This document shows, in pieces, positions 1-64,000 of a DNA stretch of 64,000 nucleotides. Source of the stretch: Eledone cirrhosa (Eukaryota); NCBI GenBank assembly GCA_964016885.1, contig OZ024741.1:78926001-78990000 (forward strand). The letters run 5' to 3'. Position numbers and translations under genes: made by a program. Every line of letters starts with the position of its first letter. Position 1 is the stretch's first letter. The notes under the pieces are model-generated. The model searched no databases. It worked only from the letters and a program-made list of their open reading frames with translations, and was not told where the DNA came from.

Positions 1-1123
1 AGGCGATACAATAAATAAATTAAGTTATTGGGATAAAAAGAGTTGGGAGGAGAAAGAGAGACATGTGCTATGAAGAACCGAAGGACTTACGGTGTTCTAT
101 GTTGCATGTTTTCATGTAATAGTAGAGCCTCACATTTGCTCTCTGCTGGTTGATAGACGAGGTTTGAATAAGGTGGTTGGTTTAAAATTACTTTCAACTG
201 TAATGGAGTGTCTGGATGAGCGTTGTCGTTTTTGTGCAACCATAATTCTAACAAAAACACACACACTTAAAACAACAACAAAATCACAATACCGTGAATC
301 CGATCTGTGATCTTTTGAGAAAATTAATAATAGGTTCGTTTATTGACAGACATAAAACATGCACTGCCATGACCATGCTGTTTTTTGGTCTGGCGATGTT
401 AGCAACTTTTGGTGGCGTCAATGCTGGTTTCATGCCTGCAATTAAGCTGGCTAAATTCTCTGACCACACATACGCAGAGACTCCAATAAATCAAAATGAT
501 GACTACATGCCATTTTCTTCCCGCAAATTCTTCCCGCACCATTATGATGCCTAAGTTTTTCTTACCCATCCCCACAAAAGTAATGAAACATACATATACA
601 CACATCGAGGCACACACTTGCACAGTCACACCCACCCACACACAACCACTCTCAGAAAAAATATATAAATATATATATATAAAATATATATATATATATT
701 ATAAAAAATATAATCAGTTTATTCTCAAACTTTTCTTTAACAACCCATAAAGAACCTTTACCCTTATATGGACAGCTTATACCCTTATATATGTATGTTT
801 CATTACTTATGTGGGGATCGGTAAGAAAACCTGCCGTATTGTAGTTGTGTGTGTGTGTGTGGGGGGGGGGGGGCAAAAATTGTCACGTTTCTTTCTCAAT
901 AGAATTTGACAAATATTTTTAAGAATGAAGCAAAACTAGTTTTGTTAGAGCCGTTAAAAGATTAAATAATACACCCACTCTGCTCTTATGCATTAGGTAA
1001 ACACACACACACACACACACACAATCATATATATATATTTATATATATACATTTACCCTGTAATTGCTTGATGTGTTTATTTTATATATATATGTCATTC
1101 GACTTTTAATTTAATGTATATAT

Positions 1124-1460
1124 ACATTTATGTATTTATATCTATCTATCTTTCTTTCTCCATGTCTTCTCCATGACTTTAGTCATGCCCTTATTATGTT
1201 CATGACCTGAGAATAAACTTTTGTAGAATTCGCCAATCTGAAAAGTCAATACGATTGAATGATGAAGAAAGATGTGTTGGATGGGGAGACCCACACACCA
1301 CAAGGGCCACTGGAATTTCCCTTTAATAACTTTTAATGCGAGCCAAAACTGGCAGCATTGTCGTGGGTGATAGGGAGGCTAAGGCACTGGAACATTTATG
1401 TATTTATATCTATCTATCTTTCTTTCTCCATGTCTTCTCCATGACTTTAGTCATGCCCTT
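1124..1460 (+). repeat. 69-bp exact direct repeat (1124-1192, 1392-1460) around a 199-bp segment
   Basis: acatttatgtatttatatctatc...catgactttagtcatgccctt occurs twice. Confidence 0.85.
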
Positions 1461-2249
1461 TTTATGGACGAATGGCTACATTCTATCATAGTTAACTGGG
1501 TTTTATGATTTAACAATTCATTTGACAAAAAATGTTTTAGAAATTCGCAGTACACGAAGTAGTGACGTACCAACTTTCTTTTAAGTCCTGCATTTCCCAC
1601 GTAGAATTAAAACCAATAGTACGAAAACACAAGTTTTTTAAGTGGGTGGGGTAATCTTGTTCTGCGGTATCTATGACTGTATGTTTTCTTTTTCTAAGGT
1701 AGGTCTGTTTAATCACCAACGAAGTCATAAGGACAGACAAAACATTTTAGTTCATTAAGTCGCAACAACAAATTGTATAACATAAAGGTCAAGTGTGAAG
1801 ATTTGGTGGGTTAAACTGACATTGTGCTATTCATGAATTCATCAGAATGTACTTCTACATACTGCTTTCTTTGTCGAGTCTGCAAAAAGATATCTGAAGA
1901 CGTGTGTTCATTCAATAAATACTCTCTTCCTTAACTTACACTGCCAGCAATATTTGCAAATACGAGGCTCTGTCCGTGAAATGTTTTCTTTTAACAGTCA
2001 TTGGAACAGCCAGCCGTGAGCTTCAAGCCGATTCTGTCAAAGGATTACCTACGTTAAGTGTACAAGTAATAGTGTGATACGCAGCCACATACACTATAAT
2101 ACAATTATTAAGTCGTTCCTTGATTGAACAGGAGAACTTGCTTTTCGAAATTGACGAGAGAGTTCATCATCATCATCACTACAACCACCACGACCACCAC
2201 CACCACCACCATCACCACCATCACCACCACCACCACCATCATCATCATC

Positions 2250-2289
<40 letters not shown>

Positions 2290-2685
2290 CGAAGGAAATG
2301 TGGTAAGGAACCAGGTGGACCATAACGCACCAAAGTACTCAATACTTGGGGTAGTAGAGTGGGTAATAGGAACCAGTAAGACCCCGACGGCTGAGCTCAA
2401 GCCGTTTCGACGGCTAATTCTGGACTATATATATATATATTTACTGTTGTTGTGGTAATTCTGGACTATATATATATATATATATATTTACTGTTGTTGT
2501 GGTATATATGGATGGCCTCTGCCTTCGGTCGTTTTTCTTGGTGTCACACTTTTTAACTGTTATGTTTACTCTGGGCGGTAATGTATTAACATACCGCTCT
2601 ATAGAGCGCTTTGTGATTGCCTCAAAACAACTCGATTAGTACCTTCTATATGGCAGCTACAACTTCGATTTATACCTTATATATA

Positions 2686-4262
2686 CTAGCAGAAAAACCA
2701 CCTAAACCTAAAACTCGAGAAGCACCCAACCGACTATCTTCTAACTTCACACATGTAATACTTATGTTTCAGGGAGTGTTCTGAGCAAAATAAATTTCAA
2801 ATTTTCAATGCCCTAGGGACCGCATAAGACGATTTAGCGATTTCTCTCTATAATTCTTAGTCTTTAGATAGATACATACATATATAACTGTTTCTACTTT
2901 AGGCACAAGGCCAGCAATTACCCAGTGCATTACTGGTACTTTATTTTATCGACCCCGTAAGGATGAAAGGCAAAGTCAACCTCGGCGGGATTTGAACTCA
3001 GATCGTAAGGGGACATAACTATGCTGGAAAGCATGGCGTCCGACCCTCTACCGATACTGCTAATGCACCGCCATATATAACGTGGCGCTCTTATAATATC
3101 TGTCTGTATGTTTGCATTACGTCACGTCCCACAATTCCATCTGCGTCCAGAACGCGCGCTTATAATATCTGTCTGTATGTCTGGCTGTCTGTTGCCTCTG
3201 GTTATTCCGCCACCCTTGCTCAAGACAAATCTCACACCCATTCCTCAAACAGTTGGTAAGTGCATACATCTTCTTCGTCACGTTTTAAGCCACAGTGTTT
3301 CTTACTTACGTACCACCAGACCCTTACTTCTTTGCCAGCCGTGGTTGTGACAATACTAAGCTTAGCTAAGGCGGTTATATATTTCACACAACACTAAAAA
3401 TGAAAGCCGGTAACTATGTATTAGTCAGTCTCTTCTTCATACCGTGAGCAAAGAAAATCCAACTTTTAATGGAATACTAATTGTATCAGAGTATTCGGTT
3501 TATTTTCTTTACATATTGTCCAGGCATGCAGTTTTCCCACGATTAGGTCTGTTGGCGGCTCGCGTTATGTTTAAGGGAGTGTTATGCACATAAAAATTCA
3601 ACTTTTGATCCCCTAGGGCCCGCATTAGGTGAAAAACTCCGTTTTTAAAGCTTTTTAGGGGTATTTTGAGGCGTTACGTCTAGCCGATTTTCCCGAAATT
3701 TCAAGGCATATTATGCACATAAAAAAATTTCATATTCTTGATGCCCTAGGGCCTGCATTAGGTGAAAACCTGCATTTTTCCTGCTTCATCAAGGAAAATC
3801 TTAAAGATTATCCAGCCATCAGAATATTCGGTTTATTTTCTTTACATATTGTCGAGGCATGCAGTTTTTCCACGATTACGTCTGTTGGCGGCCCGCGTTC
3901 CAAAATACCTTATCCCATGTAACGCCGGGTACCACTGCTAGTAATACATAAACATTGAACGAAGACTGCGCTACACTGTCTTATTTAATCAGTAACGTAA
4001 TCCATGATACATTAAAAAAGACGATATTATATATATACTGCATTAGGAGAAAATGAGTATGTTTATTTATGCGGAAGAAATGTTAAAGAAGTGAATCTTT
4101 AAATAAACAAAATATAATTAATCAACAACCACGAAATTTAGTAAATAAATTATGTAATATTCATTCATTATTTATTCAAAGTAATCCAACTTATTTTACA
4201 AACGGTATAAAAAATAAATAAACCGTACGCAATCCCGCAGACCTTCCTTTATTATAGTTTAT
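2686..4262 (-). mobile_element. Helitron-like copy of the same family, carrying a nested second Helitron-like element (~2875-3941, +) and a SINE
   Basis: ctagcagaaaaaccacc at 2686; 3990-4262 matches 19250-19625 inverted; the nested element ends aacgccgggtaccactgctag|t. Confidence 0.6.
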
Positions 4263-4568
4263 AATATATATATATATATATAATATATACTAGGATCGGA
4301 ATTAAGAGTATTCCGCAGTTCACAGTAATAATAATAATATTAGCTCAAAGAAGAATAGAGAATTTTCTTCTGAGCTCAGATACAAATATATTACACAAAT
4401 AGAAGTGTGTTACAGAGTGAGATGTGTGTAAAGAATTATTACAAGTGATTTTTATCGTTACTGTATAGAAAACAATATCTACAGGTTTAGCAATTAAATA
4501 GAAAAAAACCTAAGTCAGAATCAAATCTCTGAATTAGAGTTTTAAATTACCAACCTTATAACTATAAG

Positions 4569-4643
4569 TTTACTGATACGAATCAATTTCGTTTCCCCAC
4601 AGAAATGTGCAGTTTAACAGCCACGGGTTCATCAGTCAGCAAA
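4569..4643 (-). ncRNA. Type I hammerhead ribozyme (family B, inverted copy)
   Basis: Same motif on the minus strand with fully paired stem I UUUGCUGA/UCAGUAAA. Confidence 0.82.
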
Positions 4644-5153
4644 TGTGGATTCTGTTTACTGCACATCTAACCTCATCAGCAAACTTATAGTTATAAGGTT
4701 GGTAATTTAAAACTCTAATTCAGAGATTTGATTCTGACTTAGGTTTTTTTCTATTTAATTGCTAAACCTGTAGATATTGTTTTCTATACAGTAACGGTAA
4801 GAATCACTTGTAATAATTCTTTACACACATCTCACTGTGTAACACACTTCTATTTGTGTAATATATTTGTATCTGAGCTCAGAAGAAAATTCTCTATTCT
4901 TCTTTGAGCTAATATTATTATTATTACTGTGAACTGCGGAATACTCTTAATTCCGATCCTAGTATACTTAACGAGCTCAAAATTGTTGAGCTAATAAATT
5001 CGAATGGTTGGGCTGTCCTCTCTAGCATTTTCCCCAATCCACGAGAGCCGTTATTTGATGCAAATAACACGTGATTTCGCCCTACCCTAGGCAGCGTGTA
5101 TATTAGCTTTCTCTCGATCCATGAGGTTAGATGTGTAGTAAACAGAATCCACA

Positions 5154-5228
5154 TTTGTGGACTGATGAACCCGTGGCTGTTAAACTGCACATTTCTGTGG
5201 GGAAACGAAATTGATTCGTATCAGCAAA
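5154..5228 (+). ncRNA. Type I hammerhead ribozyme (family B)
   Basis: CUGAUGA-A-CCCGUGG...CUGUGGG-GAAAC-GAA(AUUGA)UUC-GUA; stem I UUUGUGGA/UCAGCAAA with one mismatch; cleavage predicted after 5220. Confidence 0.8.
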
Positions 5229-5410
5229 CTTATAGTTATAAGGTTGGTAATTTAAAACTCTAATTCAGAGATTTGATTCTGATTTAGGTTTTTTTCTATT
5301 TAATTGCTAAACCTGTAGATATTGTTTTCTATACAGTAACGGTAAAAATCACTTGTAATAATTCTTTACACACATCTCACTGTGTAACACGCTTCTATTT
5401 GTGTAATATA

Positions 5411-5484
<74 letters not shown>

Positions 5485-5489
<5 letters not shown>

Positions 5490-5580
5490 TAAAAAAACGA
5501 AAAATCAGTGATGCATCTGGACTCAGTTTATTGCAATAAACTGAGTCCAGATGCATCACTGGTTTTTCGTTTTTTTACTA
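5485..5580. repeat. Spacerless palindrome centred on TTG|CAA (5533/5534)
   Basis: aaacgaaaaatcagtgatgcatctggactcagtttattg / caataaactgagtccagatgcatcactggtttttcgttt. Confidence 0.9.
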
Positions 5581-5662
5581 TTCACACTCTGCTCTGTTAG
5601 AATATTGAGTGGTAATTTTGGCATACCGCCTATGGAAGCACCATAGCTATCATTAAACACAC

Positions 5663-5835
<173 letters not shown>

Positions 5836-5877
5836 ATGATATTAAATAAATGGAAACTATATTTATAAAACCAAATA

Positions 5878-5938
5878 TATTCTATTATATATATTTCAAG
5901 AGTACCAAAACCTTGGTACGCTTTCATCAGATAAAATA
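5878..5938 (-). ncRNA. Type I hammerhead ribozyme in an AT-rich PLE-like 3' end
   Basis: UAUUUUAU-CUGAUGA-AAGCGUACC(AAGGUUUU)GGUACUCUU-GAAAU-AUAU-AUA-AUAGAAUA; stems pair, AUA triplet. Confidence 0.7.
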
Positions 5939-6548
5939 TAAAGTTAGTTTTATAAATTTTGACATAACCAAGAAAAATACCTTAACGGTTTCAAATTATT
6001 AAGATGAGTATGCAAATGAGGTAGAGGTATAGGGCTGAAAAAAAAAACGTTATTTTAGATGCTATGCAGAATTTAAATGTATGAGTTGGAAGAAGAAAAA
6101 GGAAGAAAAGCTCGTATTTATGTTAATTTAAAAGGAATTAACACTTTGGGGGAATTGGGAAATATGATTCCGGAATTTAAATTTATTTAGCTATATTATG
6201 AGTTATAATATTGTATATACAATAAATTAGATTATATGAAGAATTGTGGTTGTAAGTATATTTTATCTTATTACATTACAATAGGTTATAAGTATATAAA
6301 TATCTATATAGATTAATAATTGTGCATATATAAGTATTATAGAAATAGAAATAATTTACAATTATTAGTTGTTTACATTTCTAATATGAGTTACGAAGGA
6401 CGTTGATTTTGCATTTTACATAAAAAAAAACAGGTGGTTCAAGTTGTAAGAGAACAATTTGTAGATTCGAATATTTTGTTCCAACATTGAAAATGTTTTC
6501 AGAATATTGTTAATTTAGCGAAGTTATATAGTTTATCGTACATATTAT

Positions 6549-7505
6549 ACTAGACATGAAAAATGCGCAAGCTCAAAAGTGCCACAGAATGTTATAATAA
6601 ACCTTCAAAAGTGTGGGACTAGAGTTGTTGCTAAAAAATATTGTAATCATTATATATCGTACATTCTGTGGCATCCTTTATAAAAATAGCTTAAACCAAC
6701 GAAGCCTTTATTTTTACGCTATTTCACTTAGTTAATTCTTAGAGTGTAACATATAAAAATATGATTTACAACTATAAAATAAATTAATTAATATAATAAC
6801 AGAGCTGCGGAGCTGAAATTTAGGAAATAATGGAGTATCGGATCCTGAGTTGGAGCCAGTCAATTTTTAGCCGACTCCGCAGCCCTGTATAATACATTTC
6901 ATATTAAAGTTATTAATAAACCTATTTTACACTGCATGCAAATTACCATGAGATATTGATATTAGATATAAGATACAGCGCAATATCTACAGCTGTAAAA
7001 GTACGAAAGCGAAGTAATAATAAGTGGCTTAAGGTAATTCCAATATGAAAGTTTGTAGTGATAAAAATTTGATAATGCAATACGATTGTTAATATTATAG
7101 TTCTATGAAAATGTAACAATAGATAACTAAATTATTTTACTATTAGTATATTTAAGAAATTATCATTATAGATTTGATCGTTCATATAAGCATCATATTA
7201 ATTTTCAACACAATTATTTTGTTACTATGAGTATATGATAATAATATTACGTAATTATTTATAGCTGTTATTACATTAAACATAGATGTATTTATTTTTA
7301 TATGTTACACTCTAAGAATTAACTAAGTGAAATAGCGTAAAAATAAAGGCTTCGTTGGTTTAAGCTATTTTTATAAAGGATGCCACAGAATGTACGATAT
7401 ATAATGATTACAATATTTTTTAGCAACAACTCTAGTCCCACACTTTTGAAGGTTTATTATAACATTCTGTGGCACTTTTGAGCTTGCGCATTTTTCATGT
7501 CTAGT
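6549..7505. mobile_element. MITE-like element with ~210-bp near-perfect TIRs (ends ACTAG...CTAGT)
   Basis: 6549-6760 is the reverse complement of ~7294-7505. Confidence 0.75.
6800..6887. mobile_element. Short hAT-type MITE
   Basis: CAGAGCTGCGGAG...CTCCGCAGCCCTG termini; 8-bp TSD tataataa/tataatac. Confidence 0.7.
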
Positions 7506-8745
7506 TTAATATTTTTTTAAGGCAACGCTTGTAATAACTCTAGTTAAACAGGATATATATTAATAATAAATTATCGTTGTAATGTAATTAGATTATGTAA
7601 TTGTTATTATAAATTATCTTATAAATATTAGTGTAAGATGTATAAAAATATTTTCAGACTTTTAATATAAACAACTACAAAAAAACAATCAATATTAAAT
7701 CAATATATTATACATAATAGAAGACATAAAATAAACAATACAAATACAAAATATTTACATACAATTGCAATTATCAGTGTATATACATTTTCTTTATATT
7801 CCCTGAGCAAATTAATAAGATTTGTTTTTATTGTACATAATTTGATGACTTGTTGGTGTGTATTAAAAGATAGCAACAATTTGTGATTAAATTGTTATCT
7901 TAAGCAACTCACTTTTTAATAGTTGTTGGCTGAGCGAAATTGTAAAAGCCTATGAGCAAATATAAAAAAAAATACACAAACAACATTTCCTTGTGTTATT
8001 ACAACATTAGATAAAATAATTGAGCAATGTCGTTATATTTTGCTCTTATTGCACATTAATAGTGTTTCTATTTTTCGGCACAAATCCATTACGGCAGTCC
8101 ATTACTGGTACTTTATTTTATCGAATTAGTAAGTATGAAAGTCGAAGTTAACCTCGGCAGGATTTGAACTTAGAATGCAAAGGACCATAACAATACTGCA
8201 AAGCATGGTGTCTGACGCTCTACCAATACTTGTGTTGAGCTGGTCATTAATTTATGGTGGTCGTGCGTGGAGTAGAGCAATCGCTAGTTGAAATATTATG
8301 AACAAAACATTTTTATTTGCCGAAGAACATATTTTCAATACTGTTTGTGAATGTGACGAAGGAAATACATTCTGATATGGAACAGTGTACAAAGTGTGTC
8401 TGTGAATAACATAATGTTACCTCATGTTGTTGTCAAGACATAATGGATTTCGTATATCCAGTTAGAAGATGAAACCTAGCCATCTCGGATTAGTTATATT
8501 TCATGCCATGTGTAAACGTGTTTGAGGATAGCAAAATATGCGTGTTTCTTGTCTGGAAACTTTCTGCTAAACAAATTTGTTTCAGTATATATTTAATATA
8601 ATATTAATATATTTTGTAATATTATTAACTAATTATTATAATTAGCGCTTCAGGCTTTGTCTATATACTGAAACAAATTTGTAAGTCATTACCTAATTAA
8701 ACTCTTTGCTTGAAATTTTATCATTCTTCGTTTATATATATATAT

Positions 8746-11188
8746 ACCCACTCGATATGCATATTGGGCTACTCAGCCGTTAATATGCATAAGGTAAGTA
8801 TATACGTTCAACAATCTGGCAGGAAGGTGTGCGTTGCTGACGATAGCTAACGGGCTTGAAACTGGTACAGCGTTCCTTTGTCAGTGTTGAACAAACGAGC
8901 AACGGTGGTTGCTGGACACTGCGGCTTAATACGGGATGTTTGTTTACAAACACACCGAGCATTGTAATAAATGTTCGGTGAATCCATACGTGCATATATA
9001 TATGTGTGCATGTATGTATATATATATATACATACTACTGTACGTCGGTATACATATATGTATGTACGTGTACATACTTATATTTAAGTAACAGCCGTGC
9101 TAAGAGTGGGAAATGAAATATCGTTTCATTTTTTCCGTTTATCGTTTTCGGTGCACCCGGCCGATTAACCCACTCGATATGCATATTGGGCTACTCAGCC
9201 GTTAATATGCATAAGGTAAGTATATACGTTCAACAATCTGGCAGGAAGGTGTGCGTTGCTGACGATAGCTAACGGGCTTGAAACTGGTACAGCGTTCCTT
9301 TGTCAGTGTTGAACAAACGAGCAACGGTGGTTGCTGGACACTGCAGCTTAATACGGGATGTTTGTTTACAAACACACCGAGCATTGTAATAAATGTTCGG
9401 TGAATCCATACGTGCATATATATATGTGTGCATGTATGTATATATATATATACATACTACTGTACGTCGGTATACATATATGTATGTACGTGTACATACT
9501 TATATTTAAGTAACAGCCGTGCTAAGAGTGGGAAATGAAATATCGTTTCATTTTTTCCGTTTATCGTTTTCGGTGCACCCGGCCGATTAACCCACTCGAT
9601 ATGCATATTGGGCTACTCAGCCGTTAATATGCATAAGGTAAGTATATACGTTCAACAATCTGGCAGGAAGGTGTGCGTTGCTGACGATAGCTAACGGGCT
9701 TGAAACTGGTACAGCGTTCCTTTGTCAGTGTTGAACAAACGAGCAACGGTGGTTGCTGGACACTGCGGCTTAATACGGGATGTTTGTTTACAAACACACC
9801 GAGCATTGTAATAAATGTTCGGTGAATCCATACGTGCATATATATATGTGTGCATGTATGTATATATATATATACATACTACTGTACGTCGGTATACATA
9901 TATGTATGTACGTGTACATACTTATATTTAAGTAACAGCCGTGCTAAGAGTGGGAAATGAAATATCGTTTCATTTTTTCCGTTTATCGTTTTCGGTGCAC
10001 CCGGCCGATTAACCCACTCGATATGCATATTGGGCTACTCAGCCGTTAATATGCATAAGGTAAGTATATACGTTCAACAATCTGGCAGGAAGGTGTGCGT
10101 TGCTGACGATAGCTAACGGGCTTGAAACTGGTACAGCGTTCCTTTGTCAGTGTTGAACAAACGAGCAACGGTGGTTGCTGGACACTGCGGCTTAATACGG
10201 GATGTTTGTTTACAAACACACCGAGCATTGTAATAAATGTTCGGTGAATCCATACGTGCATATATATATGTGTGCATGTATGTATATATATATATATACA
10301 TACTACTGTACGTCGGTATACATATATGTATGTACGTGTACATACTTATATTTAAGTAACAGCCGTGCTAAGAGTGGGAAATGAAATATCGTTTCATTTT
10401 TTCCGTTTATCGTTTTCGGTGCACCCGGCCGATTAACCCACTCGATATGCATATTGGGCTACTCAGCCGTTAATATGCATAAGGTAAGTATATACGTTCA
10501 ACAATCTGGCAGGAAGGTGTGCGTTGCTGACGATAGCTAACGGGCTTGAAACTGGTACAGCGTTCCTTTGTCAGTGTTGAACAAACGAGCAACGGTGGTT
10601 GCTGGACACTGCGGCTTAATACGGGATGTTTGTTTACAAACACACCGAGCATTGTAATAAATGTTCGGTGAATCCATACGTGCATATATATATGTGTGCA
10701 TGTATGTATATATATATATACATACTACTGTACGTCGGTATACATATATGTATGTACGTGTACATACTTATATTTAAGTAACAGCCGTGCTAAGAGTGGG
10801 AAATGAAATATCGTTTCATTTTTTCCGTTTATCGTTTTCGGTGCACCCGGCCGATTAACCCACTCGATATGCATATTGGGCTACTCAGCCGTTAATATGC
10901 ATAAGGTAAGTATATACGTTCAACAATCTGGCAGGAAGGTGTGCGTTGCTGACGATAGCTAACGGGCTTGAAACTGGTACAGCGTTCCTTTGTCAGTGTT
11001 GAACAAACGAGCAACGGTGGTTGCTGGACACTGCGGCTTAATACGGGATGTTTGTTTACAAACACACCGAGCATTGTAATAAATGTTCGGTGAATCCATA
11101 CGTGCATATATATATGTGTGCATGTATGTATATATATATATACATACTACTGTACGTCGGTATACATATATGTATGTACGTGTACATA

Positions 11189-11194
<6 letters not shown>
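8746..11194 (+). mobile_element. Tandem array of 422-bp hammerhead-ribozyme-containing units (candidate non-LTR retrozyme, family A), ~5.8 copies
   Basis: Unit starts 'acccactcg' at 8746, 9168, 9590, 10012, 10436 and 10858 (period 422; unit 4 is 424 due to an extra TA); the last unit is partial. Each unit has CTGACGA...GAAAC-TG-GTA with paired stems. No credible ORF. Both flanks are (TA)n. Confidence 0.88.
8831..8873 (+). ncRNA. Type I hammerhead ribozyme (repeated at 9253, 9675, 10097, 10521, 10943)
   Basis: Stem I GCGUUG/CAGCGU; core CUGACGA; stem II U-AGC(UAACGG)GCU-U; GAAAC-UG-GUA, predicted cleavage after 8867. Stem I extends 8806-8892 (GUUCAACA/UGUUGAAC, CUGGCA/UGUCAG, AAGG/CCUU). Confidence 0.85.
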
Positions 11195-11242
<48 letters not shown>

Positions 11243-12560
11243 TTTATCTAGTCCTTCGCTCAAGATTAATCTATAAGTTTAGATGTCTGCCTTCGTTTAA
11301 GTAAATATTACAGTAAGATTTTTAATATAAACAACTACAAAAAACAATTAATATTAAAACGAAAAAATTATCAATGATAAAAGAAGCGGATGCAACTTTT
11401 TTTTTTATAAAGTTATATTCCTGTTTCTTTAAAGAACATTTCATTTTTGTTCTATTGTAGGCGAAATAATGCAATGGTTTAATAGGGAAGATATAACTTA
11501 CCAATTATGTCTCTAACCGTGTAACGCTTTTTAAGTAGATAACTACAATTGAAAATACTAAAGAAATGGAACCAACAATTCAATTTGAAAGTCGTCTACT
11601 TATAGTGACAGTGTATTACTGGTACTTTATTTTATCGACCCCGTAACGATGAAATGCAAATGCTTAAAATTTAAATTGCCTTAATTCTATCGTCTGCTGT
11701 TTCATTAAAGGGAGATTCTCGTCTGTATTTAATTCTATCGTCTACTGTTCCACTAAACAGATATACCTCCACTATCGTCTCGATTTATACATTTTAACTT
11801 ATAACTTATACACATTTGATTTGAAATATTTTATCTAGTCCCCTCTCTCAATATTATGATGATTTCTTTCGAATGAAACAGTTCTAGTCCTGTAGAAGCC
11901 ATTTATATATATAATTGAACTGAGTTAAAAATTCACAATATTTATAATTAAATAAGCTCATATATATATGTGTGTATTTATCTGTTTATTGTATTATATA
12001 TAATGTGTGTATATACAGGATGTCCCCCAAAAATATATACACACTTCAACAGCATTCTAATAACTATTGCCTGTACAGGTAATCAAAGTGTCAATCGAAT
12101 GTTAGTTTCGTGTTTTAACAGTACAAATTTACAATACACACATAAAACCAGTGTATATACATACATGAGTGTGTATACACATACATGAATGTGTATATAC
12201 AATATATATGTATATATATATAGACACATATATTCACGGTGCAACGGAACATTAAAATATAGATGCGGGAGGGGGGTGTATATATATAGGGGCGCTGGGG
12301 ATAAAGGAGTGTAAAGCGTGTGTAATTGATATATTGAAGGAGAGGAGCGTGCATAGAGTAACAAACATATAGAGAGGGGGAGAGATGGTATTGAAGGGGA
12401 GGAGTGCAAAGAGTAAGAGAGATATATATAGAGACGGAACAGATAGAGAGAAACAGGCGTAAGTAACAGTGGAAGAGATATATAGAGAGGGGGAAATGTG
12501 TTATTGAAGGGGAGGAGTGTAAAGCGAAAGCGTAAGATATATATAGAGAGAGGGGGAATA

Positions 12561-12616
<56 letters not shown>

Positions 12617-12709
12617 ACACTTACTCTGATTGGTTGAAAATTAGCCAATGACATACGATCACCACCACCACGGCTATCCCCGAAAAATTTATGAAGAAGC
12701 TAGGCATAT

Positions 12710-14845
12710 ATGTTAGAACACGAAAAGTGAACATTCTGTTGTTTCACACTTTTCGTGTTCTAACAGATTATAATATGTTTATGTTTGCACGATGGAAAAG
12801 GGACAGATAACTCCAATCTTGTTTGTTAACCGTTAAATTTGATGAATGATTTGCTCAGAAAATAAATAGAGAAAATTATATATTATTTTGTGTGAGATTA
12901 AATATTTTAGTCGAAAGGTGTGTGAAAATTTGAAGATCAAAAGGAAAGGAAAAACGTAATGTACATTTCGAAGAACTATCGTAAAGAGGATAAATTTTCA
13001 GAATGTTAATTAAAGATTATCAATCTACATCTAAAAAATATATTTAGAGGGGTATCATTAGGAAAATAATGTCAGGAGTAAAAAATATTAAAAAATATAA
13101 ATGAATATTAAAAAAATATATATATTAAAAAAAATTAATGTCAAAAGGTAAAAATAGTAGAAATATTAAAAAATTAAGAAGGAAGGTCATTTAAAAGAAT
13201 TTACATTTAACTTTAAATTTAAATTTTTAAAGAAAATAGGATCATTTTGAAGGTGTATAAGATATAGTCAAGTGTAATGAATATCATAAATTAAAAATAC
13301 TTTTGAAAGTGGAATTTTGGCGATGTCTGCAAGAAGAAAATAATTCTGTTTTAAGATTAATAGAGTTCCGACACTCAATTATATAAACAATTTCCTCGAT
13401 ACACAAGTTACGGAATCTTGAGAAAGCCATATTTCGGTATGCAGGTGCTTTCGAAATCGTTCCTCAAGATATTGAATAGTCTATATTGTTGTCTTTTAAG
13501 TTCCAAATTAAATGTGAAAGTGAAGTGGAAGATTTTTTTATCGGATCTCTTAAATGTGTGTTTATGGTTATACCAGCGTTCTTTGAATTTTGTAGAAGTG
13601 GCACCAATATAGTTAAATACTTTGTCTCTAGTTTTAACTGTGCATTTATAAATTACGTTTTTGTCTAAGCAATTATTTTGTAAAGGACAGTTTGATTTAA
13701 TTCTACAGTTACATTTTCTGGAGTTGTTGTTCGGAACGGTACTATTATTCTGAATATTGTTGTTAGAAATATTATTATTGCTATTTTGGTTAGTTTGGTT
13801 AGGGTTTAAATTTAAGTTTCTATTATTAATTCTATTTATATTTTGTGCTATGTTCATAGTTGTAGAGTAGGATAGTTTTATAGTGTGTATCTGTGGGCTT
13901 TAGAAAAACATTTATCTAGTGCTTTAAAGAATAGCTTTACTAAAGGTATTTTAACGCTTAATGAGAATGGGGGAGAGTACCAAATAACATTTCTAGTTCT
14001 AGTTTTTTTGTTTGATTTAGTGTTTAAGTTAAGTTGTTTATTATTATTATAATTAATTCTAGGATGATTTATCATGTTATTGTTATCTATGTATTTAATT
14101 TTATTCGAGTATCCTGCTCTATGTAAAGCTTCATTGAAATATTCTGCCTTATCATCAAAAATATTTTTATTAGCAGAGATGCGTGAAATCCGTTGTTGGA
14201 CGCTATTGACAATAGTGTTTTTTTATATTTCTAGGATGATTAGAATTGAAACTTACGTAATTTAGATTTTCGTTAATTTTATGGAATGGATAGTAAAGAC
14301 CTGTGCTAAGGTTTACCGTTACATTCTCTATTTCTAATTCAAGGTTGTAGTTGTTGAAAAATTGTATTATGGATTTCCTTTACTTATTAATTTCACTATT
14401 GCTATGGTTTTCAATTAAAAGTAAAATATCGTCACGATATAAACCCCCGGTCATCTCTGGCATTTTCCTATGCAGTACATTATTAATAAATAATCCAACG
14501 AGGTCCGTTACTTGCGCCGAGTCAGATAATCCCATAGTGATATCAAAATTGTTTTTTCTGTCGGCTCTTATCCAGAGATGATTATTAAATTCTATTAGGG
14601 TTTTACGTGCTGTTAGAATTATATTCATTTCTTCACTAGATAGGTCTGTATGTTTAGACGCGCAGATAAGTGCCTTATTAAGTAAGCTAGGGGTAATAGA
14701 GGAGTAGTAATTTGCAATATCCATTTGAATGAATTTTTTGTTTTGTTCTAATTTTATGTTATTGAACCAATCTATACCTTCATTAGTACCGTTCCATAGT
14801 TTAAGGTGTGATTTTTCTTTAAGTAGTGGTATAATTCTATCAAGA
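12710..14845 (-). mobile_element. 5'-truncated Penelope-like retroelement (RT + C-terminal GIY-YIG), frameshifted; possibly Nematis-type
   Basis: ORF pieces: DIANYYSSI, FDITMGLSDSAQVTDLVGLFI, GLYRDD (RT); VIWYSPPFS; CNCR..CPL..CL..VIYKC..YIGATSTKFKERWYNHK (GIY-YIG); CRH near 13325; AT-rich 3' region. Confidence 0.88.
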
Positions 14846-14851
14846 GTCAGG

Positions 14852-14947
14852 ACCCTGACGGCTGAGCTCCGGCCGTCTCGACAGCTAGATCCGAACTAAG
14901 CCAGCAGTATTAAAATGGTATCAATCTAGCTGAACTTATCAAGGGGT
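14852..14947 (-). ncRNA. Hammerhead ribozyme, U3-A8 variant, GAAA mutated to GAGA (likely inactive)
   Basis: ACCCC-UUGAUAA-GUUCAGCUAGAU...AUCUAGCUGUC-GAGAC-GGC...GCC-GUC-AGGGU. Confidence 0.65.
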
Positions 14948-15260
14948 ACAGTCCATATATGGGCATGCAGTCAAAACAAAAAAAGCAGAAATATCAAAGC
15001 AAAAAATCCTAAATGAAAAATTCGGGACCCCGACGGCTGAGCTCCGGCCGTTTCAACAGCTAGATCTGAACTCGGATCTAGCTGTTGAAACGGCCGGAGT
15101 TCAGCCGTCGGGGTCCCAAATTTTTCACATTACACACTCTACTACCTCAAGTATCGAGTACTCTGGTGAGTAATGGTCTAACTGATTTTTAGCGCCTCCA
15201 TTCTGATATATATATATATATCAGAATGGAGAAAAACCACAGACCCTCCATCTCAACTCA

Positions 15261-15298
15261 CCTTTTGAAAAGCAGAAGAACTGCGAAACCGGTAAAGG
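15261..15298 (+). ncRNA. Minimal type I hammerhead ribozyme, U3-A8 core variant
   Basis: CCUU-UUGAAAA-GCAG(AAGAA)CUGC-GAAAC-CG-GUA-AAGG; palindromic stem III typical of PLE minimal HHRs. Confidence 0.75.
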
Positions 15299-15565
15299 AA
15301 CCAAATAAATATATATATTTAAAAAAAAAATAAGACTTCAGTTGCATTTTCGATTTCATCTCTTTTTCTTTATACTTTCACTCGTGTAGGACACCTCGGT
15401 TATTTTTCATTTTGTAAAAAAAACCTCACTTTCTAATATATATATATATATATATATAACGAAGGTAAGGAACCAGATGGACCATAACGCACCAGAGTAC
15501 TCAATACTTAGGGTAGTAGAGTGGGTAATAGGAAAATGTTTGACTCTGACGGCAGAGCTCAAGCC

Positions 15566-15599
<34 letters not shown>

Positions 15600-15999
15600 C
15601 TTGCCTGCTTTTAACTCCCAGTGGATTATTTTTTCCCCTCGGTATTTTAGCAGTGATGATTTAGTTAATGTGTTGAGCACTACTGAAGATCGACTCCAAC
15701 CGTGACCAACCCCACTGAAAAGTTTCGGGAAATGGTCTTTTAAGATTATATAGTGCATTTGTAGTTTTCCAGAAATTGACGGTTAAGTATTACTTCTTGA
15801 TTTTATTTTGAATTAAGATTGTATTGCCTTTTCCCCAACATACACAAAGTTTGATGACAAAGTTTTTCTTCTTGATTTGTTTTGAATTAAGATTGTATTA
15901 CTTTTTTCCCTCATCTTACATTAAATATTTTTTCATCTTGATGGTATAGTCACTTATATACCTGGATTATTGTTGGCATTTTGCTTACATTAATTTTAT

Positions 16000-16079
<80 letters not shown>

Positions 16080-16159
16080 GATGAATGAAACAAAACAAAC
16101 ATAGGGATGCTGAAATACAAAGTCTTATTATATTCACGCTTAGAGAAAGTGGAGGTGGG

Positions 16160-16193
16160 TTCTACGTTTCTGACGGTCGTTCTTCATCAGGAA
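16160..16193 (-). ncRNA. Very minimal hammerhead-like motif in a probable PLE 3' remnant
   Basis: UUC-CUGAUGA-AGAACGACCGUCA-GAAAC-GUA-GAA; short stems. Confidence 0.45.
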
Positions 16194-16461
16194 AGCTCTG
16201 ATAAGGAAAGGACAGGTAGGCACATGAAAGTTGTGCGTGAAAGTTAGGAAAGGAAGTTAAGAAAAGAGTCTTAGGAAGAAATTGGTAGGTTGGGGTGGTA
16301 GGCGAGAGGTCTAGTATTTAGGAGTGAGGCTGAAGTGGAGGGCCCAGGTGTGTCATGGGAGTGGTTGCGTGTGTGCTAAAGAGATGATATTAGTAGGTGT
16401 GCATTATTGCTTCAGTCTGTGTAAGTGTGGGAACATGTGGGTATCTCAATCTTATGTTGTT

Positions 16462-16494
<33 letters not shown>

Positions 16495-16599
16495 TTTCAC
16501 GTGTGTGTCGGATGAGTGTGTGTGTCTATGTTGGTATGCCTGTGTGTGTATATCAGAATATCCACGTGTAATCCGGTGTCCAGAGAGGTGTTGTGGTTA

Positions 16600-16870
16600 G
16601 AACGGAAGTGGTCAGGTGGGTATCCTACCGACTGATTTTGCCCATAAAACTTGTCCAGCGATTCTTTAATGAGACATTCTAACCACATGCCCATAGTATC
16701 GGCTTTGTGATCTCTCAATTAGGAGAAATAACGGTTCTGCCTGGACTGCCTCTGATATCCGAGCTACGTTACTCCATAAATCCTTCGGAGGAACCCCATT
16801 TCGGCGTTAATACCACTAGTCGTTGTCCCGTTGACGTGAAAGAAATATTGATAGCTAGAAATAGCAGCCA
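16600..16870 (-). pseudogene. Small RTE fragment
   Basis: EPLFLLIERSQSRYYGHVVRM on the minus strand; similar to 25560-25700. Confidence 0.55.
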
Positions 16871-17200
16871 AAATCTTTCAACTATATAATCTTACATCGT
16901 TTTACAGATTCTCTCCTGTTAATGCTTGATATATTTAAGGATATGTCAACGGTTCTTTAATTTTATAATTTATGCTCGGTTTCATCTGTAGAAATCGCTC
17001 CCATACCAGCAACCAATGCAAATACTGCATCTTGGATTGCATAAGGGTAGCCATAGAAATAACTATAACGCTTTATGTAATCACAGCATCTTTCTTAATG
17101 TTATTCTTATACTGAGTCTCCATCGTAACTACACTCTACGATTGTAGAGAGCTTTCTCCTGCTTACTCCTGTTTTTACCAAAACAATTTTTTTTTACTGA

Positions 17201-17232
<32 letters not shown>

Positions 17233-19245
17233 CTTCTTAACGTGTTATGTGCTTATCGACGCAACAACATCAACAACAACAGCAGTCACAATAGTAACAA
17301 CATCAAAACACCAGTTGACAAAATGATTGCTATTTCCTATATTCTCTTTCTGTGTTATACACAGTTAAGAAATTAGTGAGTTTATAGCCAATCGTTACAC
17401 GTCAAACTATTGGTGTAATAAAACATATAATACATTATTTAATATGTAAATTTATTGTACGATTGCACATTGCAACTTGCATTCACTAATTGACATAAAA
17501 TATAATTATCAAGCAAGCGAAGAAAAAGATGATTAACACATTTCACCAATTTAAAATTAATTGCCTACTTATCAAATGGCATCAGTATGAAGTGTCACAA
17601 GAATTTCTACAATGGGTCAGGTGTAATTTGTATTTGAGGGTCAGACGTACTCTTGTTCTGGTGTCATTTACTGATATGTAGTTTTATAACGATGATATGA
17701 TATATGGCTAAGGATTCTACAGAACTAAAGGAAGTTTATGTAGTTAAAGAAACATAAGTGCTGATACATGATTTATGAGAATTCTTGAGTGTGTTGTTAT
17801 CGTCAAGTTCATGTGGCTGAATACTTTGTCACATTCACTAATAAGAAGTAGTGAACAGAGAAGTAATTAAATTTAGAAGGGATTTATACGATCTTTGGAT
17901 GTTGTCGTAAACCTACAGTGCTGCAAATTGTTTATAAGATTAGTCAGAAACAGGAGATGTTTACTGGGGACAGTCTTGTTGTGGCTTGTTGAAGTAATTT
18001 CTCTAAACTTGCCTTTTTTAACTTCTTGAACTTTCAAATTGCTTGTACAAGACTACTCTTTGATTTCATGCAATAATCTTATGCTTCATTGGGTTAATTT
18101 GTTTTCATGAGACTATTCAGAAAAGAATATTTTCAACATGGTTATTTTTTTCTGCCACTCCCAGAACTTGTTTCGATCCTTAGTTACTTTTTAAAAATTA
18201 GAACACAATACTTCATAATACTTCACAATTTTTCACACAGCTTAAATTGCTTCAAATATGCTCTACTTAGCAAATTTGTTGTCTTAGTTGAGAAGGACAT
18301 TCAGATAGTTGCTTTTGATTTAGAGGAGATTTACACTAAACAGGATACAGTTTAATAATAAATGATTGAATATCAATAATTCCATGAACTTCTCTCACCG
18401 AATTATCGGCAGAAAGTTCTAATCTGTGATTATGACAGTGCCAAATAATCACATCAGAGTTTATTTGAAAACTATTGCAACACCAAATTTGATACCAAGT
18501 ATTATGATCTCCCCACCACTACACAGTTCTGTTTCAAGTCATCATCATCAAACACAGTAGCGTACAAAAAGACACTTCGTTTTCAGGGCTTCATGAAAGT
18601 AAAAATGTTTAACTTATTAAAAGTGAGGGCCAACGAGATTTCCTGTGGAAAATAGGGAAATACCCCCCCCCCCCCGAATGATTAAAACCCGAAACTATTC
18701 AATAATGAAAGTCAAGTGCACAGTAGTGGGTCGGCTAAATACTATAAAGAATACAGTGTGACAAACTCGTTTGTTAGAAATGTTAATCCAAAATTTAAAG
18801 AAATTGAAAATAAACAAGTGTATGAAAAATGTTTGATAATTTTGAGTTAAATTTGCGCTGTTCTATCAGACAACTTTCAGGCATAACTTTTCGTTGCTGA
18901 AAGGTGCTGTTTCACAAGGTAAAATGACTACCTTGCCGCAATTTATCAATAATTGTTATATTAAAAAAATGTCAAGTTAAGCGTGAACTAAAGTTAATCG
19001 TCAATTAATGGAAAATGAGAGTGTAGTCAACTTTCCCCTTAAAGTGTTTTACAACTGTTAGCTCTGCGGTTATCATGAACCAATCGGAACGTCCCATCAG
19101 AGCAGACCTTATTTTTAGAGAATGGAATTTTTAAAAATAAATTTTAACGAATGTTGATAAATCTGAAGGTCGTGATTTTGATTCACATCTGTGGAGAAAA
19201 TCTCACATAGTGTTTAAGTTGGATTCACAAAATATTTTGTGATTA

Positions 19246-19776
19246 TCTAAACTATAATAAAGGGAGGAGCGCGGGACTGCGTACGGTTTATAATTTTTGA
19301 TCCCATTAGTAAAATAAGTTGGATTACTTTGAATAAATAATTGTTTCTACTTTAGACACAAGGCCAACAATTACCCAGTGCATTACTGGTACTTTATTTT
19401 ATTGAATAAATAATGAATGAATATTACATAATTTATCTACTAAATTTCGTGGCTGCTGATTAAATATATTTTGTTTATTTAAAGATTCACTTCTTTAACA
19501 TTTCTGAAATGTTGGCGGTTGGCGATCGGCGATTGGCGATCGCTTAAATAAACATATTAATTTTCTCCTAATGCAGTTTATATATAATATCGTTTTTTTT
19601 TAATGTATCATGGATTACGTTACTTTCTATGTATTATAATTTCTATGTATTTTATATTGTCAATTACGATTTTATTTGATGTATCATATCTACATGTATA
19701 TATACTTGCGTATAATATCAATATACACACTACACATGCTAGTAGAAAACCACTCGAAGGGTGGTTTTTCTGCTAG
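19246..19776 (+). mobile_element. Non-autonomous Helitron-like element
   Basis: A|TCTAAACTATAATAAAG 5' end, subterminal hairpin and CTAG|T 3' end; homologous copy on the minus strand at 2686-4262; contains a SINE 3' fragment with TSD ttgaataaataa. Confidence 0.7.
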
Positions 19777-19879
19777 TATTCATAATTAACGTTATTAAAT
19801 GTTAACAGAACATAGAGCGATTAATAGCAAATACACGAGATAAAATTATTTTTCTTCAAAATTATATTAACTTCCAAAG

Positions 19880-20600
19880 CATTTAACTTTGTCCTGGTTA
19901 TGGTAAATATAGGAAACTTACTGCAGACCCACATTGTGTAGATGGATGCATTTGGTGGTGTATCAAAAGGGTTTGTTGGAAGAAATTGTCAATTTAAGCA
20001 AATATCTCCTGGAAAAATTATCGTTTATTCAAGTCACCAATCTTATATATGATTGGGTAGCGCATGAGATGTTGGAAGTAGAATTAATACAATTTGAATG
20101 TAAACTGACGTCAGAGGCGATAGTGAACTGGAAAAACTACCGCCATGATAAATTCACAAACCATTTTATAAAATAATCCATCAATGAAATTGATGAGAGA
20201 GCATATGTCAAAGGTAAACACTATTTGTGAAAACTCAGTCTGGTTTTGGAGATTTTAGAATTGGTTCAAAAAGATATGTGCTTTCTGATTTCGGTAGAAG
20301 ATAGGGCAATTGTAACATATTTTATCAGAGATAACAGTTGTAGGCGATCTCCTGGCGGAGTTCAACACTGTCAATCAAACTGGCTTTTAGAACTTGCCGA
20401 TCAATCACTCACTAAACTTTGTTAATCTTGCCGTGCAAGTACAAATTATAATGAAGCGTTGTTGAATTGCACAAAAGGATAAAATAAACGAGATATTGGT
20501 GTTCGTCGCACACAATTAGATTATTACTTAATGATGTTTACATGGCGCCATGCCTTTTCTAATGATAGAGCTGAACAACTATTGAAAGACATTTGATCTG
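19880..20600 (+). pseudogene. Decayed Merlin/IS1595-type transposase
   Basis: AIVNWKNYR, EIDE, NHSLNFVN, GVRRTQLDYYLMMFTWRH; ~127-bp tandem duplication follows at 20608-20850. Confidence 0.65.
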
Positions 20601-21000
20601 TTCATCATTTATAATAAATAATAATGGATTTGATCAATTATTTATAGATATTGGATCCATTTATACTTTGCATTAAAAATAAAGCTTTCACTTTTTGTCC
20701 AGGAAAACACTTTTACTTTTGACAAGGTAAACAATTTATAATAAATAATAACGGATTTCATCAATTATTTATAGATATTGGATCCATTTATACTTTGCAT
20801 TAAAAAAAAAGCTTTCACTTTTTGTCCAGGAAAACACTTTTACGTTCGACAATATAAACATTTCATTTTTAATGGAACTTTGTAATAGGGAACTGCCAAA
20901 ACTAACACTGGCAACAGGGGTGCCAGAGTGGCATGGTAATGTGTTTGTGTAAGTATGTATGTAGTATGTATGTACGAGTGTGTGTGTTTATTTATATTTC

Positions 21001-22030
<1,030 letters not shown>

Positions 22031-22104
22031 TATATATATATGCGTTTGTCATTGTCAGGTAACCAGCTGGTGATGTGCTGTACTATTTACATATCGTCCG
22101 ATAC

Positions 22105-22165
22105 TGACAAGGATCCAAAGTTCCTGAATACCGTGATATCTGGCGATGAAACGCTCATATACGGT
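22105..22165 (+). pseudogene. Mariner transposase micro-fragment
   Basis: DKDPKFLNTVISGDETLIYG. Confidence 0.55.
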
Positions 22166-22260
22166 TCTTCATGATTAGCCATGACAATACACACGTACAA
22201 AATCTGGTAATGGAGAATTCGTGTATTTGTCTCCAAAATGTGTGTCTGTCTGTCCGCCTG

Positions 22261-22429
<169 letters not shown>

Positions 22430-22430
22430 T

Positions 22431-23129
22431 TATAAATATATGTATGTATACGTACATACATATATATATATACAGACGTACAGTAGTATTATATATATAT
22501 ACATACATGCACACATATATATGTACGTATGGGTTTACCGAACATTTATTATAATGCTCGGTTTGTTTGTAAACGAACATATATATATATACATACTACT
22601 GTACATCTGTATACATATATGTATGTACGTATACATACATACTTACATTTAAGTACCAGCCGTACTAAGAGTGAGAAATGAAATTTCATTTCATTCTTTT
22701 CCATTTATCCTTTTCGGTACGCCCGGCCGACAAACTCACTCGATATGCAAATTAGGCTGCTCAGCCGTTAATATGCATAAGGAAAGTATGTACTTTCAAA
22801 CGTTCAATCATCTGACTGGAAGGTATACGATGCTGACGATAGCTAATAAGCTTGAAACTAGTTCATCGTTCCTTTGTCAGTGTTGAACAAAAGGGCGACG
22901 ATGATTGCGCAACACTGTACGGCTTAATTCGGACTGTTTGTTTACAAACAAACCGAACATTTTAATAAATGTTCGGTAAACCCATAAGTACATATATATA
23001 TGTGTGCATGTATGTATATATATACATATTACTGTACGTCTGTATACATATATGTATGTACGTATACATACTTATATTTAAGTAACAGCAGTACTAAGAG
23101 TGAGAAATGAAATTTCATTTAATTCTTTT

Positions 23130-23132
<3 letters not shown>
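22431..23132 (+). mobile_element. Diverged copy of retrozyme family A (~1.3 units) preceded by an inverted segment (~22431-22580)
   Basis: Clear homology to the 422-bp unit; the 5' part is the reverse complement of an internal segment; flanked by (TA)n. Confidence 0.85.
22827..22869 (+). ncRNA. Type I hammerhead ribozyme, family A diverged copy
   Basis: ACGAUG-CUGACGA-U-AGCU(AAUA)AGCU-U-GAAAC-UA-GUU-CAUCGU; palindromic minimal stem III ACUAGU; GUU triplet. Confidence 0.8.
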
Positions 23133-23175
<43 letters not shown>

Positions 23176-23180
<5 letters not shown>

Positions 23181-23363
23181 CAAGACCCCGACGGCAGAGC
23201 TCAAGCCGTTTCGACTGGTATTTCTGGACAGAAATACCCGTCGAAACGGCTTGAACTCTGCCGTCGGGGTCTTGAACATTTTCCCATTACCCACTCTACT
23301 ACCCCAAGTATGGAGTACTCTGGTGCGTTATGGTCCATCTGGTTCCTTACCAAACTTCCTTCG

Positions 23364-23365
<2 letters not shown>
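23176..23365 (+). mobile_element. PLE terminal fragment with fold-back 5' inversion (related copies 2288-2425, 15014-15205, 15458-15568)
   Basis: Shared motif gaaacggcttgagctctgccgtcgggg (3' half of HHR) followed by ...ctctactaccccaagtat.gagtactctggtgcgttatggtcc; inside (TA)n. Confidence 0.7.
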
Positions 23366-23408
<43 letters not shown>

Positions 23409-23639
23409 TGTATGTATAGTATATTTGGCAATATACCGTATGCTTAACTAAAAACATTTTGAAGACCTTACGTTATCAGTTTTAAAGTAGTGACTATGTC
23501 ACTTCTTTTCTTCGGCGAAAGTAGTGAGAGAAGCTAACAAACTGTCTGTTTCACGCTCTTGGGGAACATCAGAGCAACGTACTCCCCGCTTTCACCGAAG
23601 ATTATAGAAGCTAGATTCTTATAGAATTCCAGTAATAAT

Positions 23640-24320
23640 CAGGACCTGTATGGAGTGTGTAGGAAATCAGGAGTGTGTATGAAATTAGGCTAGTTAGGAA
23701 GCAGGCGAAAAAGGATACTGTGAGTGGGACGATATAGAATTAAAATGTTAATAACATCCTACTTTTCCCCACTTGCCGAACAAGATAGGGGAAACCCCAG
23801 CATACATGGGTAGATGTACTTCTTTTCTTTTTCCGTTTATCTCTTCTTATCATTTCCTTCCACTCCCTCTCCTCTTTCTTTTCCTTTTTCCCCTTTCGCC
23901 TACCCCGAGGCAGCCCATCGGGCTTTTGTAGCCTCAGTACCTCCACTCCAGTAAATTATATATAGCATTGGCCGAAAACGCAATACCAACTAAAAATATA
24001 GCAGCTGGTTTAGACTCTAGAGATGTTTTTAAATTACTTTTTACTATTTAATTTTATTATTTTTACTTTTTTTTATTCATCTTTTAATCTCAATTTATTA
24101 ACCTTTTAATTCTATAACGTCCCACTCTCAGTATCCTTTTTCGCCTGCTTCCTAACTAGCCTAATTTCATACACTCCTTAGAATTTGCTGTATCGAATTC
24201 ACTTTCAACGCTTAACCGGCTCCACACACTCCCTCATTCTTCTACAGGCAAGTTCAGCCATCCCACCCCCACCACTCCACCCACTGCCATGAGCTCTGCC
24301 GTCGGGGTTAAACATTTTCC
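23640..24320 (+). mobile_element. PLE 3' UTR copy (same family as 49771-50825) with inverted 5' segment; HHR mostly deleted
   Basis: 23750-24320 matches the reverse complement of ~49771-50700; ~23670-23745 is inverted relative to ~24105-24178. Confidence 0.7.
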
Positions 24321-24801
24321 TATATATATAAATATATATATATGAATAAAATTAGTCCTTCATCAGTGATCTTCCAACCTTCATTGGTATTTCATGGCTT
24401 TAAAAATCATATACCTCTGGTTGGGGCGAGCTATAACTAAATAAAGTTATTGGGACAAGTAAAATAGCGTGAAGCGAGCGAGACATGTAAACAAACAAAG
24501 ATGGTATTGCAACGGAAAGATAGGAAGAGACAAGTACATGATATCTATAAGCTTAAGCTTGGTGAAATCATGGACGAGAGATACAGACCATCCGACCAGG
24601 GTGAGATATGACCGAGAAAAGGATTTCACACAGGTCAAACGGGAGGAAGTGAGAGAGGAGGAGAAGCAGAGAGTGGGTGAGTGGGAGTGTGAGAAAGAGG
24701 TCAGCCGAAAGAGAGTGCGAGATACAGAGAAGGTGAGAGATACAGAGAGAGGGGAAGCAGTAAGAAAGAAACAGACAATCGCAGCTGAGGAAAAATATAA
24801 T

Positions 24802-25013
24802 TATAAGAAAAATGGAGTGCTGCGTGGTTGCACATGGGTTACATATGAATAAAATTAGTCCTTCATCAGTGATCTTCCAACCTTCATTGGTATTTCAGCA
24901 CTTTAAAAATCAAGCGATGAAATACCAATGAAGGTTGGAAGATCACTGATGAAGGACTAATTTTATTCATATGTAACCCATGTGCACCCACGCAGCACTC
25001 CCGTTTTCTTATA
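24802..25013. repeat. Inverted repeat (~95-bp arms); partial direct copy at ~24341-24410
   Basis: 24802-24897 vs 24918-25013. Confidence 0.88.
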
Positions 25014-25099
25014 TATATTTATATATATATGAGTGCGTATGTAAATGAATTTCGTATATCTAAAGATATACGATATGTTTAATAAATAAACATTTTGAA

Positions 25100-26020
25100 A
25101 CCCCAGCTATGAATATTGAAAGGCTGACGGCCGGCGCCGTGTAGCGGATTTCAGCCGAAGCAGCGAGGAGAAATACCTTTACGTATTTCGAGCTGATGAC
25201 TGGAATGAAAATCAGTCCTGCGAAAACTGAGATACTCGTCCTCTCAAGGAAAACTGTGCAGTGCACTCTACATGTGAATGGAGTTCCACTGAAGCAGTTT
25301 GAGAAGTTCAAGGATCTCGGGGCTGTGTTCACGAGGCTGGAGGCTGAATAAAGTGCAAGAATTTCAGGAGCTTGTGCAACAAAGCATCAGCTTCAGCATT
25401 CGGTAATCTTGCTATCTTCAATTTGGTATTCGTGCCAACCCTTACCTATCGTTATCAATCTTGCGTAATGACCGAAAAAAAAATGATCGTGAATACAAGC
25501 GGCCGAAATGGGGTTGCTCCGAAGGGATTTTGGAGTAAAGTTACTCGACAGAGTGTGTAGCTCGGAGATCAGAGTCACTCCGGATAGAGCCGCTACTTCT
25601 CCGAATTGACAGATCACAGCTCCATTACTAGAGGCATGTGGTTAGACTGTCTCTAGAAAGAGTCACTGGACAGGGGCGTATGGGCAAAAATAATCGGCAG
25701 GAAACCCAGGGGTACCCTGAGCAGGATGGTTTGGATAACATCCATGAGCTTTGCTTGTCTCGCTTGGGGATCCTCCCGGATTAGTTGAAGATGGTTGCTT
25801 CTGACAGGGCCAACTGGAAGAGTGTTTGAGGACTTTGCCACCACTATCCTCTCAGGAATAAATGGACAAAGAAGAAGAAGAAGAAGAAGAAGAAGAAGAA
25901 GAAGAAGAAGAAGAAGAAGAAGAAGAAGAAAAAGAAGAAGAAGAAGAAGAAGAAGAAGAAGAAGAAGAAGAAGAAGAAGAAGAAGAAGAAGAAGAAGAAG
26001 AAGAAGAAGAAGAAGAAGAA
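25100..26020 (+). mobile_element. Decayed RTE (Rex3/Expander-like) 3' fragment ending in (GAA)n
   Basis: MKISPAKTEILVL, FVPTLTY, IQAAEMGLLR in manual translation; (GAA)n 25868-26020. Confidence 0.7.
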
Positions 26021-26031
26021 AAAAATGATGA

Positions 26032-29000
26032 TTTCTTTATTGGCCACAAGGGCTGACATCAAGAAAAACATTACAGACGGCACAGGACTGTACAGGACGG
26101 TACGATGTGGGGTTTGTGCGTGTAAATATGTTTATTATTTATATAAGAAAAGAAAAAAAGACATAGAAACATATATATATAAACAATAAAAATGAAAATT
26201 GAAACAATGAAAAATTCCCCAATAGGGGGGAAATCTCCGAGGGTTACTCGTGGCGAAAACCACACAAAAGACCACGACCACCCTGACCACCAGGGCAAGC
26301 GCCCTCTCTCAATTTTTCCATCTCTCAAACTACAGACGTATATTCAGAGCGGTTCCGTTCACTCGGACCATTCTCGCTACATTCACCCACCTTTCAACAA
26401 ACTTGCTAGAAGGCAGCACTTGCCTCTCCACCCTGATTTTCCTCTTCAAGTGAAACTTGAAAAAGTTAATTAGGGATTCGCCGAAGAGGAAAGTGTCTGT
26501 CTTTAACCCTTTCAACCTTGTCCACCACACAATCTCTTTCGCCATGGCCACCAGGCAGATGAAAACCGCCTGATCAGTCCTCCACGCGACAGCAACTGTT
26601 CGACATAGCTCCACAAGTCAGCAATGCTCGGGCACTGAACGAGTGAGTGCACGACGGTTTCGTCGCTCTGAGCGCATCTCGGACAGGCTCGGCTGACGGC
26701 ATTTCCGTGCCTGTAGAGCTTATCTCGAACGGCAGCGCTCCCCGGTTGCACTGCCAGGCCAGGGATTTTTGGAAGTTATCCATAGGCCCTGGAAGAGAGC
26801 AAACAGCTGGTCTTCTTCGATGTCCAGGATCTCTCCGAGAACGTCGTCGCTCATCCACTCCACTAGTCCTCTAGAGAATGCCGAGGTGGATGTTCCACCG
26901 ATACTGGTGCCCAGCTGGCAGAGGGCAGTGAGCACCTGGAGACATTCCAGTTTCCAAGCGCTATCCCTCGGTCTTTTTCTGACCCAGGACTGGAGCTCCG
27001 TCAAGGAGACGAGCTGTGGGAAAACGTGCCTGGCGAACGGCAACCACACCTGTTCACCGTCAAGGAAGCTCCAGAGATGTCGCAGCCTCAGCGCATGTTT
27101 GCGCATCATCAGCCATGGCATGCCCAGTCCTCTACGCAGTGGGTGTTGGCAGCAAATGGATCGTCTGACCATGGGAGCGCGTCCCTTCCACAAAAAGCGG
27201 AAGAGGAGGTGCTCCATTTTGGTGAGAGTTGTGCCGGGGCAAGGGACGACGGTGAGGCGGTAGCAGATGACGGATGCGCTGTACACATTCGCCACCTCCG
27301 CCCAGCCTTTCAGGGACAGCTTCCTCTCCGACCATTTCAGGGTGAGGGAGGCCACCTTGCTCGTCACCTCGTCCCAGTTTTTCTCCATCTGGAGGTCCGG
27401 TCCGAACCAGACCCCGAGCAATTTAACCGGTCCGTCCGTCCAACGCCCCACGACGCTGTCGGACGGCATGGACCTGCCTCCCCAGGTACCGAGCTGCAAG
27501 CCCACCGACTTTTCCAGGTTTATCTTTGCTCCTGTCACCGCTTCGTATTCCTTGAGAGCGGTGCCGAGCATCTGGACGTGTCTGGTGCTCGACACCACTA
27601 CGGTGACGTCTTCGGCGTAAGCCGACTCGGATTTCCCGCATCCTAGTTCGCGTGGGACGCCCCTCATCGCCCCCAGTTTGTGCAGTAACGGCTCGAGAGT
27701 CAATACGTACAAGAGGGTCGAGAGTGGACAAACCTGGCGGACTGAGCGCATGATGCTGAACGGCTGCGACAGGTGAACGTTCACCCTCACAACTGAGCAG
27801 ATGTCGCTGTACATCGCAGCGATCCAACCCCTGAAAACAGCCCGAAACCGGTTGCTTCGAGGACCGCCGCCAGGTACCGATTGTCGACCCTATCGAATAC
27901 TTTGGATTGATCCGAGTTGATCAGGGCCCCACCCGTGCCAGGTTCCTTAACCACCCTCTCTATGATGTATCGCATGACGTGGAGGTTGTCGTGTATGGAT
28001 CTGTCTGGAATGGCGCATTTTACGCCTCTCCCACCAGACCCTTGACGACAAGTGCCAACCTCGTTCGTCTTTTCTCAGCAGCGCCACCGCTCTCCGGCTC
28101 ACAAAACTGACTATGCTACCGTTCTGCTGCCAGTTGCAGTAGACGTCTGCTAAGAGGTCACCGAACAAGTCTGGCATAAATGCATAAAGCTCGTAGGGCA
28201 GACCATCCAAACCTGGCGATTTACCCCTCGTGCAGTTTGCCATCGCTTCCCGTATTTCACCGGCTGTTATTGGCTTTTCGCAACACTGTGCTGCCGTCGT
28301 CGAGAGCCGCCGAAGCAGTCCGTCGGGGTATGCACTGAAGTCCAAGCCCCGATCCGGTCCGCCGCTGCTCCCGAACAGTTCAGCAAAGTGCTGCTGAAAA
28401 GCTTCACACATCTGTGCGGGTTCGAGCAGCACGCACTCGTTTTGGTCAGACAAAAACCGAATTGTGGCTTTGTTGCCACATCGCGCCCCTGCCATCCGGG
28501 CCCATTGGACGGCTATTGTCCCCACGTGTTTCAGAGCTCTGACAACGCAGCCTTCGTGTTTTGCGTTGAAGAATTGGTCGAGTGCCAATCTCGCCGCAAG
28601 CACGTCGGTTGCGATGCCTGTCCTAAACGCCTCTTCTAGCTTTCTGACTCTCTCCCCCTCTACTCTATTTTCCTCTATCACTACTCCTTTGCTAAACCTA
28701 ATCGACTCTACTTTAATTGCCCTTCTCAGGGCGAACCACCACCTGTTGTTGACGACCGCTCCCGTCAACGCCCGCTTAACTAATACGCTAATCCGGTCTC
28801 TGTAGGCTTTGCGCGCCGGGAAAGACGTGTTCAGCTTCCAGTAACAGGGCCCTTGTCTATGAAGTCTGTCTATGTCGATCTCACAGATCACAAATTTGTG
28901 GTCTGTGTAGTCGACTATTTTAAATTGTGGACAACTTATACTAGCCTTATCTAGTTCTCTGCAGAATACCCTATCGAGATACGATCTGGATGACCCGATG

Positions 29001-30399
29001 CGGTTTGTCCCAGTCCACATTGGCACATTCTGGTGATCCAGTCGATACCTGTCAGACAGTTCAATACATCTGAGCAGGTTGGTGAGGCTCTTGCACCCTC
29101 CTCCCCTATGCACTAGCCCCACACAATCCCAACGTGCATCCAAGATACCGTTCCAGTCGCCCACTAACACTAAAGAGCGGGACGTTCCAAGAAAGGTCTC
29201 TAGACGTCTGAAGAAATCTGTCCGTTCTGCCCCTGTTGGGGCGTAGACGGCTACTAGCCTGAAAGCATTGCCTTCTCTGCCAGTTACGTCCAGCACCACC
29301 GACTTACCTTCTGGGTCTAGGAAGATGGCCTGTATGGCGAGATCCAAGCCTCTCCGAAAAAGGACGGCAACCCCTCCCCCCCCCGATCCTAGACGGCTGA
29401 GAGATGAGTATACATCGTTGCCGCCGAAGATCGGTGCGAAGGCTTGTCCTTCGGAGATTCTGGTCTCGCTGATGGCCACTACATCTATGTTTAGTGACCT
29501 GAGGTCGTTGAGCAGAGGTGACCCTTCTTCCAAGATGACCCCAGATCACGTGCATTTATACTGCCTATTCTGAGTACGGCCATGTTGGATGAGAAACGGG
29601 GCAAGTGAGAAAGGGTCACTTACCTTGATTGTGTAGTGAAGGGACAGTAGAACCGTCCCTTTGGCTGGTCATGGGTGTTTCCAAGAGGATGTCAGTGTAT
29701 ATCCTCTTGGTAACCGACCCTCTAAAGTCTCCCACTGCGTTGGGGAATTTTTGTTTTAAAGGTTTGTACTGTTCTATTGAGATTTCAATGATGCTTATGT
29801 TTGTCGGGAGAGTTCTTGGTGTTGGTGGGGTGTAGTAGTTTTTTTCTGTGATGTCTGTGTGCTGCTTTATATATTGTATGAGTTCTTTTTTTGCCATGTT
29901 TATGGCTGTGTACTTTTTGGGGGGAGGGGTGATTTTGTTGCTGTTTACTTCTTGTTGCTGTTTGGTGTGTGTGTTTTGTTTTGTTTGCGTTGTTGGTGTT
30001 TTTGGTGATGCTGGTGGTGGTGTGGTTGTTTTTGGCGGTGGTGCTTGTGGTGGTGATGGTGATGGTGGTCGTGTTGCTGCAAGTTTCCCTGCTGCCTTTA
30101 CCCCTCTTTGTGTGCCTTCGCTTTTGGAGGGTGAATCTAAGGGTTTTTTTCTTCTTTGTTTTTTGTGGCAGACCGTTTGCCACTTCACTCCTGCCTCAAA
30201 CTCCATGTCGGATTCCGTGGTGTCTGGGAGGGGTATTTGCTCCACGGCTGGTGGTGGTGGTACTGGAGCCCTCTTCGGCAATTTTGTTGCTGGTGTAGCT
30301 ACTTCAAATGTAGCTATTGGTGTAGCCGCCACTGATGATGCTGCTTTAGTTGTCCGTGGCCTTGGTACGGGTGCCACGGACGTTGCCTCCTACTCACTG
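26032..30399 (-). mobile_element. L1/Tx1-clade LINE, 5'-truncated within ORF1; ORF2 disrupted
   Basis: ORF 27947-29533 has APE motifs (ISET, AVYAP, GDWN, YLDR, TDH, YWKLN, KSPGLDG); 26720-27814 RT (YAED); C-terminal CPRC..ET..H..C; 3' AATAAAGAAA. Confidence 0.93.
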
Positions 30400-30663
30400 T
30401 AATAATAATAATAATAATGTTTTCTTTATTAACCACAAGGGTTTACATAAAGTAGACATTAAGGACAGTACAGGACAATACAGGACGGTACAAATGGGCA
30501 TTTCTGCGTGTGAAAAAAAACAGAAGATGTAATAAAATAACAAAGAAAGATTCCCCAATAGGAGGGAGACTTCTGAGGGACATTTGTGGAGAAAGCCCAT
30601 TAAAAGACCACAGTGACCCTGACCACCAGGGCAAGTGCCCTCTCCCAGTTTTCCACCTTTAAT

Positions 30664-33600
30664 TTACAGACACATACTCAGAGTAGGCCCATTCACTCGG
30701 GCCATACTTGCCTCTCTCACCCATCTTTCAACAAAATGCTGGGAAGAGAGCACTTCTCTCTCTACCCTGATTTTCCTTTTCAAATGAAATTTGAAAAAGG
30801 TAATCAGGGCATCACCGAAGAGGTAAGTGCTCGTCGTCAACCCTTTCAAACGTGTCCACTATACTATCGCTTTCGCCATGGCTACCAGACAGATAAAAAC
30901 TACCTGCCCTTCCTGGCTAAAGGAAGAGAGCGGGGCAATCCTCACGATGGACTCAGCTGATAGCTGGATCCGTCCTACACGTGACCGCAGGTGTTCGAAC
31001 TAAACCCACAAGTCAGCAATGCTCGGACACTGGACGAGTGCGTGCAGGATGGTTTCGTCGCCCTGCGCGCATCTCGGACATGCCCGGCTGACGGCACCTC
31101 CATGCCTGTAGAGTTTATCCCGAATTGCCAAAGCTCCTCGGTAGCACTGCCAGGCTAGGGATTTCTGGAAGTTGTCCATAGGCCCCGGCCTGAAAGTTCT
31201 TCCGAAGAGATTGGCTAGTTGATTTTCGTCGACGCCTAGAGTTTCCCCATGTACGTCGTCGCTCTTACCCTCCATTATTCCTCTATATACCGCCAAGGTA
31301 GAGTTTCTACCGATCACATTGCCCGATTGGTCGAGGGCTGTGAGCGCCTGAAGACATTCCAGTCTCCAAGCGCTCCCTCTCGGTCTTCGCTTGACCCAAG
31401 ACTGCAGCTCCGTCAAGGAGACGAGCTGGGGAAAGACGCGTCGAGCAAACGGCGACCACACCTGAGCACCGTCGAGGAAGAGGTGAAGATGTCGTAGCCT
31501 GAGCACGTGTCTGCGCATCATCAGCCACGGCATGCCCAGCCCTCCACGTAGCGGGTGTTGACAGCAGATGGACCGCCTGACCATCGGAGCGCGTCCTTTC
31601 CACAAAAAGCGAAAGAGCAAACGATCCAGCGCAGTCAGGCGGGGCTTAGGACAAGGTACGACGGTCAGGCGGTAGTAGATGACGGACACGATGTACGCTT
31701 AGCCACCCTGCTCGTCACCTCGTCCCATTTTTTGTCCGTCTGGAGGTCCGGACCGAACTAGACCCCTAGCAATTTAACCGGTCCGTCCGTCCAGCGCCCG
31801 ACGACGTTGTTGGACGGCATGGACCTGTCTCAACAGGTGCCGAGCTGCAGGCCCACTGACTTTTCCTGGTTGATCATTGCTCCTGTCACCGCTTCGTATT
31901 CTCTTAGTGTAGTGCCGATCGCCTCGATGTGTTTGGCGTTCGACACCACTACGGTGACATCGTTGGCATATACTGACACGGATCTTCCGCATCCTAGTTC
32001 GCGCGGGACCCCCCTCAACGTCTCCAGTTTGTGCAGTAATGGCTCGAGAGTCAATACGTATAATAGGGACGAGAGGGGACATACTTGGCGGACCGAGCGC
32101 ATGATGTTGAACGGTTCCGAAAGGTGACCGTCCACTCTCACTACAGAGCAGATCTCGCTGTGCATGGCAGCGATCCAGCCTCTGAAGACGGGCCCAAAGC
32201 CAGCCGCCCTCAGGACTGCCGCTAGATAACGATGGTCGACCCTATCGAAGGTTTTCGACTGATCTAAATTGATCAAAGACCCACCCGTGCCAGGTTCCCT
32301 AGCTACCCTCTCTACGATGTATCGCATGAGGTGGAGGTTGTCGTGGATGGATCTGTCGGGAATGGCGCATGTCTGTGCCTCTCCCACCAGACAACCAACG
32401 ACAAGCGCCAACCTCTTTGCTAGCACCTTGGCCAAAATATTGAACTCTGTGTTTAGCAGAGTTATGGGCCTAAAACTATCTATGTTATCCCCCTTGTTCG
32501 GATCCTTTCTCAGCAGCGCCATCGCTCCTCGGCTCACAGAGCTGGGAATTCTCCCGTTCTGTTGCCAGTTGCAGTAGACGTCCGCCAAGAGGCCTCCGAA
32601 CAAGTCTGGCATTTGTACGTAAAGTTCATAGGGCAGACCATCTAAACCAGGCGATTTACCCCTTGTGCAACTAGTCATTGCATCCCGTACTTCAGCGGTT
32701 GTTATCGGCTTTTCGCAACACTCCGCCTCAGTGGCCGAAAGCCGCGGCAGTCCGTCGAGGTAGACACTAAAGTCCATCCCTCGATCCGGCCCGCCACTGC
32801 CCCCGAACAGTTGAGCGAAGTGTTGCTGAAAAGCTTCACACATTTGCCCGGGATCGAGTAGCATGCGCCCGTCGTGGTCCACCAAAGACCGGATCGTGGC
32901 TTTGTTGCCACGACGCGCCTCCGCCACTCGGGCCCATTGAACGGCTTTCGTCCCCTCGTGTCTGAGAGCACGCACCCTAGCTCTGACAACGTAGCCTTCG
33001 TGCTTTGCATTGAAGAATTGGTCAAGGGCCAATTTCGCCGCAAGTACGTCGGTCGCGATGCCTTTGCTAAGCGCCTCATCTAATTTTCTAACTAATTCTC
33101 CCTCTGCTCTATTTTTCTCTATTGCTAAAGTCTTACTAAACCTAATGGACTCTATTCTAATTGCTCTTTTCAGAGCAAACCACCACTTGTTGTTGACTAT
33201 GGCTCCCGTCAACGCCCGCTTAACTAGTTTGCTAATCCGGTCTCTGTAGGCCTTGCGCGCTGGTAAGGACGCGTTTAGCTTCCAGTAGCCGGGTCCTCGT
33301 CTATGAAGCCTATCTAAGTCAAGCACACAGATCACGAATTTGTGGTCCGTGTAGCTGACTATCTTGAATTGTGGACAGCCTATGCTAGACCTATCTATTT
33401 CCCTACAAAATACTCTATCTAGATATGATCTGGATGACCCTATGCGATTTGTCCAAGTCCACATTGGTACATTCGGGAAATCCATTCGGTACCTGTCAGA
33501 CAGTTCAAAACGTCTGAGCAGGTTGGTGAGACTCTTGCACCCTCCTTCCCTATCCACTAATCCCACACAATCCCAGCGTGCATCTAAGATCCCGTTCCAG

Positions 33601-34022
33601 TCGCCCACTAACACTAAAGAGCGGGACGTTCCAAGAAAGGTCTCCAGACGCCGGAAGAAATCAGGCCGCCCTGCTCCTGTCGGGGCATAGACGGCCACTA
33701 ACCTGAAAGCTTGCCCGTCTCCGCTGGTCACGTCCAGCACCACCAACTTACCTTCTGGGTCCAGGAAGATGGCCCGTATGGCGAGATCCAAACCTCTCCG
33801 AAAAAGCACAGCAACTCCTCCCCCCGATCCCGGACGGCTGGGAGATGCGTACACATTGTAGCCGCCGAAGATCGGTGCGAAAGCCTGTGCTTCGGAGATT
33901 CTGGTCTCGCTGATGGCCACTACATCTATGTTTAGTGACCTGAGGTCGTTGAGCAGGTGGCCCTGCTTCCATGACGACCCCAAGCCACGCGCATTTATGC
34001 TGCCTATTCTGATTTAGGTCAT
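30664..34022 (-). pseudogene. Tx1 ORF2 (APE endonuclease-reverse transcriptase-zinc finger), disrupted
   Basis: 717-aa ORF 31830-33983 with FRPITLLNTE, LDQSKTFDRVDH, RQVCPLS, YAND; continued in 31000-31689 and 30664-30849. Confidence 0.92.
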
Positions 34023-34056
34023 GTTGAAAAGGAGTGGAAAAGATGGGAAAGACCAC

Positions 34057-36051
34057 TTACCTTACTTCTCGTAAGGAAAGGACGGTTTTTCCATCCTTTT
34101 CACTGCTTGTGGCCTCGTCAGGAAGGATGTCCTTATAAATCCCCCTGGAGAGTGCTTGTCGGAAGTCTCCGATGTCTTTGGGGAATTTTTGTTTTAGTGT
34201 CGTGTACGTTTTCTGTGTGATGCGAGTGATTTGTATGTGTGTAGGTAGTGTGAACTTTTGGGTTGTTGTGTAGTCTATTTCTGTGATGCTGGTGTTGTGT
34301 TGGATGTAGTGTAATAATTGCTTGTTGTTCAAATTTAATGCTGTGTAGTGTGTATCATTTTGGTTGTTTTGTTTTGTTTGCGTTTGTTGTGGGTTTGTTT
34401 CTGTTTCGCATTTTGGTGACTTTTGTGGTGTAGGTGATGGTGGTGTTGGGGTTAATGATGGTGATGGTGTTCGTGTTTGGGTTGATGGGGTTGGTGATGC
34501 TGGTGTGGATGGTGGCATATCTGTCCTAACTTTTTTGTTTCTTAGTTTATTTGTTTCCCTCTGTATTTTGTTTTTGGAGGGGGAAGGAAGAGAATTTTTT
34601 CTTTTTTGGTTTCTTTTTTTTTTCCGCATATCGTTTCCCACTCCTCGTCGTCACAATCTGTCTCCAGTTGTGATAGGCCGGGGAGTGGAAAGTCCTCCAC
34701 AGGCGTTAGTTTTGGTTGTGGCGTGGTGGATGGTGTAGGCGCTGGTGCTAGTTCTAAAGCGTTGGGTGGTGGTGGTGTTGGCTTTGCTGGTGGTGGTGGT
34801 GGTGTTGGTTTTGCTACTGTTGCTGGGGTTGTTGCTGTTATAGTTGCTTCTGTTGTTGCTGCTACAGTTGTTGCTGCCATCTCTGCTACTGGTGGTGTTG
34901 ATGGTTGTGTCACTGGGGTGGGTAGGAGAGGTGGCCTCAACCTTTTAGCCTGAGGGCAGAAAGCTCTTAGGTGGGTTCCTTCACCACAAACGACACACCT
35001 AGGTCTTCTACCCTCGACAATTACCGTGAGGTGGCTGCCGTCAGTGAGGTCTATTACCTCTGGGATCTCCTCAATGCTTTTTTGGTCCGCTTGGATCAGG
35101 AGCTCCATCCCAGATCCGGACCAGTTCTCCTGCTTTTCTTTTGCTATTGCTATTATTTTTGTGTTGGCTTCGATGCCGGCGAGGACGGCCGCTATTAGCC
35201 ATGGAATTTCGATGGCCGGTGGAACGTGGGTCACCCTGATCTTTACGAGTCTCTGGCCACAATAGCTTGGGACGAGTGTGAAGTCGTCACTTCTTAATGG
35301 GGCCGTGGAGTGTTCTCTAGCCTCCTCTGGTGTTTCAAAAAACACGTCCACGGTTCAATACTTTTGCCCACGTCTGATGTGGGTATTTCTTGCCCACACA
35401 TGTCCCAAAGCTTTTTGGATTTGGGACTCGGATGCCCGTTCCACTCGGCGCGATTTTACATTTATTGTTCGATACGACACGGTGCATAGGCGCCGATGCT
35501 CCATTTTATTAGGTGGGGGGGGGGGGGCTGACCCTGTACCCATCTTTCTTTACCATTTGTTTAGCATTTTCTAAATCCTCCTGAGTTACCGTAAATGCTT
35601 CGAACTGTTTTGCTACTCTGGCGAAACTGAGGGTGGTTTTTATAATGTCATTGTTGTTGTTGTTGCTATCGTTATTTGTGTTAATATTAATTTTAGTTTC
35701 AGTTGTGGTGGTGGTGACGTCAGTCGTCTTTGGTGGGGAAGAGTCCATTTTGCTTGATTTCATTTCGACATCACGAGTTAATTTATTTTTTTCTTCTTTT
35801 GTTTCTGTTGTCGCGGTGGTGGTGGGAGTGGTGGTTGTCGCGGTGGTGGTGGTGGTGGAGGCTTTAACACCTGCAGTCATTGGTAATGGCGGGAAATGAA
35901 TGTCTGCCTGAGACAAATTTAAAATATTGTTACTGCTTATATTTTTTGTAGTGTTGGCAAACGTAGTAACATTTACAATGGTGGTGTCGGTGTGAGGTGT
36001 TAATTTGTGAGGAAGCCTTTCAGCTGCTTGGTGCAGAGGTGAATTAGCCAT
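34057..36051 (-). pseudogene. Tx1 ORF1 (gag-like, zinc knuckle), frameshifted partly at homopolymer runs
   Basis: SFARVA motif, RPRCVVCGEGTHLRAFCP, Pro/Thr-rich linker; C-terminus homologous to ORF 29616-30377. Confidence 0.8.
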
Positions 36052-36261
36052 TTTTTTTTCAAAGAAATTTTTTGATAATAATAAAAGTTAAAATTTTGGG
36101 CACAAGGCCCCAATCTTTTTGGGTGTCCTTTTCGGAAAACAATGTATGTGCGCTTATATATGGTTAACAATAAAAATTTTCCATAAATGGCAATTTTTAA
36201 CAAACGGAAATAACAAACCTTTGCGGAGCTCACGATGATACGATTTACTACGTAGGTCGCC

Positions 36262-36320
<59 letters not shown>

Positions 36321-36323
<3 letters not shown>

Positions 36324-37560
36324 AAAGATCTGAATACATTCGGAGAGTAAGGAGCGTGTTAAAGTCACATCTGAACAGTAGGAATGCCATAAGTGCAGTA
36401 AATTCCCGAGCTGTGTCTATTATTAGGTACAGTGCGGGAATTCTGAGATGGAATGTTGCTGAACAAAAAGAAATGGATGGGAAGACTAGGAAGCTATTGA
36501 CTATCTACAACATATTCCACAAGAGAAGTGATGTCGATAGACTCTACTTAAGGAGACCTGAAGGTGGAAGATGTCTTATCAGCATAGAGGACTGTGTTCA
36601 GATGGAGAAAAACAACCTACACAAATACGCGACTGATAGTAAGGAGCCAATGCTCAGAATTGTACTGAAGGAGAGGACAATAGACCAGGGGATGTCCAAG
36701 GAGGAAATAACAACAATGAGAAAGAGCAGCCTTCATGAAAAATCCCTTCATATTACCTTCTTTGAGAAAACTTAATTCAGAGATCCACAGACATGGAACT
36801 GGTTGAAAAGAGGAGACCTTAAAAAGGCTACAGAAGGAATACTAATGGCTGCGCAAGAGCAGGCCCTCAAAACGAAGTGGCTGAAACACTATATTTACAA
36901 AGAGGAGGCTAGCCCACTGTGCATGATCTGTGGAGAGAGAGAGAGGAGACTGTGGCTCACATTGTATCCGAGTATAAACACCTAGCCCAGACTCACTATA
37001 AAGGCTGGAGACATGATGTGATGGGCAGGGTGATCCACTGGCACCTATGCAAAGTAAACAATTTACCACATTCTGAGAAGTGGTATGAGCATAAGCCAGA
37101 GTCGGTGATAGAAAACGATCAGGTGAAGGTGCTGTGGGATTTTAGGATGCAGACGGACAAGAAACTGAAACACAATAGACCTCATCTGGTGGTTTTAGAC
37201 AAGGAAAAAAGATCGTGCCTGATTGTGGATGTGGCCTGCCCATTCGACACGAGAGTGCAAGAGAAGGAGAGGGAGAAAATTAACCGATACCAGGACTTAA
37301 AGTGGGAGGTAAAAAGGATTTGGAACTGCCATGAAGTCAAAGTGGTCCCGATTGTCATAGGCGCACTAGGTACTATCTCAAAAAGTTTCCAGGGATGGTT
37401 AACGAAAATTGGCCCCGCCCCGCTTTTTGGAACACTTCAAAAGGCATGCTTGCTGGGAACAGCAAGAACTCTCCGATACGTCCTGAATATCTGAGGCTGC
37501 AGGTAGTCGCTTGATATTCATTTCAACAAACTTTCCAGTTAATTAAGAAGAAGCCATTAA
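36321..37560 (+). mobile_element. 5'-truncated R4/Dong-clade LINE (RT thumb, zinc finger, restriction-like endonuclease)
   Basis: EYIRRVRSVLKS, RLYL...GGR, C..C...ETVAHIVS, RHD, NRP.LVV..D..CP, K..RY.DL, VVPIVIGALG, LQKACLLG; starts at (TAA)n. Confidence 0.88.
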
Positions 37561-39129
37561 TGTTTAAGATGATAGTGTGTAAATTGAGGTTTTGGCTGTC
37601 ATTTCTAGCAGGATGAGGTAGCATATAGTGACTTTCTTCCTAATACGATTATTATTAACTTTAAGATGGTAAGTCGACCAAATGAGTAGCAAGACAAATT
37701 AAATGTTCATCATTTAGTCTCGTTCCTCTAAGTGTTGGATTCAAATGACACAAGCGCCGTATTTACCTTGGTGGTCAACAAAGTAAGCACCAGTAATATA
37801 CTAGGGTCAATTCAATGAACTATAATCATTTCCTTCCTCTATTAAAATTGGCTATCTGCCGAAGTAATATATCCTTATTAACTTTCTTTCGGTTTCTTTC
37901 AGGTCAATGAATATATCTGATTAGACATATAAAACAGTTTTTCATTTATTTATTTAATCTAATACTGAAAGCCATCTATCTAATAAAGCAGTAGTTCTTT
38001 TAAGAAAGTACACGCTCTTATATCGTATAGGCTATTTTTCCATCACTCATAGAAGTCGACTGCCAACCAGCTCAGCAGTTATTAAAAATAATATCAGCCA
38101 GTCAAAATAGAACAGAGTGAGCTGGCTGCCTGGCTTGTAGTGTACGGTAAATGGTGAAATAAACTAATGGAAAATTCCATGACGTCAAGCAAGCTACTCT
38201 TTGCTTTTGTAATATCTGGACGACCAAAAAGATGGTTATGTTAGAGACCATAGCACTGTTACGATAGGCTGTAATAATCACATTCTTCTTCTGTTCAGCA
38301 ACGCCTATACTTTATTTATTTATTTAATTTGTTTTTCGCTTTGCGTGTTTATTCGAAACCTGCGTTTCAATAAAGTCACCAGCGCTGTATGTCAAGTTCT
38401 GTAAGACACAATTTCAGTTCTCATTTCAGGGCATTTCATTTATATTTGCTCGAGGTAATTTTTAACTGAACAGGCCAATGACCAAAGTCCTCCCATCCGT
38501 GACCAACCCGACTTTTCAAAGAGGAAAGGATGTGATTTGTGGGAGATCTATCTACTGTTTCAGTAACTATCATGACTACATAGTGGCACCTCCACTGGTT
38601 CGATTCCTACAACGTTTATCACCCAATAGAAGGGCAATGAACGTTACATCAGCTCCCGCCCCAATTTTTTTTATTTGATTAACAAAGAAGTTCAACCTCT
38701 ATTTCTAATTCTACTTCGCTGCAGTGGAAAAAAAGAGCAAATTTTCTATAGATGTAAAACAATTCTCTAGCAACAAGGGAAATAATGATGATAAGAGGTG
38801 GGTCTAATAAGTTAGTCGGTTGCATAACGTTTTAGTTTTATATTCATGAAGGGTGAATCTATGATCATATAAAAACATGAATTAAATTTATATATGCTTG
38901 TATAAATTTAACATCTGCTGTGCACGAGGGGCATCTGGGAACAGTGACTAATCTCTCAGAGGTTGAGCTCACAAGAACAGTTAAAGAGCTCAAATTTTAA
39001 TATATATATTCATATTAAAATTTAGCTTTAACATAGCTGTCTGCATATATGTATGTGAATCTTTAAATATACCGTATATCTTTAGATATACGAAATTCCC
39101 ATACATATATGTATACACAGGCGAAAATT

Positions 39130-39960
39130 CTATATATTCTCACCAGCTCTTTTTTGCTGAAAGAGGACATCTAGAGCCAGATTTCATCTTTCCTAGCGAC
39201 CTTGCCACATTTGAGCTTTTTAACTGCTCTTGTGAGCTCAACCTCTGAGAGATTAGTCACCGCTCCCTCATGCCCCTCGTGCACATCAGAAAAGGAGATC
39301 AGCAAGGTATTCTCTCCACGTAGTGAAGATGCACCTCTCTGAGGAGGGAGAGTCCCAGACGCGTTCCTGATAGCAGGTGTGTAAGAAGACTTCTTATTAC
39401 GAAGTCGGTGGATGGTCTGCCAGAACACTTTATTTGCTTATCTGAAGTCGGATTCCAGCTTAACCCCAAAGTCCTCGCGTACCTTAACTTTGGACGCCTT
39501 AATTGTCTCTGCTGCGATTCCTCGTGCAAAAAGATGACTTATTTCGAAACCAAGCTTTGCTCGAATGGTATCTTTGACCTCTTGATAGAAAGAAGGAGTC
39601 CTCCTGCCATCCTATGCCTCACCAAGCCCCTTTTCGCCCGCAGCATTTAACCGCTGAAGTAGAAACTGCCGATTTGAACGATCTCCACTTTGTCTCAGGA
39701 TCATCAGTTTTCCCAGGGAGTTTTCTGAATTGAGATGCAATGGTATCTGCATACCTGGTCCTGCCTTTCGTATCCACTAACGCTTCGCACTTTATTCTAT
39801 AGATCATCCTGGACCTGCCAGTTTTGTGGACTTCTTAGGCTTTAGGTAGTCTCAAGTTACAGATAACTAGATGGTGGTCAGATGACAGCTCAGACCCTTT
39901 CTTAACACGAACAAATCCAGCACAGAATCGAAGAGATCAGAGACAATAACAAAATCAATT
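39130..39960 (-). pseudogene. Decayed RTE (Rex3-like) EN/RT junction fragment
   Basis: VKKGSELSSDHHLV, FWQTIHRLR, VKKLKCGKVARKDEI; inverted partial copy at ~38912-38995. Confidence 0.7.
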
Positions 39961-41486
39961 ATTTATCTCTTTCCCCTTTTCTGTCAAATTATAAAGAAAA
40001 AGACACTTCACAATGAAACCAGTTATCCATCGTTACACACCGTGTTTTTATGATAGTATAGTTTAAACGAAAGAAGAGAAAAAACACTGTGAATTTGTTC
40101 CAACCCAATCCGTCTCAAATCCTTGTTTTAGAGTAGTGTAGTTTAAATGAAGCACAGTGGCCTTTCAAAAACAATTTTGATAGTCATGTTTTTCTTTCTT
40201 GGAGAGAAAAAAAGAAAAACATATATACAAACAGCTAATGATATAGACAACGATTGTATGCAGTGGTACGGAGAAATGGTATACTGAAATTATTCTTTAC
40301 TGTAACGATTTTCTTTTAATGTCGTAGACCAGCATTGATTTACAGATATTCCATTCTTTTACTTCTTTAATCTTGGATCTTGTCATAGTTTTTTTGTTTT
40401 TTTTGTAGCTCTTTCTAGCCAAAAGCCAATTGATTGATAATACTGAGACTACTTGCTTTCATAAATAACATATTGGTTTGTTTTGGAACTTTCAATAACT
40501 GATTTACGTGTCTCGAAAAAATCTGATTCAGCGTCTGTTTTGGAAGGAATGGAAGCGTTAATAGTGTTTTATTGTTTTTTTTTCATTCTGTCAAACAACG
40601 TTATTATTTTTTTTAGCCATGGGTCAACTCTTGATCGAAAGACATGTGATCAAAGGTGTTCCAACTATTCTGACTTTTATTTAGACACGGTGAATCTAGG
40701 ACTACATTGTACAAGTGTGGCAAGACATTGGATTATGTGTGCACAGAGCAGTGTACCGAAAAGGTGGACGTGACAGTCACGGTTGAAACGGCTTTGATTA
40801 AAGTTCTGATTTATCCGAGGTGACCTTCGGCTAAGTAGCAGTATCGAACGGATTTCTTTTCCATCATATCTATCTGGTTGACATACAAGCTTGGTATGCG
40901 AATAGGCATGTAGCTTCTAGCTACTTGGTTACACAAAAAAAGGACCCATTAGTAGAATAGTTATACAATAGAGTACTAACCTGAACCACCGTTCTATCAG
41001 CTGGTTAACTGCTTCTCTACACCTCTAACAGATTGATCATCTGCACTTTTTATAATATATCAATATTTGTAATTTAACGTTCTTGTTTAACATTAAGTCA
41101 ATCCTAATCGAGCTGACGTGTGGTGAAATGGCCTCCAGCTATGAATATCTCTTTTATTTATACATATGTAGCCCGAAGTACATTATCCAATGCTTTCTTG
41201 TTTTTAATGGGATGGTGCAGTTTGAGGGAGATTTAACTGCTGTTTTTAGCACATCGAGCGACTCTAGATGCTTCTCCAATATTTGAGAAAAAATTTGTTT
41301 CTTAACCATTTCTATTTAATCTAATATATATTATTCAATATATAACATTCAATATAAAATACTTAATATAAAATATTTAATAAAATACATTTAATATATA
41401 TTTCTATACCATCTTAATCAATTACATACATTTAAATTATGTTTGTATGAAGAAGCCATTAATGTAAGATATAGCGTTGCAAGTCT

Positions 41487-41575
<89 letters not shown>

Positions 41576-42121
41576 TAACAGAGAAAGCTATTAGCGATAC
41601 TCCGACCAACTTCCATCTCACTCAACAAACATTAGGAAATACCTAAGTATATTCCCATTATACGTTTGGGGGGCTAACTATATTGTATTGTGTGGATAGT
41701 CGGCTGTATTATTTTATATGAGACATAATTAAATAAATCTCACTTTCCATACGATCGTTTCATTATAAGATTTCTCAGAGTGGGAGAAACATGTCCAAGT
41801 TATGTAGAAGCTTGCATAAGATCAATGGATTCCCATGCAAGTGGGCTCTTATAACTCTTCAGTGGAGTGCCCAAGCACTATCAATATAAAAAACTACATC
41901 GATATTAATATTTAGCGATAGTCACCGTCAGTGCTAGAAGAACCGCTAAGTTTGAAAGTCCAGCAATCATTAAAAAAAAATCTCACACTGTCCCCAAATG
42001 GGAAGGGGAGGTTATCGTAAAATATAAAATAATATGCATGCAGGTCATTGAACCCTGTCAGGAATCCAAACCTCGTGTTAAGAACTCAACTGGATATTAA
42101 AAAAATAAATATATGTACGTA

Positions 42122-42194
<73 letters not shown>

Positions 42195-42437
42195 TCTTTA
42201 AGTCGTTTGGAAGCCTCGACAATGCAAATGGGTAAATCTCCGGGTAACAAGGTCCGGTGGTGGAGAGAGAGATGTAAGTGGGTGTACGTTGAGATGCGTG
42301 GTGTGTATAAGATGTGTGAGATGTGTAGAATGAAGGGAAGAGTATAAAGGATAAAAATAAAAATAACAACACAAGAGAGAGTTACCTTGGGAGAGATTTA
42401 ATAGTCCCTATATATTTCGGATTCACATCCATCAACT

Positions 42438-42521
<84 letters not shown>

Positions 42522-42663
42522 TATATATATATCTATATCCAAAATTAAGATAAATCAAACGAATTTAATCTAAATCAAAATTATGGGTGTCATGCCAGAA
42601 AGACATGCGCCATATCACCCGTAAAATAAGCTCTAAGATTCTAATGAGTAGGTCCGAGCATTT

Positions 42664-42951
42664 TATAATAACTAGAGATTGATTAACATATAAATAAACA
42701 TGAATAATCACAGGAGATAATTTTTACAAGTGTGTAACCACACATAGCTAGGTAGGTAACTAAATAAAGTTGACCAGAACTTCAAAAATAGATACCTTAT
42801 AATATTATTAATCATTTTATAAGGTATCTATTTTTGAAGTTCTGGTCAACTTTATTTAGTTACCTACCTAGCTATGTGTGGTTACACACTTGTAAAAATT
42901 ATCTCCTGTGATTATTCATGTTTATATATATGTTAATCAATCTCTAGTTAT

Positions 42952-42955
<4 letters not shown>
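42664..42955. repeat. Near-perfect inverted repeat (~138-bp arms, 14-bp spacer)
   Basis: 42664-42802 is the reverse complement of 42817-42955. Confidence 0.9.
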
Positions 42956-42992
<37 letters not shown>

Positions 42993-43074
42993 AGACGATC
43001 GACTTTTTTGTCAAATCGGACCCAGGGAACAATGTTTCCGTTGGTCTTTCCAATTGCTAATACTATCTATCGGT

Positions 43075-43180
43075 CGCAACTCCAGGTAGAAGGAGCAACG
43101 TGAAATAAAGTGTCTTGCTCAAGGACATAACGCATCGCCTGGTCCAGGAATCGAACTCACAACCTTACGATTGCGAATAC
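43075..43180 (-). mobile_element. Second tRNA-derived SINE family fragment
   Basis: Minus strand gtgagttcgattcctgg (B box) followed by gtccttgagcaagacact. Confidence 0.65.
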
Positions 43181-43188
43181 AATTCTTT

Positions 43189-43255
<67 letters not shown>

Positions 43256-43439
43256 GTAGTATAATTAATGCGAAGCATTGAGAAATATGAAATAAAAGAC
43301 TGATAAGTTTGGAACAACCGGTACAATGCGGTAGAAATATATAAAGGGTAAAGGATGTCAAATATAACAAAAGAGCTGCCATCAGAAAAACCCTCATGGG
43401 GGGTTGGGGTTGGGGTCTGAATATACAGCTGGTACACTA

Positions 43440-44060
43440 GCGATCTTCATCGAAGAGACTGTTCTGTAGACATACATACAACGATATGTGCACACTTCCT
43501 GATTGTCCCATTAAGAACACGGTAGTGTGTATGAGAGAGTATGAGGCCTACTAAGTCACATGTAAAAAATGTAGCTTCTCGTACATTTGAAGTACCGTCC
43601 GGATGCTGCAGATACGGATCAATGAGCACATGAGGACGGCAGCTTCTTCAGTTGAACAAACATCTTGACGGATGCTGCAGCTAAGACATTGAGGTCAGAA
43701 TAGCGGCGACGGAAAGGAATGTGGATACTTTAAAAATCAAATAAGCCATTATCATCAAACAGAAAAAAAAACCCACAGATAAATAATTGTTTCTATTTTT
43801 GGCACAAGGCCAGAAATTACCCAGTGGATTACTGGTACTTTATTTTATCGAACCCGTAAGGATGAAAGGCAAAGTTAACCTCGTCGGGATTTGAACTCAG
43901 AAGGGTAAGGGCTGTAACTCTATGCGTAAAAGCATGACGTCCACACACACACACGCGCGCACAATAAATCAATCTACCTTGGAGTAAACAGCTACGTAAA
44001 CTGATGAGGTAATTTTAAAACCAAATCAATAATAGACAACATATGACAACGTCGGACTGT
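43440..44060 (+). pseudogene. Decayed PLE GIY-YIG endonuclease remnant interrupted by a SINE
   Basis: Manual translation Y*VTCKKCSFSYI*STVRMLQIRINEHMR...LKIK*AIIIKQKK.QIN. Confidence 0.6.
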
Positions 44061-44830
44061 GATTTATGGATACAATCCATCCGACAGACATTCACGCAGT
44101 TTCTATTTGTGCAATTTAATTTACAAGGCTCTTATTCAAGTTGCTATTGGAATCGAATGTGAGACTTCACGAGGGAATCTTTTAACCATTTGTCATGCTC
44201 CCATTCACCCAAGCATATATACACATTATTGGATGCTCGTTGACTCTCATAAGTCCCCCTACCCTTTGACTGAAAAGTCACTCTTCACACCTCACACATA
44301 CGCACTCCCATAACCCCCCCCCCCCCACACACACTGGGTTCTTTTAACGAGTAAAATACAAGTGAAAAAATGACATCATGTTTTACAAATATTTCAAAAT
44401 TGATAAATTAATATATTAATGTATGCGATAGGTAATTACAAAACTATAATTAACTGAGGAAATTTAGATTATGTCAATATGGTGTTATAATATAAGGTAA
44501 CTAAATGAGTGGTGAAACAATTTTTCGCGAAGAAAATTAATGATGTTAAATAGTTAAATTCATAAGTAATAAGAAAGCTCTGAAGAATGAATAATATTAG
44601 ATAAAAACATGCAGGCCTTGATACGTACAATAATATAGAAAAATAGAATAGAACTCTGCTGCTGTACTAAGGGATTATCTCTATTACAAATAAGTGAGAT
44701 ATATAAGCAAAAATAATAATTGAATTATATTACATGTGAAATATTTCAATATTGTGTTGAGAAATAATTCTCTATATTTTCCATACAGAAAGTTGTTTTT
44801 TCTTTGTAAAATAATCTATATTATCAATAT

Positions 44831-45010
44831 TGGCAGTATCGGTAGAGGGTTGGACGCCGTGCTTTGACGCATAGAGTTACGGCCCTTGTCATTCTGAGTT
44901 CAAATCCCGCCGAGGTTAACTTTGCCTTTCATCCTTACGGAGTCGATAAAATAAAGTACCAGTAATGTACTGCGTAATTGCTGGCCTTGTGCCAAAAGTA
45001 GAAACAATTA
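44831..45010 (+). mobile_element. tRNA-derived SINE (octopod-type); other copies 2888-3072(-), 8065-8230(-), 11610-11660(-), 19340-19400(-), 37700-37860(+), 43788-43942(-), 61577-61760(+)
   Basis: A-box-like tggcagtatcggtagag, B-box gttcaaatcc, body ctttgcctttcatcc..gtcgataaaataaagtaccagt, tail ggccttgtgcc..tagaaacaatt. Confidence 0.85.
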
Positions 45011-45019
45011 TCAATACAG

Positions 45020-46250
45020 AAAGTCTAAGGAAACATTTCGCTACACACACGAAATTTAACCACATTATAGTTATAATCAACAATTTAGTATAAAATAATT
45101 TCCGTAAAAATAGTTTTCAATCACTTCTCAAATTATTACAATAGTACTCTAACCCACATTAGATTCAGAATAAAACATAATACATAGAAAGAGCAACTAG
45201 AAGAAAAAATACGTATAAAATAGTATAATCCGCCGCATAATTTATCTGGAAAGACAACTATAACGAAAATAGTCTAATTTGTTTAAATATCCCCTCAAAA
45301 TATAAATACTATAAAATATATCTTAAATGATATCAAAATATATTCTACTTCAGTTAATTCTAACCAATTTTTATTAAATTAGAGTACACCTAAACCCAAC
45401 AGCATTAATTACAAACCAAATAATTGCCAATTATACTGTAAAAGGAAATTCTAAGATGTTGTATATCTCTTCAAATAATATATGCGTCATTTCTACAGTT
45501 CGTAATCAGAATAGAGCCAACGATGCATCACAGAGGGCCAGAAGAATGTCCCCTCAAACAACAGTACAACAATCTAACGGTAATATATGAAGCGGGAGTG
45601 ACCTCCACCAACCAGAACTACCTAACAGAAGCCTGGACCTATGTAGGTATGTCAGAGAGCATTTCAAAAGCCATTTCCTGAACCACGAAACAACCGTCAA
45701 ACATCCTGACAAGAAACTCACCACTCAGCTGCTAAACCACGTGTGGAACCTAAAAAAGAAACGGCGCAGCGTTTTCCATAAAATGGAGAGTACTGGAAAA
45801 ATTCACCGCTACATCAATAGATTGAAATCTCGTTAGTTATGCAGCGCAGAGAAGTGGAATATACTCTCACAACTGTCTTTTAAAAAACACTTCTTAGATA
45901 TACGACTGGATGTTTTTACATGATGCCCCCACGAATCGAAATTCTTTCTGAAGAGATTGATCTAGGCCAGACTAACATTTTTAGATTTTCGAATTAACTC
46001 TTGTTTCCTCTCTGGACAATTCCTCTCTGGACAATTCCTCTCTGGACAATTCCTCTCTTAGAATTATCTACCTTTCATATATAAGATCTGCCCTTTTTTA
46101 TTTAACTAATTGGAATTTTCAGGAGTCCCTGCTCTTAGAACTCTCTTATACATTCAAGAATCTCTCCAGAAGTAATCCTAATATGGCAGAGTGAATGAGT
46201 TGGTGTGATAACCCAACGAAACTTAAGTATCTGCATATGCCACTAGTGTA
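45020..46250 (+). pseudogene. Decayed PLE remnant(s) with GIY-YIG and 3' HHR
   Basis: CPLKQQ...VIYEAGV...TYVGMSE...NHVWNLKK...LCSAEKWNI...CPHE at ~45545-45940. Confidence 0.6.
46186..46234 (+). ncRNA. Decayed hammerhead ribozyme downstream of a PLE GIY-YIG remnant
   Basis: GCAGA-GUGAAUGA-GUUGG...CCAAC-GAAAC-UUAA-GUA-UCUGC; core box mutated. Confidence 0.55.
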
Positions 46251-46339
46251 ACTGATTATATATATATATATATATATAATTATTAAGGCCAGTTCCAGTT
46301 ACTACACGGTACGTTTCGCTGGAATGGAGGACCAACTTG

Positions 46340-46441
<102 letters not shown>

Positions 46442-46844
46442 ACGTCTTTCATATAATTGTTCTACACCCCCTTGCATTGAACCGCAAAGTTACTAAGACA
46501 AAACCTATATCTTGCTAGCATAAGTATACTTCTGTATAAATATGTTGGTAGATATACTAATTCTTTATAATTATCTCCAAATTATTTGTTGAGCAAAAAT
46601 TTTCCCGAATTACTGCTATGATTCATAGTAATATTTTGGCTACTGTCTTTTTAACACCCCACTCCTCACTGATTAACCTCGATGTCACGTAATTGATTCT
46701 TTTGAATTTGCCACTGACCGGGAAGGTAGTGAAATTTTCAGTGTCTTGAAATTTAGTCCGGGATTGCTTCTTTTCCATTCACTGAATTATTTTTGTTTGA
46801 GATCTCTGTGCCCGCCTATCGCCAGGGATCTTAGCAGAGAATTG

Positions 46845-46922
46845 ACTCCCTGATGAAGAAAGGAATTCTCCATGGTTTTGTACACTATGTATATCCCCTT
46901 TCAGAAACTAATTAGTTGGAGT
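46845..46922 (+). ncRNA. Type I hammerhead ribozyme motif (GUU triplet, possibly decayed)
   Basis: ACUCC-CUGAUGA-A-GAAAGG...CCUUUC-A-GAAAC-UAAUUA-GUU-GGAGU. Confidence 0.6.
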
Positions 46923-46964
46923 GAAACTTAAGTAAGTTAATTATTATAATTTTCTTATTTTACG

Positions 46965-47153
<189 letters not shown>

Positions 47154-47173
47154 CACAACAATGTACCACTCCG

Positions 47174-47242
<69 letters not shown>

Positions 47243-47891
47243 TATATTTGTCTTAATAGACATATTTTTCAGTGACTTCTCAACATGACTGCAACTCAAT
47301 CAAGCGGAAAAGGACACTCTTCGACAAACCTACATTTGGCGCGAAACCAGTTCGCGCTAAAATCAATTTTAACATTCACGTGACTTCTACCGACCAATCA
47401 AAATTGTTTTGACTATAAGAATTTTTCCAACACGAATTGGCGCAAAATTTATAGTGCTTATTCACGTGACATTCAACAACTAATCAAATCTTAATACCTC
47501 TGGAGCCACTTTTTACACATAAAACAGGAAGAATTTCCAAAACTAATCAGATTAGAGCAAAAATCACGAGCGCTCTATCTCAAAATTATTTTTGAAAAAG
47601 CATTAGAAATGCGCAACCGGAAAAAATTAAAACTAAAACTGAATACTAACTAATACTTATTACTAATTTATACTTATTCCTAATTAAACTATTTTTCACT
47701 GGGAAAAATTTGTCAGCATTCTCTTTTTCCTTTTTACTAATATATATATATAAATTATTAGAAATGTAAGCTATCGCCGTATTATGACTAAAGAAATTAA
47801 AGAAATTATTTAGCCTGATAGTGGGGTTAAGAACCCTCGGAGAAATGGAAAAAGATGAGTATTGACGTACATGTTTCGAAAATATTCTTAC

Positions 47892-48017
<126 letters not shown>

Positions 48018-48787
48018 TATATATTTATATCATATATATATTCCACTCTCTTAATTTTCGCAGATTTCTATTACATTGTTTTTTAAATATTTCGCAGCAA
48101 TTTTCCTCTAATTTAATTTAATTGTTACTTTGGCTTTGCATCATTTACTTGGTAAAAAACAACAATAAAAAAATCTATAGCCTTAGCACAACAAGAACGG
48201 TACATTTTATTACGTCATATTCCACATACCTTTACGTAACTAAACTTCATTTTTTTTCCATTAGAAATTTCCTCTTACATATCAAATTTTTCACCTCTAA
48301 TAGCTTTCCAATTACATATCAAATTAACTATTTCATTCCTCCTACACACATTTTATATCTAGAACAGTATTTTGTTGCCAATCGATAAATTTATCTCCTT
48401 ATACCACGAAAAAGAAGCAATTTAAATTTCCCCTATTATATTACATTGATGCCTAATATTAGTCTGCACCCTAATAAATATATTTTGTATGTAATAAATC
48501 CTCCCTTATTCATTGTATATTCGAGTGACTCAAATATTTATCATATTTTATCTCTTTCCTTACATGCAACCATAATTTATGCCCAGATCAATATAAACAT
48601 GTACTATTATTTTACTATGTATATGCATTTATTTGTTTTCTTGTATTCCTAATGTACGTTATATTATTATCATATAACAGTGGTATAAAATCCATTGAAC
48701 GCTCTAGTAGTAAATATTTGTCTACGAAATACATTTCTGTATTTGAGAAATAGTTAGCTATATCATATGAAAATCATTATATATATG

Positions 48788-48823
<36 letters not shown>

Positions 48824-48835
48824 TATGTATATATA

Positions 48836-49707
48836 CGAGGTGCGTCAGAAAAGTTCCAGGACTGATGTCACAAAAGATTTATTTCAAACCCAAACTTCAC
48901 ACAAAGAGTTTTCTCCTTCAAAGTAATCCCTCTGGAGTATGTAACTGTAATCTTAGCTCTCTGCAGCGTTCAAACTTTTTTCTTCATAATTTTATATACA
49001 TGTCCTCTGTTTCAGGTCGTCAAGCAATGAGCACAGAGCAACGAACAAACTTGAAGTTTCTGATACGGTTGGGGAAAACTTCGTCAGAAGCACTGGGATT
49101 GCTGCAGCAAGTGTATGGAGATGAGCAAGAGGTTTAAAGAAGGACGCGAGGACGTGGAAGATGACCCCAGGAGCGGAAGGCCCTCAACAACCAGGACTGA
49201 GGTCAACGTTGAGCGCGTCAGGCAGATGGTGCGTAGCGATCGTCGGCTGACTGTTCGACTGATGGCAAATGAGCTGGGCATGAATCGGGACAGCGTCTGG
49301 AAGATTCTCACTGAAGATTTGGACATGCGGAAAGTCTGCGCGAAGATGGTGCCAAAACTGCTGAACGATGACCAGAAGGGTCGACGCATGCAAGTGTGCC
49401 AGGACATTTCGAGCGTCTTGAAACCGAACCAGACTTGCTAGGGACAGTCATCACCGGTGATGAGTCATGGATCTTCGAGTACGGCCCGTTTTGAAGACGT
49501 GGGCGACATCAAAAAGGCTGTGACGACGGAACTGCGGAGGATCCCGGAAGAATCCTTCCAGGAGTGCATGCAAGCGCGGCAGAAAAGGATGGAAAAGTGC
49601 ATTAGACTCCAGGGGGATTACTTTGAAGGAGAAAACTGTTACTGTGAAGTTTAGGTTTGAAATAAATCTTTTGTGACATCAGTCCTGGAACTTTTCTGAC
49701 ACACCGC

Positions 49708-49708
<1 letters not shown>
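48836..49708 (+). mobile_element. Internally deleted mariner transposon with ~100-bp TIRs and TA target
   Basis: TIR cgaggtgcgtcagaaaagttccaggactga.. / ..tcagtcctggaacttttctgacacaccgcg; EQRTNLKFL, DDPRSGRP, CAKMVPKLL, TGDESWIFEY fused to the C-terminus ending QGDYFE. Confidence 0.92.
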
Positions 49709-50922
<1,214 letters not shown>

Positions 50923-51001
50923 TCTACGATTCTTATATATTTGATATATATTTATCCTTATCGAGCCCTCTTTGGATTTTAGTCTTCAAATTTATTATTA
51001 T

Positions 51002-51646
<645 letters not shown>

Positions 51647-51701
51647 CCCCCCCCCCCCCACATACATATTGAGTTAAAAGCACGGGAGATTACCAGAGGA
51701 C

Positions 51702-51911
<210 letters not shown>

Positions 51912-51996
51912 TGTATATGTATATGCATATACATATATGTATATGCATATATACATATATGTATATGCGCGCGCGCGTGTGTGTGCGTGTGTGTGC

Positions 51997-52031
<35 letters not shown>

Positions 52032-53047
52032 CGTGTGTGTGTGTGTGTGTGTGTGTGCGTGTGCGCCTGTGTACGTCTGCGCATGCGTGTGTGTGTTTTG
52101 GCATGTCAGATTAATAATGTCTAAAGCTTTTAAACTATTTTGCAAATGTTCCATAATTCTTGTAATGTCTTTTATGCTTTTATCTCGAATCCATTATTTT
52201 GGAATTTATCTCCCCTCCTCCGATCTCCTCTCCTTTACCACATCTTCCTCTTCCTCTTTTCTATCCTCCTCATCCCTATTACATCTCCTCTACCTTTCAC
52301 TCCACTTTATTATTTCTCTCCCTCTTTCTCTCCACCCTTCTCCACATTTCACTCTATTTTTCCACCTGCCCCCTTTTCTATTTCTCTTTTATTCTCTATA
52401 ATTCTTTATGTATAATCTATCTTTCCATCTATCTCATGTTATGCCATAAATGTTTCTCTTTTTGTTCATTTTTACGTCATGGAATTTTCCACTAGGTCGC
52501 CACTCTTATACACACATAAACCTGATAATGAGATAAGCTGCCAGCGCAGCTGTGAGATTGAGTGATTAGTTGTTATCTAAAGTAATATTGCTCCTCTCTC
52601 TTTCTCTTTCTTTCTCTCTCATTTAACATTTAACTCTCTCTTTATTTATTTCTCGATCTCCTCTCTTCTCAGTCTTTGACATCCTTCCTTTACCTTTCCA
52701 TTACTCCTTTTATGCTATTTCTCTCTCTCTTCTCCCTCCTCTCTCTCTCACTCTATCGTCTCATTCTATCTGCCTAACTATCTACCCCTCACAACATCAT
52801 TCTCCCCTGCCCCATATCCTGCCATAATTATGCCCGCTCTTTGTAGCTTATAACTCTGCTTCCATAAGCTTTTCGTTTCCATTTTCTCTTGCTATGCTTA
52901 TCTTGGCATTATGGCGAGAATTTTCTGAATCATGACCAAGTAAAGAGTTTCTTTGGCAGCTGAAGTTGGTGATTAATTTGCCTTTTATGGCATTATCTAA
53001 AGTGAACTAGCAATGATATATACGTACATACATATGCACATAAATAC

Positions 53048-53158
<111 letters not shown>

Positions 53159-53820
53159 TGTGTGCGTGTGTGCTCGCGTAGAGGGTGCGTATGTGTGGTG
53201 GTGTGTATATATAGATTATGTATGTATGTATGTACAAAATTGAAAAACAATCGCTTGAGGCAGAAAGTCAATTCACATCTGCGTTCCTTCTGCCGTTAAG
53301 ACATTTCGTAACTGTTAAAAGAAGCTCGATCAGCCATTTATGGTTGTCGTCTTTCTGGTGCTGAACCTGCAAGCTAACAAACGGCAGGTAGCTTGAGGCG
53401 TACCAAAACAATGGAAAGTGGAGTAAACGAGTTATAAATCTAACGAAAACTAACAAAAGTTAGTGATAGCTACACACGTTAGCTGACTGCTTAATGGCTT
53501 TATGGAACGTTAATCCAGCAAGCAGGAATGAAAAAACAACAACAACAAAAAAACAAAGATGGAAGTACAGAAACTATATTTCGCGATCACATAATTTCTA
53601 CAGTTATTGAAATAATACAGTTACGGACATGTTGTTAAATGATTATTTTCATTCATAGGAGAAGGTAAATGCAATTCTGTTAGCCATTTTACCCTAATGT
53701 GAGCACACAATAATACCAGTGTTTGAATTGTGAATTACGAATCATAATGTTAAATCATTATCTTCGGCGAAGGTTATAAACATTATAAACACACGCAAGG
53801 GTACACCCATCCATCCACAT

Positions 53821-53898
<78 letters not shown>

Positions 53899-54002
53899 CC
53901 CCCCCCCCCCTCTCTGTATATATCATAATATGATAAAATGTCTATATATACATTTATCGCTTTCTCTCTCACTCACTCTATCTATCTATATATTTATCTA
54001 CA

Positions 54003-55556
54003 AACGTTGACAGGAGCAAGACTAAACCCAAACAAGTTTGTCGGTTTGCAACTCGGTACATGGAGAGGCAAACCCATGCCTTCCGACAGTGTCGTTGGAC
54101 GCTGGACAGAAGGACCGGTGAAATTTCTCGGGGTCTGGTTTGGTCCAGACCTCCAGGTGGATAAGAATTGGAACGAGGTCACGGCGAAGGTGTTTGCACT
54201 CACCCAGAAGTGGGCTGAGTGCAAACCCTCATTAAAAGGTCGAGCGGAGGTGGCGAACACTTACATAGCGTCCGTCATCTACTACCGTTTGACAGTCGTG
54301 CCTTGTCCCCGCGAATACCTCACCAAAATGGAACGCCTACTCTTCAAGTTCCTCTGGAAGAAACAGGCTCCATTAGCGAGGAGAGCCATCTGCTGTCAAC
54401 ACCCTTCTAACGGAGGGCTGGGCATGTCGTGGCTGAAGATGCGCAAACACGCGCTGAGGCTACACCATCTCCAGGTGTTCCTGACCGGCGAACCGGTGTG
54501 GCTGTCGTTTGTGAGACGAGCTCTTCCAAAACTCGTCTCACTAACAGAGCTGCAGTTCTGGGTCAAGCGAAGACCGAAAATGGGCGCCTGGCACCTCGAG
54601 TGCCTTCAGGCGCTCACAGCCCTCTACCAAGCGGAAACGGCAATCAGCGGAGACTCCACTTCGACATTCTATAGGGGATTAGTGGAGGATAAGTGCGACG
54701 ACCTTCTCGGGGAAACTCGAGGCATCGAGGAAGACGAACTGACCAGTCTGTTCGGGAGGACTTTCCGTCCAGGGCCTATGGATAACTTCCAGAGGTCTCT
54801 GGCCTGACAATGCTACTGAGGAGCTCTACCAGTTCGAGACAAATTCTACAAGCACCGACACCCTGGCAGAGATACTGCCAAAAGGACCTGTCCAAGATGC
54901 GAGCAAGACATCGAAACCGTTCTGCACGCAATTGTTCAGTACCCAGGGGTGACCGACCTGTGGAATCATGTCGAACAGTTACTGTCACGTGTAGGACGCA
55001 TTCAGTTGTCAGCCGAGTCCATCGTGAGGATCACCCCGCCGCCTTCATTTAAGAATGAAGGAGAGGCGGCCTTCCTCTGTCTGGTGGCTATGGCGAAAGA
55101 GGTAATATGGTGGACGAGGTTAAAAGGACTGAGGGCAAGCACCTTTCTCTCCGGACAACAACTTATCCCCTTCTTTATGTACCACTTCAGAAGGAAGGTA
55201 AGAGTGGAGAGAGAGGTGCTACACCCCAGTAAATTCGCTGAAAGGTGGGTGAATGTGGTGAAAATGGCCCGGGTGAATGGGCCTTCTCTGTATATAAACC
55301 TATAGGTTGAGGAAGATAAACAGAGGGAAGACGGGAGCACTTACAAAACGTGTTCCTGATGTTGAGGGTTGTCCTATCTACGGGGTAAAACGACACCACA
55401 GTAGCGTTACCCACTCCCCCCTAATGGGGTTTTCAATTGTTTTATTTTTATATAGTTTATTGTTATTTATCATTGATAAAGATTTTATGTAAAACCCCCG
55501 CCGTTACGTCATGTAATGTCCCATTTTTGTACGCCCCTGTGGCAAATAAAGAAAGA
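54003..55556 (+). mobile_element. 5'-truncated L1/Tx1 LINE flanked by (TCTA)n
   Basis: ORFs 53938-54807 and 54949-55305 homologous to the Tx1 ORF2 C-terminal part; 3' AATAAAGAAA. Confidence 0.9.
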
Positions 55557-55594
55557 TATCTATCTATCTATCTATTTATCTATCTATCTATCTA

Positions 55595-58309
55595 GGCACT
55601 TAGGAGTGGCAATGTAGCCAGCGTGCTAGCGACGAGAACGGCCTTGGACCAGTTCTTAGACGCAAAGAATGAAGGCTGCGTTGTCAGAAGCAAAATACGT
55701 GCTCTGGGAAACGAGGGAGCCAAAGCTGTTAGCTGGGCCCGAATGACAGAGGCGAAAAGTGGCAATAAGTCCACGATTCGGTCTTTGAAGGACCAAAACG
55801 GACGCGTGATACGTGAGCCGAAGCAAATATGCGCGGCCATTCAGCGGCATTTTCCTCAACTGTTCGGGCAGGGCGGCGCGCCGGGAGGGGCTATGGATAT
55901 CGGTCCATACCTCGACGGCTTACCGCGACTCTCGGACAGCGAGGCGAAGTTCTGCAAAAGGCCGATTTCAGCCGCTGAGATAGGGGACGTACTGAGCCAA
56001 TGCGGCAAACGCAAATCTCCAGGTCTCGACGGTCTACCCTACGAATTTTACGTAGCAATGCCGGACTTGTTCTCCGGTATCCTGTAAGCGGTCTACTGCA
56101 ACTGGCAGCAGAACGGGAGAATTCCCAGTTCTGTGACCAAGGGCGTAATCACGTTAGTCAGGAAGGACGAGAATAAGGGGGATGACATATACAACTTCCG
56201 ACCCATAACTCTGCTCAACACAGAGTTACAGATTTTGGCCAAGGTGTTGGCAAAGGGGCTGGCGCTTGTCGTCGAAAACCTGGTGGGAGAAGCGCAGACA
56301 TGCGAAATCCCGACCAGGTCCTTACACGACAAGCTCCACCTCATGCAATACATCATAGAGAGGGTAGGGTGTAAACCCGGCTTTGGTGGGGCCCTGGTCA
56401 ATTTGGATCAGTCTAGGCTTTCGATAGGGTTGACCATCGTTACCTGGATGCAGTGCTCGAGGCAGCAGGCTTCGGACGCGTGTTTAGAGGCTGGATTGCT
56501 GCAATACACAGCAGCAACATCTACTCAAGGGTCAAGGTGAACGGCTACCTCTCGGAGCCGTTCCACATCACGCGATCCATCCGACAGGATGCCCTCTCTC
56601 CTCCCTTCTGTACGTACTGACCCTCGAGCCACTACTGCGGAAGTTGGGGCTATTGCAGGGCATCCCTTTGGAACCAGGACTGCGAAAGCGACGTCGGCCT
56701 ACGCCGACGATGTGACAGTAATGGTGTGGAGCACCTCGCAAATCGGGGAGTTCGGCACCTTACTGGAGGAATACGAAAGGTTCACAGGAGTGAAGCTGAA
56801 CCGGGACAAATCCGTCGGTTTGCGACTCGGAACGTGGAGAGGCAAACCGATGACTTCCGATGGCGTCGTCGGACGCTGGACGGAAGAACCAGTAAAGCTG
56901 CTCGGGGTCTGGTTTGGTCCGGACCTCCAGGTGGAGAAGAACTGGAACGAGGTGACGACCAAGGTGTTTGCGCTCACCCAGAAGTGAGCCGAGTGCAAAC
57001 TATCCTTGAAAGGTCGAGCGGAAGTGGCGAACACTTTTATAGCGTCCGTCATCTACTACTGCTTGACCGTCGTGCCTTGTCCAGCCAAAACGCTCACCAA
57101 AATGGAGCGCGCGCTCTTCCAATTCCTTTGAAAGAAGCGGGCTCCTTTGGTGAGAAGATCCATCTGCTGCCAACACCCTTCAAACGGAGGGCTGGGGTTG
57201 CCGTGGCTGACGATGGGCAAACACGCGCTCAGGCTGCGGCACCTCCACGTATTCCTCACCAGACAACCGGTGTGGGCCCCGTTCGTGAGGCGAGCCTTCC
57301 CACGACTCGTCTCGCTGACCGACATGCAGTCCTGGGTCAAGCAAAGACCGAGGAAAATGGGCGACTGGCACATCGAATGTGCTCAGGCGCTCGCAGTCCT
57401 CTGGCAAACGGACCCGGCGATCAGTGGAGACTCCACTTCGACATTCTATAGAGGATTGGTCCGCAGTAAGTGCGACGACACGCTCGGAGAAACTCTAGGC
57501 GTAGAGGAGGACGAACTGGCCAGTCTGTTCGGTAGGACCTTCCGCCCGGGACCAATGGACAACTTCCAAAAGTCTCTGGCATGGTAGTGATACAGAGGAG
57601 CTCTACCAGTTCGAGATAAGCTCTACAGATACGGGTGCCCGGGTAGGGACTCTTCGAAAAAGATCTGTCCGAGATGCGTGCGCGACGAGGAAACCGTCGC
57701 GCACACATTTGTACACTGCCCGGGCGTTACCGACCTGTGGAGCTATGTAGAACGACTATTGTCGCGGGTAGGACCAATCCAGTTGACCACCGAGTCCATT
57801 GTCATGATCGAACCGCCATCCTCCTTCAAAAACGAGGGAGAGGCGGTTTTCCTATGTGTTATGGCTATGGTGAAAGAGGTTATATGGTGGACGAGGTTAA
57901 AAGGGCTGAGGTCAGACACCTTTCTCTCCGGCGATCAACTGATTCGTTTTTTCAAATATCATTTTCGAAGAAGAATTAGGATGGAGAAAGAGGTGCTGTA
58001 CCCCAGTAAATTTTATAAAAGGTGGGTGAATGTGGCAAAGATGGCCCGAGTGGTTGGGCGATCTATATAAGCCTGTAGGTTGAGGAAAAAGAGGAAGAGA
58101 GGAAGGGAGTACTCACTCTTGGTGCTCCTGGAGATGAGGGTTGTACATTTTTTCGAGGTGTGTACAACCCCTGTGTAACGCCCCCCCCCTATTGGGGATA
58201 TCAATTGTTATTTGTTATTTTATTAATAGTTTTATTTTCATATACCTGTATGTAAACTCTCCATTTGTATTTGTCCCCTTCTTTTGTGCCCTTGTGGCTA
58301 ATAAAGAAA
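55595..58309 (+). mobile_element. 5'-truncated L1/Tx1 LINE flanked by (TCTA)n, tandem to the previous copy
   Basis: KSPGLDGLP, NFRPITLLNTE, YADD, CPRC..EETVAH..C; TCTA repeats at 55557-55594 and 58311-58450. Confidence 0.92.
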
Positions 58310-58321
58310 TTTATCTATCTC

Positions 58322-58354
<33 letters not shown>

Positions 58355-58479
58355 TTATCTAGCTATCTATTTACCTATCTATCTATTTATCTATCTATTC
58401 ATCTATCTATTTATTTATCTATCATTGTATCTATTTACCTATCTACCCATCTTTCTTTCTCTCTATCGATGTCAGCTGG

Positions 58480-60270
58480 AGAAGGCTTTCAAAGAATGTA
58501 AGGTGCGGGTCAGCGCGAACTCAGAGCAGTAAAATATTCATTGTGGCGCGATAAAGCGCATCACTACACAAGCTTCAACAGAACGACGAGATGCTAAATC
58601 ATTATAGCAAGAATTGTGCACAGTATATGGCCTACTCACCACAATCTTTGTCCCACTGCAGTCAAATAATGGAAACGAAGTGTTGCGTAAGCCTGATGAA
58701 ATCAAGACACATTGGCTCGAATACTATAACGACCTCATACACCAGACATCTCTCGTTAATCCCAACGTGATTAAGACCATGGAACTGGCTCCCGTCATTA
58801 ATAAGCTTGAGGACCCTCCCATACTGGAAGAGGTTAAGACTAAAGTGAAACACATGGATACTTGTAAAGCTGGGAAAGCTTGTATAGTGACTGAAATAAT
58901 GCAATAAGGTGGTGGTCCTAAATAAACGATCTGCTGCATAACATATACCACCAGGTGTGGTTGAAGGATGCAGTCCTACCCACAGGACTGGAAGGATGCC
59001 ATTCTTGTCTCACTTTTCAAGACGGAACCTAATGATGTATGTGACAACTACTCTAGTAAAATATTTGCCAGGATTCTTCGTAATCGTCTGCTGATGCACG
59101 TTGTATCTAACATTTTGCTGGAATATCAGTGCGGTTTCCGACCATATCGGGGCACTGCAGAAATGCGCGATAGTAGCAATAGCTTTATTGATCTCACGAA
59201 GGCCTTTGACACGGTCACTAGGCAGTCCCTTTGGCAGTCTCTTCGGAGTATCTTGAAGCTTGGTTGCCCTGAGAAGTTTACAAGGCTTTTACGTTCATTG
59301 TACGATGACATCGAAGCAAACGTTTGCGTCAATGGTCAGCTCCTAGAACCTTTCTCGGTTGAGACAAGCGTGAAAAAGGGGTGATCTTCTCACTCTGCCT
59401 TTGTTTACCATCTTCTTTGCAGTTGTTTTGTTGAAAGCATTCACCAACACCAATGTTGGCGTATATATATACAATATAAAACAATAGGGAGGCTCTTTGC
59501 GTAATGCAGACGACTCTTATTAGCCATACGGAAGAAATTCTTCAACTTCGGATAGATTATTTCTCGGCAGCGCATGACGAATTTTGGATGACAATCAGCC
59601 TAAAAAAGACAGTGGGGATGTACCTCCTGGAAAGCCATATAGTCCATCATCCATATCTGTCAAAGAGAAAATACTGAAGGTTGTGGATAACCTCGTCTAC
59701 CTGGGTAGTATTCTCTTCAGAAGCAGTAAGCTATCGGCTGTCTGAAGCTTCCGATGCTTTGGTAAGCTGGAGAAGCGCCTGTGGTCACAGTCAGATATCA
59801 GTGGGCGCACGAATGTTGAAGTGTATCAAGTATGTGTGCTTACTGCCTTGCTGTATGGGTGTGAGAATGGACAACATATGGCGGGCATATCCAGCGCCTC
59901 GAACGTTTCCACCAACAATACTTTCGCTGCACCATAAAGATCTCATGGAGGTCTCACACACTAATATGCTGTAGCGGGCCTATCTACCAAGCATTGAGTC
60001 CATTGAGACTATAATCATAAAAAGTGTCTAGCTTGGTCAGATCTCATAATTCGTCTAGTATTGTATGGAGAACTGTTGCAAGGCAAACGCCTGTACTGCA
60101 AGTCAACAAGTGTTTTAAACACTGCTTGAAAGATGCCCTGAAGAAGGTCAACATCCACTGAAACATGGAAATATCTTACAACAGACAGGGCCCAGTGGCC
60201 AAATCTGATTGCTAACGGTGTTAAGGAATTCGTAAAGATGTGGCCGCACTCGTAGCACGAATTGGTATCA
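58480..60270 (+). pseudogene. Decayed RTE-BovB-type LINE
   Basis: PQDWKDAILVSLFK, QCGFRPYRGT, FIDLTKAFDTV, GCPEKF, YLGSI, LYGEL. Confidence 0.85.
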
Positions 60271-60544
60271 GCTATGTATGTATGTATGTATGCTACTGGT
60301 AACATGTATCCCAGTACAATCTGTCCCATGGTCGGGTCGTTGGCGACTAAACTGGCAACCCTACCAAGGTTTCTTGGTGAGGAGGGTGATTTTTGACATC
60401 CTGCAGGACTAAAAACAAAACCTGTCAAAGAGCAAAGGAGCTCTTAAGAGTCAATGGCCATCCAAAATCACCGGGAGAGATGACCCCTTAGCCTTTGTCA
60501 AGGCAGCATTCTAGGAGAAGGAAAACTCTGATATAACACCTGCA

Positions 60545-61410
60545 ACACCTGATGGTATCCAATGATGTTGACTTGTTCTTCTTTTTGGTAAATATCATCT
60601 TGGTTAAGAGAGTGGGACTGGCTTTGTGCAGTGCCTTTGCTCACTATAAAATCTTCACGGCACAGGCATTGCTTTATATCTGGAGATCTCTCTGCACTTG
60701 TCGTCACATGGTACCATGTGCCCAGCACTATGTGTCAATAATTGTCACAAGTGTAATGTGTTTATTATCGGGGATATCTTTTTTACGAACTGCATTGTAC
60801 AGTGTTTTGGCCACTACATCATGCCTCATAGGTAGATAGTACCGCGATGACATCTTTGGACAGTTGCTGATGACATGGGGGATATCCTCGATGTTAGTTC
60901 TGCAGTCTGCACTTGTTATCACATCTAGGTGTTTTGCCTGCATCCCTATCTCTTTTGTGAATCAGGTATTTCGTGCTAATCTCCTGTTCCTGGATTGCAA
61001 AAGCGTATCCTTCAAAGTGGGAGCCAATATAGCGGTTGTTGGTCCAAGATAGACTACTTTCCTTATCTATATTACTCTCACTCTGGAGCTTTCTGGCAAC
61101 ATATCCATGCATGATTTTTTGATGATAGGCACGCAGTTTTTCATCCATGGATTCACTGCGATACTGCTGAGCGACTTCCCTGGGTGTGAGTTTTTGATTA
61201 TCACACAGGGAATATCTCTCATGGAGTTCCTTCCCAACTTTCATGATCTTATCTGTTTCATGCAGATAGACTTGCTCGAGAAACGGGCTTCTACGCTTCG
61301 AGGTTCGTAGATGTTGTCGGAGAGATATGATGCGACATTCAAATTGTCACGAGTGTAGTGTTTGTACCAGAGTTTTCAAGTCGCTGGCTGGATTAAAAAG
61401 TCACACTCGT
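60545..61410 (-). pseudogene. Decayed R4-like RLE LINE fragment
   Basis: FEGYAFAIQEQEISTKYL, CDNKCR..., EDIPHVISNCPKMSSRYYLPMRHDVVAK. Confidence 0.75.
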
Positions 61411-61792
61411 TCAGCGCATCGGTAGGGGTTCTCCTACATGGATATAAAGTAGTGGCCGTACTCGAAAACGAGTTGGCAGCCACCATGTATTCATGTATGT
61501 ATGTATGTATGAGCCCGTGTGTGTGTGTGTGCGCGCATTTACTTATATCCTGCACCTTGCTTGACATAAATTGCGGCCATGGCAGTATCGGTAGAGCATC
61601 GGACCATGCGTTGTAGTATAGAGTTACGGCCCTTTACGTTCTGATTTTTTGATGATTACGGGGTCGATGTAATACAGCACCAGTAAGCACTGGGATCGAT
61701 TTAATCGATTTTCCCCTTGCCCCAAAATGCTGGCCTTGTGCCTGAATTAGAAATCGTTATGATATCCTTCTATAGGCATATTATATAGATAT

Positions 61793-61839
61793 CTACATTT
61801 TGATGAGGAAACAATAGTCTCTGAAACGTGTAAAGGTGG
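61793..61839 (+). ncRNA. Decayed hammerhead-like motif
   Basis: CUACAUU-UUGAUGA-GGAAAC(AAUA)GUCUCU-GAAAC-GU-GUA-AAGGUGG; C3 mutated. Confidence 0.45.
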
Positions 61840-62314
61840 TCTCTTCTGTGTACAGCGGAAATAATGGAATATATTTATACTTTATTCTCTTCACACTGAG
61901 GTTTCTAATTCAGAGATTGTAATTATATCTACATCTTAAATTTTCTAATATATGCTGTATTTTAGCATACATATTTATTATATAAGTCATCAGTTTCCAA
62001 ACGTCATAAGAGTATATTGTCAATTTCAGAAATATTCGATTCTCTTCTTGACATATATATAGCGACCGTGATAAATCCGCCAATAGGCATAATCATGAGG
62101 TGACATTAACCTCCGAAATGCGCAATGACATTCTCTTGTATTATTCTATGTACAGCAGGATTAGTAAAAAGTATTTATGTATCATTCTTTTCACAGTAAG
62201 TCTTTAATTAAAAAAATGTAATTATATTTGCATTAGATTTACTTTAAATTCTCTAATATATGTTATATCTCTCTTTCTCGTCCTCGTTCGCCCCCCCCCT
62301 CTTTGTATACATGG

Positions 62315-62355
<41 letters not shown>

Positions 62356-63434
62356 CACACACACATATATATATATATTGATATATATATTGATAAGTCT
62401 CGGGATGAAAATTTGAACAAATGCGAAGAACATTCTGTTATTCTCTTTGTATACTGAAAATATAAGAGATTCCTTATACATACTCCAAGGTTAATTGTGT
62501 TTGATATAAATAACATTTGATTATATCTTTCATTGTGGGCGGAATAGTAAGGGTAATTGTCTCTTGATAAACGGCCAGTTGTTCGTAAAACACATATCTG
62601 TTGGGGTCTAACATATCTTGAATTTTGCTACGAAATATTGCAGTTACATAAACCGTATTCTCTCAGCAAGCAAGGATGTCACAATTCTGTAATTAATTTT
62701 GAATCAGTGGTATTCCAGACATGCGTTGACGATCGTAGTATACAGTTACTGATGTACGATAACAGAATTAACACCCGAATGAATCACCGACGGGGAAACC
62801 ATCTTTATCCCAAAGACTAAAATAAAACAAACAAACGATACTTTACTACATACCCATAACCTGCCTTCTAACTGTAAATATATCGCAGAGGAGGATTGCT
62901 TCATAAAAATAAACTAGATCTAGAACAAAGGTTCTCAATGGGGTGCATATGCCCACCCGGGGCGCGTTTCTGAGCTCCAGGGAGGCGTTTGGGAGCAAGG
63001 GGGCGTTAGGGGGAGGGACGTTTGAAGCTTTGTGGGGCGCTGGAAGCCCCTTTAATTTTTTAGTTTGGTAAGTTTTATAACTCATATTTGTGGGTGTATA
63101 CATATACATACATACGAACATACACACACATGCATACGTACATACATATATACATACATACATTCATGATGATGGCTGCCCCCTCGTTATCGAGTATGGC
63201 CATTGCACGTGAAAAAAAAATGAATAAAATAAAAATATATATATATACATATATATACACACACATACATACATATATATATATACACATATATACATAC
63301 ACATATATTAATAACAATAATAATAATGATAATAATAACAACAATAATAATAACGACAACAACAACAATAATAATATACAAATATATACACACACACGCA
63401 CACACATAAACATATCTATACACACACACACACG

Positions 63435-64000
63435 ATAGCAACTCACAGCGCTGCGATCGAATGTGGATTTTTAGCCCAGCCAATGATCTAAAATGTCTTG
63501 CACAGAGTCGGCAACCAAAACATTCACTGGGAATAGCCGGCTCTGGTTGGAGTTCATGTACTATTGCATGTCGCTTGAGCCCTCCTGCTGATTTACATTC
63601 TCTACCACATGCTTTGCAAGCATGATGAGTAGTATCTCCAACAGCAGCCTGGTAGTCAACCACTGGTCTTACTTTATGACTGCGAAGATGACTTTCGAGT
63701 CCAGCTTTGCTTAGGCAGAGTCTCTCACAGACGCTGCATGTCAGCACCATAGGAGGACCCTCGCCGTCTGGAAATGCAACAGCAATGCCCTTCCTCACAT
63801 CCCGCTTTACTTTCTCGTATGCGATTCGAGATGCCTCAAAGGCAACTTTTCCCTCATATTCAGTCTTTCTCCATTTATTACGATCAGCGGCAATATTTCC
63901 CATGTATCAGCAGAGATGTAAGCGTCTTTCAAAGAGGCTTTCAAGGAATCCTTATACCTCTTTTTTGGTTTATTTGGCGGTCGTTTTCCTTTAACTAACT
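63435..64000 (-). mobile_element. RTE-BovB-type LINE 3' end with three C2H2-like zinc fingers (runs off window)
   Basis: AADRNKWRK..G...FE; CSVC..GLESHLRSH, CKAC..GLKRHAIVH, CRLC..GLKIHIRS. Confidence 0.75.

Follow-up and report, generated by a model that had tools for sequence, protein, structure and literature searches.

Organization of the locus

Within the window, the 64,000-nucleotide stretch of Eledone cirrhosa DNA analysed here, a repeat copy occupies positions 22433-23137, in agreement with an initial annotation that had placed it at 22431..23132. Its main part is ~85% identical to the 422-bp unit of an array at 8746-11195. This copy was inserted into (TA)n and has two arms placed head to head, an inverted arm, absent from the initial annotation, and a forward arm of ~1.3 units, with a 2-nt overlap at their junction. 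The features of the copy, the array and two nearby pieces of a Penelope-like element (PLE) are as follows.

22263-22432, no strand: left flank, (TC)n then (TA)n
22433-22580, reverse strand: inverted arm, unit positions 191-341, with its 3' end at site A and facing left into (TA)n/(TC)n
22579-22708, forward strand: 5'-truncated partial unit of the forward arm, containing AGCCGTAC (22658) and GAGTGAG (22669)
22709-23137, forward strand: full monomer of subfamily S2, ending at site B
22735-23104, forward strand: predicted long-range helix 1, CUCACUC (22735-41) with GAGUGAG (23098-104)
22827-22869, forward strand: type I hammerhead, structure predicted from inspection
22827-32/22864-69, forward strand: hammerhead stem I, 6 bp
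22833-39, forward strand: hammerhead box CUGACGA
22841-44/22849-52, forward strand: hammerhead stem II, 4 bp
22854-57, forward strand: hammerhead box GAAA
22857-62, forward strand: hammerhead stem III, palindromic ACUAGU
22863, forward strand: N17, a U, with the predicted cut just after it
22917-23094, forward strand: predicted long-range helix 2, GUACGGCU (22917-24) with AGCAGUAC (23087-94)
23067-23137, forward strand: site A (CATACTTAT, 23067-75), tail of 56 nt, and site B (TTTTCC then A/T, 23126-37)
23132-23177, no strand: right flank, (AT)n, the likely target microsatellite
8746-11195, forward strand: array of subfamily S1, 5.8 units of 422 bp, ending at site A in (TA)n
8829, 8831, 8852, 8853, 8864, 8914, 8921, 8964 and 9099, forward strand: private A-to-G changes of the array (first-unit positions), found in every unit covering them
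13408-14895, reverse strand: fragment of an abundant PLE, reverse transcriptase (RT) then a C-terminal GIY-YIG-like segment, motifs identified by eye; candidate partner family
5828-6000, reverse strand: terminal repeat of the same PLE family; it holds a minimal hammerhead at 5893-5930, has the motif TTTCCATTTAT in common with site B and ends in (TA)n

Directly to the right of the copy, a 100-bp near-perfect, GC-rich, MITE-like hairpin lies in (TA)n at 23178-23282; the same hairpin type occurs at 15021-15120 and ~24290-24315 of the window and at one further locus (L237). At 26700-35350 and 53900-58100 there are several non-LTR retrotransposons in a decayed state, with an APE endonuclease and an RT (Pfam hits for 31830-34013).

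Hammerhead and predicted fold

The copy carries a type I hammerhead core, as defined in PMC4209133, with helices I (6 bp) and II (4 bp) and a short palindromic helix III, the arrangement of non-LTR retrozymes. Among subfamilies the core is complete and varies only at the free position 7; at N17, the copy's subfamily has U and the others have A. Positions 10.1/11.1 form U.U, a non-standard pair that may lower the activity of the predicted hammerhead. In subfamily S2b (L128, L153, L182, L186, L192, L206), C.A replaces U.U, both sides having changed and the pair remaining non-standard. In the predicted monomer fold the core is tied up in an extension of stem I, which is consistent with the dimer-dependent cleavage known for metazoan hammerheads (PMC4209133). 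In Xenopus, eight of nine predicted hammerhead dimers failed to cleave in vitro (Li 2026, bioRxiv 10.64898/2026.07.22.740005). Because the copy at 22433-23137 carries only one hammerhead, no monomer release is expected from it. An Rfam search of the window gave no match at gathering level, and no hammerhead appeared among the 150 of 186 matches listed, which were mostly microRNA-like hairpins in TA repeats.

A dispersed family that also forms satellites

The core pattern has 27,698 matches genome-wide (3.0 Gb), and its reversed control has none. The units are short (420-490 nt), tandem and low in GC, without coding capacity or LTR, as in retrozymes, and fall into at least six subfamilies that are 2-19% apart. 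Judged from its sequence, the family is a real element, a type I hammerhead non-LTR retrozyme, of a kind already known. It had been described as dispersed and mobile rather than a local satellite; dispersal and mobility are borne out, but the opposition to satellites is not. A 51-kb satellite of the long subfamily, in which at least 65 units have a stem II A-to-G change, lies at G000:C3:12272006-12323207, and L201 and L214 are long, old, diverged arrays with higher-order repeats of ~5 units. Such old long arrays show growth at the DNA level. At L120:1137-3073, an array alternates between two diverged unit types, the pattern that a dimer template, or duplication of a dimer, should produce. A second hammerhead-like repeat at 4300-5410 of the window, with cores at 4591-4635 (reverse strand) and 5161-5205 (forward strand) and longer stems II and III, also has two arms set head to head, of which the right-hand arm ends in (TA)n, and is probably another retrozyme family.

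For the comparisons below, 168 loci were analysed: an unselected run of 57 pattern matches on one contig (C1), the 30 closest to the copy, the 9 closest to the array, 39 with an A-to-G change in stem III (16 of them hand-picked), 32 with the mirror change (4 hand-picked), and the array itself. Overlapping fetches and two segmental duplicates were removed, and the TA-rich model columns 283-380 were masked.

Proposed covariation between the array and the copy

The initial annotation had read the differences between array and copy as compensatory. All the strings it quoted are present (ACGATG at 22827 with CATCGT at 22864; AGCT-AATA-AGCT at 22841; CTCACTC at 22735 with GAGTGAG at 23098; GTACGGCT at 22917). 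Between array and copy there are 2 double pair-keeping changes, 10 one-sided pair-keeping changes and 7 that break pairs intact in the array, the two double changes being U.G to A-U in stem I and C-G to U-A in the long-range helix GAGUGGG/CCCACUC. When the copy is compared with its own subfamily, six changes fall in pairs and all six break them.

The array is an unfair reference for this comparison, since its private A-to-G changes explain the differences in stem II, in the first stem I pair and in UGCGGCU/AGCCGUG. Unedited S1 relatives read ACGUUG in stem I and UACGGCU/AGCCGUAC in the long-range helix. In the proposed stem I change from GCGUUG/CAGCGU to ACGAUG/CAUCGU, the double change from U.G to A-U therefore survives and the first pair does not. 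The stem II change from AGC..GCU to AGCU..AGCU is lost as covariation, as AGCU..AGCU is what the unedited relatives have too. In UGCGGCU/AGCCGUG, a 2-nt indel beside the helix apart, the two substitutions are likewise array A-to-G changes. The change from GAGUGGG/CCCACUC to GAGUGAG/CUCACUC is a true double change that keeps the pair; between subfamilies this helix shows true covariation from C-G to U-A, with a U.G intermediate on the tree. The string AGCCGUAC at 22658 sits in the upstream partial unit; its counterpart in the full monomer is AGCAGUAC (23087), with which the helix is broken. In this helix, GUACGGCU/AGCAGUAC, one pair is broken in the copy, and two compensated pairs are found among subfamilies S3-S5. 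The catalytic boxes, said to be unchanged, are so for CUGACGA and GAAA but not for N17, which has gone from A to U (GUA to GUU, 22863). Scars of RNA editing can thus pass for compensatory evolution when two copies are compared. The sequence at 8715-8745, immediately upstream of the array, resembles a site-B end followed by (TA)6; an older element may thus have ended where the array inserted.

Selection on RNA structure

Changes were placed on a tree of 158 loci with at least 250 columns (FastTree and a simple ancestral model), using a structure model that joined a sequence-only fold to the canonical stems I and II. On terminal branches, changes per column were 2.99 in paired and 3.08 in unpaired positions, and on internal branches (at least 4 tips) 0.24 and 0.50. 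With one clade of edited copies, grouped by homoplasy, left out, pair-breaking and unpaired changes stood at 16:60 on internal branches (at least 4 tips) versus 362:370 on terminal ones (p = 1.6e-6), and transitions that keep or break pairs at 22:4 versus 181:133 (p = 0.007). Among 28 monomers, double changes were seen in 11 of 107 pairs, most clearly in stem I and both long-range helices (33 cells, against 12 in shuffles and 1-15 in slid controls). As the shuffles ignore relatedness, they are not taken as proof. Helices 9 and 11 are poorly kept, being paired in 79% and 72% across subfamilies, and RNAalifold gives a small covariation term of -2.4 kcal/mol.

On internal branches, that is, on source lineages, none of the 11 core positions changes. 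Since most loci had been chosen for an intact core, a core-blind pattern was also searched: 91 of the 100 matches listed were intact, the other nine were scattered (three in one cluster), and no core-variant subfamily was present among these 100.

Altogether, these results support selection on structure in the source lineages; the signal is real but comes from a small number of independent events. Individual inserted copies, that at 22433-23137 included, decay neutrally, and for this reason a core that mutates as freely as the rest, which had been offered as a refutation, is no valid one on single copies. The proposal of selection across the whole monomer holds as to selection and not as to the whole, given the weak helices 9 and 11 and the masked TA-rich third. 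The annotation's conclusion is thereby partly supported and largely holds, while the evidence quoted for it mostly fails.

Two fixed ends and head-to-head insertion

Throughout the family, the 3' end of an arm is fixed at one of two sites that lie 56 nt from each other, site A (CATACTTA) and site B (TTTCC-R-TTTAT), and is followed by (TA)n; 5' ends are variable. Among 109 head-to-head pairs detected, 65 join an A end to a B end, 4 have the same end twice, in 35 an end is unclassified and 5 extend beyond the fetched stretch. The one-A-one-B rule is therefore followed by 65 of 69 classifiable pairs (p = 3e-15). Only one of the four same-end pairs (L154) was clean on inspection, and many unclassified ends are profile artefacts in the longer S3 units. 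Single arms end at A in 35 cases and at B in 40. A TA run of at least 8 lies beyond 86/109 and 79/109 ends of the head-to-head pairs, and junctions overlap by 1-3 nt in most young loci, with two longer fold-backs.

The adjoining inverted 5'-truncated copy and the microsatellite target are features expected with a PLE partner. By analogy, the 56-nt stretch between the sites and the inverted copy correspond to PLE tail and inverted-copy anatomy (Craig et al. 2021, PMC8557442). Furthermore, the anole PLE has two internal RT start sites and extends both strands (Frangieh et al. 2024, PMC11167929). A search of the accessible literature returned no report of twin priming in PLEs or in such retrozymes.

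A-to-G footprints in inserted copies

Compared with four mutually agreeing relatives of its own subfamily, the array differs at nine positions, and all nine differences are A-to-G on the ribozyme strand; one of the sites is common to L059. The nine-change haplotype occurs six times genome-wide, always within the array. Further clustered loci are L139 (15/25 changes A-to-G), L206 (11/31) and L203 (8/11). Overall, 9 of 168 loci are A-to-G clustered, compared with 0 for T-to-C (despite the 32 loci chosen for the mirror T-to-C change), 3 for C-to-T and 5 for G-to-A. The clustering and strand specificity are those of an ADAR footprint. ADAR enzymes favour a 5' neighbour U or A and disfavour G. The 5' neighbour is U at 40/71 A-to-G sites versus 27/97 for all A (p = 2e-4), and G at 6/71 versus 18/97; sites also recur in independent loci. 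No enrichment in predicted pairs was found (41/71 versus 54/97), and 57/71 sites lie in or beside predicted pairs versus 74/97 for all A. The genome has A_deamin (deaminase-domain) genes.

Private A-to-G changes are common to both arms in 41/112 cases versus 121/799 for other changes, and to all tandem units in 31/115 versus 91/933, that is, shared ~2.5 times as often. Because they are common to opposite arms and to tandem units, these changes are older than insertion.

The palindromic stems provide mirrored controls of identical trinucleotide context. For stem III, 121 versus 71 matches were counted, or 64 versus 42 loci on C1-C4 (p = 0.04); for stem II, a single 65-unit array inflates the count of 141 versus 54, and counting by locus leaves no significant difference (C1-C2: 23 versus 18, p = 0.53). 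With the selected site excluded, the ratio of private A-to-G to T-to-C changes is 67:27 among the 23 loci that carry the stem III A-to-G change and 43:47 among 28 mirror loci; in 96 loci selected for neither change it is 92:57 (p = 0.011). The genome-wide excess is thus modest.

The nine array changes are likely an ADAR footprint, and we infer that ADAR acts on a small minority of templates. Such editing footprints in the genome would imply an RNA stage of the element. Editing was also considered as a driver of subfamily evolution, which the spectrum of changes did not support: the balance of A/G and C/T changes did not differ significantly between internal and terminal branches (p = 0.62). 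Cervera 2020 (PMC7229834) named RNA editing as one possible cause of circRNA heterogeneity, and in the accessible literature no report on ADAR footprints in retrozyme copies was found.

A candidate Penelope-like partner

First-look candidates for a PLE-like RT such as that of the window number 26,660 genome-wide, and PLEs with hammerheads are abundant in the genome; Pfam gave no hit to the PLE pieces of the window. The hammerhead of the PLE terminal repeat reads CUGAUGA-UAGC...CUUGAAA in several copies, and TTTCCATTTAT lies near the end of the repeat, in some copies 12 nt ahead of (TA)n. In the two PLE families tested (20 loci each), terminal repeats gave no alignment to the family model beyond TA-rich sequence, the shared sequence being the 11-nt motif and a similar hammerhead core flank only. 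At L117, a retrozyme arm stands head to head with a piece of a second PLE family, which stops before that family's normal terminus; this junction of retrozyme arm and PLE endonuclease fragment is present twice, in inverted orientation (L117:3300-4148 and 4888-6370). The chimera indicates that two arms can derive from different RNAs. The link between retrozyme and PLE is made by the motif, the core flank and this chimera, and the mobilising partner is likely a PLE.

Proposed mechanism and alternative readings

We consider it probable that 22433-23137 arose by insertion of a non-coding type I hammerhead retrozyme and is now decaying, the element likely being mobilised as circular RNA by a PLE reverse transcriptase-endonuclease. 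Multimeric loci would be transcribed, the transcripts would cleave themselves as hammerhead dimers via the palindromic stem III, and the monomers would be circularised, with host ADAR editing a small share of the RNA molecules. The PLE protein, probably a dimer, would cut both strands of a (TA)n target and use site A to prime one strand and site B to prime the other. Each RT may circle more than once, giving 0.3-7.5 units per arm; the two cDNA ends would then be joined head to head through 1-3 nt of microhomology, and some arrays would afterwards grow at the DNA level. Several observations speak against this scheme: the non-standard 10.1/11.1 pair and the Xenopus dimers, the modest genome-wide A-to-G excess and the lack of enrichment of edited sites in predicted pairs, the short PLE homology, the L117 chimera, end sites that resemble the target, and the growth of old arrays as DNA.

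The array bears on the template. It spans unit position 1 to 341, so any precursor held at least two copies of the edited region, and at the 8 edited sites covered by both its first and its last unit, the two agree throughout. Unequal crossover keeps the first and last units; as these are identical here and the assembly holds no source locus, one molecule read repeatedly is the simplest reading. A second case of shared edits, with 7 units, is L199. Gene conversion, or a source locus missing from the assembly, is a possible alternative origin of the identical units. The bolder claim, that the ADAR marks are germ-line single-molecule barcodes, with a PLE enzyme having copied one RNA circle for ~six turns while its two subunits each primed one DNA strand, using different fixed sites of that circle, is put forward tentatively, at a little under even confidence.

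The strongest competitor, which we rate as unlikely, dispenses with the circle: a linear multimeric transcript, or two separate RNAs, would have served as template, and DNA-level tandem growth with gene conversion after insertion would have made the units identical. It draws support from the higher-order repeats of L201 and L214, the 51-kb array, the alternating units of L120, the L117 chimera and the anole PLE, which used uncleaved RNA in vitro (PMC11167929). However, a linear multimer would be edited unit by unit, whereas even the smallest precursor of the array already held two copies of the edited region with first and last units agreeing at 8/8 sites; the assembly has no source locus for the haplotype, and young arms span a continuous 0.3-7.5 units.

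Less probable still is an origin of the A-to-G clusters in RT misincorporation or in unsampled sub-lineages instead of ADAR. Such an origin fits the modest genome-wide asymmetry, the lack of enrichment in predicted pairs and the choice of part of the loci for one A-to-G change; yet RT errors would vary from pass to pass, while these changes repeat in every unit, and the 5'-U preference, the recurrent sites and the nine A-to-G loci against none for T-to-C also oppose it. A DNA fold-back, MITE-like repeat or satellite spreading at the DNA level, with hairpins and hammerhead-like motif incidental, is very improbable: head-to-head arms do mimic inverted repeats, satellites exist and both strands fold better than shuffles, but the plus strand folds 4-37 kcal/mol lower, 3' ends are fixed with variable 5' truncation, changes are strand-specific, transitions show a G.U-tolerant evolution (keep:break 22:4 versus 181:133), and the complete hammerhead core varies only at position 7.

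If the single-circle reading is true, it explains the tandem, inverted and tail anatomy of PLEs, and host RNA editing becomes a heritable source of A-U to G.U to G-C steps that mimic covariation. The element is of a known kind, and its value lies in unusually direct genomic evidence on mechanism: the family offers a 422-nt template, two mapped candidate priming sites and a near-strict one-A-one-B rule, and its edited arrays argue for one molecule copied repeatedly. The editing barcode and the one-A-one-B rule are the most interesting content.

Comparison with known systems

In L1 twin priming, each of two 3' ends at the target primes a cDNA, and microhomology links the two cDNAs head to head. 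The retrozyme differs in that both primers would sit at fixed internal sites, there is no poly(A), and both arms can cover the same sequence several times. APOBEC-edited retrotransposon copies share with it clusters of one mismatch type fixed by a host deaminase (Zaranek et al. 2010, PMC2873906); there the change is G-to-A on cDNA, whereas in the retrozyme it would be A-to-G on the RNA strand before reverse transcription.

Like the animal non-LTR retrozymes described so far (PMC7229834; bioRxiv 10.64898/2026.07.22.740005), the family consists of low-GC tandem units that have no coding capacity and carry a single type I hammerhead with a short palindromic helix III; it also numbers tens of thousands of copies and co-occurs with PLEs. 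Its unit of 420-490 nt is at the upper end of the range, and the U.U at 10.1/11.1 is atypical. The accessible parts of those descriptions contain no mention of inverted two-armed insertions, two fixed ends, (TA)n targeting or editing footprints. Circle-based retrotransposition of retrozymes by PLE enzymes has been proposed in print, with support in the accessible papers from co-occurrence, homology and expression only.

The likeness to EN+ PLEs (PMC8557442; PMC11167929) lies in partial tandems, an adjoining inverted 5'-truncated copy, a tail at one end only, microsatellite targets, and two internal RT start sites with both strands extended. Unlike these, the retrozyme has no ORF, and its tail measures 56 nt as against 30-40 in PLEs. 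The near-strict one-A-one-B rule seen in vivo also differs from PLE behaviour in vitro, where the start site was alike on both strands, and the proposed retrozyme priming sites are similar to their (TA)n target, while priming by the anole PLE took place without homology (PMC11167929). Craig et al. (PMC8557442) listed the tandem and inverted structures and the microsatellite bias of PLEs as open mechanistic questions.
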